This document shows, piece by piece, positions 1 through 64,000 of a stretch of DNA of 64,000 nucleotides. Each line of letters opens with the position of its first letter. Position 1 is the stretch's first letter. The notes under the pieces are model-generated. The model did not search any database. It was given only the letters and a program-made list of their open reading frames with translations, and was not told where the DNA came from. Location of the stretch: the IMG/VR virus record IMGVR_UViG_3300048848_000007, positions 6,411 through 70,410 of that record; one strand, given 5' to 3'. Source of the stretch: a virus. A program made the translations under genes and the position numbers.

Positions 1-2
1 AG

Positions 3-110
3 GGTTTGCCCCTCAACGCTTTCGCTACCAAGATCTTTCGCGGTTGCTGTAACCCTGACGATGTAATCGTCGGTGTAGCCATCCTGCTACAAGAAGACGA
101 GATGAAGTAA
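3..110 (+). CDS. Partial hypothetical protein (C-terminal end, runs off the window start)
   Basis: Frame 3 is open (GLPLNAFATKIFRGCC...EDEMK*); its stop overlaps the ATG at 110. Confidence 0.6.
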   Translation, partial: GLPLNAFATKIFRGCCNPDDVIVGVAILLQEDEMK

Positions 111-313
111 TGGACGGGTTCTATGCATTCTGCATGTGGACGGCTTTCGTAGCGTTCATGTCCTTCGCCACTGGTAAATACTTCCCGGCTACTGACATTC
201 GTAAAGACTGCGGCCTGACGGGTGAAACCATCATCAGCAAGACCGTAATCAAGTGCAAGCCCGTGGCTGCCATCGTGGATGGTCATCGGGTTAATTTCGA
301 GGAAAAGGAGTAG
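110..313 (+). CDS. Small hypothetical membrane protein
   Basis: 67 aa with a hydrophobic N-terminus; translationally coupled to its neighbours. Confidence 0.7.
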   Translation: MDGFYAFCMWTAFVAFMSFATGKYFPATDIRKDCGLTGETIISKTVIKCKPVAAIVDGHRVNFEEKE

Positions 314-315
314 TT

Positions 316-963
316 ATGGGTAGTATGATCAAGCTGTTTGGCAACATCACCGCACACGGTGTCGAGTACAAACTCCCCGACAAACCCCCTTCTGAACTGG
401 TCTGGGTTGACCCCAAAGGCCATGTGAACTGCTGGTGCTCGGTACTGGGTGGCACATCCGGTTCCAGCTCCAGTCCTCGGACCGAGTTCCGTGAAACCAT
501 CAACGAGTTCTCCAGTGATAAATACAACTGGATCGTGGATGGCAAGACTACACATACCCTCGCAGGCACTGTCCGTGTCGAGCTGGCTCCGTCCAGTGGC
601 AAGGTCATCGTCGGTCAGATCCATGCCCACCTTGCTGGCAATCCATTCCTGATGGTGACCTGGTGGAACGGGTACATCCGTGTGGACATGCGCTTCAAGC
701 CTGATGGCGATGCCGTCAACGTACTCAAGCTGGCCTGCCCACTGAGCAAGTCCTTCAAGTACCTGATCACCATCAGCCCTGAAGGGATCATCCACATCAA
801 CCTGAACGGTGAAACCTTCACCACCAACGTGGACACAGCGTGGAAGGCTTGCCCCTTCTATTACAAGTTCGGTGCGTACTGCATCGACCATGAAGGTCCA
901 GCTGAAGAAGGTGCGTGGGTCGTCTACGAAGACTTTGCGGCGTTGCACGATGAAGCAGCTTAA
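316..963 (+). CDS. Polysaccharide lyase family 7 (alginate lyase-like)
   Basis: Has the three PL7 signature regions in order: SPRTEFRE, GQIHAH and YYKFGAY. No signal peptide seen. Confidence 0.85.
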   Translation: MGSMIKLFGNITAHGVEYKLPDKPPSELVWVDPKGHVNCWCSVLGGTSGSSSSPRTEFRETINEFSSDKYNWIVDGKTTHTLAGTVRVELAPSSGKVIVGQIHAHLAGNPFLMVTWWNGYIRVDMRFKPDGDAVNVLKLACPLSKSFKYLITISPEGIIHINLNGETFTTNVDTAWKACPFYYKFGAYCIDHEGPAEEGAWVVYEDFAALHDEAA

Positions 964-1219
964 CCAAGGGCAGCGGTTCACAACCGATCCCTTGGAGGCG
1001 ATTCGCACGGCGTTCCACGTGGAACAATCCGATGTTGGTCTGACCCAAGGCATGTACTTGGGCCAGCACGACTACACCTTTCAGGCCGACGACGTAGGCC
1101 GTTTGGTCGAGGTTGTTCAAGACATGTCCCCCGGATTTCTTTCGTGGGGGTTTGGGTCTGTGTTTGCAGACCTGCGTCAGCAATACCCCGATCCCAAACC
1201 TTATGTAGTCGAGGTATGA
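950..1219 (+). CDS. Hypothetical protein (89 aa)
   Basis: ATG at 950 (MKQLNQ...) overlaps the end of the lyase gene; trimmed from the 809 ORF. Confidence 0.65.
   Translation: MKQLNQGQRFTTDPLEAIRTAFHVEQSDVGLTQGMYLGQHDYTFQADDVGRLVEVVQDMSPGFLSWGFGSVFADLRQQYPDPKPYVVEV
1011..1026. promoter_or_regulatory. parS: parS-like centromere site (CGTTCCACGTGGAACA)
   Basis: Perfect 14-bp palindrome GTTCCACGTGGAAC, matching the bacterial chromosomal parS consensus. Lies inside a CDS. Confidence 0.7.
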
Positions 1220-1222
1220 CCC

Positions 1223-1597
1223 ATGTCGCTGTTCCCCTTGGTTCCCGATGACCTGATTGAGCGTAGGAATCAAATCCTCCTGCGTATCCATCGGTTCGTT
1301 GAAGTACGGGACTTAGGCTTCGTCTTGGACGATAAGCCCAGCCCCTGCCACATCTGGACTGGTGGCGATTCTGGCAACGGTCGAGGCGGTGGCTATGGCC
1401 GTGTCTCCATCAATGGGGAAACAGCGGCTGTTCACCGTGTCGTCTACACCCATTTCTATGGGTATGTCCCTACAAAGAAACAGATCGATCACAAGTGCAA
1501 CAACCGCTTGTGCTGCAATCCTGCCCATCTTGAGATGGTCAGCCATCTCAAGAATCAGCGGCTCCGTGCGAAGCGAGCCAGGGAAACCAGAGCATGA
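1223..1597 (+). CDS. HNH endonuclease
   Basis: VHRVVY...IDHKCNNRLCCNPAHL...N motif. Confidence 0.9.
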   Translation: MSLFPLVPDDLIERRNQILLRIHRFVEVRDLGFVLDDKPSPCHIWTGGDSGNGRGGGYGRVSINGETAAVHRVVYTHFYGYVPTKKQIDHKCNNRLCCNPAHLEMVSHLKNQRLRAKRARETRA

Positions 1598-1899
1598 ATA
1601 CTGAATGCACTGAAGAGATGTATGAGGCGTTCAAAGAGGTGATGCGTGGTCCTAGCGCAGACACTGAGACTTACGCTGATCTGGTGAAAAATGCCATTGA
1701 AGCCGCACTTCGGGTGAAAGCTCGGGATGAACTGGAAATCCTTGGCTACACCCGAGAGGGCAAGCCGATCCATCCAATCAAACCAGGCATGATCGCCACT
1801 GCCTGCACCATCGTGTGTGCTGGCTGCCGGACAACCATCCGTGGCATGGGTGGCCCGATGCAAGGTGCCGTCTGCGTCCAATGCTGGGAGAAGAAGTGA
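1594..1899 (+). CDS. Hypothetical protein with C-terminal CxxC...CxxC (putative zinc ribbon)
   Basis: CAGC and CVQC motifs; overlapping start and stop codons with neighbours. Confidence 0.7.
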   Translation: MNTECTEEMYEAFKEVMRGPSADTETYADLVKNAIEAALRVKARDELEILGYTREGKPIHPIKPGMIATACTIVCAGCRTTIRGMGGPMQGAVCVQCWEKK

Positions 1900-2393
1900 T
1901 GAACCAAGAGAAGAAATTCGACTTCGAGCATATCGACGTCAAGCTGTACCTGGCGTTGAGAAAAGTCACAGCAGAGTATCAAGTGGTGGTTAACGGCCCT
2001 GAATTCTCTGGCTCTGGTGACTGGGTGATGATCAAACAGTGTGAAGATGCACTGGAAGAATTCGAGCTGTCCCACGGTCCACTGCCTGACTGGGCTGTTG
2101 CCCGTAACTGGGCCTACGAACTGGTGCCCGGTGCTCAGCTGATGACCAAAGACGGTCGTGTCACTGGCAATGCCCACATCTTACGATGCCATCCAAAAGA
2201 GTCCGGTCTTGAGTTGAGACCACTCTACGACTGCATCACTGATGCCGGTTCGTACATCCATGGATTCAGTGAAGCTGAAATTCACAATCAATTCTGGATT
2301 GGTGATTACGTCTCCGATCCACAAACCCTCATCGCCCGTTTCGGCAACCATGGCGAAGACTACGGAGTTCGGCAAAATGACTCAGTTCAGTGA
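1899..2393 (+). CDS. Hypothetical protein (164 aa)
   Basis: ATG at 1899 overlaps the previous stop (TGATG). Confidence 0.7.
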   Translation: MNQEKKFDFEHIDVKLYLALRKVTAEYQVVVNGPEFSGSGDWVMIKQCEDALEEFELSHGPLPDWAVARNWAYELVPGAQLMTKDGRVTGNAHILRCHPKESGLELRPLYDCITDAGSYIHGFSEAEIHNQFWIGDYVSDPQTLIARFGNHGEDYGVRQNDSVQ

Positions 2394-3018
2394 ATTCGGT
2401 GCTCGCCAGCGTTCCTACAAGCTGGTGCTCGATTACCTGCTCCAGTTCGGTATGACCAAGCTGGTCGAGAACGAAGACAGCGAGTACCCCAGAACCACTG
2501 GCGGACTCGTAGGATTCAGTCTGGGATCGTTTTCCAAGTCGGCTGTTAAGCCAGGTGACCTGGTTTTGCTGACCAGTGCCCATGCTGATAAGTGGCGTCT
2601 GAGCTGGCTCGTAGAGATGCTGCCCAACGAGATCTACCGCTGCGAGTCCCTGATAGACGGCGAGTTGGCTGACTGGTCCAACGTCGGCATCAGCTACTTT
2701 CATCGGCCCACAGTGGAACAACACCCCAACTGGAAGTGGACTGATGCTCAGCATGAGTTCTCTGACCGTTGGTTCGAGGCTGCCCGCAAGTGCGATGAGT
2801 ACATGTGGCGTCCCTGCTTACCTGACTTTCAGGAAGACGGATCTGTTGTTGTGGGGGTTCGGATGCGTCATGGCATGGGGGATTCCCCTCGTCCAACCAT
2901 CACCCTGCACCGCTGGAAAGCACTCACTGAGCGAATGCTCATCAACCGTTTCCGTGCCTTGGAGAAGACTGCCGAGGAACAATGGAAAGCTCACTGCGAG
3001 GCACGTAAAAATGTCTGA
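2377..3018 (+). CDS. Hypothetical protein (213 aa)
   Basis: Start MTQFSEF, coupled to the upstream gene; codon usage like its neighbours. Confidence 0.7.
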   Translation: MTQFSEFGARQRSYKLVLDYLLQFGMTKLVENEDSEYPRTTGGLVGFSLGSFSKSAVKPGDLVLLTSAHADKWRLSWLVEMLPNEIYRCESLIDGELADWSNVGISYFHRPTVEQHPNWKWTDAQHEFSDRWFEAARKCDEYMWRPCLPDFQEDGSVVVGVRMRHGMGDSPRPTITLHRWKALTERMLINRFRALEKTAEEQWKAHCEARKNV

Positions 3019-3397
3019 CCGTACCCCTACAACTGATGCCCTCGAAACCTTGGGCATGATCCACTTCAAGCCTGAAGCTCGTGATGCCATTCACCTTGCG
3101 GTGGATGCAGTGAAAGCAGGTTGTAATCTGTGTGCCGGTGAACGTATCGGCATCATTGACGGGGTTGCATGGCCTATCAATAAATTGATGGGGCATGAGC
3201 CGCCCAATGGCCATTTGACCTACAAAGTCCCGTATCACGGAATAGTCGATCCGTTCCTGCCAACCAAACGGTTGGGTGATACAGATATGACCTATAGCGT
3301 GCTGGAAGGTGAATCCTTCTGGTTCGTTATGGCTCCACGCATGGTCAAGAGCCTGCGTCATGTCTGGGAGCATCCTGATTTCCCGGAGGGTAAGTGA
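3011..3397 (+). CDS. Conserved N4-like hypothetical protein (gp22-like)
   Basis: DALETLG...RDAIHLAV...GIVDPFL...SLRHVWEHP pattern, recalled from N4-like phages upstream of the AAA ATPase. Confidence 0.7.
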   Translation: MSDRTPTTDALETLGMIHFKPEARDAIHLAVDAVKAGCNLCAGERIGIIDGVAWPINKLMGHEPPNGHLTYKVPYHGIVDPFLPTKRLGDTDMTYSVLEGESFWFVMAPRMVKSLRHVWEHPDFPEGK

Positions 3398-3750
3398 TGG
3401 AACATCCCTACCCACTGGAAGAACATGATGTTCGCTGTATGTGCGGTGATCCGGTGGCTCTGGCCTATGCCTGGATCAAAGGCTATGCCGAGAACCTCAA
3501 TGCCCTGTGCGGTGATCCAGACGACGAAGATGACGAATACTACGGTAGCGTTACCGTGGATGAGCTGCTGGAAGTTGCTGATAGCCAACAACCTCAAAGC
3601 GGTCATCGTTGGGGTGGTGACTACCTCTCCCGTGGTGGTGCTTTTGAAGGCTTATCCGTCGATCCCACCTTCTGGAAACACTACGCCGTGTTCCGGGGCA
3701 TCCCTGAAGACAAAGTGGAAGAAGCTCATTTCTTCTCCTGCTCCTGCTGA
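3394..3750 (+). CDS. Hypothetical protein
   Basis: Acidic 118-aa ORF ending CSC; start overlaps the previous stop. Confidence 0.7.
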   Translation: MMEHPYPLEEHDVRCMCGDPVALAYAWIKGYAENLNALCGDPDDEDDEYYGSVTVDELLEVADSQQPQSGHRWGGDYLSRGGAFEGLSVDPTFWKHYAVFRGIPEDKVEEAHFFSCSC

Positions 3751-3758
3751 GGCAAGCC

Positions 3759-4109
3759 ATGTCTGAACAGAAAATCACCATCGGCCTGATGGGGAGTCTG
3801 GTAAAGCCAATCCCTGACGGTCACAGAAATCCTCTCTGGGATGATATTCAAGATCGGCTGAACAAGGTCGATCTGGAGATCAACTACGAAGGCACGCTGA
3901 TCTATAGTCTGGAAATTCATAAAGACGCCTACGACTTCGACGGCCTGTCCATCGGCAACCCGGCCAACCCGGACGACTTCGTTCGTCTGTGTGCTGATCA
4001 GCTGATGCCCGTTTCACCTCACACCGTCGAGCCGTACTTCGCTCACTGGTACAACGGTGCAGACAGCCCAATGTCCACGCTGGAACTCGAAGAGTTCATG
4101 AAAACCTGA
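3759..4109 (+). CDS. Hypothetical protein
   Basis: 116-aa ORF with an upstream GAGG; followed by the parS site and a terminator. Confidence 0.7.
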   Translation: MSEQKITIGLMGSLVKPIPDGHRNPLWDDIQDRLNKVDLEINYEGTLIYSLEIHKDAYDFDGLSIGNPANPDDFVRLCADQLMPVSPHTVEPYFAHWYNGADSPMSTLELEEFMKT

Positions 4110-4110
4110 G

Positions 4111-4126
4111 TGTTTCACGTGGAACA
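4111..4126. promoter_or_regulatory. parS: parS-like centromere site (TGTTTCACGTGGAACA)
   Basis: Full 16-bp match to TGTTYCACGTGRAACA. Intergenic, immediately after a stop codon and before a terminator. Confidence 0.8.
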
Positions 4127-4127
4127 T

Positions 4128-4161
4128 AAAAATCCCCCATCGGAAACGGTGGGGGATTTTT
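4128..4161 (+). terminator. Rho-independent terminator (possibly bidirectional)
   Basis: AAAAATCCCCCATCG-GAAA-CGGTGGGGGATTTTT. Confidence 0.85.
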
Positions 4162-4192
4162 ATTTGGATATCAATTACTTATGGAGTTTCCC

Positions 4193-5233
4193 ATGGAACA
4201 GAACCTGTATCGTAGCACCCCGAGGAAGATCAGGGAGTACGTCCGGGACTGCATGTATGCAGGTCTGGTGCCGTATGTTCACTCTTCGCCGGGGATGGGC
4301 AAGTCAGCCATCATGGCCTCCCTGGCTAAAGAGCTGGACCTGAAGCTGATCGACCATCGTCTGTCCACTTCAGCCCCTGAAGACCTTTCCGGTCTGCCCC
4401 GTTTTCGTGAAGACGGCACTGCCGAATTCGCCCCGTTCGCTGACCTGTTCCCGCTGACCACTACTGCGATGCCGGAAGACAAGCAAGGCTGGATGCTCTT
4501 TCTCGATGAGTTCCCGTCTGCTTCCAAGTCGGTACAGGCCGCAGCCTACAAGCTGATCCTCGACAAGATGGTCGGCCAGCATAAGCTCCACGAGAACCTG
4601 TGCATTACGGCTGCCGGTAACCTGATGACCGACCGGGCCATCGTCAATCCGATCGGCACTGCCATGCAGAGCCGGGTAGTCCATCTGGAAATGGAACTCA
4701 GCTTTGATGAGTGGCTGTATGACGTGGCTCTGAAAGAGAACTACGACAGCCGGGTCATTGCTTACCTGTCCCAGTACCCGTCCAAGCTGATGGACTTCAA
4801 GCCCGACCACAACGAGAAGACCTTCTGCTGCCCTCGTACCTGGGAGTTCATGGAACGGCTGGTGCGAACCAAGGGGATGATCAAGGACGCTGACACGGCT
4901 CTGTACGCTGGCACCATCACCAGTGGTGTAGCAGCTGACTTCGTGCAGTTCACTCAGGTCTACGCCAACATCGTCAAGATCCCGGACATCCTCCGTGATC
5001 CTGCTGGCTGCTACCTGCCACAAGACGCCAACACTCGCTGGGCCACCATCTCTTCGATGATGGAACACGTGAACGAGAAGAACTTCGGTCCCATGTCCGA
5101 GTACGCCAATCGTTTCGATATGGCCTTCCGTATCCTGTTCTACCGCTCGGTGATGGTCCGTCAACCTGACCTGCGTACTCATGCTCCCTTCCGGGATGCC
5201 ATGTCCACCTTGTCCAAATACCTGCATGGGTGA
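4193..5233 (+). CDS. AAA+ ATPase (N4 gp24-like, MoxR-type)
   Basis: Walker A SSPGMGKS; Walker B LFLDEF. Confidence 0.9.
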   Translation: MEQNLYRSTPRKIREYVRDCMYAGLVPYVHSSPGMGKSAIMASLAKELDLKLIDHRLSTSAPEDLSGLPRFREDGTAEFAPFADLFPLTTTAMPEDKQGWMLFLDEFPSASKSVQAAAYKLILDKMVGQHKLHENLCITAAGNLMTDRAIVNPIGTAMQSRVVHLEMELSFDEWLYDVALKENYDSRVIAYLSQYPSKLMDFKPDHNEKTFCCPRTWEFMERLVRTKGMIKDADTALYAGTITSGVAADFVQFTQVYANIVKIPDILRDPAGCYLPQDANTRWATISSMMEHVNEKNFGPMSEYANRFDMAFRILFYRSVMVRQPDLRTHAPFRDAMSTLSKYLHG

Positions 5234-5236
5234 TCT

Positions 5237-6373
5237 ATGAACACACTGCCCGTTATCGATGAGTTCGAGCTGACCCGAGACTTTGACCGAACCAAGTCAA
5301 AGCTCTTCATCGGCAGCAATGCTGCGTTCTTCGGCTCTATCCTGTGCTCCATGGAGTTCATCTGGATGCCGGAGATCCCGACTGCTTGCACGGACGGTGT
5401 GTTCCTCGGCTGGAATCCTTACTGGTTCCTGAAGCTCCCCAAGAACACCCGTGTCACCGTGCTCATGCACGAGATCTGGCACGTAGGCCGTCTGCACGGA
5501 TTACGTCGTGGCACTCGTGACCCTGAATACTGGAATTACGCCTGCGATATCTGGATCAACAACCAGCTGGAGAAGGAGAAGTATTCGTTCGAGACAGTCG
5601 AAGACTGCTGGAAGAATCCCTACTACCTCGGCTGGGTGGAGGAAGACATCTACGATGATCTGGTCAAAAACCAGATACCTCCGCCTCCCGGTGGAACATG
5701 GGGGATGGGTGACTGTGACCTGAAGGAACCAAACGGGGATACTCAGGCCAAGAACCTCAACACCGTGGTCAAGGCTCTGCACACGGCCAAGGCCAGTGGT
5801 GCAGGCAGTCTGCCGGGTGACACCGAGATCATCATCAGGAAATTCCTGGAGCCTGTGGTTCCGTGGAACATCCTGCTGCTGGGCTTCTTCAACGACCTGC
5901 TCGATGAAGACTACACATGGGCCAGACCTAATCGCAGACACTCCGATATCTACCTGCCATCCCGTTTCACGGATGACGGTCGGTTGGAGCACCTGTGCTA
6001 CTACCTCGATGTGTCTGGTTCGATCAGCCGTCAGGATGTGATCCGCTTCAACTCTGAAGTCAAACACATCTGGGAGACGTTCAAGCCCCTCAAGCTGACC
6101 ATGATCCTGTTCGATACAGAGATCCAAAAGACCATCCAGTTCACGGAAGGGGACTTGTTCAACGAGATCCAGGTGACTGCTGGGGGCGGTACGTCCTTCA
6201 TCTGTGTGCGTGAGCACATGATGGAGACTCGGCCGACAGCTGCCATCATCTTCACGGATCTGGACTGTACCCCCATGTGTCCGCTTGATTACGATGTGCC
6301 CGTCATCTGGGTGGCAACTCGTGCAACAGGCCGGACAGTCCCTTTTGGCAAACTCATTCACATCAGGAAGTAG
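5237..6373 (+). CDS. Metallopeptidase-like plus vWA domain protein (N4 gp25-like)
   Basis: HEIWH zinc motif; MIDAS-like DVSGS; GGGT; adjacent to the AAA ATPase. Confidence 0.88.
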   Translation: MNTLPVIDEFELTRDFDRTKSKLFIGSNAAFFGSILCSMEFIWMPEIPTACTDGVFLGWNPYWFLKLPKNTRVTVLMHEIWHVGRLHGLRRGTRDPEYWNYACDIWINNQLEKEKYSFETVEDCWKNPYYLGWVEEDIYDDLVKNQIPPPPGGTWGMGDCDLKEPNGDTQAKNLNTVVKALHTAKASGAGSLPGDTEIIIRKFLEPVVPWNILLLGFFNDLLDEDYTWARPNRRHSDIYLPSRFTDDGRLEHLCYYLDVSGSISRQDVIRFNSEVKHIWETFKPLKLTMILFDTEIQKTIQFTEGDLFNEIQVTAGGGTSFICVREHMMETRPTAAIIFTDLDCTPMCPLDYDVPVIWVATRATGRTVPFGKLIHIRK

Positions 6374-6376
6374 TAC

Positions 6377-6880
6377 ATGGTCATCAACGGCAAGACGCTA
6401 TACGAGCTGGCCCCAATCAAGAACATGATCGCTGGCAAGGACACCGCCCATGGCACCAGCTATGGGCTGGGTGAAGCTGGCTACGATATCCGCATCAAGC
6501 AAGAGATCCGGTTTAAGCCCCAGCATCTACGTAATGGCATCACCAAGTTCGTACACGAAGTAGACGGATGGGGTAACCCCGGACGCTTCTGTCTGGCCTC
6601 GGCCATCGAAGAATTCGAGATGCCGTACAACCTGACCGGCATCGTCCACGACAAGTCCACTTGGGCACGTCGTGGCCTGTCAGTCTTCAACACCGTCATC
6701 GAACCGGGCTGGTCCGGTTTCCTGACTCTGGAGCTGGTCTACCAAGGGGAAGGTGAACTCCTTATCCCTGCTGGTTCAGGCATCGCTCAGGTCATGTTCC
6801 ACGAGCTGTCGGACGAGGCGGCCTACAACGGCAAGTACCAGAACCAGAAAGACAAGCCAGTCCCTGCCAAGAAATCCTGA
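6377..6880 (+). CDS. dcd: dCTP deaminase (N4 gp26-like)
   Basis: AGYDIR, DKSTWARRGL, VIEPGWSGFLTLEL, IAQVMF, YNGKYQNQ motifs. Confidence 0.92.
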   Translation: MVINGKTLYELAPIKNMIAGKDTAHGTSYGLGEAGYDIRIKQEIRFKPQHLRNGITKFVHEVDGWGNPGRFCLASAIEEFEMPYNLTGIVHDKSTWARRGLSVFNTVIEPGWSGFLTLELVYQGEGELLIPAGSGIAQVMFHELSDEAAYNGKYQNQKDKPVPAKKS

Positions 6881-6958
6881 TTGTTTTCTTGGATTGAAAA
6901 ACCCCTGAATCAAATAGGTAGTCGCTGCCTTTTCAGCGACATTACTGGAGAAGTACCC

Positions 6959-7171
6959 ATGGCATTTACCAAACTGAAATCTGGCGGTCAGCGTGTTCGT
7001 GTCGATCTGGCGAAGGTGGTTTACTTCACCGAGCTGGAAAGCGGCAGCACCTCGCTCAGCTTCATCAACGGCGACACTCTGGTCGTCGAAGAATCCTTCC
7101 AGACCGTCAGCAACCGTGCCAACGGTTCGGGCGAAGTGACCGCTGCTGTCTCGGTCGCTGAAGGCGCGTAA
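6959..7171 (+). CDS. Small hypothetical protein (FlbD-like beta pattern)
   Basis: GGAG Shine-Dalgarno; FTKL...VDLAKVVYF...TSLSFINGDTLVVEESF resembles the FlbD-like small-protein pattern. Confidence 0.6.
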   Translation: MAFTKLKSGGQRVRVDLAKVVYFTELESGSTSLSFINGDTLVVEESFQTVSNRANGSGEVTAAVSVAEGA

Positions 7172-7190
7172 GATTCCTGCCGGAACGCCT

Positions 7191-7450
7191 GGTCACCGTA
7201 AGTGACCCCGATGCACCTGTGCTGATTCACAGGCTGCATTGGTCAGGTAGCAGAGCTGCTCGGAGCAATATCATTCACCCCATGTGTAAGCCCTGCAATG
7301 CGCAGGCTTGTGGTAAGTAAGCTCAGAGCTGAAATGGTGATCTATGGTTTGTGGTTCGATTCCACTCGCTGGCAGTCAGGGGGACGCCCTGTGCTGCTAC
7401 CTGAACCAATGCAGCTTTCCCAATGAGAGAACTCCGGTTCTCTCTTTTTT
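7191..7450 (+). ncRNA. Putative structured ncRNA with a long closing stem and a tRNA-like T-arm
   Basis: 7233-7253 pairs with 7394-7415 (21 bp, one bulge). Internal hairpins include GTGG-TTCGATT-CCAC (7351-7365). Ends in a terminator. No plausible + strand ORF. Confidence 0.6.
7425..7450 (+). terminator. Rho-independent terminator
   Basis: GAGAGAAC-TCCG-GTTCTCTC followed by T6. Confidence 0.85.
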
Positions 7451-7732
7451 ATCGAGCCGGTTGGGAATGGCTGACTAGCGAAGGCGAAGCCGGAGTCTGT
7501 CTGGCATTCACGACTGGCCGCTGCCGCAGGCGACGTTCAGCTGACCCACTGCGGTGTGCCATGAGATACATAGAAGGGATGAGTTTCACCCCTATGTAAA
7601 TCAATGACTTAGACAGGGGGGTTCGTTCATCTGGATGAACACACCCCTGTTCAAATCCGAGTGCTATATCAGCCTGTATGTGCGCTATGCTATTCATGCT
7701 GTTCACTATCTCACAGACGTAGAGACACCATC
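7451..7732. other. Putative plasmid-type origin/operator region upstream of rep
   Basis: Non-coding; imperfect inverted repeats at 7569-7596 and 7613-7650; sits directly upstream of a Rep homologue. Confidence 0.45.
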
Positions 7733-8224
7733 ATGAGCGACCAGAAACCTGTGCGGTATCACCAATCCCCGGTACGGGGTACATGGGTTCAGACTGAGCG
7801 TGCAGGCCATGAGGCATGGGCAGCACTCACTCAGGCAAGCCCCAAGGCTGCCCAGCTGATGCACGTGCTCGTTGCCAACATGGATGAGAAGGGTGCCTTG
7901 GTGACCAGTCACAAGGTCTTGGCAGAGCTGTGCAGCGTGTCGGTCATGACCATACGCCGTGCAGTCGATACCCTGACCAAGCTCAATTTCATCCAGACCA
8001 TTCGCATCGGCAGTGAACGGGGTGGTGCCTTGGCCTACATCGTCAACAGCCGTATCGCATGGGCGGACAAGCGAGCCAACATCCGCTACGCCAAATTCAG
8101 TGCCACCGTGCTGGTATCGTCTGAAGAACAGAACGTCCTCGACGGTCCCCCACTCCGTCAGATCCCCCGCATTCAGGTCGAAGAAGACCTGGAACAGACT
8201 CTTGAGTTAACCGCAGTGCAATAA
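7733..8224 (+). CDS. rep: Plasmid replication initiator protein, pBBR1 Rep-like (winged HTH)
   Basis: GTWVQTERAGHEAWAAL...LMHVLVANM...HTH...AYIVNSRIAW...FSATVLV...LRQIP parallels pBBR1 Rep as recalled (GHWVQTERKAHEAWAGL...AYVVNDRVAW...FSAAVVV...LRRIP). Confidence 0.82.
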   Translation: MSDQKPVRYHQSPVRGTWVQTERAGHEAWAALTQASPKAAQLMHVLVANMDEKGALVTSHKVLAELCSVSVMTIRRAVDTLTKLNFIQTIRIGSERGGALAYIVNSRIAWADKRANIRYAKFSATVLVSSEEQNVLDGPPLRQIPRIQVEEDLEQTLELTAVQ

Positions 8225-8232
8225 GGTGAGCC

Positions 8233-8421
8233 GTGAGTAATGAAGTAAGAGAAGTCTGGGAAGACGCCTACAGTCGTGGCGTCGTTGCCCGCAATGAAAA
8301 CCGCCCCAAGGTTCAACCCAAATCCTTTAACAAGAACTTCTATTACTGGCTCGCCGGATGGAATGACCGTGACATGGAATTGGAGAACCAAGGGATCAAC
8401 GAGGAATGCAGTAATGGTTGA
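8233..8421 (+). CDS. Rmf-like small protein
   Basis: AYSRG...P...WLAGW pattern parallels ribosome modulation factor (AYQRG...CP...WLGGW). Confidence 0.5.
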   Translation: MSNEVREVWEDAYSRGVVARNENRPKVQPKSFNKNFYYWLAGWNDRDMELENQGINEECSNG

Positions 8422-8608
8422 TACCCATGAAGTCTTGCAGTTCACCTATACCAACCATCGTGGCGAAACAGCGAAGCGTCGTGTGATGCCCGAGCGTATC
8501 TACTTCGGTACTACGCCTGATCATCCTCAACCTACTTGGTTGATGACGTCCTACTGCTTCGACCGTCAGGCGCAACGCACCTTCGATCTGAAGAAAATGG
8601 TGTTCTGA
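8414..8608 (+). CDS. Stand-alone WYL-domain protein (64 aa)
   Basis: FTYTNHRGETAKRRVMPERIYFG...WLMTSYCFDRQAQRTFDL follows the WYL-domain pattern; no HTH. Confidence 0.72.
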   Translation: MVDTHEVLQFTYTNHRGETAKRRVMPERIYFGTTPDHPQPTWLMTSYCFDRQAQRTFDLKKMVF

Positions 8609-9144
8609 TGAAGAAGCCGATGACGTTGCCCAGCTGGATGACGAAAGTTATCAAGCCGGGGCATATCACCCAAAGCTCCATGGATGCAGGCCATCTCGTT
8701 CTTCTGTTGGCTCTGAGCCTGCGACTTCACGACAGTGCCGATGAGATCCGTGATCTGTGCCGTCGTGTGCAACCTCAAGTGCCGATGGGCATGGTGCCCA
8801 ACATGAAGCGTCTGGCTCGTGAGCCGGATGACGAGAAGGTCTTCGAGGCTGCCCTGCTGATCATCAACAAGGGCTGCATGAAGATGGGCATAGCACCGGA
8901 TGTGGTCTTTGTCCGCAACGATGCTGAACCAGAGAAACCACCCTTCCTCACCGAAGATGAAGTCATGGACCAGCTCAAGGTCATGGCTGCCGAGATCTCT
9001 GATGCAACCACCTTGGCCCGTCTGATTAATGAGATGGTCGATAACGTGCCCGAGCATATGAAGGGCGCACTCTATGTTGTGGCGGGGTCCAAGAACCCCC
9101 GTGCCACTATTCACGCTGCTGTAAGGGATTATCAATATGGCTGA
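8608..9144 (+). CDS. Hypothetical protein (178 aa)
   Basis: TGATG coupling with the WYL gene. Confidence 0.7.
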   Translation: MKKPMTLPSWMTKVIKPGHITQSSMDAGHLVLLLALSLRLHDSADEIRDLCRRVQPQVPMGMVPNMKRLAREPDDEKVFEAALLIINKGCMKMGIAPDVVFVRNDAEPEKPPFLTEDEVMDQLKVMAAEISDATTLARLINEMVDNVPEHMKGALYVVAGSKNPRATIHAAVRDYQYG

Positions 9145-9385
9145 GAAATCCGTTGTTGAAGAATTGCAGTCTCGCAACGAGCGTCAACGCAAGACCATTG
9201 TCGAGCTGACCCAAGAGGCCAGAAACGCAGTTGCCAAGATCAAGGAAATCCAGATCTGGGAACGGTTCGCCGGTTACATGCTGGACAACTGCGAAGGTCA
9301 GACGGTCACTGAAGAGAACCTTCAGTTCTGGTTGTCCGAGATGCTGAGAAAGGAAGCTGAAGCCCTCAAAGGGGTGAAGGCATGA
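9137..9385 (+). CDS. Hypothetical coiled-coil protein
   Basis: 82-aa ORF overlapping both neighbours. Confidence 0.7.
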   Translation: MAEKSVVEELQSRNERQRKTIVELTQEARNAVAKIKEIQIWERFAGYMLDNCEGQTVTEENLQFWLSEMLRKEAEALKGVKA

Positions 9386-9876
9386 ACCTCTCCCGGCAGA
9401 GTCAGCTGCTGCAAAGCCAGTCCTCGCTGGCAAAGAAAGTCTTCGATGTGGTGCCGATCCAGGATGCCTGGTCGTGCAACTACATCCTCAGTGAGCTGAC
9501 CAAAGCCACTGGCAGCAGTCCCACCATCCATGCGGTACGTGCCTGTCTGGGCGACCTTGAGGACAATGGTCTGGTCAAACAGACCAACAACCGCTTTCAA
9601 CGAATCGCCGTCAAGGCTCAAAAGGTGACTTCCATGTCCGAGATTGCCCAATTGGTTCCTAAAGCTGAACCAACGAAAGAAGATACCTTCAGCCTGCTGG
9701 CGGACCTCTCCGCTGAGATGGTCGATCTGGGCAAGGATATGGTCACTCGCATGACCTCCATTTCTCAGCGTCTGGAACAGATAGCTCTGTCGGTCGAGAC
9801 TGAGCGTAAAGACAACGCTCAGGCTGCCGAGAAGCTCAAGCAGTTGCAGACCTTGCTCAAAGGTCTGACAGACTGA
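9382..9876 (+). CDS. Hypothetical protein (possible winged helix plus coiled coil)
   Basis: 164-aa ORF; VRACLGDLEDNGLV helix-wing pattern and a C-terminal heptad region. Confidence 0.65.
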   Translation: MNLSRQSQLLQSQSSLAKKVFDVVPIQDAWSCNYILSELTKATGSSPTIHAVRACLGDLEDNGLVKQTNNRFQRIAVKAQKVTSMSEIAQLVPKAEPTKEDTFSLLADLSAEMVDLGKDMVTRMTSISQRLEQIALSVETERKDNAQAAEKLKQLQTLLKGLTD

Positions 9877-9939
9877 TCAGCTTGTCTTGGGGGTGAGTGA
9901 CCCCTAAGATCCCCGCCCCATCCATGAAGGAATAGACTC

Positions 9940-10374
9940 ATGTGCAGTAAATGTGATGCCCGTCGCGTAGCCGTCATCTCCACCATCGCCGCTCTGGGCC
10001 AGAGTCTGGCTGAAACCGCCAAGATCCTGTACGACATCAACGCCAATAAAGAAATGGCATTGGTGCTGGATCGTGTACGTGAAGTGTTCGATCTGGACCC
10101 TGATCGGGTGTTCCTCGACGAGAACTACGATCTGCAAGCCAAGCCGAACGACGAGCAGGTAACCGATGCACGCACTGAAGGTCAAACCTCCGGTTCTGCA
10201 TCCTTCGCCGAAAAGCTCTCTGAGCTGCTGGGCGAGATGGTTGGCGATCAGCCAAAGCAACCCGAATACTTCTTCGTCACACCGCCCGGTGCGACCAAGG
10301 CAGAAGTGGATTACATGCTGGGTTACATTGCTGAAAAGCAGGGTATTGCAGTAAGTGATATCAAAGTGGTTTAA
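9940..10374 (+). CDS. Hypothetical protein
   Basis: 144-aa ORF with an AGGA Shine-Dalgarno. Confidence 0.7.
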   Translation: MCSKCDARRVAVISTIAALGQSLAETAKILYDINANKEMALVLDRVREVFDLDPDRVFLDENYDLQAKPNDEQVTDARTEGQTSGSASFAEKLSELLGEMVGDQPKQPEYFFVTPPGATKAEVDYMLGYIAEKQGIAVSDIKVV

Positions 10375-10420
10375 TATCTCCGCCTTGATACACCTCTGCT
10401 CTAGCCGCCGCTGCACCACA

Positions 10421-10444
10421 AAACCCCTCTTCGGAGGGGTTTTT
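10421..10444 (+). terminator. Rho-independent terminator
   Basis: AAACCCCTC-TTCG-GAGGGGTTTTT. Confidence 0.85.
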
Positions 10445-10481
10445 CTTTGCCTGAATTTCCTACAGCAAGATGGACCCTCCG

Positions 10482-11210
10482 ATGAAAGCAGTTTACGAAA
10501 ACCACTACCTCACCGACCGTGACGTAGCCAACTTTGCTCGCCATTCGTTTGCCGATCTGGCCGACAACTTCACCGAAGCCCAGAACAACAACCTGATCAA
10601 GTTTCTTGCCCGTGGCATGAAGACCAGTGATTGGGATGGGCTGATTGCCAAAATGCTGTTCGGCCTGCATGAGTCTTCGGCTCAGGATCTGGCTCGCTAC
10701 CTGCGTAAGATCCCGTGTCACTGGGTGCCATTCGGTCATCCACACATCTCGCTTCGCATGTCCGCCCCGGTGCCGATCCGTACCCAGTGCTTCAAGCACA
10801 AAATCGGCTTCGTGGAATCGGAAGAGTCTCGTCGCTACATCAAGTCCCGGCCTGTGCTGTTCATCCCTGACCAGTTCCGTGCCGTGGCTGAAGACGTGAA
10901 GCAAGGCAGCGGCGGTACTCACTCAGGCAGCACCTTCTGGCGTGATACCTACATCTCCCAGTGCAATCACATGATCGATCTCTACATGGAGATGATCGAT
11001 GAAGGCATCTGCCCTGAGCAGGCTCGCCTGGTACTGCCACAAGGTGTGGAAGTGAACTGGGTCTGGACTGGTTCGCTGTACGCCTTCGCAATGGCCTACA
11101 ACGCCCGCAGCGAGGCCCACGCCCAGAAAGAAGTACAGGATCTGTTCGCTGAAGTGGACCAGATCATCGCTCCACTGTTTCCTGTCTCTTGGGCAGCTCT
11201 CACCGAGTAA
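10482..11210 (+). CDS. thyX: Flavin-dependent thymidylate synthase
   Basis: PFGHPHISLR...KHKIGF.ESEESRRY...EQARLVLP...WTGSL; alternative start at 10470. Confidence 0.9.
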   Translation: MKAVYENHYLTDRDVANFARHSFADLADNFTEAQNNNLIKFLARGMKTSDWDGLIAKMLFGLHESSAQDLARYLRKIPCHWVPFGHPHISLRMSAPVPIRTQCFKHKIGFVESEESRRYIKSRPVLFIPDQFRAVAEDVKQGSGGTHSGSTFWRDTYISQCNHMIDLYMEMIDEGICPEQARLVLPQGVEVNWVWTGSLYAFAMAYNARSEAHAQKEVQDLFAEVDQIIAPLFPVSWAALTE

Positions 11211-11236
11211 CCCTTGATCGGTTTTTGTGGTCGTTC

Positions 11237-11266
11237 GCCCCTGTCAGAAATGGCAGGGGCATTTTT
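11237..11266 (+). terminator. Rho-independent terminator
   Basis: GCCCCTGTCA-GAAA-TGGCAGGGGC-ATTTTT. Confidence 0.8.
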
Positions 11267-11312
11267 ATGAACGCAATTCCACATTCAAAAGCCGAGCTTT
11301 AAGGAGTTCAAG

Positions 11313-13772
11313 ATGCAGGTTAGCCAAGTAGACGACCACCTCACACACGCTGTGATCGGTCAGCAAGAAACCGAAGAGATGGGCGTTGAAGACAGTGCTG
11401 CCCTGATGCACATCCTGTCCACCGGCCTGTACACCCACCCCAAGCTGGCAGTGGTTCGTGAGATCTGCTGCAACGGTTGGGACGGTCACATCTTCTCGAT
11501 GATTACCGATGTTCCGCTGCAAGTGGAACTGACCCAGACTCAGATGACCATCCGTGACTTCGGTCCGGGCATCCCCCATGCCAAGATCCGCTCGGTCTAT
11601 GGCACCTACGGCAAGTCCACCAAACGTGACGACTCCAAGTCCACAGGTGGCTTCGGTCTGGGTTCCAAGGCTCCGTTTGCCTACATCGACAGCTTTGAAG
11701 TTGTCTCCCGGCATGACGGTGTGAAGACCGTGTACCGTGTCTCCAAGTCCTCCATGGCCTTGGGTGGCAAGCCTTCAATCAACAAGATCGTGGCCGTGCC
11801 CACCGACGAGACAGGCATCTCGGTGACCTTCGATATCAAGCCGGGTGATTACCCAGCTTTCGAGCGTCACCTCAAGGAAGTCGCCATGCTGGGCGAGATC
11901 CCCATGGTACTGAACCAAGGGGAACAACTGCCCATGCTGCCCCTGATGGACTCGCCGACCGGCTACATGATCAACGAGTTCAAGGGCACGCTCACCGATA
12001 CCATCAACGTCCGTTACGGCAACGTGGTGTACCCGATCCCTCGGCATGAAAAGTATGACGAGCAGTACAGCTACATCCTTCGCAAGCTCGAAGGCATGGG
12101 CTGGCAGACCCGGATTACCTTTCTGGCTCCACCGGACAGCATCTCGATTGCCCCCAGTCGAGAGGCCATCATCCTTTCGGATGCGACGGTCAAGACCATC
12201 GATACGCTGCTGCGTAGCTTCGACGGTAAAGAGCTGAAGCGTGGGGATGAGACGGGCAAGCAGGTCATCAGCCATCTGGTGAATGAAACTCTGCATCAAG
12301 AGCCTGTAGCCGAGAAGATGTGGCAGGTCTTCAAATCCATCGAGGTGTCCTCGAAGGGCAAGCTGCCAGGCATCATGCACCCGGCAGGCATGTTCTCTTA
12401 CACTCTGCGTAAAGCCCGACTGCACCACATCATCCTGAACGCGAGTAGCAACGTGAACATCGATGAGGTGTACATCAAGCGTTTGCACAAGCTGGCGTAC
12501 AGCGGGCGTGTACCGCAGAAGTTCATGCTCGAAATCCTGAAGACGCTCCGTCGTACCGGGCAAAAGCAGGTAATGGTGCGGGGTGACATCAAGCAACAGT
12601 CCCTGCTGCATAAATCCCTGCACCGGCACGTCACTCTTCCTATCCGTCTCGCAGTGGCAAGCGAAGAGAAGCTGACCATGGACCGAGTGTTCTACACCGA
12701 TACCTGGGGGCGTTCCCATACGCCCAATCTGGTGAACCCACGGCAGCTGCGGATACGCAGCGTAGAGGAAGTTGTAGCCTTTGGCTTCAAGCGTGTGCTG
12801 TTGGCACGCAACAAGACACTGATCAACGACTTCTTCGATGGGTTGCACCGCCAGGCCCACAACCAAGGGGACTACAGCCGTACTTCAGCCCATGGCTGGG
12901 TGGTGTATCTGGTTCCGGCTCATGAGCCGACTCAGGACATTATCCGGGAAGCCTTCACAAAGCTCGGTTACGAGATTCATGAGCGTATCCCTGCCCGTGT
13001 GATACGAACCAAGGAGATCGATCCTAACGCTCCGGTGGCTGTGAAAAAGCCTGCCAAAAAACGGAAGACGATGATCTCTCTGACTCAGGCTTACAACGCT
13101 CGGGCTAGTCATTGGTTGCTCAATACCGGACGGGAAGTCAATCACAAAGAACCTGAGAAGGGTGTACTCGATCCTGTTGCCTTCGCTGTGCTCAACAGCA
13201 AATCAGACTACCCGTACCAATTCCACGGTCTGGGCACTGAGAAGTGCAGGATCATTACCCAGATCTGGGGCGATCAAATCGCTGTAGTCACTTCAGTTCA
13301 AGCCGAAGTATTGAAAGCCAAAGGAATCCCCGACGTGAAAGCTTTTGTATTCAACCATGCAGATAAAACCCTGTCGGCCAAACAAGACTTCCGTCGTTAT
13401 TTGGCTTTCAAGGCCCAAGGTGCTGGCAAAGAATCCTTGGAAAACAAAGTCATCAACCAGCTTTGTGTTCACGAAGACCTGATGAAAGAACTGGGCCTGC
13501 GTTTCGCTATCAGTGCAGAAACTGCACTGCTGGTGACGTTCTACGAGAACCTTGATCACTGGAATGATCGAGAAAAAATGCCCCTGTGTGACGCGATCAA
13601 GGCGAAGGTGAAGCCTTCTCCGAAGTATCAGGAAACCGTCGCCAAGTTGCACAACTCCCCGTGGGCCAAGTACATCAAGTTGGGCGTACTTGCCGTGGAA
13701 CTGGAAAGTGTCATCCCAAACAGTGCGGAAGCTGAGCTGCCGTACACCATCCTCCGCAACCTCCTGAAGTAA
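11313..13772 (+). CDS. rIIA: rIIA-like protein (N-terminal GHKL/HATPase)
   Basis: LYTHPKLAVVREICCNGWD, RDFGPGI, GKSTK, GGFGLGSKAPFAY. Confidence 0.92.
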   Translation: MQVSQVDDHLTHAVIGQQETEEMGVEDSAALMHILSTGLYTHPKLAVVREICCNGWDGHIFSMITDVPLQVELTQTQMTIRDFGPGIPHAKIRSVYGTYGKSTKRDDSKSTGGFGLGSKAPFAYIDSFEVVSRHDGVKTVYRVSKSSMALGGKPSINKIVAVPTDETGISVTFDIKPGDYPAFERHLKEVAMLGEIPMVLNQGEQLPMLPLMDSPTGYMINEFKGTLTDTINVRYGNVVYPIPRHEKYDEQYSYILRKLEGMGWQTRITFLAPPDSISIAPSREAIILSDATVKTIDTLLRSFDGKELKRGDETGKQVISHLVNETLHQEPVAEKMWQVFKSIEVSSKGKLPGIMHPAGMFSYTLRKARLHHIILNASSNVNIDEVYIKRLHKLAYSGRVPQKFMLEILKTLRRTGQKQVMVRGDIKQQSLLHKSLHRHVTLPIRLAVASEEKLTMDRVFYTDTWGRSHTPNLVNPRQLRIRSVEEVVAFGFKRVLLARNKTLINDFFDGLHRQAHNQGDYSRTSAHGWVVYLVPAHEPTQDIIREAFTKLGYEIHERIPARVIRTKEIDPNAPVAVKKPAKKRKTMISLTQAYNARASHWLLNTGREVNHKEPEKGVLDPVAFAVLNSKSDYPYQFHGLGTEKCRIITQIWGDQIAVVTSVQAEVLKAKGIPDVKAFVFNHADKTLSAKQDFRRYLAFKAQGAGKESLENKVINQLCVHEDLMKELGLRFAISAETALLVTFYENLDHWNDREKMPLCDAIKAKVKPSPKYQETVAKLHNSPWAKYIKLGVLAVELESVIPNSAEAELPYTILRNLLK

Positions 13773-13782
13773 GAGGCACATC

Positions 13783-15714
13783 ATGGAAAAGGCAACTGTG
13801 AAAATCATTGCTGCCAACGTGGATCAGTACAACCTGACCATGTACAAGGCAGACGGCACCACCATCAAGATCCCGCAAGGCGATCCCCGGATTCGTCCTC
13901 TGGTGGAAAAGGTCATCCCGGCCATTGAGGCGAACAAGTTTGCCCTGTTGGTTCAGGAAGACCTGACCTTGGTCAGTCACTATGGCGAAGCCGAGAAGCA
14001 ACTGGGCGGTGTCGCCAAGTTCTTCCGCATCGTCAAGACCAAGGTCAAGGAGATCGTGGACAAGTTCAGCACCAACACGGTTGAACCCTTCGGCATGGTG
14101 GGGGAAGTCCCAGATCCTACGGTTACTCTCGACGTGACGCCTGTCGCCAAGGTCGAGGAAGACGAGGACGACAACCTCAAGTCCATGCCTCTCACCAAGA
14201 GCATGGCAGCGGTTGAAGAGATCCTGCGACATTCGAGCAAGACCTCAGACGCTGCTTTCCATACACCGGATACTCCGGGCGAGGAAACGACTGTGGTGGC
14301 CGTGCTGGAAGACGGCACCATCATCCCAGGCATCGAGCAGATCGATGTTCAGTTCCGTGCTCTGGTCGGAAAGCTGGGCACTGTCACTGGCATGACCAAC
14401 TTCCTCAAGCGTCTGGGATCGGTGCAGCACAGCCACTCCGCCCAAGACCTCCTGAAGTTCATGGAGAAGGGCGAGCTGCCTATCGCTGACGATGGCTGTG
14501 TGCTGGTCTACAAACGCCTTCGTCGCAAGGGCGATCGCTACGTCGATTGCCATAGCGGCAGGGTACAGCAACGTGTCGGCAGCTACGTCTGCATGGACAA
14601 GTCGCTGGTAGACGCCAACCGCAGCCGTGACTGCTCCAATGGCCTGCACATCGCACGTCGTGACTACCTGAGTTCCTTCAGTGGTGACGTGTGTGTGCTC
14701 GCCAAGCTGGCACCGGAAGATGTGATCGCCGTACCTCACGGTGATGCCCGCAAGCTGCGTGCTCGGGCTTACCACATCATTGCCGAGCTGAGCCAAGCGG
14801 ATCACGATCTGGTCACCCAGAACCGTCCGATGGCCGATCAGGTGCTGCTGGGCAATGCCATCGCTGGCAACCATGTGGGTGTGATCGAGCGTGTCGAGAT
14901 CACCCAGCAATACGGCAGTGGCGTCATCATCACTCCGGTCGAGGAAGGCCACACCACCCCGACGCTGGAGGAAAACCTGAAGGGCGATTCTCTGGATCAT
15001 CTTCCAGAGGAAGTGTCCCCCGAGGGTACGTCCGTCGATGCCAAGGAATTGGCGAAAAGCCTGGCGAAGCCTGTTGAACCAGTGAAAGAAGAAGTCTTCA
15101 CTGCACCACCGGGCGGCGTGTACGTCTGTGAGGTCGATGAGTCCTGTGGCGAAGCGACTCCACCACCTGCCCCACCTGTGACCAAGAAATCCCCTGTCCA
15201 GCAACTGGTCGAGGCTTTCGTGGATGCAGCTACCCCGGATGGAAAGACGGCTGCTGCTCTCGCTCTGGTTGACCACAAGAAGAAGGTCAAGAAGAGCTGG
15301 ACTGCTCTGGGTGTACCGGCTGCTGTTGTTGATGCTGCGGTTGCCCGTATCAACGAGCACAACAAGCCGGAACAGAAGAAGGTCAACGAGTTCTTCGTCC
15401 CTGTCGAAGCCAAGCCAGAGAAGAAGAAACAGCCAAACCCACTGGCTGGCTCGAAGCTAGATGCCAAGGCACCGGCCAAGCCTAAAGCGAAGCCCGTCGC
15501 CAAACCGAAAACCAAACCAGCCCCGGAGGGCAAACCTGTGAAGCGTACACAGAAAGAAGAAGCGGCCCACCTGCTCGAAATCTACAACCGCAACCCGGAC
15601 AAGACCAATGCCCGTCATCTGGTCGAGTTCAAGAAAGCGGCGAAGAAGAGCTGGGACGTTCTCGGTGTCGATGCCAAGCTGGGCAAGAAACTCGAAGAGC
15701 GTGTGAAGCCCTAA
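13783..15714 (+). CDS. rIIB: rIIB-like protein
   Basis: LPIADDGCVLVYK, DCHSG, DCSNGLH, KLAPEDVIAVP; directly follows rIIA. Confidence 0.9.
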   Translation: MEKATVKIIAANVDQYNLTMYKADGTTIKIPQGDPRIRPLVEKVIPAIEANKFALLVQEDLTLVSHYGEAEKQLGGVAKFFRIVKTKVKEIVDKFSTNTVEPFGMVGEVPDPTVTLDVTPVAKVEEDEDDNLKSMPLTKSMAAVEEILRHSSKTSDAAFHTPDTPGEETTVVAVLEDGTIIPGIEQIDVQFRALVGKLGTVTGMTNFLKRLGSVQHSHSAQDLLKFMEKGELPIADDGCVLVYKRLRRKGDRYVDCHSGRVQQRVGSYVCMDKSLVDANRSRDCSNGLHIARRDYLSSFSGDVCVLAKLAPEDVIAVPHGDARKLRARAYHIIAELSQADHDLVTQNRPMADQVLLGNAIAGNHVGVIERVEITQQYGSGVIITPVEEGHTTPTLEENLKGDSLDHLPEEVSPEGTSVDAKELAKSLAKPVEPVKEEVFTAPPGGVYVCEVDESCGEATPPPAPPVTKKSPVQQLVEAFVDAATPDGKTAAALALVDHKKKVKKSWTALGVPAAVVDAAVARINEHNKPEQKKVNEFFVPVEAKPEKKKQPNPLAGSKLDAKAPAKPKAKPVAKPKTKPAPEGKPVKRTQKEEAAHLLEIYNRNPDKTNARHLVEFKKAAKKSWDVLGVDAKLGKKLEERVKP

Positions 15715-15730
15715 GTTGTTCCCCCTAAGA

Positions 15731-15763
15731 TGCCTCTAGTCTATTAGACTAGAGGTATTTTTT
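15731..15763 (+). terminator. Rho-independent terminator
   Basis: GCCTCTAGTC...GACTAGAGGT followed by a T-run. Confidence 0.7.
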
Positions 15764-15778
15764 ATGGAGGTAACAAAC

Positions 15779-16105
15779 ATGTCATCCGTCTATCGAGTCA
15801 ATCGGAAGTTTTCCGACGCTGATGTTGAGCGTCTGAATAGTGTGGGCTTGTCCCTCGCTACCATCGCCAAAGTGCTGGGCTGTCACCAGACAACCGTGAC
15901 CCTGCGGTTGAAGTCCTTGGGCATTGAACCTGCTGACACTCGCCGGACATTCATGGAGGACATTTTTGTCAGCCTTACCCCTGACCATCAAGAGTGGCTT
16001 GCTGACCAGCTGCGGGGCGGACGCACCATCAAAGGTTATGTCCGCCAGCTGCTGATCAAGGAGTACGCTCGCCAAAACGAGAAGTCCCATGAACAAGACG
16101 TTTGA
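15779..16105 (+). CDS. HTH DNA-binding protein (conserved in N4-like phages)
   Basis: GLSLATIAKVLGCHQTTVTLRL HTH; GGAGG Shine-Dalgarno. Confidence 0.8.
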   Translation: MSSVYRVNRKFSDADVERLNSVGLSLATIAKVLGCHQTTVTLRLKSLGIEPADTRRTFMEDIFVSLTPDHQEWLADQLRGGRTIKGYVRQLLIKEYARQNEKSHEQDV

Positions 16106-16562
16106 AAACTGCACCCTGCTGGATACGTTTTCCTGGTTCAAGAAAGCCCGTCCTGAAGCTACGGCTCAAGACTTCCGTGCCCAACTGGGTGTGCATCTGG
16201 AAGAGGTTGCCGAGATGCTGGAAGTGCTGGACGGCAGCGACCTGCGTACCAATGCCCTGATCGGCAGAGCTGAGCAGGCCATGAAAGAACTGGCCGAACA
16301 CATCAAGTCCAACAGTGCCGAGGACATCATCACTGTCACCAGTGAAGACTTGTTCCTCGACAGCCTGTGCGACCAAGTGGTTACGGCTACCGGCGTGGCT
16401 TACACCCGTGGCTACGACTTCGTGGGGGCCATGACCGAGGTCAATGCCTCGAACTTCTCCAAGTTCGATGAGCAAGGCAACCCCATCTACAACGAGAACC
16501 GCAAGGTCATGAAAGGCCCGGCCTACTTCAAGGCCGAGCTGTCCCCCTTCCTTCAATCCTGA
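16089..16562 (+). CDS. NTP pyrophosphohydrolase (MazG-like, N4 gp35-like)
   Basis: EEVAE, DSLCDQVVTATG, EVNASNFSK, KVMKGPAY. Confidence 0.88.
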   Translation: MNKTFENCTLLDTFSWFKKARPEATAQDFRAQLGVHLEEVAEMLEVLDGSDLRTNALIGRAEQAMKELAEHIKSNSAEDIITVTSEDLFLDSLCDQVVTATGVAYTRGYDFVGAMTEVNASNFSKFDEQGNPIYNENRKVMKGPAYFKAELSPFLQS

Positions 16563-16580
16563 ACCAACGGGATTAAACAG

Positions 16581-16604
16581 ACCCCTCTGCATTGAGGGGT
16601 TTTT
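16581..16604 (+). terminator. Rho-independent terminator
   Basis: ACCCCTC-TGCATT-GAGGGGT-TTTT. Confidence 0.75.
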
Positions 16605-16619
16605 CGTAGGAGTACCCCT

Positions 16620-17921
16620 ATGGACCAAATCGTAAAAACCCTCAATGCAGGGCAGGAAGCTGCGGCTGAAGGCTTCTTTAAATTCCTCTTCAGTGATGAC
16701 AAGGAGATGATCCTCAGTGGTCCCGGTGGTGTCGGCAAGACATTCCTGATGGGCCACATGATCGATGAGATCCTGCCCCGTTACTACGAAACCTGTGAAC
16801 TCATGGGCATCGACCCTGAGTACGACGATGTTCAGATGACGGCCACCACCAACAAGGCAGCCGAAGTCCTGAGTCTGTCTACAGGTCGTCCCACCGATAC
16901 GGTCCATGCCTTCATGAACCTGAAGGTGACCGACGACTTCGACACTGGCACCAGCAAGCTGAGCCGTACCACGGCATGGCAGGTGTACCACCGCAAGATC
17001 ATCTTCGTGGATGAAAGCTCGATGATCGACACGGGCCTGCGTGAAGAGATTCTGGGCGGCACCATCAAGTGCAAGATCGTCTACGTGGGCGATCACTGCC
17101 AGATGGCTCCGATCAAGGAACCCATCTCGCCGATCTACAATGCCCGTCTGCCGTTCTTCGAGCTGACCGAGCCGATGCGTAATGCTGGACAGCCTGCCTT
17201 GCAGAAGCTGTGCCTTCAGTACCGCAAGGCTGTAGAAGAAGGTGTCTTCCCGGATATCCAACTGACTCCGGGTGTCGTGGACCATCTCTCGGACGAAGAG
17301 ATGCAGGCCGAGATCGATACCGTGTTCCTGGATACCAAGCCGGATGCCCGTATTCTGGCGTACCAGAACAGCCGAGTGATCGACTACAACACCTACATCC
17401 GTCAGATCCGACAACTTCCACCCCGATTTCAGAAGGGTGAATTCCTCATCAACAATTCGGCCATCAAGCTGAAGAAGACGATGTTGAAGGTCGAAGACGA
17501 AGTTGAGATCTACGACATTTCATCCCACAGTGAGATGGTCGAGATCGAAACCAACGTGGAACTGGAAGTGATGCATTGCACCCTGCGAACCAAGTTGGGT
17601 GACATGCTGTACAACGTACCCATCCCAGTGGATCACGACCACTACCGCAACCTCATCAAGTATTACAAACGCCAGAAACGCTGGAATCGTTTCTTCTTCC
17701 TGAAGAACAACTTCCCGGATCTGCGTGAGCGTGATGCTTCGACGGTTTACAAGGCTCAGGGCAGCACCTGCAAAACGGTGTACATCGACCTGACGGATAT
17801 CAGCAAATGCCACAACCCGAACCAGGTGGCTCGGATGCTGTACGTGGCTGTCTCTCGTGCAACCACACGAGTTGCCTTCTACGGCCAGCTGGCACTCAAG
17901 TACGGAAGCATCGTCTTCTAG
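16620..17921 (+). CDS. SF1 DNA helicase (Dda/RecD-like, N4 gp37)
   Basis: GPGGVGKT, FVDESSM, VGDHCQ, TVYKAQGST, LYVAVSRA. Confidence 0.93.
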   Translation: MDQIVKTLNAGQEAAAEGFFKFLFSDDKEMILSGPGGVGKTFLMGHMIDEILPRYYETCELMGIDPEYDDVQMTATTNKAAEVLSLSTGRPTDTVHAFMNLKVTDDFDTGTSKLSRTTAWQVYHRKIIFVDESSMIDTGLREEILGGTIKCKIVYVGDHCQMAPIKEPISPIYNARLPFFELTEPMRNAGQPALQKLCLQYRKAVEEGVFPDIQLTPGVVDHLSDEEMQAEIDTVFLDTKPDARILAYQNSRVIDYNTYIRQIRQLPPRFQKGEFLINNSAIKLKKTMLKVEDEVEIYDISSHSEMVEIETNVELEVMHCTLRTKLGDMLYNVPIPVDHDHYRNLIKYYKRQKRWNRFFFLKNNFPDLRERDASTVYKAQGSTCKTVYIDLTDISKCHNPNQVARMLYVAVSRATTRVAFYGQLALKYGSIVF

Positions 17922-17929
17922 GGGGAAGG

Positions 17930-18439
17930 ATGGCTATCTCAAATTCAAAGGAAATCATCGACGGCATCAGCAAGGCACTGTTCGAGGCTGAGTACCGTCG
18001 CCTCAAGGGCAGGGTGAAGGAACTGTCCCGGATGAACCGGGAGGCTCTGCCAACCACGGTCTACCCGTTCATGTATCAGGGCAAGGTCTACATTCCCGAG
18101 GATGTGCCCCACCTGACAGCAGGTCCGGGATCATCCGTTGGTCTGGCATTCAGCCTGTACCCTCAGATGACGGCCTTTCTGGCCGACAAGAACACTGTCG
18201 AGCAGGACCGCAAGCAGATCGAGATGATGCTGTTCAAGCTGACCTATCAGGTCTGCAACATGCAGGAGCTTCGCGATACGCTGCCGGACTGTCTGGTGTC
18301 CTTGGTTCCCCAGCTGGACAAGATGCCCCGCTGCATGGATCAGAAATTTCTGATCCGTAACGATGAGCGTACCCTGCGTCAATTTGAAGTCATCCTTCCG
18401 AAAATGGAGTTCTACTCCGTGGCAAGGCTCATGTATTAG
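17930..18439 (+). CDS. Conserved N4-like hypothetical protein (gp38-like)
   Basis: Lies between helicase and polymerase; 169 aa starting MAISNSK. Confidence 0.75.
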   Translation: MAISNSKEIIDGISKALFEAEYRRLKGRVKELSRMNREALPTTVYPFMYQGKVYIPEDVPHLTAGPGSSVGLAFSLYPQMTAFLADKNTVEQDRKQIEMMLFKLTYQVCNMQELRDTLPDCLVSLVPQLDKMPRCMDQKFLIRNDERTLRQFEVILPKMEFYSVARLMY

Positions 18440-18447
18440 GAGGCCGT

Positions 18448-21093
18448 ATGGCGTACCTGCATTATTCGGCCGAAGAGAAATCCGAGTACCCCTTGGTCTT
18501 GCTGACCTCGACGATCCGCAAGGACGAAATCAAGAAGTGTTATCTGGACCCATACGAATGGATGGACCCGGATGACTTGATGGTGTTCTCTCTGCATCAG
18601 GCTCCGGGGAAGAAGAAGACCCCCATGGGCGAGATGCGACAGTTCATCGCCGAAGAGCTGGTGCCACTGCTGGAGCAGATGAAAACCCAGTACGTGCTGG
18701 TGGCTGACGCCGAATACTTCAAGGCACTCACCAAGCTGGCGAAGGCTGATCCCTATCTGGGCTACGTCAACGACAGTGCCTATGGCAGTTTCAAGGTCAT
18801 CTATGTGCCCAACTACCGGCAGATGTTTTATGACCCTCTGAAGGTGACCAAGGGCATTGCCCAAGGTGTCACCGCTCTGCGGGACCATGCCACTCAGGTT
18901 TACGACGATCCGGGAGCCAACATCATCCACTTCGCCGAGTACCCTCGTACCTACGAGGCTATTAAGGCGTGGCTGGTCCGACTGCTGGAGATGGACACTC
19001 CGCTGACCATCGACCTTGAGTGCTTCAGTCTGAAGCACCACAAGGCCGGTATCGGCTCCATGTCCATTGCGTGGAACAAGCATGAAGGCATTGCCTTCCC
19101 GGTGGACTGTATAGAAATCCCAGGGGCCGAGAAGGCACCGTTCCTGCTGAACCAACGGAATGAAGAACTCCGGGCCTTGCTCAAGTGGTTCTTCATCCAG
19201 CTCAGCAAGAAGGCGATCTACCACAACATCGCGTTCGACGTGTACGTGCTGATCTACGAGCTGTTCATGAAAGACATTCTGGACACGGAGGGCTTGCTCG
19301 AAGGTCTGGAAGTCATGCTCAGGAACTGGGATTGCACCAAGCTGATCAGCTATCTGGCGACCAACTCGTGTGCAGGCAACAAGCTCAGTCTCAAGGACCA
19401 GGCTCAGGAATACGCCGGTAACTACGCGGTCGATGAGATCAAGGACATTACCCGCATCCCGATGGACAAGCTGCTGACCTACAACCTGGTGGATTCATTG
19501 TCCACTTGGTTCGTGCATGAGAAGCGCTTTCCCGGCATGGTGCAGGACCAGCAACAGGACTTCTACCAGAACATCTTCCAGCCAGCGACACTGGATGTAG
19601 TCCAGATGCAGCTGACGGGAATGCCGGTCAACATGCACCGGGTTCTGGAAGTGGAGAAGCTGCTGGAAGCTGACCGCAAGTCGGCTGTCGATCGGATGGA
19701 TGCTTCACCGATCATCCAGCAGTACCAGCACAAACGAAAGGAAGACTGGGTACGCACCAAGAATGCCGAGTGGAAGAAGAAGGTAGGCACCCTCGCTGAC
19801 GCTGAAGCAGAAATGCTGAAGAAGAAGTCCGTGGTCCGCTGGAATCCCAACTCACCCCCTCAAGTGCAGGAAATCCTGTACGAGATTTTGGGCCTGCCGG
19901 TCATCAGCTTCACGGACAGCAAACAGCCGTCCACCGATGCTGACACCCTCAAGGCACTGAAAAATCATACCGAGAACCAAGGGGTCAAAGACCTGTTGGA
20001 TGCTCTGCTGGATTTTGCCAGTGTCTCGACGATCATCCAGACGTTCATCCCTGCTCTGAAGAACTCAGCCAAGGGACCGGATGGCTGGCACTACATGTTC
20101 GGCAACTTCAATCTGGGGGGCACCGTCTCTGGGCGGCTGTCATCCAGCAAGCCGAACATGCAGAACCTGCCTGCCAACTCCAAGTACGCCAAACTGATCA
20201 AGACCTGCTTCCAAGCCCCACCGGGCTGGTTGCTCATGGGTCTGGACTTTGCTTCGCTGGAAGACCGGATCAGTGCTCTGACCAGTAAAGACCCCAACAA
20301 GCTGAAGGTGTATACCGATGGTTACGACGGTCACAGTCTGCGGACGTTTGCTTACTTTCCAGATGGTTGCATTGGAATTATCGATACGGTCGAGTCTATC
20401 AACTCCATCCAGGAAAAGTACCCGGACCTGCGATACCAGTCCAAGGCTCCGACCTTTGCACTCACTTATCAGGGCACATACAAAACCCTGATGACCAACT
20501 GCGGTTTCAGCGAATCGAAAGCCAAAGCGGTAGAGAAAGCGTATCACGAGCTTTACCATGTCTCGGACAGCTGGGTCGCTGCAAAACTGGATCAAGCGTC
20601 CAAAGACGGGTACATTACTGCCGCTTTCGGGCTGCGGGTTCGTACCCCTCTACTGCATCAGGTCATCCGTGGCAACCGTCAAACACCGTTCCAAGCAGAA
20701 GCCGAAGGTCGTACCGCAGGCAATGCTCTGGGTCAAAGCTGGTGCCTGCTCAACAGCAGGGCCGGTTCGGAATTCATGGGGAAAGTCAGGGCCAGTCGTG
20801 AGCACCGTCTCAAGATCCGTCCCTGTGCTCAGATCCATGACGCTCAATACTTCCTTGTTAAAGACGATATCGACACCGTGATGTTCGTGAATGAGCATCT
20901 GGTTACTGCTGTGAAATGGCAGGAGCATCCCGATATCGCCCACGATGAAGTAAAGCTGGGAGGCGACTTGTCGCTGTTCTACCCGGACTGGAGCAAAGAA
21001 GCCGTGATTCCAAATGAGGCATCGGCCGAGAAGATCCTTGAAGTCGTCCAGACTCACATGGATTGGATCGCTGCCGGTTGTCCGAAGCGCTAA
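18448..21093 (+). CDS. DNA polymerase, family A (N4 gp39)
   Basis: Exonuclease DLE and HNIAFD; TVSGRLSSSKPNMQN; motif A DFASLE; motif B KAPTFALTY; motif C QIHD. Confidence 0.96.
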   Translation: MAYLHYSAEEKSEYPLVLLTSTIRKDEIKKCYLDPYEWMDPDDLMVFSLHQAPGKKKTPMGEMRQFIAEELVPLLEQMKTQYVLVADAEYFKALTKLAKADPYLGYVNDSAYGSFKVIYVPNYRQMFYDPLKVTKGIAQGVTALRDHATQVYDDPGANIIHFAEYPRTYEAIKAWLVRLLEMDTPLTIDLECFSLKHHKAGIGSMSIAWNKHEGIAFPVDCIEIPGAEKAPFLLNQRNEELRALLKWFFIQLSKKAIYHNIAFDVYVLIYELFMKDILDTEGLLEGLEVMLRNWDCTKLISYLATNSCAGNKLSLKDQAQEYAGNYAVDEIKDITRIPMDKLLTYNLVDSLSTWFVHEKRFPGMVQDQQQDFYQNIFQPATLDVVQMQLTGMPVNMHRVLEVEKLLEADRKSAVDRMDASPIIQQYQHKRKEDWVRTKNAEWKKKVGTLADAEAEMLKKKSVVRWNPNSPPQVQEILYEILGLPVISFTDSKQPSTDADTLKALKNHTENQGVKDLLDALLDFASVSTIIQTFIPALKNSAKGPDGWHYMFGNFNLGGTVSGRLSSSKPNMQNLPANSKYAKLIKTCFQAPPGWLLMGLDFASLEDRISALTSKDPNKLKVYTDGYDGHSLRTFAYFPDGCIGIIDTVESINSIQEKYPDLRYQSKAPTFALTYQGTYKTLMTNCGFSESKAKAVEKAYHELYHVSDSWVAAKLDQASKDGYITAAFGLRVRTPLLHQVIRGNRQTPFQAEAEGRTAGNALGQSWCLLNSRAGSEFMGKVRASREHRLKIRPCAQIHDAQYFLVKDDIDTVMFVNEHLVTAVKWQEHPDIAHDEVKLGGDLSLFYPDWSKEAVIPNEASAEKILEVVQTHMDWIAAGCPKR

Positions 21094-21142
21094 TAGTTTT
21101 CTTGGGGTGGGCAACCGCCCCTCACACCACTGGAGAAGTATC

Positions 21143-21529
21143 ATGGAAAACAAAACTGAAGCCCCTGTTGAAAAACGCAAACACGTCTTCCTGTTCTCAG
21201 GTCAGGTCTACTTCCACCCGGACGCCGAAGGCAGCGAAATTGATGTGCAATCGGTTCACATGAACTGCGTTGGCATCTTCACCGAAGAAAAGGTGACTGC
21301 CCCGGAACTGGGCAAGATCCAGGCTCAGATGAGCCAGCAACTGCGTGCCCGTGTTCCAAATCCCATCACGGTCGTTGACGTGGTGTTCCACAGTGTCAAC
21401 CACATGGGTTACATGACCCCGGAAGAATGGGCCGGTACAACCGAAGCTCAGATCGCTGCGGGCATGAAAGAAGCTCAGGCAGTCATCGATCAGGTGCAAG
21501 CCTCGATCAACTCCAAGACCGTTCAGTAA
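21143..21529 (+). CDS. Hypothetical protein (128 aa)
   Basis: GGAG Shine-Dalgarno; N4-like synteny downstream of the polymerase. Confidence 0.72.
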   Translation: MENKTEAPVEKRKHVFLFSGQVYFHPDAEGSEIDVQSVHMNCVGIFTEEKVTAPELGKIQAQMSQQLRARVPNPITVVDVVFHSVNHMGYMTPEEWAGTTEAQIAAGMKEAQAVIDQVQASINSKTVQ

Positions 21530-22014
21530 TGTCGGGCGAGAAGAAGCTCTCGGAGCTTTATCCCCAGTATTACAAGCGTCTGCCTACTGACGTGAGTCGG
21601 GATGAAGTAGATACCTACGTCATCAACCTGATGTTCCCGGTCGAAGATCCCACTGGCTGCATCCTCCATGCCCGGAAGAAGCTGCTGATTCCTGGCGTCC
21701 GCAGCGGTGGCAAGACCATGCTCAAGGACGTGAAGGAAGCTCGGGACAGCCTCAACCGCTACATCGCCCTGATGGAAGCACAGGCTGAACCAATGGAATC
21801 AGGGGTCGCCGGGCAATCCATCACCATCTACGACACTTGGTACAGCCGAGCTGACGTGACCAAGATGCCGGGTTGCCTGCAACCACAGACATCAGTGGAT
21901 GTTGAGCTGGGTGACGGCACCATTGTACGTGCCAGCCGAGCAGGTGGTTTGGCATGGGATATGCCCGTCGAATCGCCGAAGCGGATCATCAAGTACCGCA
22001 TCCGCAAAGCCTGA
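21529..22014 (+). CDS. Conserved phage protein (161 aa)
   Basis: YYK...DPTGCILHARKKLL..G.RSGGK pattern; TAATG coupling. Confidence 0.72.
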   Translation: MSGEKKLSELYPQYYKRLPTDVSRDEVDTYVINLMFPVEDPTGCILHARKKLLIPGVRSGGKTMLKDVKEARDSLNRYIALMEAQAEPMESGVAGQSITIYDTWYSRADVTKMPGCLQPQTSVDVELGDGTIVRASRAGGLAWDMPVESPKRIIKYRIRKA

Positions 22015-22065
22015 ACCAAGGGGATCATCTACGGGTGGTCCCATTCCCATTCCTCTGGAGTTCTC

Positions 22066-23043
22066 ATGAAGATCACCAATACCTCCGATATCTCGCTTGC
22101 CTTAGCTGTATGGTTGATCCATGACGAGTACGACTACATCAACAAGCCGAAGTACATCTCGGCCACTTCGTTGATGAAGCCGTTACGCCAGATCATCCTC
22201 CCCCGTCGTATCCCTGTGGAAAAGCGTGAAGCGGATGTTGGTGACTTCATCGCTCGTGCTCTGGGTCATTCCATTCACGACTCCATCGAGAAGGCGTGGA
22301 AAAAAGGTTATCAGCGTTCCCTCAAACTGCTGGGGTATCCCGAGCACGTCATTGGACGAGTGCTGATCAACCCCACCAAAGAAGAGCTGATGGCTGCCAA
22401 AGATCCAATCCCCATTTACCTTGAGCAGCGTGCGTTCAAGGAAATCAACGGTTGGACCGTCGGTGGCAAGTTCGACATTGTGACCGAAGGCATCGTGCAG
22501 GACTTCAAGTCCACCAGTGCTTACACCTGGGTCTACGGTGGCCGGGACGATGAACATGCGTTGCAGGGTTCCCTGTATCGCTGGCTCAACCCAGATTTGA
22601 TCACCGAAGACTTCATCCAGATCAACTACATCTTCACCGACTGGCAGAAGTCACAAGCCCGCTCCAGTCCGAAGTATCCGCAGCGGCGTGTCGAGGCCAA
22701 GGAAATCCCTCTGCTGGATATCACCGAAACCGAGCGTTGGGTAACCGATCGACTCAACCTGATTGAGCGGTACGCTGATGCACCTGAGCATGAGCTGCCG
22801 GAATGTACTGCCGAAGAACTCTGGATGAGTGATCCGAAGTACAAGTTCTACGCCAACGCTGCCAACACCACTGGCCGCTCGACCAAGAACTTCGACAGCC
22901 TTGCCGACGCAAAAGCGTTTCAAGCCAGTAAAGGCGGCAAAGGTGCAATTCTCACTGTACCCGGTGAACCCAAGCGGTGTGGTTACTGCGAAGCGTTCGA
23001 CGTGTGTACCCAGAAGAATAAATATTTTTCTGACAATTCGTAG
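22066..23043 (+). CDS. PD-(D/E)XK exonuclease-like protein (N4 gp42)
   Basis: GKFD...DFKSTS...Q..LY; C-terminal RCGYCEAFDVC. Confidence 0.85.
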   Translation: MKITNTSDISLALAVWLIHDEYDYINKPKYISATSLMKPLRQIILPRRIPVEKREADVGDFIARALGHSIHDSIEKAWKKGYQRSLKLLGYPEHVIGRVLINPTKEELMAAKDPIPIYLEQRAFKEINGWTVGGKFDIVTEGIVQDFKSTSAYTWVYGGRDDEHALQGSLYRWLNPDLITEDFIQINYIFTDWQKSQARSSPKYPQRRVEAKEIPLLDITETERWVTDRLNLIERYADAPEHELPECTAEELWMSDPKYKFYANAANTTGRSTKNFDSLADAKAFQASKGGKGAILTVPGEPKRCGYCEAFDVCTQKNKYFSDNS

Positions 23044-23058
23044 CAGTAGGGGGGTCAA

Positions 23059-25221
23059 ATGATTGACTTAGCAGGGGTAACCCATCATCCCGTAATCGAA
23101 GAGATTGCGGAGGTGCTGTGCAACAAGACGCAAAACACCGACCGTAAGTTCTTCCGTGTGGAAGTGGCCTACTTCATTGCCAAGCTGGCAAGCTCCATGC
23201 GAGCTGTCATCTCCACCAAAGACCGTGGCGAGATCCCGGTGAACATCTATGCCTTGGCTCTGGCTACGTCAGGCTATGGCAAAGGTCACTCGATCAACGT
23301 CATCGAAAACGAGTTCTTGGCCGGGTTCAAGAAACGCTTCATGGAAGACACCTTTCCGGTCGTCGCCGAGAAACACCTGTGGGATATCGCCAATGATCGT
23401 GCTGCCCGCAACGGCACCGATCAGCAGGAAGAGTTCGAGAAGGTGGAGAAAGAGTTCAAGCGTGCTGGGGCCGTCCCATTCACCTATGACTCTGCCACTC
23501 CCGCTGCGGTCAAGCAGGTCCGTCACAAGATGGTACTCGCCAACTGCGGTTCCCTGAACCTTCAGATCGACGAGATCGGCAGTAATCTCATTGGTTCCAG
23601 TGAAGTGCTCAACCTGTATCTGGAGCTGTATGACCAAGGCATGGTGAAGCAGAAGCTGACCAAGAACACTGCCGAGAACGAGCGTAACGAAGAACTGGAT
23701 GGCAAGACTCCGGCCAACATGCTGCTGTTCGGTACGCCGAGCAAGCTGCTCGATGGCGGTCAGACCGAGAACCAGTTCTACGACTTCCTCGATACGGGTT
23801 ATGCCCGTCGTTGCCTGTTTGGCTGGGGACAGGCTGACAAGAAAGCCCACAACAGCCTGACGGCAGCCGAGATCTACCACAACCTGATCCAGCCCCAGAA
23901 CACAGCCTCTGTACAGAAGTGGGCCAACCACTTCCACAAGCTGGCTGATGCCGGGATGTACGGCTGGAAGATGGTCGTCGAGGATGACGTTGCCATCGAG
24001 CTGATCCAGTACCGGATGTACTGCGATCAGGCTGCTGAAGCCATGGCCGATCACGAAGAGATCCGCAAGGCTGAACTCAGTCACCGCTACTTCAAGGCTC
24101 TCAAGCTGGCCGGTGCTTTCGCGTTCGTGGATGAAAGCCTCGAAATCGAAATGGACCATCTCAAGCAGGCCATCCTGCTGGTCGAAGAGTCTGGCGAATC
24201 GTTCCAGATGATCCTCAACCGGGAGAAGACCTACGTCAAACTCGCCAAGTACATCGCCGATGTGGGCACTGATGTGACCCATGCTGACCTGCATGAAGCC
24301 CTGCCGTTCTACAAGAGCGGTACGGCTGCACGCAATGAGCTGATGACCATGGCGACAGCGTGGGGCTACAAGGAACACATCTCCATCAAGAAGTCATTCG
24401 TCGATGGGATCGAGTTCTTCCGGGGTGAGAAGCTCAAGGAAACCAATCTGGACGAGATGATCGTCTCGTATGGTGACCACTGGGCGTACAACTACCTGGG
24501 CGAAGTGGTGCCGTTCACTGACCTGCACCAGCTGACTCAGGCACCGGGCTATCACTGGACCAACCACCACTTCAAGAACGGTCACCGGGCACGTGAAAAC
24601 GTGATCGCCGGATTCAACATGATCGCCATTGACGTGGACGGTGGCTGCTCGCTGGCTACGGCTCATGAACTGCTCGCCGAGTACAAGTTCATGACCTACA
24701 CCACCAAGCGGCACAGCGAGGATGAGAACCGCTTCAGGATCATCATCCCGATCAACTACGAGCTGTACCTCGATCATGATGACTACACGGAATTCATGAA
24801 CGGGATTCTGGCCTGGCTGCCGTTCGAGACGGATGAATCGGCGAACCAACGGGAAAAGAAATGGGAGTGCTTTGACGGGGGTGAGTACCACTACAACCTC
24901 GAAGCCAAGACGCTGGATGTGCTCAGCTTCATCCCTCGGACGCGACCGAACGAAGAGTTCAAGACGAACTTCGCCAAGGTCGAATCGCTCGACAATCTGG
25001 AACGCTGGTTCGCTACCCGGATCGCCAGTGGCAACCGCAACAATCAGATGATCAAGTTTGCTTTGGCTCTGGTTGATAACGGCATGTCGTTGATCGAAGT
25101 CAGCAAGCATGTTCATGCTTTCAACAAGAAGCTGAACACCCCGCTGGATGAAGACGAGATCGAAAGCACCATCATGACAACCGTTGCCAAGCGGTTCACT
25201 CGATCTGCTTCCCCCGCATAA
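23059..25221 (+). CDS. DNA primase (N4 gp43-like)
   Basis: 720 aa; SGYGKG, DEIG, IAIDVDGG, SGNRNNQM; N4 synteny. Confidence 0.88.
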   Translation: MIDLAGVTHHPVIEEIAEVLCNKTQNTDRKFFRVEVAYFIAKLASSMRAVISTKDRGEIPVNIYALALATSGYGKGHSINVIENEFLAGFKKRFMEDTFPVVAEKHLWDIANDRAARNGTDQQEEFEKVEKEFKRAGAVPFTYDSATPAAVKQVRHKMVLANCGSLNLQIDEIGSNLIGSSEVLNLYLELYDQGMVKQKLTKNTAENERNEELDGKTPANMLLFGTPSKLLDGGQTENQFYDFLDTGYARRCLFGWGQADKKAHNSLTAAEIYHNLIQPQNTASVQKWANHFHKLADAGMYGWKMVVEDDVAIELIQYRMYCDQAAEAMADHEEIRKAELSHRYFKALKLAGAFAFVDESLEIEMDHLKQAILLVEESGESFQMILNREKTYVKLAKYIADVGTDVTHADLHEALPFYKSGTAARNELMTMATAWGYKEHISIKKSFVDGIEFFRGEKLKETNLDEMIVSYGDHWAYNYLGEVVPFTDLHQLTQAPGYHWTNHHFKNGHRARENVIAGFNMIAIDVDGGCSLATAHELLAEYKFMTYTTKRHSEDENRFRIIIPINYELYLDHDDYTEFMNGILAWLPFETDESANQREKKWECFDGGEYHYNLEAKTLDVLSFIPRTRPNEEFKTNFAKVESLDNLERWFATRIASGNRNNQMIKFALALVDNGMSLIEVSKHVHAFNKKLNTPLDEDEIESTIMTTVAKRFTRSASPA

Positions 25222-25284
25222 ATCCCCTGAGTGGAATGACAGCCCTTTCTTTGGCTCTGGACTGTCATTCCAGTGGAGAATCCG

Positions 25285-26052
25285 ATGAGTGACGATGTAG
25301 ACAACAGTGATATTGGTGAGTTGGAAGGCAGTCTGGACCAGTTGGTTCTGATTGCTGGTTACTCGACTCAGGGTAAATCGGCCAGCCTGCGTAACATCAG
25401 GAACCAGGAAGGCTGGGTGTATCTCAACACCGAGTCCGGCAAACGCCTGCCGTTCAGAAACAAGTTCAATCGGGTGACCATCACTGATCCTTACGAAGTG
25501 CTCAGCTACTTTGATGAGTGCATCGAGAACAAGGACTCGGTTGAGGGTATCATCCTCGACTCGATCACCTTCCTGATGGACATGTTCGAGACTCAGTATG
25601 TACTGGGGTCGGGCGACACCATGAAGGGCTGGAGTAACTACCAGCAGTTCTTCAAGCAGATCATGCAGCAGAAAGTTGCTGCCTTCGGTAAACCCGTGAT
25701 CATCATCGCCCACGTCAAAGACGAACTGGACGAGAAGAACATGGAAATGAAAGTTTCCGTGCCGATCAAGGGTGCTCTGAAGAACAACGGCGTGGAAGCG
25801 TATTTCACCACCGTTGTGGCTGCCAAGAAGATTCCGATCAAGGAATTGGAAAAGTACGGCAGCAAGATGCTGACGATCACCGAGGAAGAACGTGAGCTTG
25901 GTTACAAGCACGTGTTCCAGACTCGAATCACCAAGGGTACGACAGGTGAGCGTATCCGTTCCCCGATGGGAATGTTCGACCGTGCAGAGACGTACATCGA
26001 CAACGATGCACAGCTGCTGCTGGATCACCTGAAAGAGTTTTACGGCAATTAA
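25285..26052 (+). CDS. AAA-family Sak4-like protein (N4 gp44)
   Basis: GYSTQGKS Walker A; ILDSIT; GVEAYF. Confidence 0.85.
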   Translation: MSDDVDNSDIGELEGSLDQLVLIAGYSTQGKSASLRNIRNQEGWVYLNTESGKRLPFRNKFNRVTITDPYEVLSYFDECIENKDSVEGIILDSITFLMDMFETQYVLGSGDTMKGWSNYQQFFKQIMQQKVAAFGKPVIIIAHVKDELDEKNMEMKVSVPIKGALKNNGVEAYFTTVVAAKKIPIKELEKYGSKMLTITEEERELGYKHVFQTRITKGTTGERIRSPMGMFDRAETYIDNDAQLLLDHLKEFYGN

Positions 26053-26079
26053 TCCCCCTTCCAGAAGCGAGAAGTAACC

Positions 26080-26841
26080 ATGAGCAATGTATTCCAAAAA
26101 CTGAAATCTGATGGCCTCGAAGAATCGACTGACCGTCTGGGTGGTGGTGGCGTCCGTGAATCCGACATCTACACCGGCAAGATCAAGTATGCCTACGCCG
26201 GTACGTCGTCGGGCGGTGCCATGTCCCTGAACCTGTGCGTCGACTTCGGCGGCCAGGAATACCGTGAAACGGTCTGGGTCACCAACAAGAAGGGTGAAAA
26301 CTTCTTCCTGAACAAGCAGGACAACTCCAAGAAGGTGCCTCTGCCGGGCTTCACCGTTGCAGAAGATATCTGCCTGATCGTCACCGGCAAGGGCCTGGCC
26401 GAGCAGGAAATGGAAGAGAAAGTCCTGAAGCTGTGGGACTTCGACGCCAGCGCTGAAGTACCGAAGTCGGTGCCTGTACTGGTCGAACTGACCGGCCAGG
26501 AAATCTCCTTGGGCTTGATCAAGCAGATCGAGAACAAGCAGAAGAAGAACGACAACACCGGCGAGTACGAGCCGACCGAAGAAGAACGCGAAAGCAACTT
26601 CACGGACAAGGTGTTCCACACCGAAACCAAAATGACCGTAGCCGAGGCCCGTAACGGCCAGGAAACCGGCGAGTTCTGGGACAAGTGGATCACCAAGAAC
26701 AAAGGCCGTCTCAACGACAAGCGCAAGTTCAAGGACGGCGGTGCTGGCAAATCCGGCAAGCCTGCGGGTGCTCCGAAAGCTGCTGGTGCTCCAGCCGCCA
26801 GTGCTGCACCGAAGAAGTCCCTGTTCGCCAACAAGGCCTAA
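26080..26841 (+). CDS. ssb: Single-stranded DNA-binding protein (N4 gp45-like)
   Basis: DRLGGG, YRETVWVT, LPGFT; Ala/Lys-rich tail ending KKSLFANKA. Confidence 0.88.
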   Translation: MSNVFQKLKSDGLEESTDRLGGGGVRESDIYTGKIKYAYAGTSSGGAMSLNLCVDFGGQEYRETVWVTNKKGENFFLNKQDNSKKVPLPGFTVAEDICLIVTGKGLAEQEMEEKVLKLWDFDASAEVPKSVPVLVELTGQEISLGLIKQIENKQKKNDNTGEYEPTEEERESNFTDKVFHTETKMTVAEARNGQETGEFWDKWITKNKGRLNDKRKFKDGGAGKSGKPAGAPKAAGAPAASAAPKKSLFANKA

Positions 26842-26847
26842 CCACTC

Positions 26848-27405
26848 ATGAAGATCCCTGTCTGTGGTATGGACCCTTCGCTTGCCAACTGGGGCATTGC
26901 GGAGGGCCAGCTGGATCTACAGACAGGGCACCTTGACGATGTGGTGCTCGAAACAGTCTCGACTGCCAAGGGCAAGAACAAGCAGGTCAGAACCAACAGT
27001 GATGACCTGCAACGGGCTGAAGACCTTGCCACCCGAGTGATCGAGATCGGCAAGCGTAACAAGGTCATCTTCGTCGAGTGTCCTGTTGGTTCCCAAAGTG
27101 CCAGTGGCATGAAAGCTTATGGCGTCGTCATAGGGATTCTGGGAGCTTTGCGGGCCTTGGGGGTCCAAGTCATCGAGGTGACGGCCTTCGAGGTCAAGAA
27201 GACCCTCACAGGCAACAAGAACGCCACAAAGGAAGAGATGATCAATGCCGCTGTCCGTGACTACCCGAAAGCAAACTGGCCGACCCAGAAAGGGCGAGTC
27301 ATTGCCGGGAAGGCGGAACACATGGCTGATTCCATTGGGGCAATCGAAGCCGGAGTACGAACTCCGGTATTTCAAAATTTGATGCGAATACTCGCAGAGG
27401 TGTAG
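26848..27405 (+). CDS. RuvC-like Holliday junction resolvase (N4 gp46-like)
   Basis: GMDPSLANWG, VECP, KEEMI, EHMADSIGAI. Confidence 0.87.
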   Translation: MKIPVCGMDPSLANWGIAEGQLDLQTGHLDDVVLETVSTAKGKNKQVRTNSDDLQRAEDLATRVIEIGKRNKVIFVECPVGSQSASGMKAYGVVIGILGALRALGVQVIEVTAFEVKKTLTGNKNATKEEMINAAVRDYPKANWPTQKGRVIAGKAEHMADSIGAIEAGVRTPVFQNLMRILAEV

Positions 27406-27408
27406 TAC

Positions 27409-27918
27409 ATGCAACTGATCCTGACCCAAACCGATATCGAAATCGCTCTGATCGATTACGCCAACAAGGTCATCACCGTGAAGGACGGCATGTCCATCAC
27501 CGTGGAACTGAAGGCCACTCGTGGTGCTGACGGTGCAACCGCCATCATCGACATTTCGCCAGCCCAGAACACCCCGGCTGCCAAGTCCCCGGAAGTGCAG
27601 ACCCCTGCCACTGCCAAGGCTGAACCAACCAAACCAGCTACCAAGCCTGCTGCCACCCAGAAGCCGGTCGCTGCAAGCAAGGCCAGCGAAGTGATCGAGC
27701 AGGCTGCCAGTAAAGAAGTGCCGGTCGAGACAGGTACTGAAGCGGCCGACGAGCTGGATCAAGTCGAAACCACCAATACCACCCCTCAGATCGACACCAA
27801 CGAAGGTGCCGAGGCTGCGATGGCAGAAACTGCCGAAGCAGAGCCTGAAGCAGAAGCCGAAGTGAAAACCCCGGCCAAGTCGTTGTTCGCCAACCTGCGT
27901 ACCCCGCGTAACAGCTAA
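27409..27918 (+). CDS. Ala/Thr/Glu-rich hypothetical protein
   Basis: Folded-looking N-terminus, low-complexity linker, C-terminal KSLFAN. Confidence 0.78.
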   Translation: MQLILTQTDIEIALIDYANKVITVKDGMSITVELKATRGADGATAIIDISPAQNTPAAKSPEVQTPATAKAEPTKPATKPAATQKPVAASKASEVIEQAASKEVPVETGTEAADELDQVETTNTTPQIDTNEGAEAAMAETAEAEPEAEAEVKTPAKSLFANLRTPRNS

Positions 27919-27921
27919 GTC

Positions 27922-28092
27922 GTGGTCCGTGCCCTGATTATAGGGCTGGGCCTGCTGGCACTGGTGGCTTCGATTGCCAGTGCCATACACGCAGCAGCCC
28001 TATCGATTGCCATTGGCGTCGTGATCATTCTTGGGCTGGGGTTCCTCTGGCTCATCGACTATCCAGCAGAAAAGAAAAAGCCCCCTGAATAG
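27922..28092 (+). CDS. Small membrane protein (56 aa; not in the ORF track)
   Basis: GTG start; VVRALIIGLGLLALVASIASAIHAAALSIAIGVVIILGLGFLWLIDYPAEKKKPPE*; two hydrophobic segments. Confidence 0.6.
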   Translation: MVRALIIGLGLLALVASIASAIHAAALSIAIGVVIILGLGFLWLIDYPAEKKKPPE

Positions 28093-28103
28093 GGGGCTTT
28101 TTT
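28075..28103. terminator. Bidirectional terminator between convergent middle and late genes
   Basis: AAAAAGCCCCCT-GAAT-AGGGGGCTTTTTT. Confidence 0.88.
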
Positions 28104-28220
28104 ATTTGAGGATTCCTCCCCTGAATTCCTACTACTGCGCACTTCAGTAGGAAACATCTCGAATACGGGAGGCAGACCCAGAAGATAGAGTTATCTTATA
28201 GGTCTGTCAACCATTCGTTA

Positions 28221-31200
28221 TTAATGAGCCAAGTTGACCCAAGGGTTCAAGGCAAAGGCACTCAGCCCTTGACCCGGACCAATGGAATATTCCAGCGAGC
28301 CATTCAGTGCCTTGTTGATCAAGCTGTCGGTAGTTGGCAGTCCCACGGAACCGAACATCTCCGGTGCCGGTGCCATAGTTGCCAGCAACGTATGGACAGG
28401 GTTATTGCGAATCATCGACAGAGCCACTTTCATGATGCGAATCTTGAAGTTGTAGAACCACAGCAGACCCATGTCTTCCAAGTAGCCACGGAAGCGGCCA
28501 CTCAGACGGTCATAGTTCACAAACTCTTCAGTAATCCGGCCCAATGCTTCTTTCTGGGTCATGCCCTTACGCTTGGTCAGTTCATCGAAGTAGATGGCCT
28601 TGCCCAAGAAGTCACCGTACTCCACAGCCTTTTGCAGACCTTGGAACAACGCTGTGTCCTTGGTCACCAGACCGTACTTGCCTGCTGTTGCCAGAGCAGG
28701 GGGCAGCTTGTTCACCAGGCTCTCGATGTAGCCTTGCAGGCGACCTTCACTCAGCAGGATATCTTCCCGGCTGATACCCACATCGGATACCGAGCTGAAC
28801 TCACCGGCTTCGATCAGAGGCCAGATGGACATACGCTTGAAGCCGTCTTGGATCGACTGACGCTCAGCCTCGAACTTGAGAGTCGCATTGGGATTGTTGA
28901 CCGAAGCACGCAGCTCCGCTTCCAGTTCCTTCATGCGGTACTCGCCTTTGATATAGGCGTTCAGCTCAGCCGTCTTCTTCGGCATCCCCCGAGCAATCGA
29001 GGTCAGTGGTACACCACGGCCTACCAGCTGGTAGACGTTGGACATGAGGTTGGCAATCGGGACGACCACCGACTTGACCACGATCAGCACCTTGGCATCG
29101 GATACCACGTTCTGGAGAATCTTCTCCCCGTTGACGAACTTCTGGTACGCCTGATTCCCGAAGGCAGCAATGGCAAGGTTCTTCACCGTGTCCTGTGTCT
29201 TCTGGTTCCAGCGAGTGTTGCCGGTCCATGCGTCACCCACGGTAGCCGATCGGTAACCCACAGCGTCATCGATCATGTCCTTGCGGACCATGAACTTGTT
29301 GCCGAAGACCTTGCCAACGTACTCCCGAGTTTCCCGGTTCATCAGTTTGATGGCATCGGCGTAGACCGGATCGGCAGCCGAGAACAGGTCCACGTACTCG
29401 TCTTCACCGAGCTTGCCCTTGTCCCGTACCGACTTGTCGTACATTTTCTTGAGCTGATCGACCAGAGCTTCGTTGAAGATCTGAGCCTGTGCCTCTTCTT
29501 CCTGACGACCCCTCCAGATACCCAGCACCTTACCCAGATGACCTTCGCCAGCCGCTTTGGTAGCGATGGTAGGGTCAAGGCTGCGTTCCAGTGCCACCAC
29601 TGTACCGGCCTCGTTGTAGACCGGCATCAGCGGTTCCCGGCCAGTTTCCCGACCCAGATTCGCCAGCATCTTCTTGATGACCGCAGCTTCGGTGATGGTG
29701 CCCGCAGTAGGAACCAGGGAGTGACCAGTAGTGGCATCCACACCTGCCGCAGACTGACGCACGTTCTGCATGATGCCCTGCTCGAAGGGAGCACGAGCCG
29801 ACACCGGAGCGAAGAAGTAACTCTTCTGACCTGCACGGGTGTACGGATCGGCAGACGACCCTTCGTAGTCCTCGACAGCCACATAGCTCATGCTCAGCAG
29901 ACGGGCACGTTCGGCATTGTCAGCCACGATTAGGGAAGTCCCTTCAATGGACTGCATCGGGATATAACCCTTGTAGCCATTGAGCCGTGCCATTGGGGAG
30001 GCCGACTTGCGGATCTCTTCAGCACGCTGACCCACCATGTAGGACATGGTGAATTTCAGACCCTGACCTTCGGTTTGAGCCAAGGAGACGAATGTGTCTT
30101 TGTCCTCTTGGCTCAGGCTCTTGATGGCGTACAGGGAAGTCAGCTGATCGATCATGCGGATCTCGGCAGCACCCTTGGTCTGGAACGGAGCCTTCTTGGT
30201 TTCACCCAGCAGCTGGGCGATAGCCTCGGCATTACGCAGCAGCTTGGTCCCCGGACGGCCTGTCATCATGAACTCTGCCAGCTGTTGCATCTTCTGCTGG
30301 GTCAGACGGAAGTTGGCCGGATCGAACTGACGCAGCGAGTTCTCCATCTGGCTGATCTCCCGGTCCATGACCCGCCCATCCTTGAGCATGTCGATGATCT
30401 GGTCCTGACTGAATGTCTCTTCCAGTGCAGCGATGTCGGTACGTCCCAGCGAACGGAACAGGCTGGTCCATTCAGCATCGCTCAGTTTACGGGTGAACTT
30501 GCTGTCGATCAGAGTCGGCAGGTCTTCACGGAACTGCTGACGAACCTTCTGCACCATGGCTTTGGTGGCTTTGATCATGTCGTAGACATTGGCATTGGAC
30601 GCAGTACGGCCGACCAGTTCAGCCATGAACTTGCGAACCGCTTCCGGCAGCTGACTGCGGTTGGTGGTCGAGAGCAGACCTTCAGCAATGATCCCGGCTT
30701 TCTCTTCGTTGACCAGCAGGGTAGACGCAGCCACCACATTACCGGCCAGCTTCATGTAGCGGTTGTCCGAGTTCTCGGCAAAGGACTTGCCCCAGTCATA
30801 GGCTTTACCCGACAGGTAGGAGATACCATCCACCAGAATGGTGTTGGCCCGGTCTACCAGAGTCTGGCCCTGATTCAAGGCACTGCCGATGAAGTTCTCT
30901 TGGTCCTGTACCGTCTTCATGACCTGGTTGTTCAGCTCATCCATAGCCGACAGCACATCAGGACTGGCATTGGTCAGACCGGCCATTCTGGAACCAAGGG
31001 AATCCATCATCCGGTTGCCGAGGTTTTCCAGACCTGCATCCAGAGTCCCCTCAGTGTTCTTGATGGACTTGGGCTTGTCGATCTTGGACAGGATTTCCCG
31101 GAAGCCAGTGTCCACGGTTGCCAGAGCAATGAACGCAGGCAGCAGACTGGTGCGACCTTTGAGGTCAGTCTGGGTGCCGTAGTTACCCATCAGCACGTTG

Positions 31201-34200
31201 TACTTCTGGTTGGCAATCGACTCGGCACGCTGGGCATCAGAGTCCGTTGGATCGATGAACATCTCAGGCTTCACGTTCTGAAGCACATGGGCGTACAGCT
31301 GCTGAGCCATCGCCATGGCATTCGGATCGATAGCCGCTTCGGTTGCCAGAGCCGCCACGATCTTCTTGAACGTGCTGGCCTGCTGCATGTTCATGTTGAA
31401 GCCTTGAGCCAGGAACAGGTCAGCCACCTTGGACGCATTGATGATCCCGATCTTCGTTTGGTTGTCCGACGTGCTGCCACCCAGACTCAGGTCATCACGC
31501 ATGAACCGGCCTACCGACTGGTCGAACGCTTCTGCGACTGCCGTCAGGCGGTCGTCGTTGCCGTACCGTGCCGATTGGTAAAGGGTGGTATTAGCCAGAC
31601 GACGGGCCAGACGTGGCTGGTTGTACATCAGCATCGAGCTGTTGAACAGCAGGTTGCTGAACATGTCCTGCTTGGGATCTTCCAGCAGACGGGTCCGGGA
31701 GAACATCGACTTGATGGCTGCCAGTACGTCTTTGGCGATCTGGGCCAGTTTGCTTGCCGTGGTCTGCTTGAGCAGGCCGGTCAGCTTCTGGTTGGACAGA
31801 CCCCATGCCATGAACTCGTTGAGTGCCGAAGCCTTGGCAACCGGATCAGCATTGCCGGTGTACTGGGTGATGGCTGCATGGGCATTATCGTAGGCTGCCT
31901 GCAAGTCCAGATTCAGACTGCCCGACAGCTCGTCCTTCATAGCCAGGAACTGATCCATCAGTTTCTCGATACGCTTGATGGCCGCAGCACCTTGAGGGTT
32001 GGCCTTGGCAAACGCCCGGTCACTGTAGTGCAGAGCCACGGTATCGAAAGTCGCAGCGTGAACCAGCTCGTGGACCATCGTCTCTGTAGACGGATCGATC
32101 AGGTAGACAGTCTTGTCAGCGATCACGGTGTAACCGTGGACCTGTTCATCCGTCTGGTTCTGGTTCAGGCCCGGATCACGACGACCCGACACCTTGGCGT
32201 ACTCGGCTTGCTGGGCAGCATCACCGTAGACCACGGTGTAACCCTTGAGCGACAGACCGTTGACGATCTGGTTGAAGACCGTGTTCTGCTCACCCGGCAG
32301 GTCGATCAGTTTCGCCAGATTCTTCAGATCCAGTGGACGCAGGATACGGACACCCGATTCATGCAAGGTGGCAGCCTCATCAATGGCAGAACCAAGAGAG
32401 ACAGCTTTCTTCTCGGGATTGTCCATCAGCTTAGCCAACTCTTCCCGATAGAAGAGGTCCAGCTGAACAGCAATCTCTTCAGGCGAGTTCAGACCTTCGA
32501 TGACCGGAGCTTCGTGCTGGTACGGACTCATGGCACCGGCCATCTGGTCTACCGAGATATGCATACGAGCCATGGCACGGTGACGGGCTTCAATCGACAG
32601 CTGAGTCCGATCCATGTTATCGGCCATGCTGTCCAGAGCATTCTTCAATTGCTCATCAGTCAGGTCCAGACCTTCTTTCTTGAAGATGGCATAGCCGATC
32701 TTGTTCTTGGCCTCCGGTGTCAATGCCGAGAGATCGACAGCCGAAGTCACCCCAGAGAAGGACTCATGAATAGCCTTCATCGGGTTGGCTTGCCATGTCT
32801 GCCAGACCGCTTGGTTCGCCATACGGCTACCGTCTTCGATACGGTCCAGTGGCAGGTTCTGCCCGTCGAACACCTTGAGGGTATTCTGGAGAGCACCTTC
32901 CATATTGGCGATCAGCTGCATCATGTAGCCGTCACCCGTACCGATGTTCATGTACGGAACACCTGCTACGCCAGCATCTCCCGGACCATCGATACGGGCC
33001 TTGCTGCGGTACTCACCGGAGAACGTGGAACCAAGGGAGCCACCGACCGGGTTGACTGTCGAGCCTGCCACGTAGAAACGCTGGGCACCTGTGTCAATGA
33101 ATGGCGACAGGGCTTCAAGTTTCTTGTAGATCGCCTCCAGTTCCTTGCGAGTCATCAGGTCATTCGGCGAGTAGTAGCTGTCCCGTTTCTTGTCGAGGAC
33201 TTTCTGCACTTCCTGCTTGAACACGTCTTCCAGAATCAGCGACTGGATCTGCACACCAGTACGGACCAGATTGGCTGTATCCAGCAGTGGCTTGCCCACC
33301 GTCTGCTCGATGGATTTGGTCATCGGGCCTACGAAGAACGCCAGCATGTTTTCCTGGATGTTCTTGATGGCATCAGCCTTGAAGGTGAACGTCTCCGGGT
33401 TCTGGATGAAGTTGCGGGAACCAGCAGTACCAGTAACCTTGTACAGACCGTCCTTCTCGAACACGCCCTGACCCATCAGCTTGGACATGGAATCGGTGAA
33501 GCGGTCGTACTTGGCCTGAGCATCCAGACCATCGAACATGGCCTGTGCCAGAGACAGGTTCTTGTCCTGAGCCTGACGTTGGGACGCTTGGCTCAAACGT
33601 TCGTAGATGGCATCAGTCATGGTGCTGGTCAGCTTGGCTGCAATACCCCGAGCACTGGAACCATAGATCGTGATCGTCAGGGGATTCTTGGCAATGCCAC
33701 GTTCCAGTGTCAGAACACCGGAGTCCTGATCGAACGACAGGTCTTTACCGAAGAACAGGTCCATGGCTGTCAGCAGATGATTGAGCTGCTGGACTGCACG
33801 CTTGTCCGGGTTGCTGTTGATCAGCTTATCCCGCAGCTTGGTGATTTCCTCATTGGCTCCGTCTTTGGCTTCGGAGTACAGGTCATTGGTATCCCCATCC
33901 GCAATGTGCTGGTTGAGGGTCTGACCCGGCTTGTTGAAGTACAGGCCGCCCTTGGCAACGTTACGCACCCATGGGGTAGTGAAGGTGCCACGAGTGAACA
34001 GGTTCATGGCGTTGATCGGACCGTTGGTCACACCGTCCGCTTCCAGATACACGGAAGTCTCGAAGGCAGCACGGCTGTCCGGGTTCTCCCGGTAGCGGGC
34101 ATAGTCCATCAACGACAGCAGAGCATCAGGAGTCAAGTCAGCACCGGCTTCCTTGAAGTTCTCCATCAGCAGATCCACCGTCTCATCCGAGATGCCTTCA

Positions 34201-37200
34201 CGGGGATTCATGGCCGTCTTTGGATCGACACCCAGCTGCCAGTTTGCCAAGGCATCAATGGAAGGCTTGAGCTTGTCCAGCAGACGCATGACCTTGCCGT
34301 ACATCACATCCGGCATTTCCTTGTGGACCTTGACACCCAAGTGCTGGCCGATGCCTCGCATGAAGCGGGCGAAGTCCAGATTGGTTTCACTCGACATGTC
34401 CAGTGTGGAATAGGTCGGTGAGATCAGAGCACGCATCTGCTTGTTGGACTGAGGGTTCTGCTTGCCCAGCATTTGCAGACGACCTACACGGCTCATGTTG
34501 TGAGCGTAACGGATCGGCACCTGCCAGTAGGGAATCCCTTGGTTCTCACCTACGTTCTGCACCATGTCCATCATGACCATCATCTGGTCATAGGCAGCCG
34601 TGATCCCACGGTTACGGCCTTCGAGGGACTTCTTGTGGTTGACGTTCCAGACCTGACGGTCCATGTCACCGGCACCGAACAGCTTGAGGTGATTGTCCAG
34701 ACCCAGAGCTTTGTAGAAACCACCCATCATCCAGCTGAGCTTGTGCTCGGTCTGCTGTTCAAACTCGATGGCTTTCTTCTGGTCAGGCGTGTTCTCGACC
34801 AGACGGTTACGCATCTGGAACTGGGCCACAGGAACCGTGGCACCGGCACCGACATAGTAATCCTGCTCTGGCTCAACCAGCACAGCATCATCGATGGCAG
34901 TCGGGTAACCGTTCAACGGGTTGTCTTTACCCAGACCTACCGTGTTGAACAGGATGAATTCCTGCTTGTTCGGGCTGCCGTCTTCTTTGGCAGGCAGGCC
35001 ATTGGCTTCGGTCAGTTCAATGCGGGTCGGCACGATCTGGCCTGTCTGAACCAAGGCAGCCATGAACTGAGCGGCCACGGCATCGACAATGCCCTGCTGC
35101 TCGCCGATCAGGCCATCAGGATTATTGGACAGACCCCAGTATTGCTGGATCTTCTGAGCCAGGCCGTCTTGCAGGTTGGTCCGGTACAGACCCTGAGACA
35201 TTTCCTCGATGAGTTCCGGTGTCACCATGTCTTCAGGGATCGTGGTGATCTGCGAAACGTCCTTGGCATCCAAGGTCCGAATGAAGTCATCCAGTGTCAG
35301 CACGTACTGTTGGGCAGCCAGTGCAGCCGATTCGATCAGCTCACGGTTGAACACCAGTTGCCCATCGACCACTTCAGTGATGTTCAGGGCACGGCCTTCA
35401 AAGGTCTTCAGGAAGAAGTCACCCGACAGGTCACTGCCGTCTTGGCGTTTGACAGTCTCACCTGACAGGATCAGATCCCGGCGAGTAACGTTGCTGCCTT
35501 TGCTGTACTTGCGGTCCAGATACTTGTTCATCGCCTCAGTGGCAATGTCGATGGTGTTCTCGGCCTGAGCAAAGATGCCCTTGTACGCTTTGGCAATAGC
35601 AGGCTTGAGCTTGTGACGAGGCTCTTTACCCATGACCGCTGTCAGGGCAGCCGAATCCTTCAGAGCATCGGTGACGATCTGAATCGGATTCTCGGAACCA
35701 GTGAGACGACTGATCTGTTTCTTCGCCAGCGAGAAGGCTTGCTTGAAGTTGCTCGGACGATTACCCACGGTCAGCAGGTTTGGATACACAGCATCCATAC
35801 CCTTGGCAGACGGTTCACTTTCTTCAGCTGGTGCCGATTCAGTAGAGGTCACTGGTTCAACTTCAGAGTTCTCTTCCACCACCGGCTCAGCTGTAGTCTG
35901 TGCTTCAACTGGTTCAGGTACGGTTTCCGTGGAAACCCCGGTGTCATTGGTCGGGGCCACTGTTTCGACAGCAGGAACTGAGGCCACATCAGCTGTCTGT
36001 ACTTGTGTGGTTTCCTCTGTAGGAGTGATAGCATTCTGCTCCCCACGAGAGTTCCCTGAATTCGACGAACGGTATTTTTCAGTTACCGAGTCAACAGGGG
36101 ACAGCAATTCACTAGCAAGCGAGATTGGCTGAATATGTTGAGCATTGAGATCCGGGAAAGCATCGACCAGACCGTTGTACACGTCAGCGAGAAGACGAGC
36201 ATCAAGATGCGTTGCTTGAGCATTCTTAACCGAATTGGCCTGGGCTGGCTGTACAAAGGCACCCTTCTTGCTATCGAACCATGGGTTCTGCCCCGCAGGC
36301 ACATCCCGGCCTCCGTTCGCGACCGTCTGGTAAATGACGTTCGGACCAGTGGGATTGCCTCGCTCAAAATGGGCGTTGAGTGCCGCAACCTTGTTCTGAA
36401 GGCTCTGGGCAAAGTTGAAGAGATACCCGAGGCGAGCGGCTGCGATATCCAGTTCACCACCCTTGTACGCCGACATGATGCTCTGGGCGTACTCCAACGC
36501 AGATTCCCCTTTTGCACCTTTCTCCGTGGTGATGTTACGCGATACTTTGGTGGCCTCGGTTGTATCGCCAAGTTTTACTGCTTCATCACTGGCCGTCTTG
36601 GCAGCCTGAAGCAAGGCGTTTGAGAACTGGATAGCCGTCCGCTGTGCAGGGGACAACTGGATCGTCCCCTTGGATGCCATCTGTAGAACCGCATTGTTGG
36701 TATCGAGGTTGGCAGCAGCTGGAGCTGTAGTCGCAATGGCTACGGCATCGTTGGCCGACTGTTGGTCAACCACATCGATTGCATTCCCTTCTGGACCACG
36801 ACCCTCGAAGATGGCAGTTGCCTCGTCGATAGCCCGAGCACGCTGAGGGTTGGAGTACAGCAGTTCTTCCATGTTGCCCAAGGCATCAATGTACTTCTTC
36901 ACCTGCGGATCGCTGGCGTAGTTCTCGGCGATGGCTTGCTGGTTACCCTGCACAAAGCTGTTGACGTTGGACAGCAGCGAGACGATATCCAAGGCCAGAT
37001 CGGCTTTCTTGGTGGTGTCCTTCTCGGCGTCGAACATGTCCATCAGTTTGAAGGCAGCTTCAGGGCGAGACTTCACATCCCCCAGGGATTCCAGCGTGGA
37101 CTGGCGAACGTCATCCTGGTTGAAGATCAGCGTCTGACGGAAGCTGTCAGCGAAGGACTGAACCGCCTCGACTTCTTCTTGAGGCACCGACTCACTCTCA

Positions 37201-38852
37201 GCGAAACGCTCTTGCAGCTTACCCATCATGTTGGCTTGCAGCTCGTCCGCATAGGACATGGCCGCTGGTGCAGCTTCCAGAATCACGTCACGGGAAGCTG
37301 GCCCAGTGTTCTCGTTGCCTGCACGAACAGCAGCAGCCTTCTCGTTCACCACGTCCATGACAGCAGCAGCACCCAGACCCACAGCCGCAGCAGCTTGAGT
37401 ACCCGCAGCACGGGCAAGGTTTGGAGCCTGAACCAAGACAGACATACCGGCACCATACAGGGCACCTTCACCGACCTGACGGCCGACACCTTCCGACATG
37501 GAAGCGTTCTCGTTGGCAGTCTGACGCTCGGCATAGTTCTGAGCCAATTGGCCTGTAGCCCCTTGGATCGTCTCTTCGCCTGTTTCCCGGACGATGTTAC
37601 CGGCAGCAGCACGACCGGAGGCACGGGCCAGTGGAGCACCTTCAAAGCGAGACACCAACGTACCTGTTGCGGCAGCCAGTGGAGCAGTGATGGCGGCAGC
37701 CAGTAAACCATTCCGGTTGGCAACGGCTTCCTTGGCTTCCTGTTGCAGTTCTTTGTTGTCTGGATCAGCAGCGACCATTTCCCGGTACATCGGGGATTCC
37801 TGCATCAGCTGGTCATGGCTACGGCCCATCACTTCGTTGACCGATTGCTGGTACGAACCACCACCTTCCATGGCACCGATAGCCGTCAGGATCGGAGCTT
37901 TCTCGCCTGCCTTCACAGCAACGTCTACAGCACCTCGAACCAAGGGGCTTGCAGTCTCGCTCGCCAGTACGGCAGCACGGGCAGTGTTGGCAGGGATGAC
38001 AGCACCAGCAGCAGCCTTGATGGCTTTAGCCACAGGACCAGCAGCCAGCAGGGAACCAACAGCCTGAGCAGTACCGGCCTGAAGAGTGGTGCCGGACATG
38101 CCAGCGTTCTTCACCGAGTCGATGGCGTCACGGCCAATACGGTTCAAGGCAGCAGACAGCGGAGTCGAACCACCTTCGATCTCAGCAGCTTCCTGAACAG
38201 TGTTGTCCCGGAAGTCGAGGAAGTTCTTGGCTTCCTGAATACGACGGTCAGCCTTCAGCTCATCCGAAGCATTGTCTTGGATGGCATTGTTGAAACTTTG
38301 CAGCAGCTCTGCACCTTTGACACCGGCACGATCACTGACAGCACCGACACCCCAGTTGAGGATACCGCCAATACTGGATACCAGACCGCCACCAATTTCC
38401 TTGGTGTTGTCCGCAGCCCACTCGAATGTAGAACGATCTGGGGCATTCATATCCCGAGTTACTTCGTTGGCAGCCGAAGAAGCTTGTGCCAGAAGTTGGT
38501 CAGTCTGGTTCCCGTACTTGCCACGAAGTTGGGAGAGCGACAGATTACGAAGGTCACTTTCAATTTCAGTTGGGTGCCAGCCTTTCTGCCCAGTCAATCG
38601 ACCAGCAGCCATCTGATAACCCGATGGGGCTTCACCCATTGCCATACGTTTCTGATCGGTAGCCATGGCTACCTGTGCCTTTTTGTCTGCCACAGTTGCA
38701 GGGATCTGGCTGGTCGAAGGCAGACTTGGCGAAGGTTGAACAGCAAATGGATTGTCTGTAGGAACTGCACCTGCGATTACATCGTCACGAGCTTCCGGCA
38801 TTACTTGATCCGGGTATGCAGCTTGACGAAGCAGGCCATCAAAATCAGCCAT
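28221..38852 (-). CDS. Virion-encapsidated RNA polymerase (N4 gp50, vRNAP)
   Basis: About 3,540 aa; EADGVTNGP (motif A), RGIAKNPLTITIYGS (motif B), VFDG (motif C). I saw no Cys on reading, as is known for N4 vRNAP. Confidence 0.97.
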   Translation of the reverse strand: MADFDGLLRQAAYPDQVMPEARDDVIAGAVPTDNPFAVQPSPSLPSTSQIPATVADKKAQVAMATDQKRMAMGEAPSGYQMAAGRLTGQKGWHPTEIESDLRNLSLSQLRGKYGNQTDQLLAQASSAANEVTRDMNAPDRSTFEWAADNTKEIGGGLVSSIGGILNWGVGAVSDRAGVKGAELLQSFNNAIQDNASDELKADRRIQEAKNFLDFRDNTVQEAAEIEGGSTPLSAALNRIGRDAIDSVKNAGMSGTTLQAGTAQAVGSLLAAGPVAKAIKAAAGAVIPANTARAAVLASETASPLVRGAVDVAVKAGEKAPILTAIGAMEGGGSYQQSVNEVMGRSHDQLMQESPMYREMVAADPDNKELQQEAKEAVANRNGLLAAAITAPLAAATGTLVSRFEGAPLARASGRAAAGNIVRETGEETIQGATGQLAQNYAERQTANENASMSEGVGRQVGEGALYGAGMSVLVQAPNLARAAGTQAAAAVGLGAAAVMDVVNEKAAAVRAGNENTGPASRDVILEAAPAAMSYADELQANMMGKLQERFAESESVPQEEVEAVQSFADSFRQTLIFNQDDVRQSTLESLGDVKSRPEAAFKLMDMFDAEKDTTKKADLALDIVSLLSNVNSFVQGNQQAIAENYASDPQVKKYIDALGNMEELLYSNPQRARAIDEATAIFEGRGPEGNAIDVVDQQSANDAVAIATTAPAAANLDTNNAVLQMASKGTIQLSPAQRTAIQFSNALLQAAKTASDEAVKLGDTTEATKVSRNITTEKGAKGESALEYAQSIMSAYKGGELDIAAARLGYLFNFAQSLQNKVAALNAHFERGNPTGPNVIYQTVANGGRDVPAGQNPWFDSKKGAFVQPAQANSVKNAQATHLDARLLADVYNGLVDAFPDLNAQHIQPISLASELLSPVDSVTEKYRSSNSGNSRGEQNAITPTEETTQVQTADVASVPAVETVAPTNDTGVSTETVPEPVEAQTTAEPVVEENSEVEPVTSTESAPAEESEPSAKGMDAVYPNLLTVGNRPSNFKQAFSLAKKQISRLTGSENPIQIVTDALKDSAALTAVMGKEPRHKLKPAIAKAYKGIFAQAENTIDIATEAMNKYLDRKYSKGSNVTRRDLILSGETVKRQDGSDLSGDFFLKTFEGRALNITEVVDGQLVFNRELIESAALAAQQYVLTLDDFIRTLDAKDVSQITTIPEDMVTPELIEEMSQGLYRTNLQDGLAQKIQQYWGLSNNPDGLIGEQQGIVDAVAAQFMAALVQTGQIVPTRIELTEANGLPAKEDGSPNKQEFILFNTVGLGKDNPLNGYPTAIDDAVLVEPEQDYYVGAGATVPVAQFQMRNRLVENTPDQKKAIEFEQQTEHKLSWMMGGFYKALGLDNHLKLFGAGDMDRQVWNVNHKKSLEGRNRGITAAYDQMMVMMDMVQNVGENQGIPYWQVPIRYAHNMSRVGRLQMLGKQNPQSNKQMRALISPTYSTLDMSSETNLDFARFMRGIGQHLGVKVHKEMPDVMYGKVMRLLDKLKPSIDALANWQLGVDPKTAMNPREGISDETVDLLMENFKEAGADLTPDALLSLMDYARYRENPDSRAAFETSVYLEADGVTNGPINAMNLFTRGTFTTPWVRNVAKGGLYFNKPGQTLNQHIADGDTNDLYSEAKDGANEEITKLRDKLINSNPDKRAVQQLNHLLTAMDLFFGKDLSFDQDSGVLTLERGIAKNPLTITIYGSSARGIAAKLTSTMTDAIYERLSQASQRQAQDKNLSLAQAMFDGLDAQAKYDRFTDSMSKLMGQGVFEKDGLYKVTGTAGSRNFIQNPETFTFKADAIKNIQENMLAFFVGPMTKSIEQTVGKPLLDTANLVRTGVQIQSLILEDVFKQEVQKVLDKKRDSYYSPNDLMTRKELEAIYKKLEALSPFIDTGAQRFYVAGSTVNPVGGSLGSTFSGEYRSKARIDGPGDAGVAGVPYMNIGTGDGYMMQLIANMEGALQNTLKVFDGQNLPLDRIEDGSRMANQAVWQTWQANPMKAIHESFSGVTSAVDLSALTPEAKNKIGYAIFKKEGLDLTDEQLKNALDSMADNMDRTQLSIEARHRAMARMHISVDQMAGAMSPYQHEAPVIEGLNSPEEIAVQLDLFYREELAKLMDNPEKKAVSLGSAIDEAATLHESGVRILRPLDLKNLAKLIDLPGEQNTVFNQIVNGLSLKGYTVVYGDAAQQAEYAKVSGRRDPGLNQNQTDEQVHGYTVIADKTVYLIDPSTETMVHELVHAATFDTVALHYSDRAFAKANPQGAAAIKRIEKLMDQFLAMKDELSGSLNLDLQAAYDNAHAAITQYTGNADPVAKASALNEFMAWGLSNQKLTGLLKQTTASKLAQIAKDVLAAIKSMFSRTRLLEDPKQDMFSNLLFNSSMLMYNQPRLARRLANTTLYQSARYGNDDRLTAVAEAFDQSVGRFMRDDLSLGGSTSDNQTKIGIINASKVADLFLAQGFNMNMQQASTFKKIVAALATEAAIDPNAMAMAQQLYAHVLQNVKPEMFIDPTDSDAQRAESIANQKYNVLMGNYGTQTDLKGRTSLLPAFIALATVDTGFREILSKIDKPKSIKNTEGTLDAGLENLGNRMMDSLGSRMAGLTNASPDVLSAMDELNNQVMKTVQDQENFIGSALNQGQTLVDRANTILVDGISYLSGKAYDWGKSFAENSDNRYMKLAGNVVAASTLLVNEEKAGIIAEGLLSTTNRSQLPEAVRKFMAELVGRTASNANVYDMIKATKAMVQKVRQQFREDLPTLIDSKFTRKLSDAEWTSLFRSLGRTDIAALEETFSQDQIIDMLKDGRVMDREISQMENSLRQFDPANFRLTQQKMQQLAEFMMTGRPGTKLLRNAEAIAQLLGETKKAPFQTKGAAEIRMIDQLTSLYAIKSLSQEDKDTFVSLAQTEGQGLKFTMSYMVGQRAEEIRKSASPMARLNGYKGYIPMQSIEGTSLIVADNAERARLLSMSYVAVEDYEGSSADPYTRAGQKSYFFAPVSARAPFEQGIMQNVRQSAAGVDATTGHSLVPTAGTITEAAVIKKMLANLGRETGREPLMPVYNEAGTVVALERSLDPTIATKAAGEGHLGKVLGIWRGRQEEEAQAQIFNEALVDQLKKMYDKSVRDKGKLGEDEYVDLFSAADPVYADAIKLMNRETREYVGKVFGNKFMVRKDMIDDAVGYRSATVGDAWTGNTRWNQKTQDTVKNLAIAAFGNQAYQKFVNGEKILQNVVSDAKVLIVVKSVVVPIANLMSNVYQLVGRGVPLTSIARGMPKKTAELNAYIKGEYRMKELEAELRASVNNPNATLKFEAERQSIQDGFKRMSIWPLIEAGEFSSVSDVGISREDILLSEGRLQGYIESLVNKLPPALATAGKYGLVTKDTALFQGLQKAVEYGDFLGKAIYFDELTKRKGMTQKEALGRITEEFVNYDRLSGRFRGYLEDMGLLWFYNFKIRIMKVALSMIRNNPVHTLLATMAPAPEMFGSVGLPTTDSLINKALNGSLEYSIGPGQGLSAFALNPWVNLAH

Positions 38853-38910
38853 TATCAAACCCTGTTTAATAGAGATTAGTTGGAGGGAAGGTTACCTGAA
38901 AGACGGGCAC

Positions 38911-38935
38911 AACAAAACCCCGCAAAGGCGAGGTT
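38911..38935 (-). terminator. Putative terminator upstream of vRNAP
   Basis: Imperfect GC stem followed by TTTTGTT on the minus strand. Confidence 0.45.
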
Positions 38936-38955
38936 CCATTGTACACAGATGCCGA

Positions 38956-40617
38956 TTAACGGTTCTGGAGATACTCCAGCATACGGCGTGTCATTTCGGC
39001 TTGGTCAACAACTTGACTGCCTACAGGACTGTTGGCTGGCAGAGCTGCACTGGTAGCCACCGGAGCAGGTACAGGGGGATTGAGCCGCAGTGAACGGTTC
39101 TCTTCACTTTCCCGCTGACGTTCAGTCAACGCATCACGAGCCTGAGTAGCCTTATCCAGTGCAGCCTGAACACGTGCTCTGGCAGCTTCGTTGTTCGCCA
39201 GAGACGGGTTGGTAGCAGCCCGAGCAGCGAAACTGGCAGCAGCCGTTTGAGCATTCTTCAGCTGTTCATCTGCCTTCTTGATGCTGGACAGCAGACTCTC
39301 CCGAGTCTTCTGAGAAGCCACCAAGGAGAGGTTATCCCCGGAACGAGCACGGGCTACAGACGCATCGATTGCATCCCGGTCAACCTTCCAGTCACCACCT
39401 ACACCACCACGGTTGTAGAAGAACCCTGACTTGCCCACGATGCCCCGAGAGACGGCAGCAGCAGCAGAAGCGTAGCTGCCACCCATCTTCTTCTGGGTAT
39501 CATTGATCAAGGCATCCAGCTCACCCTCATCAATCCCCGGATAGGTCTTCGCCATCTCGGACCGGATCTCATTCGGCCGAGTACCGTTCTGAGTCCAATT
39601 CTGCTCCAGCTCGACTTCAGGGTTTGGACCCCATTCCTGAGCAATACGGTTCTGCAAGTCCAGACCTGCATCACGACTGGAACGGCTGGATTCATCCGTC
39701 AGCGAAGTGATCGGTTCACCACCAGAAGCAGCAGAGCTGGAACCAGGGGAAGCACTACCACCCTTGCCACCTGTACCAGTAGCAGAAGCAGCACCACCCA
39801 CCGGACCGTAGATATCGTTGAAGCCGGTAGCTCCCAGAACCTTGAGCATCTGCATTGCAGCACCCGGACCTGCTTTACCGATCACGCTTTCAACCAGCTG
39901 ACGGGCATCATCATTGTTGCCAGACTGACGAGCAATCTCCAGACCTTGGGCCAGACCTGTCTGCATGTCAGCCCGATCCTGCCGAGCATTCGCCAGCTCA
40001 AAGGAACCGGCAGCATTGCTGATGGATTTCCCTTGGTTCGACAGGCCAATGCCTTGGTTGGTGAGCACCTTGCCTTGGTTGTTCAACGTGTTGGTGTACG
40101 TGCTGCGACCCATCTCGTTGAGTTGCTTCATCTGGTCCAGAGACAGGTTGGCGTACTGGGGACCGTACTTGGCCTTGATCGCATTCAGCGTGGCATCTTT
40201 GCCGTCACTGTTGGTGACTTCGGCGAACAGTTGCTTGGCCTGGTCCGTTGCCCCATCTGCCTGCTGGGTTCGATCAAAGGTGTAGTTGCTCTGCTTCAGG
40301 GCTTGCTCGACAGTGCTCTGACGCAGCAGATCCGTCACCCGGCTACCCACGGCAGTCAGGGCTTCAGCGGAAGCACCCTGAACAGGGAGCACCCCACTTG
40401 CCAGAGCCTGCTTGAGAGCTTGAGGATCTTGGATCTGGAGAGCACGTGCAGCCAACTCCCGGTCAGCGTTCTCGATGCCCGTCTTACGGAAGTCGGTCAG
40501 ACCTTTGCTGAGGTTGCCCAAGGCAGAATTCAGCAGATCATTGGACTCCCGGAATCCGGCCATAGAGCCACGGAAGTCCGGGGCATCGACGTTACGCCAT
40601 GTCAATGGCTGTGCCAT
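38956..40617 (-). CDS. Virion/ejection protein (N4 gp51-like)
   Basis: Starts MAQPLTWRNVDAP; Ala/Gln-rich; N4 synteny. Confidence 0.82.
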   Translation of the reverse strand: MAQPLTWRNVDAPDFRGSMAGFRESNDLLNSALGNLSKGLTDFRKTGIENADRELAARALQIQDPQALKQALASGVLPVQGASAEALTAVGSRVTDLLRQSTVEQALKQSNYTFDRTQQADGATDQAKQLFAEVTNSDGKDATLNAIKAKYGPQYANLSLDQMKQLNEMGRSTYTNTLNNQGKVLTNQGIGLSNQGKSISNAAGSFELANARQDRADMQTGLAQGLEIARQSGNNDDARQLVESVIGKAGPGAAMQMLKVLGATGFNDIYGPVGGAASATGTGGKGGSASPGSSSAASGGEPITSLTDESSRSSRDAGLDLQNRIAQEWGPNPEVELEQNWTQNGTRPNEIRSEMAKTYPGIDEGELDALINDTQKKMGGSYASAAAAVSRGIVGKSGFFYNRGGVGGDWKVDRDAIDASVARARSGDNLSLVASQKTRESLLSSIKKADEQLKNAQTAAASFAARAATNPSLANNEAARARVQAALDKATQARDALTERQRESEENRSLRLNPPVPAPVATSAALPANSPVGSQVVDQAEMTRRMLEYLQNR

Positions 40618-40629
40618 AGGGAATACTCC

Positions 40630-41067
40630 TTAGCTCGACAGACGATTCTTGGTCAGGTAATCCTGAACATACTTGCTGTCACGACCTTCCATCGCAGCAC
40701 GGGAATTGATCTTGTCTTCCAGTGCTGTGTTGTAGGACTGGGCCTGATTACGCAGGTTGGTGTTGGTCGTCTTCTTGGTGAAGTCGAACTGGTCCTCGGC
40801 CAGACCCAATGCCTTCTGAGAGGCAAACAGACCGGCCAGAGACGACAGACCACCCAATGCCAGCTGACCTGTCTGAGTGTTGAAACCCAGACCTGTACCG
40901 GCACCCAGACCACTGGAGCCACCCGGAGGTGTCCAGCCACTGCCAGTGTTCAAGGCAGTTGGGACGGTCATGCCAGTTTCCATGCTGCCCTGTACACCGT
41001 TGTTGCCCAAGCCGAACATGGCTGCCAGTTGGTCCATGATCGAATAATTCTGATCTACTCCGGCCAT
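40630..41067 (-). CDS. Virion structural protein (N4 gp52-like)
   Basis: Gly-rich; NQAQSYNTALEDKINSR; synteny. Confidence 0.82.
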   Translation of the reverse strand: MAGVDQNYSIMDQLAAMFGLGNNGVQGSMETGMTVPTALNTGSGWTPPGGSSGLGAGTGLGFNTQTGQLALGGLSSLAGLFASQKALGLAEDQFDFTKKTTNTNLRNQAQSYNTALEDKINSRAAMEGRDSKYVQDYLTKNRLSS

Positions 41068-41076
41068 ATGGCCTCC

Positions 41077-43767
41077 TTACGGTAGTGTCGTAGTTGTCAT
41101 CATGGAAGCGAAGTTGGTCAGCATACTTTGCTGCATCTCGATGATATCGCTCCCCGTCATCAGTGTTCGAGAGAAGAAGGAGTCTGGACCTTCGGCAATC
41201 GTCAATTCGTTTTGATTCCCACCCCCACCTACAGTGGCATCGGTAAGACTCAGTGGATCAATGAAAGTGATGCCATACCCAATATTCTGCTCGTACAACT
41301 TGTCAATCTTACTCGACTCTTCTTCATAAGCATTCAAGAGTTTCTGAGTGTCAGCCGCAACTTCCGCAGTAGCAGCCTTCATGAAACCGGCAATACCCTG
41401 ACCGGCAGCCACAGTCAGACGCAGCAGGTTCTCGGTACTGGCGAGGTTCTCCAGACCGACCATGGCAGTACCACCATTCGCCATGGAAGTGCCCACCGAA
41501 ACAGCGATCACCGAAGCAATGGCTCCGACGATGGCACCAACCTTCTCACCGAACAGGGCCTTGGCCCCCATGGTGATGATCTGGGACAGGACCATTGCAG
41601 CGATGGCATTGGCGACCGTACCGACGATGATTGCCACCGTACCTGAGAATCCCAGGGATGTACCCACCGCAGCCGATGGCCCCAACAGACCGGCCGAACC
41701 AGCACCACCACCCATGGTCACCACCGTGATCACGATGATGATGATGATCAGCACAATCTTGAACCAAGAGGTCTGATACCACTTCTGTTTCACCACGTCG
41801 TAGCAGTTGAACACCATGTAAGCCATGGACGTAGACATCTGGGTTGCCACGGTCAGTGACAAGCTCCGGTAGATCGCATCGTTCAGCGGGATCAGGAAAG
41901 CCGACTCATCCGTGTCACGCATGGCATCGTCCACCCGGACACCGACACCTTTACCCTTGTAGACGATGTTGGTGTGGTACAGACCCCAGACACCGATGGA
42001 CTCGTACTCGGTATCCGTCAGCTGCCATGTGATGGTGATGAACCCGGATGTGCTAGGACGCTCACCCACAATGCCCGAGGTGTACAGCAGCTCGTTGTAG
42101 TCCTTGGTTCCACCCAAGGTAGTCCAGCAGTCTCCTCGCTTGGCATCCGGCTTTGCCAGACCATTGCCTTTGATCCTGGAAATCCCTGTCCACTCCACCG
42201 TGATGTTGAACCCGAACTTGGAGCTGTACAGGTTCAGGCTGTTGGTCGGAGGTGTGGGGTACAGCAGCTGTGCCGGTTCCGGTGTACCGAACAGAGGGTT
42301 GGCCGAATCGGACTGAGCCTGCTTCCAGTTGATCCAGACAAGCCGAGACTCATTGGCAGCAGCCCAACGGATTTCCCAGTCAGTCAGTGCAGCTGTACCC
42401 CCGGCACCTTGGTTCAGGATCGAGTCGAAGAACTTGAAGATGTACTTCACAGCCGCTGGCTCTTTGGTGTTCAACGACACGCCGAACATCATGTAGGCAT
42501 TGTCGATATCCTTCAGAGACGGCGTATCAGCCACCTGCTTTTCCACCTTGTCGTAGTTCGAGTTGGTGGATCGTCTGATGGCCCTGGTATTGGCTTCCCG
42601 GTACGTCTCGTCTTCGATGAAGCGGTTACCCACCCGGATCGGGATAAACGGGAAATACTGGGATGAACTGACCCCGATATTGAACAGGGCATCCAGCTCC
42701 GGCTTACCTGTGCCTTGGGCATAGATCAGGATCTTCAGGTCCGACCATTCCGAGACGATGACCTTCTGCTTGCTCGGCGTGTAGGAGAAGTCCCAATCCC
42801 GGTACTCACCCGTGGTGACGGTCTTGTAGGTGACCTTCACCCCACTGCCATCACCGATATCGTAGGTCTGCTCATCCACGTAGGTCTGGCTCTTCTTGAC
42901 CGATCGTGTGGTGTTTTGCTGGTAGCTGCGGTCAGTGACGATCTGGTCACTCCCGGCCTGCTGCCCCACATAATCGTCCTTGAACCAGATGTAGTCACTG
43001 TCCTCGTAGGTGTCAGTGGTGGAAGTGCCGGTTGTCTCGGACGTCCCCGGACGACCATCGGAGTAGGTCACGGTCCGTACAGTCGTCTGGTTCAGGGTCA
43101 TGGTCCGTTGAACAGACGAACCACTCTCATAGGTCCAGCCAGATACGTCCGGCCAGTTGGCAATGTTGCCCAGCTGCACAGTCTGTCCCGGAACGACTTC
43201 CAGCTTCTGGTCCGTCTTCTTTACCAGGTAGCTCGCATAGAGGTACTTGATGGTGTAGTCGAACCCTTGTGGCTGGAATGAGTAGACACGGCCATCGGGG
43301 AAACGGATGTAGATCGTGTTGATCGCCTCATCCATGTCGATCTCGTAGTTTTCCTCGATCTCGGTCGGATGGTTCTCAGCCATGTACTGGTCAGCCCAGT
43401 AGCCGTAGTCAGCCAAGCCAACGTCAGCGTTCTGAAGCTCGATGGTTTCATCTGCCCCACGAGGCAGGGCATTGAGTAGAGCCTCTTGATTCACACGCCC
43501 ACCGATGGAGATGGAACCAGCAGAGAGCTGAATCAGGTCGTTGTAGCCGGAGGTCTGTGCCCACTTGCTGAAGTTGCGGAAGCGAACACCCGGACCCCCG
43601 GTCAGGGATTTGGTGATGGTTTCAGCCAGAGACGCACTCGAAGGTGCAGAGAGAATGTGGCCTGCTACAGCAGTCGAAAGAAACTTCACCCGGTCCTTGA
43701 TATCACCTGCAAGGTTGTAGGTGACCGAAGACACGATGATCTTCTTCTTCTTGCTGAACAGGCCCAT
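41077..43767 (-). CDS. Virion structural protein (N4 gp53-like)
   Basis: MGLFSKKKKIIVSSVTYNLAGD start; C-terminal hydrophobic/Gly-rich segment; synteny. Confidence 0.85.
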   Translation of the reverse strand: MGLFSKKKKIIVSSVTYNLAGDIKDRVKFLSTAVAGHILSAPSSASLAETITKSLTGGPGVRFRNFSKWAQTSGYNDLIQLSAGSISIGGRVNQEALLNALPRGADETIELQNADVGLADYGYWADQYMAENHPTEIEENYEIDMDEAINTIYIRFPDGRVYSFQPQGFDYTIKYLYASYLVKKTDQKLEVVPGQTVQLGNIANWPDVSGWTYESGSSVQRTMTLNQTTVRTVTYSDGRPGTSETTGTSTTDTYEDSDYIWFKDDYVGQQAGSDQIVTDRSYQQNTTRSVKKSQTYVDEQTYDIGDGSGVKVTYKTVTTGEYRDWDFSYTPSKQKVIVSEWSDLKILIYAQGTGKPELDALFNIGVSSSQYFPFIPIRVGNRFIEDETYREANTRAIRRSTNSNYDKVEKQVADTPSLKDIDNAYMMFGVSLNTKEPAAVKYIFKFFDSILNQGAGGTAALTDWEIRWAAANESRLVWINWKQAQSDSANPLFGTPEPAQLLYPTPPTNSLNLYSSKFGFNITVEWTGISRIKGNGLAKPDAKRGDCWTTLGGTKDYNELLYTSGIVGERPSTSGFITITWQLTDTEYESIGVWGLYHTNIVYKGKGVGVRVDDAMRDTDESAFLIPLNDAIYRSLSLTVATQMSTSMAYMVFNCYDVVKQKWYQTSWFKIVLIIIIIVITVVTMGGGAGSAGLLGPSAAVGTSLGFSGTVAIIVGTVANAIAAMVLSQIITMGAKALFGEKVGAIVGAIASVIAVSVGTSMANGGTAMVGLENLASTENLLRLTVAAGQGIAGFMKAATAEVAADTQKLLNAYEEESSKIDKLYEQNIGYGITFIDPLSLTDATVGGGGNQNELTIAEGPDSFFSRTLMTGSDIIEMQQSMLTNFASMMTTTTLP

Positions 43768-43777
43768 TGCTTACCCC

Positions 43778-44716
43778 TTAGAACGAGTTTTTGGTTTTCA
43801 GTGTGGCGAGGATGGTGTCGATGCTGGAGTTCTGGAAACCAGTCGGAGGCGTCAGACCTTCGTCCATCGTCTTCATGGTGATCCATGCATCGGTGAACAG
43901 CTTCGCCATCTTCACTTCAGCATCACGCTGGTAGGAGATGACCTGCTGTTCGTACAGCTTCTTCTGCCGGGACACAGTACCGGAAACCAGTGTGCCGTCC
44001 GAACGGTTGTCCAGCGTCTGGGCACGTTGTACTTCGACCTGCTCGGTGACCAGCTTGTCTTGGGTCTTCATGCTTGCCAGCTGTTGTGGCAGCAAGTTGG
44101 TGAGCTGGTACTGACCTGTCTGGTTCTTGATCTCTTCACCCGCTTTCTGGGTGGTGAGCAAGGCCAGTTGCTGAGGCATCATCGACTGGAGGTTGTAGCG
44201 AGCAATGTCGTAGGCAGCCGATTCGTTTGCTAGCTTGATCTTGGTCAGGGCGTATTGGGCCTCTTGGTTCTGGGCTTCCAGCTGAATAGCTGCCAGCTTG
44301 ACCTTGTTGGCTTCCAGTTCCACCAGAGCCGAGATAGCCTGCACCTGTGCCATCTGTGCCTGCCAGAAGGCTTGGTCTTTGCCCAGCAGGAACTGCACAG
44401 CATTGCCCATGGCAGCGTCGGTCAGCGAGGTATACGCCTGTGTGTAGGCAGCCCCGGTGATACGGTTGGCATCGAACTCTTTCTTGAGGTGGGCAGAGAA
44501 GCTTGCCATCAGTGCATCGAATGCACCGGCCCCATCCACGGTACGGGTGGTCAGGTCTTCAATGGCAACGTGCTTGACCGGGCTGTACAGCGGGCTGCTC
44601 AAACCACCAGGGAACTTGAACTCATCACCCGACAGATCGACTTCAGGGATCTTGAAATCCGAGTCAGCCGTCAGACTGGTGATGAGGGCATTGGCTTCTG
44701 TATCGATACCACTCAT
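43778..44716 (-). CDS. Virion structural protein (N4 gp54-like)
   Basis: GAGAFDALMAS...RITGAAY; synteny. Confidence 0.83.
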   Translation of the reverse strand: MSGIDTEANALITSLTADSDFKIPEVDLSGDEFKFPGGLSSPLYSPVKHVAIEDLTTRTVDGAGAFDALMASFSAHLKKEFDANRITGAAYTQAYTSLTDAAMGNAVQFLLGKDQAFWQAQMAQVQAISALVELEANKVKLAAIQLEAQNQEAQYALTKIKLANESAAYDIARYNLQSMMPQQLALLTTQKAGEEIKNQTGQYQLTNLLPQQLASMKTQDKLVTEQVEVQRAQTLDNRSDGTLVSGTVSRQKKLYEQQVISYQRDAEVKMAKLFTDAWITMKTMDEGLTPPTGFQNSSIDTILATLKTKNSF

Positions 44717-44738
44717 GGTACTTCCTCACTGCTCTATG

Positions 44739-44773
44739 AAAAACGGCCCCATTGATCTGAACCAAGGGGCCGT
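44739..44773 (-). terminator. Rho-independent terminator
   Basis: ACGGCCCC...GGGGCCGT stem with a T-run on the minus strand. Confidence 0.7.
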
Positions 44774-44792
44774 AGTTGTTACCGGGTCAGGC

Positions 44793-45431
44793 TTAGTAGT
44801 TCACAGAGCCTGCCGCAGCTTGCTGGGTCGCCAGATCCTTGAGCTGTGCTGGCGTCAACGGATCGAGGACTTCCAGCGAGAACTCACGCACGTAGGTCGC
44901 TTCGACTTCTTCCGTGCCGGTCTTGCGGTTCTTGCGGGTGCGGATCTGAAGGAATTTGCGGCTAGCCATCAGATCGTAGATGCACTTGGGAATGTGGTAG
45001 CCGTCTTCGGTGGCTTCACCGAACGGGACGAACTTACGCACAGTGCCCAGATATTCGTTGGCAACGGTGAAGATCTCACCTTGCAGTTCTTTCTTCTTTG
45101 GGTCCATGTTGGTGATCCGCACACGGATCAACTTCATGCTTTCTTCCATGATGTGTTGGCGAATGGACTTCACCTTCACCTTCGCAGGCTTGTCAGCGGT
45201 GTCGCCTTGCAGCGGATTCAGCTGACCATTTGCTTGACCAGCATCAGCTGGCTCTTCGTTGACGCTGGCACCTTCTTGAGCAGCAGTGATCTTCTCACGC
45301 AGCTTCTCGACACTGATGTTGTTCGAGAAAGTGATGCCCATGATGCGGGCACGTTGTTTCAGTACATCCAGCTCAGAAGGCATGATGTCTTCTTCGCTTT
45401 TTTCCAGATCGAGTGGATTTGCTTCGGCCAT
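44793..45431 (-). CDS. N4 gp55-like protein
   Basis: ELDVLKQRARIMGITFSNNI, RVRITNMDPKK; start MAEANP. Confidence 0.83.
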   Translation of the reverse strand: MAEANPLDLEKSEEDIMPSELDVLKQRARIMGITFSNNISVEKLREKITAAQEGASVNEEPADAGQANGQLNPLQGDTADKPAKVKVKSIRQHIMEESMKLIRVRITNMDPKKKELQGEIFTVANEYLGTVRKFVPFGEATEDGYHIPKCIYDLMASRKFLQIRTRKNRKTGTEEVEATYVREFSLEVLDPLTPAQLKDLATQQAAAGSVNY

Positions 45432-45500
45432 GACTCTACATCCTAATTCAGAGAAAACTGGAACCAAGGGGATGAACATCTCATCCCCTCAGCTAGCCCG

Positions 45501-46733
45501 TTAGATCGGGGCTACGGTTTTGGCGAGGGCGATACGCTCAGGGCGTTTCACCAGAATGCCGTAGTACCACTTGATCGAGCTGAAACCAGTCTCGCCGTAT
45601 GGATCGTTACGGTCGGCAGTTTCCTTGCCTGGCATCTTGGTCAAGACGTTGAACTTCACAGTCTTGCCATCGGTTTGGAAACCGATGTTAACGAAGGAAT
45701 CGTCACCCACTACCAGCATTGGGAAAACGTCGTAACGCTCGACGCCGCCTTTCATGCTGGAACGGTAGCCAGGGTTGTCGTCAACCACAGCACCGGCACC
45801 GGCCCAGTGCAGCATTTCAGGAACCTGAACGATACGGAAACCGTCGATGGAACCTTCTTCGCCGTTGAGGATGGTGCCTGCGTCAGCGTAGTGCTGGACT
45901 TCGATGAACGCTTTGTTGCCGAACAGGTCGGTCAGACCCTTGAGCATTGGCACCAGCTCGGAGCCGACGTACATCACACGACCCGAAGGGATGACCTTGG
46001 TGTCGATGTTGCGGGAGCCGGTGATGATGGTGGTCTGCTTCGGCGTGCGGTTGTCGGTCAGGATCTGGCCCAGACGCATCAGGTTTTTGTAGCTGATGAT
46101 CGAAGCCGGGATCTCTGGAACATCGCCCGCAGCAGGAACAACTTCACCAGTGATCTGGGCGTCGGTCGTTGCAGCACCGGCGTAGATCACAGTACCGGCC
46201 GCAGCCAGCAGGTCTTTTTGCAGAACGGCTTCGGTCAGCTGGACAGCACCCGACAGCAGTTCACGGCTCAGGTGTTCTTTCAGGCCGTCGTCCGAATCGA
46301 AGCTCAGGGACTCTTCGGTGAACTCGGTGAAGAAACCGAACTTGTGAAGGGAGCCTTCACGGGCGATACGGGTGAAACCAACACGGTTCACACGGCCACC
46401 GTTCTCGGTCAGGACCGGCAGCTTGCCGACGATAGTACCCACGTCACGGCTGGAACCGTAAAGGTTGCCGTTGGCGATGGTGACACCGTTGGCGTCGATG
46501 CCTTGGTCGTTGACGTTACGGTCATCCAGCAGAGGGATGTACTCGTAGACCTTGACCGCTTTACCGAAGTGCTTCGGCATGTTCATGGTCGAGGACAGAG
46601 GCATGAAGAACTGGTCTTTACGGCTGGTGATGATTGCTTTCTTCAGCCAGAAGAACGTGTTCATTTGATCGGAGCTGGCCGAGTCGATGGTCGATTTCTG
46701 ACCTTCGGCTGGAGCGTTGTAATTCAATGGCAT
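45501..46733 (-). CDS. Major capsid protein (N4 gp56)
   Basis: [30 protein letters not shown]...[10 protein letters not shown]...[13 protein letters not shown]. Confidence 0.95.
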
Positions 46734-46745
46734 ATGGGTACTTCC

Positions 46746-47954
46746 TTAAAGGCGATTTTCAAACTGTTTGAGGAACTCATCATCTGACATTGCCAGAGGA
46801 TTAATTGCAGGCTTCGCTGGTTTGGAACCAGTACGAGATTGCGCCGCAGCACTCGCCTTATCGCTGTGAGCCACTTTCGGTTTAACTTGAGCAGTTGTAG
46901 TTGCCACAGGTTGTTTAACCGGAGCAGATGGTACTTGGGTTGGATTCTGTTTAGCAATCAAGTCGTTGAACTTGCCCTGCTGTGCCATCCAGTCACCGAC
47001 CTTGCGATACGCTTCGATGAACGAAACGTTGGCTGGTACGTTGCCCACAAGTTTCTGATGCTCGATCTCGGCTGCGATCAGGTCGTAAATACCTGCTTCA
47101 CGCTGCTCGTGGATAAGCGTCATTGCCGATGGGTCTTTAAACAGCAGTTCCTTACTGGCCTGATCCCATGTGCTGTTGATGACTTGAAGGGTCTGCCGAC
47201 CACCATCAAACGCACTCATGTCGTCGAGGGTAGAACGGAAGGCCGCTTCTTCATCAGTCACCCGATGATTGCCTTGTTGGTACGCTGGTTCAGCTTCGGT
47301 ATCGATATCCAGAGGATTGATACCGGATTCTTTCACCAACTTCTTGATGGCTTCAGGGTTCTTCTTGCTCAGGTCAATGAGGTAGGAGAGTTGCCCTTCA
47401 TCCAGCAGTCCGTTGTTTTCGAGCATCAGCAGCATCTTGCGATGGGGTGCCAGCTCTTGCATCTTGCGGGTGTAGTTCGCACCTTGTTGTGCCAACTTCA
47501 CCAGTTCTTCGGGACTACGCAGCTCAATGGTTTTGCCATTGGCTTTGATAGGTGCCATCAGCCCTTCATAGAGCGCCTTGTAATCAGGCTCTGCACCTTC
47601 CGGTTTTGCAGCATCAGCTTCCTTGGCTGGCTGTTGTTGCTCCGCAGGTTTGGAACCAACGGGATCAACATTCGGAGTGGGTGTAGTAGCCGACTTGTTG
47701 GTTGGCTCTTTCTCGGGTTGTTGATTGGCTTCGTCCTCTTCGGACTCGTCTTCCTTTTCCTGCCGGGAAGCCGCATTGGCATCAGGTTCACCAGTGGGCT
47801 GACCTTCGTCATTCCCTTCGGTGTTGTCCTGATCCTCTTCACCCTCACCAGCATCAGCCGAGGCATTGGCCTCGGCATCAGCGGCAGGGACTGGCAAACT
47901 CAGAAAGTCGTCATCCGACATTTGCAGGATATCTTCACCAGTCTCTACAGGCAT
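46746..47954 (-). CDS. N4 gp57-like protein (scaffold or 'tape measure' annotation)
   Basis: MSDDDF motifs at both ends; PIKANGK...QQGANYTRKMQ. Confidence 0.85.
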   Translation of the reverse strand: MPVETGEDILQMSDDDFLSLPVPAADAEANASADAGEGEEDQDNTEGNDEGQPTGEPDANAASRQEKEDESEEDEANQQPEKEPTNKSATTPTPNVDPVGSKPAEQQQPAKEADAAKPEGAEPDYKALYEGLMAPIKANGKTIELRSPEELVKLAQQGANYTRKMQELAPHRKMLLMLENNGLLDEGQLSYLIDLSKKNPEAIKKLVKESGINPLDIDTEAEPAYQQGNHRVTDEEAAFRSTLDDMSAFDGGRQTLQVINSTWDQASKELLFKDPSAMTLIHEQREAGIYDLIAAEIEHQKLVGNVPANVSFIEAYRKVGDWMAQQGKFNDLIAKQNPTQVPSAPVKQPVATTTAQVKPKVAHSDKASAAAQSRTGSKPAKPAINPLAMSDDEFLKQFENRL

Positions 47955-48295
47955 TACTCTTCCCCTTCCAGAGCACGGGCTTCATCCAGAGCTTCTTCCA
48001 GCTCCTTGACGTTGCGTGCCGATGTATTGCCCTGCTGGACCATGATCGACAAGAAACGCTTCAGGTGGCCGGATGCCTGGGCCATCGCCAAAGCATCAGC
48101 ACGCTGACGGTCAGACAGGAGAGGGTCAGCCGACTCCTGAACATAACGGGCAGCTTCGGTGCCACAGAAACCATCCAGGATGAGTCTCTTAAACTCACGG
48201 TTACCTGAGAGTTTGATAGCGGAATCACGCAGTTCGACTACGGACTTCTCACGCTTCAGTTGTTCTTCAAGTGCGTCTACGGTGACTTCAGACAT
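47954..48295 (-). CDS. N4 gp58-like protein
   Basis: NREFKRLILDGF; lies between portal and gp57. Confidence 0.8.
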   Translation of the reverse strand: MSEVTVDALEEQLKREKSVVELRDSAIKLSGNREFKRLILDGFCGTEAARYVQESADPLLSDRQRADALAMAQASGHLKRFLSIMVQQGNTSARNVKELEEALDEARALEGEE

Positions 48296-48310
48296 TTTCT
48301 GAGTGGTCCT

Positions 48311-50590
48311 TTAAATACTTTGGTTGAGGTTGAGTGCTGGATTAAGTTGCGGTTGGAATTGCGACGAGCCGAGATTACTCCCTGCTAACTCATCTCGCGC
48401 TATCGTACTACCTTGAGTGGGTGGTTGGCTAGCTTCACCCAACTTATCACTGAGGGCGTTGTAACCAATTGCCCCGGCAATGTCGGGACGCTTCTCACCT
48501 TCCTTAACTGGTTTGGTCAGAGCCTTAGTCACTTCCAGAGCTTGGTTACCCTGAGACTGGGCTTTCTGTTTGTCCATGTCACGTGCGTGTTTGGTGCCCG
48601 TCTCTTGTTCCACATAGTCCAGATTCTTCTGGTCTTTGCTGGCAAGGGCTTCTTGTGCCTTGGCTTGGTTCAGTTCGATCTCGGACTGGATCTTCTGGTT
48701 CTCAAGCTCAGCCTTCTGGATTTCCAGTTGCTGCAACTTCTGTTGTTCCGGCGACGGTTGTGGCTTGAAGGTACGAATCTTCTCGGCCAGTGCAGGCATA
48801 CGTTTAAGGTCTGCGATCTCAGCCAAGATCATCATGACGATACCTTGGTCCGTATTCGGGCCAATAGTCTGGAGCATGAAGGCCAGATCCTGAGCACGGG
48901 CATTGTCCACTTCAGCAGTGGCGATATCCGTCTCAAGGTCGAAGTTGCCCACCAGATCTTCACGGCGAACCGTGACGAACTCTTTGTTGGTAACCCGGAC
49001 GACTTCTTCTTCGGACAGGAACACCGCGTTCATCGCAATGATCTTGTTCGCCACTTCCGTCATGCCTTTGGCAAGACGACGAAGAATCCCCATCTCACGT
49101 TTGGATGCAGCATCCAGAACACCCCGGATACCGGCAGCCACATCGCCATAGGCTTCACCACTGATACCACCACCGAACGACTTCACCCCGGTGAGAGCTT
49201 CGGCTTCTTGGTTCTGAAGGTTGCTCATCAGCAGTGCCGACTGTGGCAGCTCAGGGTACTTGTGCTCGATCAGACCTTGGGACGGTTGCAGGTTCGGGTT
49301 GAACTCGTAGTCTTCCCCGTTCTCGAAACGACGCTTGTTCAGAGGGTCCAGCATCCCTTTGGCGAAACCTTGCTGGCTGTTGGCACTGCGACCCAACAGG
49401 TCAATCATGCCCCGCATCACGGCACCCAGAACATTCTGGTTGTCTTCCAGCAGCTCGGCGTCTGGCTCACCGTAGAGTTCACGCTTGACCGGCAGGTAGT
49501 TCACTACCACGAAGGGCAGCTTCTCATCCGGGAACGGGTTCTCTTCCATGCGGATCAGCACATCACCGATCCAGGTACAAACGATCGGCACCAGAGTCCC
49601 GTCACCGTGAATGTCGTGGAAGCCCCAGTATTCGTGGGCCACCACCTTCTTACGCATGGCATCGGTGAAGGCAAACGAGTCCGGTGTCGAAGTCTCGTGA
49701 TCCGGTGTAGCCAGTGGGGAGTTGCCTTCCCAGTTGACGGCATCCAGATTCTTGTAGCGTTCTGGTTCCTTGAGCAGATCCGCCTTGTTCGTCTCGAACG
49801 ACAGGACCACAAACATGGCCTTCTCAAGATCACCGTTGCAGGACGGATCGATCATGATGTTCTGCGGGTTGTGAATCACAACCGTTGGCTTGTTCTCGAT
49901 GATCTTCTGCGAAGGCACCTGAGTCACACCGTTCTGCACAGCAGTGGTCGGGACACCCGATTGCTCGTAGTAGTCCACCGCTGCCTTGACTTCAGGCGTG
50001 ACGTTCTCATCGTAGTGCCGAGGGTCTGAGTTCTTCAGGTCCATAGCCTGCTGAAGCAGCTCAAGCTCTTCTTGAGTCGTGACCTGGAAGTGCTCAAAGG
50101 TTGGCACATCTTCCATGATCTCGACGGTCGTCCGCTTCCAGCCCACCTGAAGAATCGACGTACCTTCATCGACTGTGGTGCGAATGAAGTGGTCGATCAG
50201 GTGGACCCGGTTCATCTTGGTACGGAACTGATGGTTGAGGACCAGCTCGTTTTGTCGAGCAGCATCAGTGTCTTCAAAGGTGACCGGCTTGACGTTGAAC
50301 AACTTGTTGGAGCCAAGGAAAGGCTCAGACAGTGCAGCGTAACGCCATTCAGCCTGACGACGGATCAGCTTAGGTTGGACCGAGGAACGACCTTTGACCT
50401 TCTTCGGTTTGGCACTGCCACGTACAGCGTGCAGGTCATTCCACCGATTGATCTTGCTCATCTGAGATTGATGAGCAGGCTTGGCCGATTCAAGGTCTTG
50501 CTTGAGGCTGCGGATGTCGGGTTCTTTTTCCCAGTCCGTCAGCTTATGTTGAGGCACTGCACCCATCTGGACTGCGTTTACTTCACTCAT
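48311..50590 (-). CDS. Portal protein (N4 gp59)
   Basis: [38 protein letters not shown]. Confidence 0.93.
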
Positions 50591-51098
50591 TGGGGTCACT
50601 CGTAATTAGGAGTCGGTCGGCTCGAAGCTGTTCACTCAGAGAGCGGATGGTGTTGTCACGCTGTCTAACAGTTTCCCCGAGTTCTCTAACCAGAGATCGG
50701 CCCTGTTCAAGACTTCGGTCGAGTTCGGCTGCATGGCTTGCAAGGTGATCTCGCTCAGCGGAACTGCCTTGGGCCTGACGTTGATATACGCTGGCTCGAC
50801 TTTCCGAGTTGAGCAAGCGCTTAGAATAATCAGCACGCAGGTCAGCCAAAGCAGCTGCATGTTTCTGTTGGTTCGCTGCAAGTTCATCTGCAACCCTTGT
50901 AGTGGTCCGTTGATTCTCTTGTTCAAGATCATCGATCTTGGCTTGGAGTTCTTGGGTAGCTTTTGCAGTGGCGTCCTTCTCTTTCTGCCATTCTGCGGTT
51001 ACCTCAAACTTACCTGCATTTTTACCCACCGAGTAGGGAACCGCAAGGACTCCTACTACGGCAGCCAGAATCAACAGTACCTTGAGGATTCGCGTCAT
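50583..51098 (-). CDS. Rz-like inner-membrane spanin
   Basis: N-terminal TM helix followed by a long coiled coil. Confidence 0.8.
50636..50860 (-). CDS. Rz1-like outer-membrane spanin, embedded in Rz
   Basis: [16 protein letters not shown] signal peptide with lipobox; alternate frame fully inside Rz. Confidence 0.75.
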   Translation of the reverse strand: MQLLWLTCVLIILSACSTRKVEPAYINVRPKAVPLSEITLQAMQPNSTEVLNRADLWLENSGKLLDSVTTPSAL

Positions 51099-51112
51099 TC
51101 TGTCACCTATAG

Positions 51113-51137
51113 AAAAATCCCCCAGTTAAGGGGGATT
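51113..51137 (-). terminator. Rho-independent terminator
   Basis: AATCCCCC-stem-GGGGGATTTTT on the minus strand. Confidence 0.75.
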
Positions 51138-51150
51138 CTGGACTACCTAG

Positions 51151-51570
51151 TTAAACAGGATACGGGTAGTCGCTGATGGCTGTGATTTTCAGCCGAGCAA
51201 CCCGATAACCTTGATAATGGGCTTCGATGTGGTACTCACCATCTTCATCTGGAATGCGGAAGGTCACATCGTTGGCGATGCCATCAGAGATGTACACCCC
51301 ATACGGGTGCTGGACTACGATACCTTCGATCCCTTCAAAGTAGGAGATATGGATGCTATCCCCACCACGTACATTGATGGTGGCAGTCCCTTCAGCAAAG
51401 GAACCAGTGAAAGGAATGTAACCCTCACGAGTTCCGTCCAAAGGGAGCAATGGACGCTCGGTCAGTACCCCATTAGGGAAATACTGAGTCTCAGGGTCAA
51501 TCTGGTCTGGGGAGTCAACAATCCCACCAATGACTAGACCATTATTCAAATCGTAAGCATATTTCGGCAT
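51151..51570 (-). CDS. Hypothetical protein (possibly tail-fibre associated)
   Basis: 139-aa ORF co-oriented directly downstream of the SGNH gene. Confidence 0.65.
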   Translation of the reverse strand: MPKYAYDLNNGLVIGGIVDSPDQIDPETQYFPNGVLTERPLLPLDGTREGYIPFTGSFAEGTATINVRGGDSIHISYFEGIEGIVVQHPYGVYISDGIANDVTFRIPDEDGEYHIEAHYQGYRVARLKITAISDYPYPV

Positions 51571-51585
51571 TTCAATTTTCCTTGT

Positions 51586-53130
51586 TTAGATTTTCTTCTT
51601 GCGAAGGCTGGAGGACAAGAACGTCATTGTCAGGGATACGGGAACGTTCGGGATACCGAAATATGCACGCATCTCGAACGACAGTGCTGTAGGCAATGTA
51701 GGTCCGATCTCTTTATCCGGGCAACGTGCCACACCGTACATTGCACGAACAGCTTCAGGTGGAGTTATGTTGTCGCCGGTCAATGCCAAGCCACCTTGCG
51801 ACTGACCTGTGTTCAAAGCGTTGTCGATACGCAGACTTGGAGAAGTGAAGTTCGCGTGACCGTCTGCGACGAAGAATTCATAGTTGGCCTCAAGTACGTC
51901 ATTGACTGCAATTTTGGAGAGCAGCCCAGTCTGACGCAGACCGGCAGTACCTGCCCCGGCAGTTGTCGGAGTGCCAGTCACTGTGATCTGGTAGCCCTTA
52001 CGTTTGGAACCATCTGGCAAAGTGACCGTAACAAAAGACCCACTCACCGAGAGGCCAGCAGTTGCCGACAAGGTATAGCCCAGAGGAACGGCTGTACCAG
52101 CAACAGCGTTAGTGCCAACAGTACCGCCCGGAGTGATCAGCATAGGGTTGCTGTTCAAGCAACCTTGAGGCTGAAGCACTGCGTCGTACACGTCGGCATT
52201 GCTGGAAGTAGTCAACTTCAGGCGAGGCAACTTCATCTCTTCGATTGCCACACGAGTCATTTCCTGACCTGTGATCATGGCAATACCCGGACTGTTGTGC
52301 AGGTCGTCAGGGTTCAGCATGTTCGGATAAGGGTAGCCATCCGCACTTGCGGGATCTGCTGCACGAGGCCACACGTCCACGATGTAAACGTTTTCGCGAC
52401 GGATCTTCAGCAAGGCATTGTGGGTCGCCAGCATCAGCTTCTTGTTGTCGGCCGACAAGTTGCTACCGGCAGCACGAGGCCACTCAGCAATCAGCATGAC
52501 TTTGTGCCCACGACCCAGCAGGTAATCCAGCACCTGGTTGGTTTCTATCAGCAGCTGATCCAATGGGACACCAGCATTCACCGAGTTGGTCCAGCACATC
52601 AGAGCAGCGATGCACGGAGGGACTTCACTGGGTTTCTTGGTTCCGAAGCCACCAGCTGGCACAGTGTCATTCTTGATCCGAGTGAGCAGGTCGCTCATCT
52701 TGTCACCCGACACACCCTGCATGTAGGTCACGTCCATACGGACACGCTGGCTCAGTGTCTCGAACCACCACAACCAGGACCGGGCCAGGCAGGAAGCAGG
52801 CACCGTGTTGGTGTTCCAGTTCTGGGCAGAACGACTGTCACCCCACGGTACGACCATGTTGGAGCGGAACAGCTCCAGCTTGTCGAGGCGGGTATCAAGG
52901 GCAATGTCAGCTTCTTCAGCCAGAGTCAGGCCAGACTCGACAGTCGTCAGTCGTTGCTTGATAGCCATGTCGTCATAGGCCGGAGCACCACCCCCACCTG
53001 TACCACCTTTGGTGTTCTCGGCGATCTCTTCCAGAATGTCGATCTGGCTACGAACGGTGTCCCGGTCAGAAGCGACACTGCCCGTGTTCTGAGCGATCTG
53101 CTCCAATACTGCATTCACATTTGGTTCACT
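51586..53130 (-). CDS. SGNH/GDSL esterase-domain protein (putative tailspike or deacetylase)
   Basis: N-terminal coiled coil; blocks WGDSR, GVSG, WTNS, DDLH; GTG start after GGAG. Confidence 0.78.
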   Translation of the reverse strand, partial: SEPNVNAVLEQIAQNTGSVASDRDTVRSQIDILEEIAENTKGGTGGGGAPAYDDMAIKQRLTTVESGLTLAEEADIALDTRLDKLELFRSNMVVPWGDSRSAQNWNTNTVPASCLARSWLWWFETLSQRVRMDVTYMQGVSGDKMSDLLTRIKNDTVPAGGFGTKKPSEVPPCIAALMCWTNSVNAGVPLDQLLIETNQVLDYLLGRGHKVMLIAEWPRAAGSNLSADNKKLMLATHNALLKIRRENVYIVDVWPRAADPASADGYPYPNMLNPDDLHNSPGIAMITGQEMTRVAIEEMKLPRLKLTTSSNADVYDAVLQPQGCLNSNPMLITPGGTVGTNAVAGTAVPLGYTLSATAGLSVSGSFVTVTLPDGSKRKGYQITVTGTPTTAGAGTAGLRQTGLLSKIAVNDVLEANYEFFVADGHANFTSPSLRIDNALNTGQSQGGLALTGDNITPPEAVRAMYGVARCPDKEIGPTLPTALSFEMRAYFGIPNVPVSLTMTFLSSSLRKKKI

Positions 53131-53722
53131 CACGGCACTTCTCCAGAGGTACATTCCCGATACGATGATCCACCCAACCCGGCGTGTATTGGCTCAGGTT
53201 GGTCAGACTTGTGTAGTGATTGCTCTGCTGGGCATCCAGCAGTTTGATCACCATCTCGCAGGCTTTGACCTTGCCGCGTTTGTTCTGCAACTGGGTGTAG
53301 GCCCGGACTGTGCCGGGACCGACTTTACCGTCTACAGAGATCGAAGCGTAATCAACTCCCCCACGATTCAGTGAATTGAGGCTTTGCTGGAACCAACGGG
53401 AAGAACGGGCCGTGCCCACATTGACACCTGCATCCACCAGCTTCTGACCAACAGCCGGAGACAGGGTGATCAGCTCACCGTAGCCAGGCTTGTTGATGTA
53501 GTTGGTGACGTAGATGTTGGTGGCTGTGGCAAGGTCCAGATCCTTCATGGCTCCGGTGTAGCCTGCATCCCTTGCAACCGCGACAGTGACACCGTGATTG
53601 GTTTCACCACCCGGATCTCGTGGGTCATTCACATACCCACCTTCCACTGCAAAGATGGCAGCCACAATGGCTGCCACCGCTCCACCTGCACTGCCAGCAA
53701 CCGTCTTCTTACTTACTGCCAT
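53126..53722 (-). CDS. Endolysin, GH108 family, with SAR-like N-terminus (N4 gp61-like)
   Basis: EGGYVNDPRDPGGETNHGVT; weakly hydrophobic Gly/Ala-rich N-terminus. Confidence 0.92.
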   Translation of the reverse strand: MAVSKKTVAGSAGGAVAAIVAAIFAVEGGYVNDPRDPGGETNHGVTVAVARDAGYTGAMKDLDLATATNIYVTNYINKPGYGELITLSPAVGQKLVDAGVNVGTARSSRWFQQSLNSLNRGGVDYASISVDGKVGPGTVRAYTQLQNKRGKVKACEMVIKLLDAQQSNHYTSLTNLSQYTPGWVDHRIGNVPLEKCRE

Positions 53723-53948
53723 CCTCGCTTTTCCTTTGCTTGAGTAACCGCCCCACAATGCTCAGGACAAAGAAGACCAAAGCCACCGTAGAAGAATTGG
53801 GGATCTTCTCCACGACATGCGGGGGCAGGCTGTACCAGATTGAGTTGAGGAATTCGACGACGATTGTCAGAACGATTCCGAGTGTATTCAGTTGAACTGA
53901 AAGGAGCTTCCATGCTCGCTTCCAGTCTTCAATCAGTTTGGGTTTCAT
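53709..53948 (-). CDS. Putative holin
   Basis: 79 aa; LIEDWKRAWKLLSVQL followed by two TM segments; ATGA overlap. Confidence 0.7.
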   Translation of the reverse strand: MKPKLIEDWKRAWKLLSVQLNTLGIVLTIVVEFLNSIWYSLPPHVVEKIPNSSTVALVFFVLSIVGRLLKQRKSEDGSK

Positions 53949-54277
53949 CCCCGAGAGAGCCATTCAAAGATGGTTGTTCTGCCCGCAATGACGATCCCCA
54001 ACAGAGTACCGGCAGCCGCCCAAATCCATTTGCCGAAGATCCCTGCACCAACAACCTTGTGCTTGATCACCAAGAACTCGTCGATAGTGGGGGAAGCTTT
54101 TTCCATACTCCTTTCAAGAGTTGCCAGTCGGTTTTCGAGGCTTTGCATGTACCGGCCAAATACCTCCAGCTTTTCATACTGTTGCTTGCGGCTATCCCTT
54201 GCTTGGGTCAGCTCAGCCAGAATTGCTTTCAGGTTTTCATCAACCCTTGCAAGCTGGACTTCGTGAGACTCACTCAT
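53945..54277 (-). CDS. Membrane protein, coiled coil plus C-terminal TM (N4 gp63-like lysis-region gene)
   Basis: 110 aa; coiled coil then GKWIWAAAGTLLGIVI. Confidence 0.7.
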   Translation of the reverse strand: MSESHEVQLARVDENLKAILAELTQARDSRKQQYEKLEVFGRYMQSLENRLATLERSMEKASPTIDEFLVIKHKVVGAGIFGKWIWAAAGTLLGIVIAGRTTIFEWLSRG

Positions 54278-54339
54278 TACTACTATTCCTGCCGGTGGGA
54301 AAGGAGTTGGGATTATCACCCAAAACCTTCCCATTCGTC

Positions 54340-55599
54340 CTACTTGAATATCACGTTGTCCCTCATGACTTGGCTGTAAGCCCAGAGATAGAGGTGTGGG
54401 ATCTTGGCATCCAAGGCCAGACCAATGGCTGCATCTGCTGTTTTCCAGATGTAGGCATCTTCGGCCAGCAGCACAAAACCAATAAAGTAATGCACCACCT
54501 GAAGTGGATACCCCAGCACTTCCGTTGCAGCCTTGAAGGTTTGAGGCACCAGATCCAGACGCCCTTCAATGATCCAGTCGTAATCCTCAATCTGCACAAA
54601 CTCGTAGTTCGGGTATACCCATTCAGCAATGGGGAAGTTCAAACGACGGGTCAGTTCAGAGTTAGGGGACATGACCTGTGGGGTGAAGAACAGCAATGTC
54701 GCTTCCGCATCCGGGATGGCAGCTTTCACCTTGTCCCGAATATGGTTGGTCGATTGCCCCAGCTTCATGCACAGCCAGTCAATGTAGGGCCACTGAATAG
54801 GATCGATCGGCTGGAAGATATCCTTGATGATCGGTGGCACATCATTGCCCGTCTCGGCCTTGTACATCGCCATGGTCTTGGCATCGTAGATACAGGGGGA
54901 GTTCTTGTACTCACCCTTGGAGTACGTGCCGTCCCACCACCATGGCTCACCGATCTGGAACTTGGGCTTCAGGCCAGCCTGCACAGCCGCTTGAACCAAC
55001 TGGATCTGAACACGGGCCAGGTAGTCGAGGGCGAACTGATTCGTGGGCTGAATGAAGTTGGACGGGGGATACCAGCCAGACTGGCCGGGTACACCGTCAT
55101 AGTTCACCTGTTGCCATTCCGGGGGATGGAAGAACTCAAGGATCTCGTAGGCCACCGAGTTGATGTACTCAAATTCCCGTTCCTTCAGAAGATCGAAGAA
55201 CCGATGGAAGAAGTCCATGGTGGCCGGATTCACCGGCACCGATTCGGGATTTTCAGGATCAGGCCAGAGCTGGCCGATCAGCCAGTAGTCTTCGTAGGCA
55301 CCTGTGATCGGCGACTGCAAAGGCCACTGGCTGTAGAGGTTCCGCAACGACACAGCCAGATCCGAACCAATAAGCGAAGCAGTCGCTGCCGTGAAGTGCA
55401 GAGTCCCCACCCCCGGCTCATAGGTGTACCCCTCGGCACCGTACTGAGCAGTACCGGCACCGAAGTAGGTCAGTGGATCTTCGTTGATGATCTCCTGCTG
55501 GATACGACGGATATTATCCCGTTCCACCCGCAAGGATGGCTCGGGCATATCAACTACTCCGGGAGTCTCCAGAGCAGTGGGATCAAAGGGATAGGTCAT
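54340..55599 (-). CDS. Tail protein (N4 gp64-like)
   Basis: 419 aa; [18 protein letters not shown]; located downstream of the gp65-like gene. Confidence 0.8.
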
Positions 55600-55601
55600 G
55601 G

Positions 55602-56123
55602 TTATTCAGCACTCGGCAGCTTGTTACGGAAGGCAACCACCTTGCACAGAAAGGAGAACTCGGCCTGAGCGTCCTGAGCTGGATGGAAGACCGGCACCTG
55701 GATATTGCCTGCCACTGCACAGACCGGGTTGCCGATCAGGTAACCGACCGGCAGCTTGCCAATCGAAGTGAGGACCAGAGTGTCCCCCACTTCGGCCAGC
55801 TGGCAGACCACTTCCAGAGTGGACACACCGTTACCCCGAGCCACTTCAGTCTTTTCCCCGAGGGTGACCTGACCCAGATTGAACCAGTCAGGCTTCACTT
55901 CCAGATCGGCTTGGGCTTCGGCCAGATCTTCGGTCTTGGCAAAGATCGGGTAAGGCAGGTAGGCCAGACGAGGCTTGCCGTCCTTGGCAGGAATGGCAAC
56001 CGCCACCCCGACAATGTTCGGTGGTGCCTCAGTCAGTTGAGGACTCATGTCCATGCTGGTGAAGACCGGATCACCTTCTACTTCAACAAGATCACCGTCT
56101 TCGTCATACGTGTAAAAAATCAT
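55602..56123 (-). CDS. Hypothetical tail-region protein
   Basis: 173-aa ORF coupled between the gp65-like and gp64-like genes. Confidence 0.7.

Positions 56124-64000: not shown

Follow-up and report, generated by a model that had tools for sequence, protein, structure and literature searches.

Two copies of a Pseudomonas chromosomal-type parS site lie 3.1 kb apart in the genome of an N4-like phage that has no partition genes. We give a probability of about 0.55 to the reading that these are genuine, recently evolved sites for the ParB protein of the host, which probably position or partition the DNA of the phage in a carrier state similar to that of a plasmid. The DNA analysed here (the window, 64,000 nucleotides) comprises bases 6411-70410 of a virus record of 75,312 bp with 127-bp direct terminal repeats. 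The first-pass annotation had described a perfect palindrome encoding FHVE within the gene at 950-1219 and had counted two such sites in the window; the sequence at 1011-1026 and codons 21-26 of the gene agree with this description, and the second copy lies at 4111-4126. We refer to them as site 1 and site 2; they are listed in Table 1 with the features that surround them.

Table 1. Features of the window that bear on the two parS sites (window coordinates)
Feature	Position	Strand	Remarks
PL7 alginate lyase	316-963	+	PF08787, E = 3e-29; among small middle genes, directly upstream of the site 1 gene
Gene P0001	950-1219	+	89 aa, no assigned function; hosts site 1; conserved in N4-like Pseudomonas-type phages
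Site 1	1011-1026		CGTTCCACGTGGAACA; host-type parS; codons 21-26 of gene 950-1219
HNH endonuclease, free-standing	1223-1597	+	PF13392; directly after the gene bearing site 1
Gene P0003	3759-4109	+	116 aa, phrog_10749, no assigned function; ends immediately before site 2
Site 2	4111-4126		TGTTTCACGTGGAACA; intergenic; agrees with the general parS consensus TGTTNCACGTGNAACA at 16/16 positions
Rho-independent terminator hairpin	4128-4166	+	15-16 bp stem and U tract; folding z = -5.4
AAA ATPase	4181-5233	+	N4 gp24-like; conserved anchor gene for locating relatives
Isolated half-parS heptamers GTTYCAC	222-7589		clustered; surround both full sites and reach the rep region
Rep homologue	7661-8224	+	59-67% identity to Pseudomonas plasmid initiators (IncP-9-type); weak HTH hits only in Pfam

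The phage and its inferred host

The phage was identified as N4-like by an open reading frame of 3,545 aa that reads as the virion RNA polymerase and by a gp24-like AAA ATPase 55% identical to the N4 protein. Its closest cultured relative is Arace01, which was grown on Pseudomonas syringae and whose ATPase is 73% identical; the other nearest cultured relatives are CL and CRC2 (P. alcaligenes) and Ebordelon, Holyagarpour, and Zuri (P. putida). We infer a Pseudomonas-type host because these relatives grow on P. syringae, P. putida, and P. alcaligenes and because the phage carries a Pseudomonas plasmid Rep and an alginate lyase, the last of which fits a Pseudomonas or an Azotobacter host. The alginate lyase homologue of Arace01 sits elsewhere in that genome (L007 16420-17043). 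The HNH endonuclease gene is also kept in relatives but at a different placement, which indicates gene shuffling in the region.

Both sites match the chromosomal parS of Pseudomonas

Each site is a 16-bp inverted repeat with both GTTYCAC arms intact, the sequence features by which a chromosomal-type parS is recognized. The core of site 1 is the perfect 14-bp palindrome GTTCCACGTGGAAC (1012-1025) and that of site 2 is GTTTCACGTGGAAC (4112-4125). Site 1 agrees with the perfect Pseudomonas site, and with the general consensus, at 15 of 16 positions, an outer T being replaced by C.

Five Pseudomonas and Azotobacter genomes, reached through the Rep homologue, were scanned for GTTNCACGTGNAAC. Each contained 2-5 sites, all on one contig together with gidB-parA-parB, compared to 0-1 for a reversed control; in P. 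moorei, the sites fall within ~70 kb of gidB-parA-parB, and in the candidate host genus parA-parB is found next to its own parS cluster. Seven of the 18 host sites read were the perfect TGTTCCACGTGGAACA, while the remaining 11 had one outer mismatch, as does site 1. P. gingeri has a chromosomal site (L267) identical to the 16-mer of site 1, and P. moorei has one on the opposite strand (L257). The reverse complement of site 2, TGTTCCACGTGAAACA, is a chromosomal site in P. huaxiensis (L272), where the layout of stop codon, parS, and terminator is the one seen at site 2 of the phage. The assignment of the phage sites to the Pseudomonas chromosomal type, made in the first-pass annotation, is thus borne out by five genomes that carry such sites, exact 16-mers included, and by the binding of ParB to sites of this class (PMC5961200).

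In P. aeruginosa, ParB has its highest affinity for perfect and one-mismatch parS, its best two half-sites are GTTCCAC and GTTTCAC, and one perfect or one-mismatch parS is enough for chromosome segregation (PMC5961200). Judging from their sequences, sites 1 and 2 are likely to be bound by the ParB of the host. They resemble parS1-parS4 of P. aeruginosa and the other Pseudomonas and Azotobacter clusters in having identical 16-bp sequences with GTTCCAC or GTTTCAC arms, in tolerating one outer mismatch, and in a spacing of a few kilobases; some host sites, too, are intragenic or are flanked by a stop codon and a terminator. They differ from host sites in having neither parA-parB nor gidB adjacent to them and in sharing no flanking homology, and their density is roughly 40-fold above that of the host genome.

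As a separate observation on the host chromosomes, four of the genomes (G005, G006, G008, and G009, Pseudomonas and Azotobacter) contain a parS pair exactly 630 bp apart with conserved flanks (L258/L259, L261/L262, L265/L266, and L270/L271).

A plasmid-type Rep gene and no partition proteins

No match to the ParB_N domain (PF02195) was detected in the 75-kb phage genome, and tblastn searches of that genome with host ParA and ParB as queries returned only hits with E > 0.05. By these searches, the phage encodes no ParA or ParB. Since it carries two host-type parS sites but no partition proteins of its own, the phage most likely borrows the ParB of its host, by analogy with the Bacillus phages considered below.

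The rep gene is located 3.5 kb downstream of site 2 and 6.6 kb downstream of site 1. Relatives of its product are encoded by the plasmids Rsu2 (IncP-9-type, with rep annotated at position 1 of the plasmid record), pAd12, and pPL2 and by Azotobacter contigs. The Rep homologue is absent from the five complete relatives searched, which also have no parS. We considered co-capture of parS with Rep and rejected it: the five plasmids with the closest Rep lack an exact chromosomal parS, and the two one-mismatch hits among them are at chance level, with the mismatches in the core. The link between parS and Rep is therefore positional only.

Under the mechanism that we propose, host ParB dimers would bind sites 1 and 2 after infection, close into clamps in a CTP-dependent manner, and spread across a few kilobases, coating approximately the stretch between 1 and 10 kb, in which the rep module lies. 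The partition complex assembled on phage DNA would then engage host ParA, and the DNA would be positioned or segregated in the manner of a low-copy replicon. In combination with the captured plasmid Rep, parS may allow a normally lytic phage to persist as an inherited episome, in a carrier state or pseudolysogeny. That the selected benefit lies in partition or positioning of such a persisting episome is a tentative proposal, to which we would give slightly less than even odds. Against the episome, neither an integrase nor a repressor is known for this phage, nor is a plasmid state proven, and the N4-like phages, which are present in therapy and biocontrol collections, are classically strictly lytic. 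A stronger form of the proposal, in which a lytic N4-like phage with two de novo host-type centromeres, one of them made by recoding a phage gene, and a captured plasmid initiator is in transition to a phage-plasmid, is doubtful; such a phage, itself lacking an integrase, a repressor, and partition genes, would become a heritable episome that replicates and is partitioned via host ParABS.

The phage-plasmids P1 (parABS) and N15 (sopABC) offer one comparison. A centromere in cis would stabilize an extrachromosomal phage replicon in the present phage as it does there, and the plasmid-type Rep gene near the sites adds to the likeness. However, P1 and N15 have their own ParA and ParB and their own non-chromosomal centromeres, whereas the present phage has neither protein and no parA-parB or sopA-sopB operon beside a centromere of its own. 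P1 and N15 are also bona fide temperate phages, while the present phage comes from a lytic family.

All of the evidence for real ParB sites also counts for a different use of them, in which ParB binding benefits the phage during lytic growth and no plasmid-like state exists. Hundreds of replicating genomes with two sites each could titrate ParB from the four or five ori-proximal sites of the host, perturbing host chromosome segregation and division; alternatively, the sites could recruit ParB-dependent SMC/condensin or shield phage DNA, so that the phage DNA itself is organized. The numbers are compatible with titration, as the host has only 2-5 full sites and a replicating phage would outnumber them, and so are the lytic biology of the N4-like phages and the lack of any sign of lysogeny in the relatives. 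Moreover, when ParB is lost or redistributed in P. aeruginosa, many genes change in expression and growth is affected (PMC5961200). Yet there is little to gain from disturbed segregation in a host that dies within one cycle, no relative has needed a decoy of this kind, and the captured plasmid Rep nearby, which the five complete relatives lack, is left unexplained. We therefore regard a purely lytic use of the sites as unlikely.

Number of sites and chance expectation

The first-pass annotation had estimated the chance of a match to GTTYCACGTGRAAC at about 1e-3 per 64 kb, and this arithmetic is correct. For GTTNCACGTGNAAC, Markov models of order 1-3, with the sites masked or unmasked, predict 0.004-0.006 sites per genome and a probability of two or more sites of 0.7-1.8e-5, or about 1e-5. 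The hexamer CACGTG is under-represented in the genome (10 observed versus about 18-21 expected), and two sites are therefore less likely still. When the class is restricted to that used by Pseudomonas (GTTYCAC arms with at most one outer mismatch, 28 sixteen-mers), our own arithmetic gives ~5e-4 sites expected per genome and a probability of two of ~1e-7. Approximately 250,000 windows were screened, over which ~0.03 such pairs would be expected; a probability of ~1e-7 survives this correction, while 1e-5 alone is not negligible.

Sites 1 and 2 are the only exact sites in the whole 75,312-bp genome, and the window contains no further match at up to two mismatches. Their similarity to each other ends exactly at the edges of the 16-mer, and the flanks are unrelated. 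The genome contains six perfect 14-bp palindromes; palindromy by itself is thus ordinary, and it is the parS sequence that stands out.

Isolated half-sites are also unevenly distributed: 13 of the 37 in the genome fall within 8.1 kb, in a cluster that starts ~430 bp before the window (scan statistic P ~0.004, with the size of the scanned interval picked post hoc). This clustering lends weak support to the real-parS reading. Two of the half-sites in the cluster, at genome positions 5979 and 5990, are direct repeats 11 bp apart.

Site 1 lies in a resident phage gene

The gene that hosts site 1 has no match to any Pfam or PHROG family. It is nevertheless a real gene, since its product P0001 has 28 homologues (54-73% identity) with 17 invariant columns. 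Read in frame, site 1 is GCG TTC CAC GTG GAA CAA, which encodes A21 F22 H23 V24 E25 Q26. The parS core in this frame demands Phe-His-Val-Glu followed by a codon with C as its first base, and thereby imposes His (CAC) at codon 23 and a C-initial codon at 26. The homologue consensus at codons 21-26 is AFLVEE, compared to AFHVEQ in the window protein, and position 23 is hydrophobic (L, V, I, or M) in 27 of the 28 homologues. Only the window protein combines FHVE with the C-initial codon (0/28 homologues do), and none of the homologues is therefore able to carry the 14-mer.

Once the peptide is given, the probability of the 14-mer is 0.014, and A21 is encoded by GCG, a rare codon that accounts for 12% of Ala codons. 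In seven relatives, the orthologous 14-mers have 3-8 mismatches across the 12 specified positions; Arace01, for example, has GCT TTT TTG GTT GAA GAG at these codons. The first-pass annotation had proposed asking whether the DNA motif is conserved at synonymous positions and whether homologues keep the peptide but lose the palindrome. No homologue keeps the site, and the sole one that keeps FHVE, P0008 (locus L131), has ATTCCATGTGGAAT, with three mismatches to parS. It follows from P0008 that His23 is tolerated and that the peptide alone is not enough to yield parS; near-sites of this kind can arise via coding alone.

By these comparisons, site 1 arose in place, in a resident phage gene, through an L-to-H change, an E-to-Q change, and the use of a rare Ala codon. 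Site 1 also illustrates how cheaply such a site can evolve, by a few substitutions in a resident gene at the cost of two amino-acid changes.

In the near-site of P0008 (L131:10058-10078), the outer changes (G to A and C to T) are symmetric, and the outer positions are still able to pair. This near-site could be a decayed site, an alternative site, or a coincidence.

Site 2 is intergenic, flanked by a stop codon and a terminator

Site 2 starts 2 nt past the stop codon of the gene at 3759-4109 and is directly followed by a terminator, which was overlooked by a simple scan and confirmed by folding. The terminator is conserved in Arace01 (AAAAATCCCCC...GGGGGATTTTT, z = -5.1), where parS is absent: an unrelated sequence takes the place of the 16-mer, and the upstream gene is different. 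P0003 was not found at the corresponding position in Arace01 or in the Zuri-like phage.

Three sources from which a site might have been brought in were considered. For transfer of P0003 and parS as a mobile cassette, the P0003 homologues are uninformative: they are <40% identical and occur mostly in E. coli jumbo phages, and E. coli itself is without ParABS. Import from host DNA is rejected for the donors sampled, as the sequences that flank the phage sites have nothing in common with those around the 18 host parS sites. Import from plasmids, again for sampled donors, was addressed by a blastn search of window positions 3700-4200 against plasmids, which returned no match.

Neither site is conserved in relatives

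Six complete relatives (the Zuri-like phage, Arace01, CL, Ebordelon, Holyagarpour, and Meara) contained no site at one mismatch or fewer, and neither did three IMG/VR records that have a distant ATPase homologue (one of them complete, two partial) or four loci (14-20 kb) of other relatives. Inspection of the relatives' loci at the DNA level (Zuri-like L003, Arace01 L007, and L131-L135) likewise showed the site to be absent from all of them. Conservation at the same locus, by which a parS may be recognized, is thus not seen here. Because the sites are absent from all relatives sampled, they provide no evidence of purifying selection and are young. Searches with P0001, P0003, and P0004 as queries returned no near-identical genome, the best P0001 match having 73% amino-acid identity. 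Taken at the level of sequence, both sites are lineage-specific novelties on a conserved backbone.

The first-pass annotation had inferred that site 1 was selected for loading of host ParB. The part of this proposal that stands is carried by the improbability of the sites (~1e-5), the match to host sites, the synonymous choices (1.4%), and the context, including the lack of a ParB encoded by the phage; conservation does not contribute to it.

The lack of conservation in any relative is also what would be expected if both sites were neutral, with site 1 a by-product of FHVE and codon usage, site 2 derived from an inserted gene or its junction, and neither of them used. The three-mismatch near-site in an FHVE-encoding homologue and the six perfect 14-bp palindromes of the genome fit this explanation, and so does the very large number of windows screened, among which rare coincidences are expected somewhere. 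Chance is opposed by the probability of two or more sites (~1e-5, or ~1e-7 for host-type 16-mers), by the 1.4% probability of the 14-mer given its peptide, and by the identity of both 16-mers to natural host sites. In addition, the parS 16-mer exceeds its reversed control at least 40-fold in viral contigs, indicating that parS on viral DNA is generally not due to chance. Taken together, these figures make a neutral origin of the pair improbable.

In N4-type phages, DNA hairpins with 3-nt loops and conserved flanks serve as early promoters. Short hairpins are possible at both sites and an HNH endonuclease gene lies 200 bp downstream of site 1, but it is very improbable that the sites are virion RNA polymerase promoters, operators of a phage regulator, or an HNH-linked target, given that their distances from the left end (7.4 and 10.5 kb) place them downstream of the RNAPII genes, whose position is taken from relatives, and outside the early-promoter region, that their likeness ends at the 16-mer, that the site 1 hairpin is no more stable than shuffled sequence (z = -1.4), that the HNH gene is retained in relatives lacking the site, and that the exact match of both copies to host parS would be left as a coincidence.

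Precedent and generality

A precedent for the use of host ParB comes from the virulent Bacillus phages phi29 and Nf, in which host-type parS sites are bound by Spo0J and the phage is entrapped in the spore; in phi29, five parS sites are used with host Spo0J, which helps to bring the genome into the prespore (PMC2731898, summarizing Meijer et al. 2005). As far as they are described in that summary, phi29 and Nf share with the present phage membership of a lytic class, the lack of a ParB of their own, and several host-type parS copies. By this route a phage genome can enter the host segregation machinery and follow an alternative, non-lytic course, which we suggest for the present phage by analogy. 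The present phage belongs to a lytic family, lacks ParB, and has multiple host-type parS, as phi29 does. The systems also differ in several respects. The host here is a Gram-negative bacterium of Pseudomonas type that does not sporulate, so that entry into a spore is not an option; the phage has two sites, compared to the five given for phi29 in the summary cited; and the phage is an N4-like member of the Schitoviridae with direct terminal repeats at its ends, in contrast to the protein-primed phi29. Unlike those of phi29 and Nf, the present sites lie beside a captured plasmid Rep and are not common to any relative sampled.

Our search of the literature for phage parS used by host ParB identified phi29/Nf as the documented case and none further. 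The principle is therefore already known; what is new compared to phi29 is its occurrence in an N4-like phage of a Gram-negative host, with a site evolved in coding sequence and a captured plasmid initiator nearby. If the preferred reading of the sites as host ParB sites in a carrier state is true, an N4-like phage couples its DNA to host chromosome segregation using 16-bp sites only. It would provide a concrete mechanism by which Pseudomonas phages could enter a carrier state or pseudolysogeny, and the phi29 principle would reach beyond spore-formers to Gram-negative hosts.

At least 120 IMG/VR contigs contain the perfect site TGTTCCACGTGGAACA, compared to 3 that contain the reversed palindrome, whose base composition is equal. 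Among the matches listed, the parS-bearing contigs span 23-71% GC, and a chromosomal-type ParB was present in the fetched flank of 1 of 217 parS-bearing loci. Some of these contigs may be host contamination. Given an enrichment of the 16-mer of at least 40-fold over the control in viral contigs, orphan host-type parS may be a common, unrecognized persistence device of "virulent" phages.

Several individual contigs deserve mention. Between three and five parS sites are present in each of five IMG/VR contigs (L019, L030, L049, L050, and L051). An unrelated AT-rich viral contig (L013:2001-2228) encodes a small protein 43% identical to the product of the phage gene ending near window position 113, and a perfect TGTTTCACGTGAAACA lies 3 nt past the stop codon of the L013 gene, a single case that is possibly a coincidence. 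A tblastn search with all open reading frames of the window against the parS-bearing IMG/VR contigs detected no close relative and gave distant hits such as L198. This contig, from a distant phage, carries a gp24/gp25-like ATPase-vWA pair (26-30% identity), and an 18-bp palindromic parS, TTGTTCCACGTGGAACAA (L198:5743-5760), is located ~2.6 kb upstream of its ATPase gene, a relative position similar to that in the window.

Follow-up and report, generated by a model that had tools for sequence, protein, structure and literature searches.

An IncP-9-type replicon fragment and two parS sites in the genome of an uncultivated N4-like phage

N4-like phages are a group regarded as strictly lytic. Classical phage-plasmids such as P1, N15 and SSU5 combine phage structural genes with a plasmid rep, encode their own ParA with a partner, and also carry a repressor switch. 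P1 has in addition a RepL lytic replicon, whose origin lies inside repL under C1 control. The IncP-9 minimal replicon (res-oriV-rep of pM3, pWW0 and NAH7, with pBBR1 as a distant relative) consists of a small winged-helix Rep of ~185 aa and an oriV directly upstream of rep, with palindromic Rep boxes and no DnaA boxes (PMC2885752). The lytic Bacillus phage phi29 carries five host-type parS sites, with which host Spo0J segregates the quiescent phage genome for entrapment in spores, so the use of host ParB by a lytic phage through orphan parS sites is an established idea (PMC2731898). crAssphage (Carjivirus communis), a podovirus long held to be virulent, carries repL and has been proposed to be a phage-plasmid (PMC11652158), and infection of P. 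aeruginosa by the N4-like phage Ab09 gives rise to long-lasting pseudolysogens (PMC6467409). In P. aeruginosa, an otherwise unstable plasmid is stably maintained given one parS and a cloned parAB operon, and genes adjacent to parS are repressed by ParB (PMC4368675, PMC7022226).

Here we analysed a 64,000-nt window (IMGVR_UViG_3300048848_000007:6411-70410) of a complete 75,312-bp genome; all coordinates count from the first letter of this window. The genome belongs to an uncultivated N4-like (Schitoviridae) phage, as the initial annotation had proposed. It encodes a giant virion RNA polymerase (ORF of 3545 aa, matching phrog_2206 with E = 0), a major head protein, a portal and a DNA polymerase beside the plasmid-type rep, and shares homologues and gene order with the Schitoviridae phages Zuri and Littlefix and the related phages Arace01 and Meara. 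It is known once only, from a single soil metagenome, and neither an isolate nor a carrier cell is known. The relatives of the phage and the family of its Rep point to a probable Pseudomonas host.

A horizontally acquired IncP-9-type cassette

All five elements described in the initial annotation, namely two parS sites, a structured RNA, a palindrome-rich non-coding stretch and rep, were recovered at the positions given there, and the RNA, origin and rep lie between dcd and thyX as it had noted (Table 1).

Table 1 Features of the locus, in window coordinates
Feature	Position	Strand	Basis and remarks
parS site 1	1011-1026	none	CGTTCCACGTGGAACA; inside an 89-aa gene (950-1219)
parS site 2	4111-4126	none	TGTTTCACGTGGAACA; intergenic
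Terminator-like GC hairpin and T run	4131-4160	+	read from the sequence; directly 3' of parS site 2
dcd	6377-6880		left flank of the RNA-origin-rep block
Conserved N4-like phage structured RNA	7233-7450	+	homology, covariation, terminator
Shortened IncP-9-type oriV	7451-7732	+	non-coding, inverted repeats; plasmid homology
Origin hairpin, 63 nt	7456-7518	+	conserved, covariation; intact in the phage copy
Sole remaining Rep-box cluster	7616-7655	none	palindrome GTTCATC-tg-GATGAAC and one 22-bp unit (GATGAAC-N8-GTTCA)
Palindromic box, single copy	7700-7716	none	related to TGTTAGATATCTAACA; alignment with relatives
rep, 163 aa	7733-8224	+	small winged-helix initiator, IncP-9/pBBR1 (RepL) family
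thyX	10470-11210		right flank of the RNA-origin-rep block

For rep, automatic gene calling predicted a product of only 121 aa; conservation of the N-terminus favours the upstream start. Rep was 59-67% identical to the Reps of IncP-9-type Pseudomonas plasmids (pWW0, 59%; pJUPA4018; pAd12). Its closest relatives (71-78% identity) were encoded on other phage and phage-plasmid contigs from metagenomes, and weaker matches were annotated as RepL. In the phage database the sole match was Burkholderia phage FLC5 (32%). In the tree, Rep grouped with the Reps of two other phage contigs (99/92 support), and the surrounding clade included phage-plasmids with ParA and tail genes. The expected pBBR1-type Rep and origin thus proved to be a genuine plasmid-type replicon fragment, but of the IncP-9 family (PMC2885752): pBBR1 is only a distant relative, and the nearest Reps are IncP-9-like proteins of Pseudomonas phages, phage-plasmids and plasmids. 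The Rep core was intact to about residue 146 (~nt 8170) with all invariant family columns kept, and dN/dS against relatives was ~0.1, so rep is under purifying selection. The Pro-rich C-terminal tail was absent and replaced by 18 unrelated residues. Tail-less Reps occurred in at least four family members, and since such natural members exist (P0004, P0058, P0077), the tail may be dispensable. A sister Rep in the 82.7-kb phage G023 was also tail-less and had a short origin (315 nt). That genome contained no par genes, no parS and no integrase, which indicates that rep serves there without any centromere.

Homology to plasmids started exactly at 7451, right after the T run of the RNA terminator, and the oriV stretch was 75-89% identical in DNA to the region upstream of rep in IncP-9-like plasmids. 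This identity, found although synonymous sites in rep are saturated, argues that the origin block is under selection. The loop of the origin hairpin was invariant and held a GCGAAGC mini-hairpin. Across nine replicons, 10 of the 27 predicted pairs in the aligned block (the hairpin and an adjacent short GC stem) showed compensatory changes, and G-T pairs indicate that it is the + strand that functions. The hairpin could provide a single-strand initiation signal, or it may act as RNA. The rest of the origin was trimmed. Between the hairpin anchor and rep lay 260 nt, compared with 315-458 nt in eight relatives; exact Rep-box half-sites numbered two (5-7 in relatives) and full iteron units one (2-6), the most reduced of the nine origins compared, and no further Rep-box copies were found elsewhere in the phage genome. 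The iteron core was identical to that of pAd12-type replicons. The single palindromic box near rep occurs twice in related origins, and the DNA between those two copies was missing; the rep-proximal repeat block was deleted, and the native rep promoter was probably deleted along with it. A consensus scan of 3600-9000 found no sigma-70-like promoter, a strong terminator lies directly upstream of the cassette, and the Shine-Dalgarno sequence of rep is weak.

The structured RNA contained a closing stem of ~21 bp, an acceptor-like stem, a T-arm (7351-7365) and an intrinsic terminator (7425-7444). It was 77-84% identical to non-coding DNA of phages Arace01, UCB24 and Meara, with compensatory changes in 12 of 44 pairs across four phages, and gave no tRNA, tmRNA or Rfam match. 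Its presence in relatives that lack rep makes it a conserved phage RNA rather than a plasmid-derived one, and it falls outside the plasmid-like module to which it had been assigned. On the left, the inserted cassette is bordered by the terminator of this RNA, and the junction directly behind the terminator shows a CTTT microhomology. These results show that the oriV-rep cassette (7451 to ~8170, ~720 bp) was acquired horizontally. Its donor belonged to the Pseudomonas plasmids and phage-plasmids carrying IncP-9/pBBR1 (RepL) family replicons, and illegitimate recombination placed the cassette immediately behind the terminator. It retains the origin hairpin, a Rep-binding palindrome accompanied by a single iteron unit, and the conserved core of Rep in full.

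The parS pair

Both parS sites have a CACGTG core, and each is one position off the perfect P. aeruginosa site (PMC4368675). In site 1 the 14-bp palindromic core is perfect and the single mismatch lies at the outermost position, a pattern that resembles parS1/parS4 of P. aeruginosa (parS table, PMC4368675). At this position the homologous genes of the two relatives compared, Zuri and Littlefix, have unrelated codons. Site 2 starts 1 nt past the stop of an ORF (3759-4109) and lies just 5' of the terminator-like hairpin, which is also visible in a weak, sub-threshold IMES-4 alignment but was not listed by a simple terminator scan. In the whole genome, GTTYCACGTGRAAC matched only at these two sites, compared with a chance expectation of 1.6e-3 sites per genome (P for two or more = 1.3e-6, first-order Markov model). 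The pair initially annotated as host-type parS stands well beyond chance, is unique among 28 N4-like genomes, and consists of predicted high-affinity sites of the Pseudomonas type. The sites lie 3.6 and 6.7 kb upstream of the origin, and both fall with the replicon within 6.7 kb of the 75-kb genome (P = 0.024).

This phage carries both rep and parS; rep and perfect parS were each found in 0/27 other N4-like genomes (~2 Mb searched). The sole replicon-bearing member is thus the sole centromere-bearing member. Six-frame Pfam searches of the whole genome gave no match to integrase, ParA (CbiA/ParA) or ParB (ParB_N), which extends to the full genome the absence first noted in the window. Nor did the genome reveal a repressor, a toxin-antitoxin pair or any other switch between lysis and lysogeny, apart from one sub-threshold HTH_3 match outside the window.

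Alternative readings and episomal persistence

Very improbably, the assembler could have joined a plasmid-like stretch to phage DNA through a shared k-mer. The same soil sample holds a related plasmid replicon (contigs of 52 kb and 20 kb, depth ~21), and the assembly graph branches inside rep at an exact 42-nt stretch shared with these lower-depth contigs. However, both flanks of that stretch are at phage depth: in an independent assembly, Logan contigs with depths of 268 and 286 link phage genes to the cassette at either side, reaching 7810 from the left and starting at 7793 on the right, which shows the insertion to be real. The oriV and rep also differ from those of the co-resident plasmid, with 279 nt compared with 720 nt between the same anchors. 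The same plasmid, and the iteron core shared with pAd12-type replicons, would fit a role in interference, which we consider quite improbable. Rep and its binding site, present on a multicopy phage genome, would upset the replication control of an IncP-9-like plasmid or phage-plasmid in a shared host by incompatibility or titration; alternatively, the phage would exploit Rep supplied by such a resident replicon. The shared host is hypothetical, one binding site alone would titrate only weakly, and the parS sites are left unexplained.

A role in the lytic cycle is a possible though doubtful alternative. The trimmed Rep and origin would add an initiator free of regulation, bringing the host DnaA/DnaB/DnaG replisome to phage DNA early in infection; with most iterons and the Rep tail lost, copy-number control would be gone, and parS would serve otherwise, for example in ParB/SMC-mediated positioning of replicating phage DNA. 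This would resemble the RepL lytic replicon of P1, and the family belongs to the RepL superfamily. The reduced iterons are consistent with lost handcuffing control, Rep is under purifying selection, and phage G023 keeps a similar Rep and short origin without par genes, parS or integrase. However, N4-like phages encode their own polymerase, helicase and primase (the polymerase is shown here), 27 relatives manage without rep, no promoter is evident, and the co-occurrence of rep with two perfect parS sites in the sole rep-bearing N4-like genome is left unexplained. It is unlikely that the cassette is instead an eroding, replication-dead, moron-like plasmid piece, with Rep at most a DNA-binding protein and the parS sites acting independently, for example by titrating or relocating host ParB during infection. 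The lost iterons, tail and promoter, the weak Shine-Dalgarno, the single known genome, and a microhomology junction behind a terminator, a typical moron position, would all fit decay. Against it stand the intact ORF with every invariant residue, the low dN/dS, the fully preserved origin hairpin, the recurrence of tail-less Reps, and the co-occurrence and clustering of Rep and parS.

Persistence of the phage as an episome that uses host ParABS is plausible and the best single reading, with a probability of about 0.4. On this reading, a stalled lytic programme, as might occur where cells grow slowly or starve, would be followed by circularisation of the genome through its terminal repeats. Rep would then bind its boxes and recruit the host replisome for low-level theta replication, while host ParB would load on both parS sites and host ParA would segregate the phage copies; ParB at parS could possibly also silence nearby middle genes. 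The phage would thereby live on in a stabilised pseudolysogenic or carrier state built on a replicon and a centromere, with partition proteins that the phage does not encode. Episomal persistence is favoured by the kinship of Rep to plasmid Reps and to a clade with phage-plasmids, the conserved origin block with its intact hairpin, the dN/dS of ~0.1, the reality of the insertion, parS sites beyond chance that co-occur and cluster with rep, the precedents of phi29, Ab09 and crAssphage, and the P. aeruginosa parS data. It is weakened by the single iteron unit, the tail-less Rep, the lack of a sigma-70-like promoter behind an upstream terminator, the lack of a repressor or switch, the sister rep phage without par genes or parS, and the single genome. 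It is further weakened in that the 127-bp 'terminal repeat' of the assembly is uninformative on circular forms, its length suggesting that it is probably an assembler k-mer overlap. If the episomal reading is true, a phage of a supposedly lytic group may persist in cells like a plasmid.

Comparison with known systems

The cassette shares with the IncP-9 minimal replicon a small winged-helix Rep, an oriV directly upstream of rep, palindromic Rep boxes without DnaA boxes, and an origin hairpin that is 83-89% identical. It differs in being carried by a phage and not a conjugative plasmid, in lacking res, in having one iteron unit instead of an array, in the deleted rep-proximal block and in the tail-less Rep, whose nearest kin form a separate, partly phage-borne clade rather than classical IncP-9.

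As in P1, N15, SSU5 and the Pseudomonas-type contigs L034 and L035, phage structural genes are combined with a plasmid rep, and the Reps of L034 and L035 belong to the same family (69-71% identity). These phage-plasmids encode ParA and a partner, whereas the present phage has only host-type parS; a repressor switch was likewise not found in it, while another member of the Rep family (L036) carries an S24 repressor. With P1 RepL it has in common a RepL-superfamily initiator in a phage, which in P1 serves lytic and not plasmid replication, but its origin is IncP-9-like and lies upstream of rep. crAssphage is alike in carrying a RepL-family plasmid replication gene in a phage regarded as virulent, and differs in phage order, host and rep lineage; no host-type parS is reported for it (PMC11652158).

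phi29 resembles the present phage in being classed as lytic, in carrying several host-type parS sites and in encoding no partition proteins; in phi29, host ParB (Spo0J) acts on the sites. No counterpart was found of the Spo0A boxes that silence phi29. The predicted host of the present phage is Gram-negative and non-sporulating, and its genome has two parS sites instead of five, with a plasmid replicon in addition.

Gene context and borders of the rep cassette

The IMG/VR record of this phage is 75,312 bp long and rated complete, the window taking in bases 6411-70410, and one soil metagenome is its sole known source. The phage encodes a virion RNA polymerase of 3545 aa (phrog_2206 match, E = 0) as well as an N4-type major head protein, portal and DNA polymerase. 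Homologues of its small early and middle genes were found only in N4-like phages of Pseudomonas and Erwinia (Zuri, Littlefix, Arace01, Meara, phCDa and UCB24), and its DUF2201 protein showed at most 55% identity to any relative in IMG/VR. Judged by these comparisons, the phage is a distinct lineage. The 'terminal repeat' of the record measures 127 bp; from this length it is probably a k-mer overlap of the assembler, and therefore uninformative on the physical ends. All elements listed in the initial annotation were found in the window, and the flanking genes of the RNA-origin-rep block, dcd and thyX, were confirmed. Integrase, parA and parB had been reported absent from the window, and a search of the whole phage genome likewise revealed no integrase, ParA or ParB.

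Features of the phage and of compared elements (window positions unless a locus is named)
Feature	Position	Description
PL7-type alginate lyase	316-963	Pfam Alginate_lyase2, E = 3e-29; amid middle genes, distant from tail genes
parS site 1	1011-1026	CGTTCCACGTGGAACA
HNH_3 homing-endonuclease gene	1223-1597	E = 4e-17; directly 3' of the small gene with parS site 1
parS site 2	4111-4126	TGTTTCACGTGGAACA; intergenic, adjoins terminator
Structured RNA	7233-7450	closing stem of ~21 bp; acceptor-like stem stacked on covarying T-arm; own terminator
Origin element (i)	7456-7518	63-nt hairpin, left block; invariant loop GACTAGCG...AGTCTGTC with GCGAAGC mini-hairpin
Origin element (ii)		conserved box and AT-richer spacer
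Origin element (iii)		iterons GATGAAC-N8-GTTCATC, often abutting as palindrome GTTCATC-nn-GATGAAC
Origin element (iv)		palindromic box, two copies, second directly before rep
rep	7733-8224	plus strand, 163 aa
62-aa ORF	8233-8421	right behind rep; phrog_10492 match, E = 4e-8; no homologue there in relatives
Small WYL-domain protein	8417-8608	E = 5e-5; in Arace01 kept as C-terminal part of a longer gene
L030, siphovirus-like phage contig (ENA, 70,378 bp)	rep 10001-10546	ParA-family ATPase near rep, 11605-12243, minus strand
G023 (L032/L033/L163), 82.7-87.5-kb phage genome	rep ~10001-10459 of L032	IMG/VR 82,688 bp, 95% complete
tRNA-like genes of other N4-like phages	L006 10258-10348; L007 3455-3546; L011 11054-11149; L016 10934-11028	91-96 nt; 1.1-2 kb downstream of DUF2201 gene

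Alignments indicate that the non-coding region has two separate sources, a phage part and a plasmid part. Positions 7174-7418 matched non-coding DNA of Arace01 (77%), UCB24 and Meara, phages without rep. Positions 7451-7641 matched DNA 5' of rep in IncP-9-like plasmids (75% for pAd12, 83% for pWW0), with 89% identity to the pJUPA4018 group over 7452-7540. The plasmid homology starts exactly behind the T run of the RNA's terminator, and a CTTT microhomology occurs at the left junction position in plasmids. At the other end the homology stops inside the 3' end of rep, and the acquired fragment is therefore ~720 bp (7451 to ~8170). By Arace01 synteny, the cassette lies at a variable position bounded by the RNA and the WYL-like gene, a site typical of morons. 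GC and GC3 composition was uninformative for dating the transfer.

The junction might also have been an assembly chimera, since the Logan graph of the same run breaks in rep. This break lies solely at a 42-nt word common to two contigs (52 kb and 20 kb; depth ~21), and independent Logan contigs covered window positions 1-7810 (depth 268) and 7793-12000 (depth 286). A chimera was rejected on the depth and paths of these contigs, and we regard its probability as negligible. The two contigs of lower depth come from a related replicon in the same soil sample, which has 720 nt between the anchors, versus 279 nt in the phage. This IncP-9-like replicon corresponds to Logan contigs 2 and 3 of run X1 (window 7475-7538 and 7781-7822); it could be related to the donor, or it could share the host of the phage.

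The initial annotation had counted the structured RNA as part of the plasmid module, which did not hold: it is a separate phage RNA, conserved in rep-less N4-like relatives of Pseudomonas and Erwinia (Arace01, Meara and UCB24). Compensatory changes were present in 12/44 predicted pairs across four phages, and the T-arm stem pairs GTGG with CCAC in this phage, GGGG with CCCC in Arace01, and GCGG with CCGC in both Meara and UCB24. ARAGORN called no tRNA or tmRNA, and no Rfam family matched 7170-7450 at E up to 1. The odd tRNA-like genes of other N4-like phages, some of them called with 4-nt or 2-nt anticodons, lie in roughly the region that the RNA occupies here; alignment to them shared the T-arm only, and they were rejected as its identity. 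In its architecture the RNA is reminiscent of tRNA-like modules as found in Y-RNA-like or tmRNA-type RNAs.

The ORF behind rep was also considered as ribosome modulation factor (RMF), and this assignment was rejected as too weak (Pfam E = 0.13 and NCBIfam E = 0.0016, both short of their cut-offs, with 18 of the 40 bits required by NCBIfam; no PDB match). A real ribosome-hibernation factor would place a dormancy theme beside the replicon, a claim for which the support is too weak.

An IncP-9-like Rep with a reduced origin

Rep gave sub-threshold matches to Pfam HTH families and weak matches to several PHROG 'replication initiation protein' families. In a tblastn search of 72,556 plasmids, 258 records matched, Pseudomonas plasmids best, with identities of 67% to pAd12 (P. 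fragi) and 59% to pWW0, pJUPA4018 and many others. The homologue is often the first gene of the plasmid record and annotated rep; weaker matches came from small plasmids annotated RepL. Among IncP-9 plasmids pWW0 is the archetype, its gene order being res-oriV-rep, and pBBR1 is a distant relative serving as root for IncP-9 trees (PMC2885752, PMC6614342). Because of these identities, the distance of pBBR1 and the RepL-annotated weak matches, the earlier 'pBBR1-type' label stands at superfamily level, and the precise family is IncP-9-like.

In species genomes the Rep family occurs almost entirely in Pseudomonas and Azotobacter, and 50,697 phage records held only a distant relative, in Burkholderia phage FLC5 (32%). 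A single-protein query found no Rep homologue in IMG/VR, and a family-alignment query found four, none of them N4-like. The closest Reps in a search of 5.8 billion proteins came from two contigs, with 77-78% identity by BLASTP and 71% in MAFFT alignments. One is L030 (~77%), whose genes include DUF2201, helicase, PolA, nucleotide kinase, ThyX, tail and tail-tip genes, and lysis genes. The other belongs to G023, a phage unrelated to this one, with a head protein that is not N4-like; its Rep is tail-less (152 aa), its origin is short (315 nt, ~4 iterons), and no integrase, ParA or parS was found in its genome. The next closest Reps (69-71%) are on L034 and L035, phage-plasmid-like contigs with ParA, DarA/DarB-like and tail genes. 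The maximum-likelihood tree joined the Reps of this phage and G023 (100/94), then that of L030 (99/92), within a 21-member clade (99/99) that includes pAd12-type conjugative plasmids and has the classical IncP-9 Reps as its sister group. Since L030, L034 and L035 carry such Reps, IncP-9-like Reps circulate widely in phage and phage-plasmid contigs; elsewhere the family is almost confined to Pseudomonas.

All family-invariant columns are present in the phage Rep through about residue 146. In place of the Pro-rich tail that follows in the family (consensus QLPxG..PP.Q..L...LPDLP), it has 18 unrelated residues; three other natural Reps (152-153 aa) lack the tail as well. Pairwise dN/dS of rep against relatives was 0.09-0.13, with dS saturated.

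Origins were compared among nine replicons: this phage, loci L030, L032, L034, L035 and L036, and plasmids pAd12, pJUPA4018 and pWW0. Homologous hairpin blocks were located in L001, L002, L029, L030, L032 and L034-L036. In the aligned block of the nine replicons, 10/27 predicted pairs showed compensatory changes, and G-T pairs mark the plus strand as the functional one. We read the hairpin as a likely single-strand initiation signal or, alternatively, a small RNA; the literature examined contained no description of a 63-nt IncP-9-family origin hairpin. In the phage the hairpin is intact and the remainder is reduced to one palindrome plus one unit (7616-7655) and a single box (7700-7716). Exact half-sites number 2 versus 5-7 in relatives, and the anchor-to-rep distance is 260 nt versus 315-458 nt. 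The between-box DNA is absent, two iterons having been lost with this segment, and the native rep promoter was probably lost together with it. No sigma-70-like promoter was found for rep, no DnaA box at up to 1 mismatch in the phage origin, and no Rep box elsewhere in the phage genome. In the 2006 work of Krasowiak et al., the IncP-9 oriV reportedly had no strong DnaA boxes, DnaA being recruited by Rep, and could do without the Rep-binding block closest to rep.

Two host-type parS sites

Each parS site is one position off the perfect P. aeruginosa site, and the mismatch of site 1 is at the outermost position, as in the high-affinity P. aeruginosa parS1 and parS4 (PMC4368675). No further such sites were present in the phage genome. 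A first-order Markov model predicted 1.6e-3 sites per genome, and therefore P(2 or more) = 1.3e-6. The perfect GTTYCACGTGRAAC was absent from 27 complete or near-complete N4-like genomes (~2 Mb), in which one-mismatch matches equalled the reversed-pattern control. At site 1 this phage encodes AFHVEQ, versus AFLVQE and AYVVEE in the Zuri and Littlefix homologues, and the codons differ too, which argues that the site is lineage-specific and not forced by the protein sequence. Import of site 2 and its flank from a bacterial chromosome was rejected, as none of 185,579 species genomes contained an exact match of 25 nt. A match to IMES-4 RNA at 4109-4185 scored 32.6 bits, under the gathering score of 48, and was also rejected, because it covers just parS plus terminator.

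No parS was found near rep in other rep-bearing elements, and the sites therefore came separately from the cassette. Among the elements compared, rep and parS, whose co-occurrence the initial annotation had proposed to survey, were found together in this phage only. The two sites and the origin together take up 6.7 kb in a genome of 75 kb (P = 0.024), an arrangement similar to that of chromosomes, whose parS sites lie near the origin. Perfect TGTTYCACGTGRAACA occurred in at least 119 IMG/VR contigs (loci L041-L159), several with clusters of 2-5 sites. None of those listed was similar to this phage, so the fetched parts include no N4-like member.

Possible persistence, rival roles and known systems

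We put the probability that the phage persists as an episome through host ParABS at roughly 40%. The main argument is co-occurrence: replicon and centromere are unrelated maintenance elements, each unique among the 28 N4-like genomes, yet found close together in the same genome. In P. aeruginosa, an otherwise unstable plasmid becomes stable with a single parS and a cloned parAB operon, and genes flanking parS are repressed by ParB (PMC4368675, PMC7022226). On this reading, host ParB would segregate the phage genome and might silence the middle genes near parS. Against persistence stand the reduced origin, the missing Rep tail, the failure to find a promoter or repressor, and G023, which has rep without a centromere. 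A fuller version is less likely: a phage of a family taken to be obligately lytic turned facultative plasmid with the smallest kit, a trimmed IncP-9-type Rep-origin plus two host-type centromeres, with host ParB segregating and silencing. Such a kit includes no phage partition protein, integrase or classical repressor, and its centromeres occur in no compared relative.

Rep could instead be an unregulated initiator of the lytic cycle, for which P1 RepL is comparable; the rep of G023, carried without parS, suits this role, and the pairing with centromeres favours persistence instead, leaving it fairly unlikely. That the cassette is an eroding passenger and parS acts independently is consistent with the trimmed origin and the tail-less Rep, but the closeness of the two elements again points to persistence, and we consider this quite unlikely. 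Interference with resident IncP-9-like replicons, one of which was present in the same soil sample, appears highly unlikely.

N4-like phages count as strictly virulent; they have been employed or suggested as agents of phage therapy and biocontrol against Pseudomonas and other bacteria. A replicon and host-type centromeres in one genome offer a concrete, testable genetic route to pseudolysogeny-like persistence, and IncP-9-family replication modules circulate among unrelated Pseudomonas phages, beyond plasmids. If the module works, it would blur the boundary between lytic phages and phage-plasmids and would matter for lifestyle prediction from sequence, because it would escape tools that search for integrases, ParA or ParB. 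In the literature searched, neither a plasmid replicon nor a host-type parS had been described for Schitoviridae. What is new here is the combination, together with the lineage, and it can be tested directly; its function is unproven, and erosion is suggested by some of its features.

Precedents exist for each component: IncP-9 replicons, the orphan parS of phi29, and the repL of crAssphage, a proposed phage-plasmid (PMC11652158). The N4-like phage Ab09 forms pseudolysogens lasting many passages, an observation whose genetic basis is not known (PMC6467409). In the lytic phage phi29, five host-type parS sites and Spo0J segregate the quiescent genome (PMC2731898), and a working module here would extend such borrowing of host ParB to Gram-negative hosts.

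What the first reader, a model, noticed from the sequence alone, without database searches (positions are those of the whole stretch)
4111..4126. Intergenic consensus parS site squeezed between a stop codon and a terminator
Seen: TGTTTCACGTGGAACA starts 2 nt after a stop codon and ends 2 nt before a terminator stem, so it has no coding constraint. Established: it matches the 16-bp ParB-binding consensus. ParB-CTP loads at parS, spreads, and recruits SMC. Inference: the phage DNA could be positioned or segregated by host ParABS. Alternatively it could titrate ParB, disturbing host chromosome segregation or silencing nearby promoters.
Basis: partly seen in the sequence, partly recalled or inferred. 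Interest (0 to 1): 0.8.

Follow-up and report, generated by a model that had tools for sequence, protein, structure and literature searches.

The report
Host centromere sites on N4-like phage
A soil N4-like phage of the Pseudomonas type carries one exact and one near-exact copy of the bacterial chromosome "centromere" (parS) but no partition proteins, a few kb from a captured plasmid replication gene, so it probably borrows the host's ParB to position or pass on its DNA, a trick already known from Bacillus phage phi29.

Summary
TGTTTCACGTGGAACA at 4111-4126 matches the chromosomal parS consensus 16/16. It is non-coding, with one base after a stop codon and flush against a strong terminator. 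A second site (1011-1026, 15/16, only an outermost base off) lies inside a conserved gene.

Chance is unlikely: about 3e-4 for the exact site and 3e-6 for both sites. Site 2 was made by seven lineage-specific changes, all toward parS, including two amino-acid replacements.

The record is a 75-kb soil N4-like phage; the nearest cultured relative is Pseudomonas phage Arace01. I found no ParB or ParA domain in it.

The sites are not a family trait. Arace01, Ab09, LIT1 and 79 N4-like IMG/VR records have no core-intact site. None of Arace01 and those 79 records carries the Pseudomonas-plasmid Rep gene that lies 3.5 kb downstream here.

Best reading: these are selected loading sites for host ParB. 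With the captured Rep/origin they would give plasmid-like inheritance or positioning. Binding and function are untested.

The principle is known: phi29 has five parS sites used through host Spo0J. This scan has also noted orphan parS on several other phages. This is therefore a new variant, notable for the N4-like, non-sporulating context and the link to Rep.

The parts
4111..4126 (.). parS site 1, TGTTTCACGTGGAACA. It matches the chromosomal ParB-binding consensus 16/16 and is intergenic.
   Evidence: Expected by chance 2-4e-4 per genome. It is the reverse complement of the B. subtilis parS used in biochemical work (papers listed).
1011..1026 (.). parS site 2, CGTTCCACGTGGAACA. It is 15/16, with a perfect 14-bp inner palindrome. 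Its reverse complement TGTTCCACGTGGAACG differs from the P. aeruginosa perfect site only at the outermost base. It lies in frame (codons A-F-H-V-E-Q) inside gene 950-1219.
   Evidence: PAO1 parS1/parS4 also differ only at that base and are high-affinity, functional sites (PMC4368675). Two relatives have GCTTTTTTGGTTGAAGA (AFLVEE) at this position. Seven window-specific changes fall in these 16 nt, in the densest patch of such changes in the gene (P=0.004).
4126..4166 (+). Intrinsic terminator directly abutting site 1: 17-bp stem, GAAA loop, T-run.
   Evidence: The same terminator sits upstream of the orthologous ATPase gene in Arace01, but with no parS in front of it.
3759..4109 (+). Upstream gene (116 aa, PHROG 10749, unknown function). 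Its stop codon is one base before site 1.
   Evidence: In three Logan relatives the 111-aa homologue overlaps the ATPase gene, with no intergenic spacer at all.
4181..5233 (+). Downstream AAA/MoxR-like ATPase gene, conserved in N4-like phages. The start may be the ATG at 4193.
   Evidence: The closest homologue in the big protein collection is that of Arace01, at 73% identity.
950..1219 (+). Conserved 89-aa N4-like gene that contains site 2.
   Evidence: 64% identity over the full length to Arace01_00029; three-way alignment.
7661..8224 (+). Plasmid-type replication initiator gene (context, not part of the site). It lies 3.5 kb downstream of site 1.
   Evidence: tblastn shows 58-67% identity to rep genes of Pseudomonas plasmids, including IncP-type Rsu2 'replication initiation protein'. 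The gene is absent from 80 N4-like relatives.
4185..4200 (.). Degenerate look-alike AGTTTCCCATGGAACA (13/16, core CCATGG) at the ATPase start. I do not count it as a site.
   Evidence: PAO1 parS5, which has a broken core, is not bound in vivo (PMC5961200).

Best explanation
The two sites are selected loading sites for the host's chromosomal ParB, on a phage that has no partition proteins of its own.

Shown:
- One site is 16/16 and intergenic. A second is 15/16 and 3.1 kb upstream. Both have the intact GTTNCACGTGNAAC core.
- Both are unique to this lineage among about 80 N4-like genomes.
- A Pseudomonas-plasmid Rep gene, also unique to this lineage, lies 3.5 kb downstream.
- No ParB or ParA domain was detected in the phage.

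Inferred:
- The host is a soil Pseudomonas. This rests on the nearest phages, the nearest Rep homologues and a PL7 alginate lyase gene.
- Host ParB-CTP would load at the two sites and slide over the neighbouring kilobases, which include the plasmid-type origin and rep.
- Through ParA, and possibly SMC, it would position phage DNA on the nucleoid and deliver copies to both daughter cells while lysis is deferred (plasmid-like carrier state or pseudolysogeny).

This would be the Gram-negative, non-sporulating counterpart of phi29 using Spo0J and parS to get its genome into the forespore.
For: - Sequence identity and placement.
- Chance expectation: 2-4e-4 for site 1, 1.5-2e-3 for an outer-mismatch second site, joint about 3e-6.
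- Site 2 is derived. Arace01 and the Logan relative L128 share 23 identical nucleotides there (AFLVEE). The window has seven changes in 16 nt, all toward parS, including L->H by a three-base codon change and E->Q. This is the densest cluster of lineage-specific change in the gene (P=0.004).
- An outermost-base mismatch is tolerated: PAO1 parS1/4 (PMC4368675); the M. xanthus consensus is exactly TGTTCCACGTGGAACG (PMC7022226).
- GTTTCAC is the second-best ParB half-site in P. aeruginosa ChIP-seq (PMC5961200).
- I detected no phage ParB_N, HTH_ParB, AAA_31 or CbiA domain.
- The Rep homologue of Pseudomonas plasmids is absent from 80 relatives. None of those relatives has a core-intact parS.
- GTTCCAC half-sites are in excess around the sites: GTTYCAC 18 in 10.3 kb, scan statistic P=1e-4, or 0.01 without the parS arms. 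Against a synonymous-codon shuffle the counts are 18 vs 10.2+/-1.8, and GTTCCAC alone is 11 vs 4.6.
- One chromosomal parS plus ParAB stabilises unstable plasmids, including in P. putida and P. aeruginosa (PMC7022226).
- Precedent: phi29 has five parS sites and uses Spo0J (PMC2731898).
- The N4-like Pseudomonas phage Ab09 can be maintained for many passages as a pseudolysogen (PMC6467409).
- A second soil study holds a 157-nt contig across 4050-4206 with 5 differences and no gaps, and one of two sampled 31-mers of 4089-4148.
Against: - There are no binding or expression data.
- The evidence rests on one metagenomic genome. The identical Logan contig is probably from the same sample.
- The sites are absent from every relative that could be read in full. 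Arace01 has the terminator without parS. Homologues of the upstream gene have no spacer. The 79 IMG/VR N4-like records show only chance level. Ab09 and LIT1 have none, so N4-like pseudolysogeny does not need parS.
- Five plasmids and two viral contigs with the homologous Rep have no such site.
- N4-like genomes are linear and classically strictly lytic, and ParB clamps can slide off free ends.
- One arm of site 1 has T where all PAO1 half-sites have C (PMC4368675).
- The half-site excess is modest. Five other frequent 7-mers score as high, and GTTTCAC and GTTCCAT are not in excess once amino-acid sequence is fixed.
- The exact host, and therefore its ParB, is unknown.
Confidence: 0.55

Rival explanations
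1. The sites do bind host ParB, but not for inheritance. One version is a ParB sink: a replicating phage pool (two sites per genome, times many copies) draws ParB off the four to ten chromosomal sites and disturbs host origin segregation, SMC loading or division. Another version is local: ParB bound next to the ATPase-metallopeptidase-dcd-rep block dampens its transcription as a lysis-deferment switch.
For: The sequence evidence is the same as for the main reading. ParB bound to the intergenic sites parS3 and parS4 represses adjacent promoters in P. aeruginosa, and excess ParB silences the neighbourhood (PMC7022226). Plasmids carrying parS fail to establish when ParB is in excess (PMC4368675). 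N4-like phages are lytic and reach high copy number (general knowledge).
Against: A strong terminator separates site 1 from the downstream gene, and only about 17 nt remain for a promoter. A sink does not explain the co-occurrence with a plasmid Rep. It also does not explain why the other N4-like phages of ParABS-bearing hosts lack such sites. parB is not essential in Pseudomonas (PMC7022226), so the gain from titration is unclear.
Confidence: 0.17
2. Chance or neutral sequence. The 16-mer arose by drift or came in with a small insertion and does nothing, and site 2 is a coincidence of the codons A-F-H-V-E-Q.
For: Neither site is conserved in any fully readable relative. A composition-matched control palindrome occurs in 59 IMG/VR contigs, so single exact matches do arise by chance in large collections. 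The finding was picked from a scan of very many windows. Overall divergence from the relatives is high (64% nt identity in the site-2 gene), so seven changes in 16 nt is not extreme in itself.
Against: The joint expectation is about 3e-6 per genome, or about 3e-7 with the 3.1-kb spacing. In IMG/VR no control contig has two sites, while 11 of the 82 listed parS contigs do. All seven derived changes at site 2 go to the parS base, in a stretch that is identical in two otherwise diverged relatives, and two of them cost amino-acid replacements. The sites co-occur with a unique plasmid Rep. The site-1 spacer keeps its length and 97% identity in a relative from another study whose other laid pieces are 87-96% identical.
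Confidence: 0.1
3. The palindrome serves something other than ParB. It could be an operator for an unrecognised phage or host helix-turn-helix protein. It could also be an RNA hairpin that works with the adjacent terminator in 3'-end formation or stability.
For: Site 1 can form a short hairpin directly before the terminator (centroid structure). The neighbouring genes are PHROG families of unknown function that could hide a DNA-binding protein. CACGTG is a generic palindromic core.
Against: The hairpin is weak (5 bp) next to a 17-bp terminator that works without it in Arace01. Site 2 lies inside a gene, far from any terminator, yet shares the same 14-bp core. The match is to the full 16-bp ParB consensus, not only to CACGTG: the genome's eight other CACGTG copies lack the arms. 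I know of no other protein family that reads this 16-mer (own knowledge).
Confidence: 0.08

Closest known systems
Host-type parS sites of Bacillus phages phi29 and Nf (Spo0J-dependent spore entrapment; Meijer et al. 2005, as summarised in PMC2731898)
   Same: A virulent podovirus without its own ParB carries several copies of the host chromosomal parS. Host ParB (Spo0J) is used to segregate the phage genome while the lytic cycle is on hold. phi29-like IMG/VR contigs with 2-4 exact sites turned up in my own scan.
   Different: Here the phage is a 75-kb N4-like phage of a Gram-negative, non-sporulating host, so there is no forespore to enter. It has two sites, not five, and they are internal, not near the genome ends. 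No counterpart of the Spo0A boxes is known. A plasmid Rep/origin lies nearby, which phi29 lacks. Nothing has been tested experimentally.
Chromosomal parS of Pseudomonas (P. aeruginosa parS1-4, P. putida TGTTCCACGTGGAACA) in the ParABS-SMC system
   Same: The same 16-bp palindrome. Site 2 has the same kind of deviation as PAO1 parS1/4 (outermost base only). Extra GTTCCAC half-sites cluster nearby, as around oriC.
   Different: The sites are on a phage, not next to oriC or the parAB operon. One arm of site 1 has T at the position that is C in all PAO1 half-sites. Binding has not been measured.
Partition modules of phage-plasmids (P1 parABS, N15 sopABC, extrachromosomal mycobacteriophage parABS)
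   Same: A phage genome combines a plasmid-type replication function with centromere-like sites.
   Different: Those elements encode their own ParA and ParB with element-specific centromeres, and they have repressor-controlled lysogeny. This phage has no detectable ParA or ParB, uses the host-type site, and no lysogeny control has been recognised.
Orphan host-type parS on other phages noted earlier in this scan (e1-5343996, e1-3325429, e1-3721319, e1-3506870, e1-5302280, e1-3412014, e1-5319323)
   Same: An exact chromosomal parS on a phage without ParB, read as borrowing host ParB.
   Different: Those are other phage groups, and several of their sites are conserved among relatives. Here the sites are lineage-specific, one of them was built inside a coding sequence, and they sit beside a captured plasmid Rep.

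Membership tests
Chromosomal-type parS (ParB/Spo0J binding site) | 16-bp palindrome matching TGTTNCACGTGNAACA with an intact CACGTG core | tested here: met
   Site 1 is 16/16. Site 2 is 15/16, with only the outermost base off. Consensus taken from PMC7022226.
Chromosomal-type parS (ParB/Spo0J binding site) | More frequent than chance in the replicon | tested here: met
   Expected 2-4e-4 (exact) and about 1e-2 (one mismatch) per genome; joint about 3e-6. None of 100 shuffles reached the observed count.
Chromosomal-type parS (ParB/Spo0J binding site) | Specific binding by the cognate ParB, with CTP-dependent loading and spreading | not testable with these tools
   Needs EMSA or ChIP-seq. No RNA or ChIP data exist for this phage.
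Chromosomal-type parS (ParB/Spo0J binding site) | A cognate ParB is present in the same cell | tested here: inconclusive
   The phage encodes none that I could detect. The host is inferred to be Pseudomonas, a genus with chromosomal ParAB (PMC7022226). The actual host genome was not identified: both scans of the bacterial genome collection came back empty.
Chromosomal-type parS (ParB/Spo0J binding site) | Conserved at the same place in related replicons | tested here: not met
   Absent in Arace01 at both positions, in Logan relatives and in 79 N4-like IMG/VR records. One close relative keeps the spacer layout, but its letters were not readable.
phi29-type hijack of host ParB by a virulent phage | Phage lacks its own ParB but carries multiple host-type parS sites | tested here: met
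   No ParB_N or HTH_ParB detected. Two sites present.
phi29-type hijack of host ParB by a virulent phage | The lytic cycle is suspended by a host regulator (Spo0A boxes) so that the genome can be segregated | not tested
   No candidate host-regulator sites were searched for. Pseudolysogeny is documented for the N4-like phage Ab09 (PMC6467409), but that phage has no parS.
phi29-type hijack of host ParB by a virulent phage | Destination is the forespore of a sporulating host | tested here: not met
   The host is inferred to be Pseudomonas, which does not sporulate (established knowledge). The mechanism can be analogous but not identical.
Phage-plasmid with an active partition system (P1, N15 type) | Own parA/parB (or sopA/sopB) operon next to its centromere | tested here: not met
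   No AAA_31, CbiA, ParB_N or HTH_ParB match anywhere in the 75-kb genome, while the control genomes ring.
Phage-plasmid with an active partition system (P1, N15 type) | Plasmid-type replication initiator and origin | tested here: met
   The ORF at 7661-8224 is 58-67% identical to rep genes of Pseudomonas plasmids. I did not test whether the origin functions.

The most novel reading that the evidence does not exclude
This N4-like phage may have assembled a minimal plasmid-maintenance kit from borrowed parts: a captured Pseudomonas-plasmid Rep/origin plus two host-type centromeres, one of them written into a coding sequence. With it the phage could persist as a heritable, ParABS-partitioned episome in growing Pseudomonas without any partition or lysogeny gene of its own. 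That would be the first plasmid-like lifestyle in the Schitoviridae, and it would show that evolving a 16-bp site is enough to gain partition.
Probability: 0.3. Interest if true: 0.8.

Novelty: new variant of a known kind. Interest (0 to 1): 0.58.

Why it matters
N4-like phages are treated as strictly lytic and are used as therapy and biocontrol candidates against Pseudomonas and related bacteria. A member that can hook its DNA onto the host's chromosome-segregation machinery, next to a plasmid replication gene, would point to a hidden persistence mode. That could be a carrier state or a plasmid-like episome, and it would be reached without any lysogeny gene that annotation pipelines look for.

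It would also extend the phi29/Spo0J principle from spore-formers to Gram-negative, non-sporulating hosts. Site 2 shows how cheaply such a function may be acquired: seven point changes inside an existing gene.

In practice, this is a compact, testable system: two 16-bp sites, a non-essential host parB, and a clear read-out in phage retention in dividing cells.

Tried and rejected
- Capture from a host chromosome or plasmid. The exact 28-mer (parS plus the start of the terminator) is absent from the 185,579-species genome collection. BLAST of the spacer against PLSDB gave only generic terminator hits. No source was found.
- Host identification through the alginate lyase gene in bacterial genomes gave nothing. 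'Relatives' cannot be drawn for a virus record.
- Close relatives through the upstream 116-aa protein. There are only three distant Logan homologues (45-55%), all without a spacer, and none in JGI metagenomes. Through the ATPase, the nearest of 1,057 strong hits is Arace01 at 73%. The exact terminator is not in IMG/VR.
- The Logan contig with the identical protein is 100% identical to the window and probably from the source sample, so it is not independent.
- No RNA holder is listed for the region, so nothing can be said about expression.
- Run X2 gave no cover over 7201-9000 or over site 2. I draw no conclusion about Rep or site 2 in that relative.
- Co-acquisition of parS with Rep. Five Pseudomonas plasmids and two viral contigs with the homologous Rep carry no core-intact site. 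Rejected for those donors.
- A partner protein encoded next to the sites. The neighbours are PHROG families of unknown function with no Pfam or NCBIfam hit.
- Half-site enrichment as strong evidence. It holds against uniform placement and a synonymous shuffle. However, GTTCCAC ranks only 6th of 444 frequent 7-mers, and the other variants are not enriched. I keep it as weak support.
- The simple terminator scan missed the 4126-4163 hairpin. Folding shows it clearly.

Full report
**What is there**

The window is bases 6411-70410 of a 75,312-bp virus record. The record ends in a 127-bp terminal overlap and comes from a soil metagenome.

It is an N4-like phage. It has a 3,545-aa virion RNA polymerase-sized ORF and N4-type replication and structural genes. 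57.9 kb aligns to Pseudomonas phage Arace01 at 73.6% identity, and more distant matches go to N4-like phages of P. putida, Achromobacter and Erwinia.

At 4111-4126 the sequence is TGTTTCACGTGGAACA. This is the reverse complement of TGTTCCACGTGAAACA. It is therefore a 16/16 match to the conserved chromosomal parS consensus TGTTNCACGTGAAACA (PMC7022226).

The site begins one base after the TGA of a 116-aa gene (3759-4109). It runs directly into a 17-bp-stem, GAAA-loop terminator at 4126-4163 (fold z = -4.6). The conserved AAA ATPase gene follows at 4181. The site carries no coding constraint.

**Second site**

CGTTCCACGTGGAACA at 1011-1026 has a perfect 14-bp inner palindrome. It departs from the Pseudomonas perfect site only at one outermost base. 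That is the same kind of deviation as P. aeruginosa parS1 and parS4. Those two sites are high-affinity, and a single site from the parS1-4 cluster is enough for segregation (PMC4368675). The reverse complement of site 2 equals the M. xanthus consensus.

Site 2 lies in frame inside a real 89-aa gene that is 64% identical to Arace01_00029.

**Is it chance?**

Markov models of orders 0-3 give these expected counts per genome:

| Event | Expected per genome |
|---|---|
| Exact site | 2-4e-4 |
| One-mismatch site | about 1e-2 |
| One-mismatch site, outer base only | 1.5-2e-3 |
| Both sites together | about 3e-6 |

A composition-matched control palindrome (the pattern read backwards) occurs in 59 IMG/VR contigs, and never twice in one contig. 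A single exact site in a viral contig could therefore be chance. A pair is not plausibly chance.

At site 2 the two available outgroups, Arace01 and the Logan contig L128, are identical over 23 nt (…GCTTTTTTGGTTGAAGA…, AFLVEE). The window reads GCGTTCCACGTGGAACA (AFHVEQ). That is seven lineage-specific substitutions in 16 nt, every one to the parS base. They include a three-base codon change (Leu to His) and Glu to Gln. The patch is the densest cluster of window-specific change in the gene (P = 0.004).

GTTCCAC/GTTTCAC half-sites, which P. aeruginosa ParB also binds (PMC5961200), are concentrated around the two sites:
- 18 of the genome's 41 fall in 10.3 kb (scan statistic P = 1e-4; P = 0.01 without the parS arms).
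- A synonymous-codon shuffle gives 10.2 +/- 1.8 against the observed 18.
- GTTCCAC ranks only 6th of 444 frequent 7-mers, and the other variants are not enriched.

I count the half-site result as weak support only.

**Who would bind it?**

I found no ParB_N, HTH_ParB, AAA_31 or CbiA/ParA domain in any frame of the phage genome, while the control genomes ring. The genes next to the sites are PHROG families of unknown function. Any ParB would therefore be the host's.

Three things point to Pseudomonas as host: the nearest phages, a PL7 alginate lyase gene, and a plasmid-type Rep whose best homologues are all on Pseudomonas plasmids. Pseudomonas has chromosomal ParAB acting on TGTTCCACGTGGAACA. 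I could not identify the actual host genome.

**Conservation**

The sites are not a family trait.
- Arace01 has the same terminator upstream of its ATPase gene, with no parS before it. It has no site within two mismatches anywhere.
- Three Logan relatives with the homologue of the upstream gene have no spacer at all.
- Of 79 N4-like IMG/VR records, one has a one-mismatch hit, and its core is broken. That is chance level.
- The P. aeruginosa N4-like phages Ab09 and LIT1 have none.
- The lineage is isolated: the closest ATPase among 5.8 billion proteins is that of Arace01, at 73%.

There is one hint of a close relative. A second soil study holds a 157-nt contig spanning 4050-4206 with five differences and no gaps. 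It also holds one of the two sampled 31-mers of 4089-4148. That relative keeps the spacer, but I could not read its letters at the site.

**Context that changed my reading**

Earlier notes of this scan flagged a plasmid Rep at 7661-8224. I checked it. tblastn gives 58-67% identity to rep genes of Pseudomonas plasmids, including an annotated 'replication initiation protein' of IncP-type Rsu2.

None of 80 N4-like relatives has this gene. Two lineage-unique features of plasmid-maintenance type, a replication initiator and centromere-like sites, therefore sit within 7.2 kb.

The sites did not arrive with Rep from the donors I could test. Five such plasmids and two viral contigs have none. No chromosomal or plasmid source of the parS-terminator unit was found either.

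**Mechanism proposed**

Host ParB-CTP would load at the two sites and spread over the adjacent kilobases, which include the plasmid-type origin. It would then couple phage DNA to ParA, and possibly SMC. Copies would be positioned and inherited while lysis is deferred.

The individual steps are established for chromosomes and for test plasmids. One parS plus ParAB stabilises unstable plasmids in P. putida and P. aeruginosa. Long-term pseudolysogeny is documented for the N4-like Pseudomonas phage Ab09 (PMC6467409). For this phage, every step after 'the sequence is a consensus site' is inference.

Rival readings are a ParB sink or local silencer, chance, and a different reader of the palindrome. 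I weigh them in the structured fields.

**Comparison with what is known**

The principle is not new. phi29 carries five parS sites and uses host Spo0J to get its genome into the forespore (PMC2731898).

My IMG/VR scan recovered that biology independently. Multi-parS contigs L010 and L035 are phi29-like podoviruses, and none of the 11 multi-site records has ParB_N. This scan has also noted orphan host-type parS on several other phages.

Three things are different here. The phage group and host type are new for this trick (N4-like, Gram-negative, non-sporulating). One site shows evidence of having been created inside a gene. The sites are linked to a captured plasmid Rep.

**Verdict**

The feature is real and very probably selected. 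It is a new variant of a known kind, and its function is untested.

Noticed in passing
whole genome G000 (window and flanks): Many 6-bp palindromes are completely absent although 16-46 copies are expected: CTGCAG, ACCGGT, GCCGGC, GGATCC, CTCGAG, CCCGGG, GAGCTC, CGTACG. This is very strong restriction-site avoidance. CACGTG, the parS core, is only mildly depleted (10 vs 18).
   Followed up: no
L040:6490-8140 (IMGVR_UViG_3300028591_000176, 77 kb, 97% complete): Three exact parS sites (one TGTTTCACGTGAAACA and two abutting TGTTTCACGTGGAACA) sit in a 1.3-kb AT-rich non-coding region of a large viral contig. The contig has a serine recombinase and no ParB_N. It is another orphan host-type centromere cluster.
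   Followed up: partly
L010, L035 and other multi-site loci: In IMG/VR the parS consensus is at least twice as frequent as a reversed control (>=119 vs 59 contigs). It is clustered in 11 of the 82 listed contigs, against none of the controls. Two of the clustered contigs are phi29-like podoviruses of 11-12 kb.
   Followed up: partly
L301-L309 (JGI/ENA metagenome contigs): The layout 'stop codon - parS - one base - A-run/GC-stem terminator' recurs in at least four unrelated contig lineages (GC 32-61%) that share nothing else with the phage. Placing parS flush against a terminator may therefore be a general arrangement.
   Followed up: partly
window 7475-7822: In the Logan graph of the source run, short segments of the origin/rep region (including a 42-nt node at 7781-7822) are shared with two contigs of 52 and 20 kb at about 20x, while the phage path runs at about 270-286x. 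A related rep/origin seems to sit on another replicon in the same soil sample, possibly the donor type.
   Followed up: no
window 316-963: A PL7 alginate lyase (Pfam Alginate_lyase2, E = 3e-29) is encoded among the small early/middle genes. It fits an alginate-producing host such as Pseudomonas or Azotobacter.
   Followed up: partly
genome 3.2-14.6 kb (window up to about 8200): AACCAAG is the most over-represented 7-mer relative to a synonymous-codon shuffle (8 vs 1.8 expected).
   Followed up: no
genome 5979-6005 (421-431 nt before the window start): Two direct GTTCCAC half-sites lie 11 bp apart (GTTCCACtggtGTTCCACaccgaaca) inside the conserved Clp-protease-like gene. The second one starts a 13/16 parS look-alike.
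   Followed up: no

What the first reader, a model, noticed from the sequence alone, without database searches (positions are those of the whole stretch)
7191..7450. Novel structured RNA with a 21-bp closing stem and a tRNA T-arm mimic
Seen: hairpins GGTCAC/GTGACC (7191-7207) and CCTGTG/CACAGG (7216-7233). GCTGCATTGGT-CAGGTAGCAG (7233-7253) pairs with CTGCTACCTG-A-ACCAATGCAGC (7394-7415). This stem encloses hairpins at 7257-7267, 7288-7309, a T-arm GTGG-TTCGATT-CCAC (7351-7365) and 7377-7391, and is followed by a terminator. There is no cloverleaf, anticodon arm or CCA. Established: a long terminal stem plus a T-loop domain is the layout of tRNA-mimicking RNAs such as bacterial Y RNAs. Inference: a tRNA decoy against host anticodon nucleases, a replication-control RNA for the adjacent rep, or a new ncRNA class.
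Basis: partly seen in the sequence, partly recalled or inferred. Interest (0 to 1): 0.75.

Follow-up and report, generated by a model that had tools for sequence, protein, structure and literature searches.

The report
Swappable structured RNA in N4-like phage
This is a real, conserved folded RNA of about 165 bases with a tRNA-like arm, carried by a group of N4-like Pseudomonas-type phages in a slot that related phages fill with completely different RNAs; it matches no catalogued RNA family and its job is untested.

Summary
The structure is real. I found 11 further full-length homologues (53-78% identical) and one partial, all from N4-like phage loci (next to dCTP deaminase or the same small ORF). 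Of 46 consensus pairs, 31 show compensatory changes and 95% of cells pair. No Rfam or ARAGORN hit.

The RNA is not a control RNA for rep: that replicon is a plasmid insert beginning at 7451, absent beside the homologues. It fails the Y RNA tests.

The outer half of the closing stem is a separate scaffold that fits RNase III rules. Phages 92-96% identical on both flanks carry unrelated RNAs in it, with breakpoints at the stem. Best reading: host RNase III releases a stable ~165-nt RNA (7243-7407) that acts in trans as an exchangeable decoy for a host protein, probably in anti-defence (about 0.4; no expression or function data).

This scan has already reported swappable-cargo RNase III-type scaffolds and T4 RNA C/D-like arrays on other phage DNA. 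I found no description of this particular cargo fold.

The parts
7191..7207 (+). Leader hairpin (6 bp, 5-nt loop); a hairpin with a purine-rich 5-6 nt loop sits at this place in most relatives, whatever the cargo
7208..7215 (+). Scaffold element A0: upstream copy of the 3' arm; pairs with B (7235-7242) as an alternative, probably co-transcriptional, hairpin
   Evidence: 99% of cells paired, 3 of 8 pairs with compensatory change; 3-10 kcal/mol less stable than B:A1 in all 12
7233..7242 (+). Scaffold element B: 5' arm of the outer stem; predicted RNase III proximal box 7237-7240, predicted cut after 7242 (inferred)
7243..7407 (+). Predicted mature RNA ('type I cargo', 165 nt)
   Evidence: model R1 hits only homologues above 60 bits; ends inferred from the RNase III register and swap breakpoints
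7244..7253 (+). P1 5' strand (pairs with 7394-7403), 10 bp, all cells paired, 6 pairs with compensatory change
7255..7266 (+). P2 5' strand (pairs with 7368-7376), 5+4 bp around a 3-nt bulge; U7260, G7262 and G7263 invariant
7270..7348 (+). P3 domain: 5-bp helix, 3-nt 3' bulge, 5-6 bp helix, then a junction with a stem carrying a conserved RUAAG-like internal loop (7286-7290) and hairpin P4, an A-rich linker and a variable hairpin; 79-117 nt across homologues
7351..7365 (+). T-arm: 4 bp, canonical 7-nt T-loop; second pair takes all four Watson-Crick forms
7379..7390 (+). P5 hairpin, 4 bp, loop with invariant G7383 and C7385
7406..7416 (+). Scaffold element A1: 3' arm of the outer stem; predicted cut after 7407 (inferred)
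7425..7452 (+). Intrinsic terminator-like hairpin and U-run
7451..8224 (+). Not part of the RNA: inserted plasmid origin and rep gene (rep 7733-8224)

Best explanation
The element has two layers. (1) A scaffold (A0, B, A1). During transcription B first pairs with A0; once the cargo has been made, A1 displaces A0 and forms a 21-bp helix with B and P1. Host RNase III cuts this helix after 7242 and after 7407 and releases the cargo with paired, exonuclease-resistant ends. (2) The cargo, a ~165-nt tertiary-folded RNA, probably tRNA-derived, that shows a tRNA T-arm on an acceptor-like helix (P2) but has no anticodon and no free CCA. It is one of at least five unrelated RNAs that related phages load into this slot. 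I propose it works in trans as a decoy: it accumulates during infection and occupies a host protein that recognises tRNA-like or other structured RNA, most likely a defence protein, and the phage swaps cargo as hosts change. Shown here: fold, conservation, independence from rep, cargo exchange. Inferred from published rules: RNase III processing (about 0.7). Inferred only: trans action and decoy role.
For: Fold: 31 of 46 pairs with change on both sides, 0/500 shuffles, slid controls 31-44% paired against 95%. Exchange: L373 (type I) and L370 (type III) are 95-96% identical on both flanks with the break at the stem; likewise L226 (II) and L225 (III), 92-94%, break 5480/5598. 23 cassettes share the same register. 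RNase III: the two invariant G-C pairs flanked by U-A fit the in vivo WSSW pattern (PMC6212723); the outer four pairs fit the proximal box (PMC1540722); A7245-U7402 is invariant at the mirror position. The phage has no RNase III, RNA ligase or reverse transcriptase of its own. In relatives the slot heads an array of tRNAs and tRNA-like RNAs. Phage tRNA regions are proven anti-defence loci (PMC11555353).
Against: No transcript, cut site or phenotype was observed. The proximal box is only 4 bp and real sites often depart from it (PMC5371410); CRC2 has a G-C antideterminant at outer position 2; the distal box was not tested. In the published anti-defence case the tRNA needs its anticodon, which this RNA lacks. 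Two other cargo types (II, III) have no T-arm, so tRNA mimicry is not a property of the slot. Close relatives lack this cargo, so it is dispensable or replaceable. No target protein was identified.
Confidence: 0.4

Rival explanations
1. Only the scaffold matters: it is a cis-acting RNase III site that punctuates and stabilises the phage transcript (as in the lambda N leader), and the interior is a folded filler that merely has to bring the arms together.
For: The scaffold is kept while the cargo changes or shrinks to 83 nt. The lambda N leader has the same stem motif.
Against: The cargo keeps seven helices, a canonical T-loop and invariant unpaired bases at 53% identity, far more than a filler needs. 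In this phage a terminator follows at once, so there is little downstream to process. L366 and L367 carry several cargos in tandem.
Confidence: 0.2
2. The RNA is a cofactor or scaffold for a phage-encoded protein (a small RNP), for example with the neighbouring 70-aa protein, the MoxR-type ATPase/vWA pair or the WYL protein.
For: Fixed synteny with the ATPase, DUF2201 and dCTP deaminase genes; the 70-aa protein lies next to the RNA in several homologues.
Against: The same neighbours accompany unrelated cargos (L004, L370, L224), and the small ORF was not detected in several type I loci.
Confidence: 0.13
3. The RNA is an aptamer that soaks up a small molecule, such as a nucleotide immune signal, in the conserved P1/P2/P5 junction.
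For: Invariant bases cluster at the junction, the P2 bulge and the P5 loop, as in riboswitch aptamers; there is no expression platform, which fits a sponge.
Against: No similarity to any Rfam riboswitch. A canonical tRNA T-arm points to a protein or RNA partner.
Confidence: 0.12
4. It is a chargeable tRNA mimic: A0 holds B, which frees the 3' end N-CCA (7405-7408) on P1 as an acceptor stem.
For: A0:B is conserved and covaries; P1 is followed by an unpaired base and CCA in 9 of 12; the order of arms recalls a tRNA.
Against: The helix runs straight through in L366, L367 and L373, and tandem cassettes have UCA. The T-arm is 28 nt away from P1, not stacked on it. B:A1 is the more stable form in all 12.
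Confidence: 0.07
5. It is an antisense or structural control RNA for the adjacent plasmid rep.
For: Adjacent in this genome only.
Against: rep absent from all homologue loci, nine of them with 2-6 kb downstream; plasmid similarity starts at 7451; the RNA model finds nothing in two rep plasmid loci.
Confidence: 0.02

Closest known systems
Phage T4 RNA C and RNA D (rnaC, rnaD; species 1 and 2)
   Same: Small structured RNAs of unknown function in a phage tRNA locus (PMC9697503). RNA C has a T-arm, an A-rich linker and a stem with a GUAAG internal loop like the P3 domain here. In phage CRC2 the next element shares a 16-nt hairpin with RNA D.
   Different: Model R1 does not hit the T4 genome. In RNA C the T-arm lies next to the 3' terminal helix; here it is two junctions inside. 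No exchangeable scaffold is described for T4.
RNase III processing stems (lambda N leader, T7 R1.1, rRNA stalks)
   Same: About 21 bp helix, proximal-box sequence, two central G-C pairs; lambda positions +88/+197 (recalled, not read) fall in the same UUGG / CCAA register.
   Different: Here the stem encloses a conserved folded RNA that is exchanged between phages, and an upstream copy of the 3' arm competes for the 5' arm; the lambda leader shows no such copy.
Bacterial Y RNA YrlA (RF02553)
   Same: Terminal stem plus a tRNA-like module with a T-arm; found in some phages (PMC4201824).
   Different: No Ro60 gene, no conserved Ro motif, no D-arm, and the acceptor-like helix is not a closed hairpin between T and D arms.
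tmRNA tRNA-like domain
   Same: Topology acceptor-like helix, long helix holding a variable domain, T-arm; only the 15-nt T-arm matched (10 bits).
   Different: No CCA on that helix, no D-loop, no tag reading frame, no pseudoknots, half the size.
allo-tRNAs and irregular tRNA polycistrons (Mukai et al., PMC5389517)
   Same: Non-canonical tRNA-like arrays with 4-bp T-stems, some in phages; neighbours of this RNA in Arace01 and Zuri look like this.
   Different: Those keep a cloverleaf and an acceptor end; this RNA does not.

Membership tests
Y RNA (YrlA) | Ro60/TROVE gene within 4 kb or in the genome | tested here: not met
   no PF05731 match in the complete 75-kb genome; control rings in Deinococcus
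Y RNA (YrlA) | GNCGAAN0-1G motif near the 5' end | tested here: not met
   absent here; chance matches at non-homologous places in 3 of 12
Y RNA (YrlA) | T-arm, acceptor hairpin, D-arm in that order; Rfam match | tested here: not met
tRNA / allo-tRNA | Cloverleaf with D-arm and anticodon loop | tested here: not met
   ARAGORN and Rfam negative; D-arm-like alternative 30/36 cells with one double change
tRNA / allo-tRNA | Canonical T-loop on a paired stem | tested here: met
tRNA / allo-tRNA | T-arm stacked on an acceptor stem ending in NCCA | tested here: not met
   CCA lies on P1, 28 nt from the T-arm; discriminator not conserved
tmRNA | Tag reading frame, pseudoknots, GCCA-type acceptor end | tested here: not met
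   no frame conserved across homologues; ARAGORN negative
RNase III substrate stem | Helix of about two turns | tested here: met
   20-21 bp, 98% of cells paired
RNase III substrate stem | Proximal box and WSSW core | tested here: met
   outer side fits in 11 of 12 type I units; strand orientation of the box inferred from the text
RNase III substrate stem | Distal box | not tested
   spacing could not be fixed from the text read
RNase III substrate stem | rnc-dependent cleavage with 2-nt 3' overhang | not testable with these tools
   needs end mapping
T4 RNA C/D | Sequence or structure homology | tested here: not met
   R1 has no hit in T4; only a local motif is shared
T4 RNA C/D | Lies in the phage tRNA / stable-RNA locus | tested here: met
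   true tRNAs follow in L367, L370, L373, L227; this genome has none
T4 RNA C/D | Accumulates as a discrete stable RNA | not testable with these tools
   no RNA run available
Plasmid replication-control RNA | Travels with the replicon and overlaps the rep leader | tested here: not met
Retron ncRNA | Cognate reverse transcriptase | tested here: not met
   no PF00078 match

The most novel reading that the evidence does not exclude
N4-like phages run a modular expression slot for functional RNAs: a host-RNase III-cut clamp into which unrelated folded RNAs are swapped by recombination, and this cargo is a new class of RNA anti-defence factor that inhibits a host protein by structural mimicry.
Probability: 0.3. 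Interest if true: 0.85.

Novelty: new variant of a known kind. Interest (0 to 1): 0.6.

Why it matters
Phage 'extra' stable RNAs such as T4 RNA C and D have been without a function for 50 years. Here natural pairs of cultured Pseudomonas putida phages (Zuri and Holyagarpour, Ebordelon, Meara) differ in the cargo of one slot, so the question becomes directly testable by swapping or deleting it. If the cargos are decoys, they add a class of RNA-based counter-defence beyond tRNAs, RNA anti-CRISPRs and antitoxin mimics. The scaffold could also serve as a natural cassette for expressing stable RNAs.

Tried and rejected
Rfam on the window, on 16 related loci and at E<=10 on two regions: nothing for this RNA or the other cargos, only true tRNAs and a weak C4-like hit. 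Pattern scans of viral contigs and bacterial genomes (49, 116) gave no further homologue; all hits were filtered by models. Two scaffold scans: the hits inspected looked like chance, and none of the 118 had an extended inner stem. R1 over 58 virus records, mostly N4-like: strong hits only in the four known isolates; weak hits were other T-arm RNAs. A coding role: one open frame here, not conserved. Pseudoknot or tertiary pairs: no covarying stack beyond the known helices. SRP, 6S, hammerhead, group I/II intron, cobalamin and attC resemblances were considered from memory and dropped for lack of their cores. Sequencing runs: no RNA holder listed; the one DNA run holds the stretch in one piece but may be its source. 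Papers giving the lambda N-leader cut sites were not held. Literature searches found no description of this RNA (56, 63, 64). The dCTP deaminase tree was mostly unresolved, so I draw no order of events from it.

Full report
Context. The window is part of a complete 75.3-kb virus record with direct terminal repeats. The gene order ATPase, DUF2201, dCTP deaminase, ThyX, rIIA, the match to N4 gp25 and a 3545-codon frame on the opposite strand (taken as the virion RNA polymerase by size and synteny) make it an N4-like phage. Its closest isolate is Pseudomonas phage Arace01. The element lies between a 70-aa ORF (6959-7171) and a terminator. The genome has no tRNA gene and only one + strand T-arm, this one.

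Observation. Rfam and ARAGORN find nothing; the only relevant sub-threshold hit is the 15-nt T-arm.

Homologues. blastn, one metagenome pattern scan and look-ups through neighbouring proteins gave 11 further full-length copies and one partial: Arace01, UCB24, Meara, CRC2 and metagenomic L112, L140, L165, L366, L367, L368, L373, L202. They are 53-78% identical to the window. All lie downstream of dCTP deaminase or the small ORF. A covariance model scores them at 115-155 bits; L140 and L202 were not in its training set and score 131 and 64 bits, while the best other hit scores 21.

Fold. On the 12-sequence alignment 95% of cells pair, 31 of 46 pairs have a change on both sides, no shuffle reaches this, and slid controls give 31-44%. 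The structure was partly derived from these sequences and they are related, so the controls are not probabilities, but the double changes occur in every helix. The architecture is: P1 (10 bp); a three-way junction with hairpin P5; P2 (5+4 bp around a 3-nt bulge with invariant U, G, G); a second junction with the T-arm and the long P3 arm; and a variable distal domain that keeps an RUAAG-like internal loop, an A-rich linker and two hairpins when each sequence is folded alone. The order of the parts suggests descent from a tRNA with an expanded anticodon arm and an insertion after the T-arm; that is inference.

The slot. The outer 10 pairs of the 'closing stem' are not specific to this RNA. The same upstream copy (A0), 5' arm (B) and 3' arm (A1) enclose at least four other, unrelated folded RNAs in relatives: Zuri and Holyagarpour (II), Ebordelon, L370 and L372 (III), L375 (IV) and a tRNA-like one in L004 (V). 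L366 and L367 hold two or three cassettes in tandem. L373 and L370 are 95-96% identical on both flanks yet carry types I and III, with the break at the stem; L226 and L225 show the same for II and III. So cargo exchange is shown. A0:B also covaries but is 3-10 kcal/mol weaker than B:A1 in all 12, which fits an early hairpin that is later displaced.

Processing. In vivo RNase III sites in E. coli prefer two G-C pairs between the cuts, flanked by A-U pairs (PMC6212723). The proximal box is GC, AU/UA, AU, AU/UA (PMC1540722). Placing the cuts after 7242 and 7407 meets both on the outer side, and explains the invariant A7245-U7402 as the mirror position. All 23 cassettes share the register. The lambda N-leader positions +88 and +197, which I recall as its RNase III sites but could not read, fall in the same register; an earlier scan note pointed me to lambda. 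Caveats: the box is short, real sites often deviate, CRC2 has an unfavourable pair, and the distal box was not tested. The phage encodes no RNase III, RNA ligase or reverse transcriptase, so host enzymes would be needed.

Not the rep control RNA. Similarity to Pseudomonas plasmids begins at 7451 and covers the origin and rep (67% protein identity to pAd12). No homologue locus has rep and the two plasmid loci lack the RNA. The replicon was inserted behind the RNA's terminator, where relatives have further RNAs.

Not a Y RNA, tRNA or tmRNA. See the membership table. The nearest known kind is the set of unexplained stable RNAs in phage tRNA loci, T4 RNA C and D. The link is concrete at locus level, since CRC2 carries an RNA D-like hairpin right behind the element, but the model does not hit T4.

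Function. A folded RNA that is excised, conserved in fold, dispensable in close relatives and exchanged at a fixed site looks like an accessory trans-acting factor under changing selection. Phage tRNA regions are known anti-defence loci. I therefore favour a decoy for a host protein (0.4), ahead of a purely cis-acting processing site (0.2), a phage RNP cofactor (0.13), a small-molecule sponge (0.12) and a chargeable tRNA mimic (0.07). None was tested.

Novelty. The cargo fold is absent from Rfam and from the literature searched. The general idea of a conserved clamp with swappable RNA inserts has been reported several times in this scan on other phages; those are unchecked notes and I could not compare their sequences. 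I rate it a new variant of a known kind, interest 0.6.

Noticed in passing
window 7451-8224: Plasmid origin and rep (67% identical to Pseudomonas fragi pAd12; related to the Rsu2 rep) inserted into an N4-like phage; an exact IHF consensus lies at 7599-7611.
   Followed up: partly
L366:440-960, L367:4230-4620: Tandem arrays of two or three unrelated RNA cargos separated by short palindromic hairpins made of one cassette's 3' arm and the next one's 5' arm.
   Followed up: partly
L224:5440-5604, L226, L004:4113-4278, L366:678-815; second places in Zuri and Meara: Cargo type II, an unannotated structured RNA family with two conserved blocks and no T-arm; no Rfam hit.
   Followed up: partly
L225:5646-5798, L370:3290-3440, L372:3311-3462: Cargo type III, 104 nt, another unannotated conserved RNA.
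   Followed up: partly
L004:3548-3774: tRNA-like cargo with a 14-bp terminal stem, D-arm, T-arm and a greatly expanded anticodon arm.
   Followed up: no
L227:1695-1720 (phage CRC2): 16-nt hairpin identical to the 5' hairpin of T4 RNA D, directly behind the type I RNA.
   Followed up: partly
L001:4245-4335, L224:5625-5730, L374:3855-3945, L229:1700-1800 (approximate): tRNA-like genes with a 4-bp T-stem, a long conserved variable arm and odd anticodon arms, resembling tRNA-Sec or allo-tRNA; missed by ARAGORN or Rfam.
   Followed up: no
L003:4068-4400 (phage Meara): Two tRNA-like genes with inserted or distorted anticodon arms, followed by a C4-like RNA; unannotated in the record.
   Followed up: no
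L366:942-1051, L368, L367, L375: C4/CI-like antisense RNAs (22.7 bits, below Rfam threshold) in lytic N4-like phages.
   Followed up: no
L228:375-530 (Littlefix), L367:4471-4600: Long-stem RNA enclosing two T-arms; its second T-arm and following bases match those of L165 type I.
   Followed up: no
window 8414-8608: Stand-alone 64-aa WYL domain protein (PF13280, above cut-off).
   Followed up: no
window 7475-7501 and 7781-7800: A second, 52-kb, low-depth contig in the source run shares short pieces of the origin and rep; possibly a plasmid in the same sample.
   Followed up: no
L224:5784-6221, L372:3798-4235, L112:5365 onward: A TerB-family gene (annotated in L372 and Ebordelon/Holyagarpour; similar sequence in Zuri and L112) follows the RNA array in several relatives.
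   Followed up: no

Follow-up and report, generated by a model that had tools for sequence, protein, structure and literature searches.

A plasmid-type oriV-rep module, captured and trimmed, in the genome of an N4-like soil phage

The window analysed here is a 64,000-nt stretch of the IMG/VR virus record IMGVR_UViG_3300048848_000007, and all coordinates given for the phage are positions within it; the full record is a complete genome of 75,312 bp with direct terminal repeats. The locus under study (Table 1) comprises a rep gene, which is co-oriented with the surrounding genes of nucleotide metabolism and replication, and approximately 280 bp of DNA on its 5' side that is homologous to the rep-upstream DNA of plasmids and of metagenomic phage-like contigs. 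Elsewhere the window carries an ORF of 3,545 aa, the size of a virion RNA polymerase, which marks the phage as N4-like, and its nearest phage relatives are the Pseudomonas N4-like Schitoviridae Arace01, Zuri and phCDa (70-80% identity in patches). The phage also encodes its own family-A DNA polymerase (PolA) and a helicase, which bears out the original prediction of an N4-like phage with replication genes of its own. We therefore deal with an N4-like phage from soil with a Pseudomonas-type host. In a search of sequencing runs that included bacterial isolates, its DNA turned up only in one run of a soil metagenome, which is likely to be the source of the phage sequence; no isolate carrying the phage DNA was found among the isolate runs. 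Searches of the complete 75-kb genome revealed no match to ParA (PF01656) or ParB (PF02195) and no integrase, and no repressor was recognised among the genes neighbouring rep.

Table 1. Features in and around the rep locus (positions in the 64,000-nt window)
Feature	Position	Strand	Remarks
Segment replaced relative to Arace01	7419..8419	+	Captured cassette plus further sequence at the right end
Terminator-like hairpin with T-tract	7425..7451	+	Directly before the module, just past the end of Arace01 homology (7418)
Origin hairpin, 63 nt	7456..7518	+	Invariant apex GACTAGCG...AGTCTGTC; bounds the oriV-rep module on its left in all relatives
GC-rich conserved block (GGCCGCTGCCGCAGGCGAC)	7519..7555	+	67-73% GC; conserved in plasmid and viral loci
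AT-richer stretch	7559..7612	+	37-43% GC; candidate unwinding/bending region
Rep box (predicted)	7618..7657	.	Inverted 14-mers 7618-7631 (+) and 7634-7647 (-); third half-site 7644-7657 overlapping
Degenerate repeat remnants	7660..7715	+	Leftover 24-bp repeat units and TGTTAGATATCTAACA-type element (alignment)
rep	7733..8224	+	ATG start, 163 aa; tail-less initiator homologue, single winged-helix core ~18-104
62-aa ORF	8233..8421	+	Inside the replaced segment; phrog_10492 (E 4e-8), a PHROG of unknown function

The ATG at 7733 is supported as the start of rep by homology that covers the N-terminal RGTWVQTERAGHEAWA region. The public call of the same ORF (P0002, 121 aa from Met43) is too short and omits this conserved region. 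The motifs on which the original prediction was based (WVQTER..HEAWA, HTH, AY.VN.R.AW and FSA) indeed fall where an alignment of 44 homologues is conserved to 90% or more, and the phage Rep also keeps MTIRR, with which the recognition helix begins. The AlphaFold (AF2) model (pLDDT 76.5) consists of a helix pair and one winged helix (residues 18-104), with the C-terminal third poorly ordered. Foldseek searches with this model returned only generic winged-helix DNA binders of the ArsR, MarR and TubR type with weak E-values (~1e-2), hence an initiator and a regulator are indistinguishable by fold here, and no solved structure for the Rep family was found in the structure search. The profile searches were similarly modest: the best Pfam match was HTH_36 (20.2 bits versus a cut-off of 25), with the remaining HTH matches lower and all of them sub-threshold, the Pfam RepL match (E 0.013) fell below its cut-off, the NCBIfam regulator profiles scored far under theirs, and the PHROGs search gave a weak lean to "replication initiation protein" (phrog_270, E 1.8e-5).

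As opposed to these sub-threshold HTH matches, the homology to the Rep proteins of replicons is strong. The tblastn search with Rep against 72,556 plasmids matched 258 records, a homology well outside what chance would give. The top plasmid match was pAd12 of P. fragi (67% identity over aa 1-145, E 4e-61). Other matches include the P. aeruginosa plasmid Rsu2, typed IncP/MOBF/MPF_T, in which a rep gene annotated as "replication initiation protein" runs from base 1 (59.5% identity, E 2e-50), the IncP-9 plasmid pWW0 (56.6%, E 8e-45), the P. putida plasmids NC_004999.1 and NC_007926.1, which we take to be pDTG1 and NAH7 (55.5%), small plasmids of P. marcusii (~50%) and small alpha-proteobacterial plasmids of the wider Rep family (39-50%). 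In many plasmids of 1.8-9 kb from alpha- and gamma-proteobacteria and Bacillus the matching gene, often named RepL by NCBI, is the sole replication gene. A search of a set of 5.8 billion proteins yielded 311 homologues, and the phage Rep, at 55-78% identity, is a clear homologue of small winged-helix plasmid initiators from the superfamily that takes in the IncP-9, pBBR1 and "RepY" types. Among 50,697 phage records, there is besides the window a single Rep match, to a Burkholderia phage at 32%, and Arace01 has no Rep homologue; Rep is thus foreign to the N4-like backbone.

Members of this family have been characterized at the bench: replicases named "RepY", some 200 aa long and bearing a Pfam RepL domain, have proved functional in experiments, that of P. 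marcusii pMOS6 among them (PMC9025767). Because the homology is to initiators from experimentally defined replicons, we regard Rep as a genuine plasmid-type initiator homologue and not as a generic HTH regulator, the outcome that would have been damaging to the original prediction; judged by its sequence, it belongs by descent to a proven family of small plasmid initiators. The assignment to the pBBR1 family is therefore correct as far as homology to a plasmid initiator is concerned, but IncP-9-like or pAd12-like would be the more fitting name for the family. The Rep of pBBR1 from Bordetella bronchiseptica is more distant than the Pseudomonas relatives and is likened to the phage protein only through the literature on IncP-9, where the pBBR1 rep-oriV serves as outgroup, as a distant relative of the IncP-9 rep-oriV (PMC2885752).

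A rooted ML tree, which had been proposed as a check together with the original prediction, places the phage Rep as sister to the L005/G001 copy (support 100/95); this pair joins L003 (98/83), and the resulting phage-borne trio is sister to a clade of pAd12-like plasmids and phage-plasmids, with the IncP-9 Reps as the other main clade. The IncP-9 replicons (pWW0, pM3/pMT2, Rsu2, pDTG1 and NAH7) resemble the phage module in a Rep that is 55-59% identical over residues 1-148, in the order of oriV followed by rep, and in the left-edge hairpin block of oriV, which is 83-89% identical in DNA. They differ in that the phage Rep lacks the final ~35 residues (the Pro-rich tail), that the phage Rep box (GGGGTTCGTTCATC) is absent from the oriV of pWW0 and Rsu2, and that the module resides in a phage of lytic type without a par, res or tra backbone. 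The pAd12-like plasmids and putative phage-plasmids (L003, L007, L012-L015 and G002-G005) are closer, with Reps of the same clade (62-78% identity), the identical repeat motif and the same order of hairpin and block. They possess, however, a full-length Rep and arrays in which 4-6 repeats follow one another every 24 bp, whereas the phage has one unit and no tail, and most of them have ParA (some also integrase), which the window phage lacks.

The origin DNA upstream of rep is better conserved than the gene itself: window positions 7452-7540 are 89% identical to Rsu2 and 7452-7552 are 83% identical to pWW0, compared with a DNA identity of 67% for rep. The hairpin in this block is supported by covariation. 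Across 14 distinct replicons and 20 pairs, 95.4% of the cells are paired, and compensatory double changes occur at 12 of the 20 pairs (39 cells); this was reached by 0 of 500 shuffles, and registers slid by 1-3 columns gave only 24-43% paired. The phage copy keeps 19 of the 20 pairs, and the invariant G-U pairs assign the hairpin to the rep-sense strand. No match for it was found in Rfam. The block begins at the identical base in every element, with or without res, and hence marks where the module naturally starts on its left. The idea that it is a fossil 3' end of a resolvase gene, since in pWW0 and Rsu2 its left edge extends over the 7 terminal codons of res, was rejected, as elements without res show the same start. 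A version of the hairpin with a short apex (GACTAGCGAAGTCTGTC, 12 nt shorter) occurs in L005/L017 (9661-9728), L020 and L023, where the outer stem is wholly re-written with complementarity kept.

On its left the module is preceded by the terminator-like hairpin, the T-tract of which runs into the start of plasmid homology at ~7447. Toward rep, the AT-richer stretch contains a match to the IHF consensus (7599-7611), one of 4 such matches in the 64-kb window and a pattern match only. In the predicted Rep box the inverted pair of 14-mers forms a perfect 16-bp palindrome, GTTCATCTGGATGAAC, which has no second copy anywhere in the 75 kb of the genome; pAd12 has exactly this 14-mer as its repeat, and the inverted pair recurs in L003, L005 and pAd12 itself. 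We found no small ORF in 7452-7706, where translated matches were exclusively frame-broken and relatives have no gene called, and neither Rfam nor tRNA searches of this interval gave a match. No sigma-70-like promoter was found near the module.

Relative to its homologues, the module is reduced both in its repeats and in its protein. A motif scan found 4-6 copies of the repeat in pAd12, L007 and L003, spaced by ~24 bp as is typical of iterons, versus 2 in the window, and what the phage retains is one full repeat unit, an overlapping half-site and degenerate remnants. The distance from the repeats to the start codon is 110-150 bp shorter in the phage than in its plasmid relatives. The median homologue is 189 aa long, and the tail of the homologous proteins, QLPxGxG..PPxQ..LPDLP, hardly varies. 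The phage Rep is devoid of this tail, as the original prediction had noted for the Pro-rich end, and carries a different end from about residue 151. We conclude that the tail was replaced and not frameshifted, because DNA homology ends at ~8166 and an unrelated end of 13 residues follows.

The losses are sharply delimited. An alignment of 43 homologues has 62 columns with a conservation of 85% or more; the phage keeps the consensus residue at 53 of these, and the 9 misses all lie in the C-tail; in the core of Rep, 53 of 53 conserved positions are kept. Together with a dN/dS of ~0.1, this speaks against a degenerate remnant, which had been named as an outcome unfavourable to the original prediction. 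The pairwise dN/dS is 0.10-0.14 versus every relative, with dS saturated (at least 1.5) in all comparisons, so that selection within the N4-like lineage is inseparable from selection in earlier hosts; along the combined path rep has been under purifying selection, its nearest sampled relatives being diverged. The terminal branch of the phage Rep is ordinary (0.18) and the stem of the tail-less pair is long (0.35), which is compatible with a functional shift on that stem. As the alignments indicate, the oriV-rep module was captured and selectively trimmed, with the protein core, one perfect site and the origin hairpin left intact.

The place of capture can be delimited by comparison with Arace01. 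Window positions 7165-7418 correspond to Arace01 20177-20432 at 77% DNA identity and similarity resumes at 8420, and nothing in 7419-8419 matches Arace01. By this comparison the segment is a clean replacement, in which ~1 kb of phage DNA gave way to an oriV-rep module of plasmid or phage-plasmid type. The capture site is intergenic, between dcd and thyX and the replication genes. The flanking 7165-7418 is native non-coding DNA, long and structured, in which a perfect 22-bp stem (7233-7253 with 7394-7415) encloses ~140 nt; it has no tRNA or Rfam match. In Arace01 the counterpart of this region is followed by a tRNA-like sequence (T-arm and CCA end), and because a different sequence is thus carried there, the capture site is a variable hotspot. 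Arace01 additionally possesses a 205-aa gene (21464-22081) that is absent from the window phage. On the right-hand side, the 62-aa ORF has no counterpart in Arace01 or in related Rep loci. The 63-aa ORF that follows (8417-8608) matches the Arace01_00040 protein (148 aa) only over its last 62 residues; the N-terminal 85 codons of this homologue were evidently lost through the 1-kb replacement.

The capture is not an artefact of assembly, because high-depth contigs cross each junction: in an independent assembly of the source run, a 14-kb contig (268x) spans 6800-7810 and a 5.5-kb contig (286x) spans 7793-9000. The assembly graph breaks only at a 42-mer of rep (7781-7822) that is common to two contigs of ~20x. 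These two contigs (52 kb and 20 kb), from the same soil, share with the phage the rep 42-mer and the hairpin core 7475-7538, and we therefore infer that related replicons co-occur with the phage in this soil. We also attempted to date the capture by GC3, and this proved non-discriminating, as the values for rep (0.665), the phage genes (0.68-0.735) and the donors (0.63-0.74) are close.

The closest homologues of Rep are mostly found on phage-like contigs. L003, an ENA scaffold of 70,378 bp whose Rep is 77% identical by BLAST, encodes a PIF1-type helicase, PolA, YuA-like tail genes and lysis genes. Its locus (1-20546) contains a full-length Rep with the repeat array, ParA adjoining rep, and rep right after the helicase-PolA block; L003 may thus be a phage-plasmid with a DNA polymerase of its own. 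L013 and L014 combine ParA with tail genes and with proteins resembling P1 DarA, L007 encodes an integrase as well as, beside its Rep copy, an S24 repressor, and L012 and L015 are large phage-like contigs; a walk along L005 revealed only small genes of no assigned function. In IMG/VR, a scan with the single sequence found nothing and an alignment-based scan found eight viral contigs with the Rep family. The IMG/VR contig L023 (80,993 bp) combines ParA and integrase with a Rep of the same family; this contig and the P. fluorescens "plasmid" CP048608.1 probably represent one element, and the "plasmid" would then be a phage-plasmid.

Searches of whole records suggest that the presence of the tail goes along with the type of genome. 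The sister copy G001, also tail-less, lies in a 95%-complete viral genome of 82.7 kb that encodes its own PolA and has no ParA or integrase, so that both tail-less copies (the window and G001) are found in genomes with PolA and without ParA or integrase. The tail-bearing G002-G005 all have ParA, three of the four have integrase, and none has PolA. Altogether ParA accompanies 7 of approximately 10 tail-bearing contexts (L003, L013, L014 and G002-G005), three of them also with integrase; L007, L012 and L015 were seen in part, and those parts contain no ParA. The pattern rests on small numbers, namely 2 tail-less genomes versus 7 ParA-bearing contexts. An N4-type portal was found in none of the five Rep-bearing viral genomes G001-G005.

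What could such a module do in a phage of this kind? Tentatively, and with nearly as much confidence as doubt, we favour the view that it is an origin-recognition unit co-opted for lytic replication. Dimers of Rep would bind the single palindrome ~100 bp upstream of rep, from which autoregulation would follow, and lytic phage DNA synthesis would gain an additional place to initiate or prime, formed by the palindrome with the hairpin and the AT-rich stretch next to it. From there replication would pass either to the enzymes of the phage, its helicase and PolA, or to DnaA/DnaB of the host. That tail and array are gone could then reflect a release from plasmid copy-number control and from recruitment of the host replisome, since polymerase and helicase are both supplied by the phage; the module would not be a plasmid-maintenance replicon. 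Several observations lead us to this view: Rep is homologous to initiators of proven replicons; the cognate cis DNA with its covarying hairpin is retained, and the Rep-box 14-mer, unique in the genome, matches the pAd12 repeat letter for letter; the core is intact, the losses are confined to the tail, the terminal branch is ordinary and dN/dS is low; rep lies amid replication genes, and the sister copy occurs in another PolA phage; and the seven tail-bearing copies co-occur with ParA, whereas the tail-less ones occur without it.

Lambda O with the ori repeats and P1 RepL with oriL may be analogous, as site-specific phage DNA binders whose site lies beside or inside their own gene; the analogy is one of function. 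Lambda O and P1 RepL start vegetative replication and are essential for their phages, and to our knowledge N4-like phages normally lack any origin-binding initiator of this kind. The module must be non-essential to the N4 scheme, since related N4-like phages replicate without rep. Against a lytic origin it can be said that a lone palindrome resembles an autorepression operator, relatives carrying arrays, that the near-invariant tail which was lost may be the effector part, and that a terminator sits just upstream with no sigma-70-like promoter found. Furthermore, within N4-like phages the module is known from one metagenomic genome.

The same losses would also suit an agent of interference between elements, a function that we consider unlikely and that was among the alternatives of the original prediction (a weapon of incompatibility against resident plasmids). 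A Rep without the tail could bind the identical repeats of co-resident pAd12-like plasmids or phage-plasmids without initiating. In this way it might block, in dominant-negative fashion, a replicon that competes or that carries defences, or serve as protection from the Rep of that replicon. The identity of the Rep-box 14-mer to the pAd12 repeat, the conserved MTIRR start of the recognition helix, the disappearance of the tail from an otherwise intact DNA-binding core, and the related replicons in the same soil are all consistent with this. Blocking a plasmid, however, brings little evident gain within a single lytic cycle, the retention of the hairpin and the AT-rich stretch in cis is left unexplained, and the role of the tail as effector is an assumption.

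It is rather more doubtful that the module is a neutral passenger without a role in the phage, brought in by illegitimate recombination at the intergenic hotspot from an unsampled donor in which it was already trimmed. The variability of the site, with the tRNA-like sequence and an extra gene nearby in Arace01, would agree with such an origin, as would the occurrence of the module in only one N4-like genome in the scans of phage records and IMG/VR, the partly decayed appearance of the repeat region, and the damage to the neighbouring gene, which lost its N-terminal 85 codons in the capture. The decay is selective, however, with the ORF core, the hairpin and the palindrome intact where the array and the tail are gone, and the sister lineage shows the same trimmed design in a different phage. 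Moreover, the genome size of tailed phages is limited by the capacity of the capsid, which disfavours useless DNA.

The original prediction preferred an initiator for an episomal state, and in this the results did not follow it. The phage would circularise via its terminal repeats, Rep and the origin would drive theta replication by the host replisome, and host ParAB would segregate the episome or carrier state via two parS sites. This would make it the first Schitoviridae phage that persists as an episome, a minimal phage-plasmid without partition genes of its own that borrows host ParAB, and we hold it to be improbable. The presence of a replicon-type module and of direct terminal repeats is in keeping with it, and so are two 16-mers (1011-1026 and 4111-4126), each with 1 mismatch from the chromosomal parS consensus TGTTCCACGTGGAACA; about 7e-4 such sites would be expected by chance according to our own arithmetic, and neither Arace01 nor phCDa nor any of the five other Rep-bearing viral genomes contains one. 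A conserved gene encloses the site at 1011, which took ~4 substitutions to arise and is derived in the phage lineage, as phCDa reads a non-palindromic sequence at the homologous codons. It is this co-occurrence of rep and parS-like sites that keeps the episome as a minority possibility. Phage-plasmids such as P1, N15 and SSU5-like elements, though, have their own partition system, whereas the window phage has two host-type parS-like sites, lacks ParA, ParB and integrase, and shows among the neighbours of rep no repressor module like the S24 gene beside the L007 copy. The array is down to one unit and the C-tail is gone, and it is precisely the tail-less form that is found in PolA phages without ParA, the tail-bearing forms mostly having it. 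In N4 infection the injected virion polymerase transcribes the early genes, so that it is hard to see how the lytic programme could be silenced, and the DNA occurs in one soil metagenome only, with no bacterial isolate that carries the phage. Least probable of all is a domesticated transcription factor that controls other phage genes: the single winged-helix fold with its weak ArsR/MarR/TubR-type neighbours and the position of rep in the middle-gene region would allow it, but the palindrome occurs only once, upstream of rep itself, so that autoregulation alone is evident, and the retention of the origin hairpin is left unexplained.

The Rep family and the type of origin were already known; to the extent of our searches, the branch without tail and with few repeats, found in phages that encode a polymerase, is an undescribed variant, and in the literature we found no precedent for Schitoviridae with plasmid initiators or with phage-plasmid status. 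A replicon module in an N4-like phage indicates gene flow from plasmid-like elements into Schitoviridae, and the tail-less branch offers a testable case of a virus that may re-use a plasmid initiator. N4-like phages are regarded as strictly lytic and self-sufficient in replication, and it is partly for these properties that they are candidates for phage therapy and Pseudomonas biocontrol; an episomal state, if true, would change how their lifestyle is judged. The covarying hairpin that IncP-9 plasmids share with phage replicons might serve a function in such origins generally. The RepJ / REx-C module of P. syringae plasmids, which we also considered, belongs to a different, non-homologous family and is of conceptual relevance only, as an example of exchangeable replicon modules (PMC5304414).
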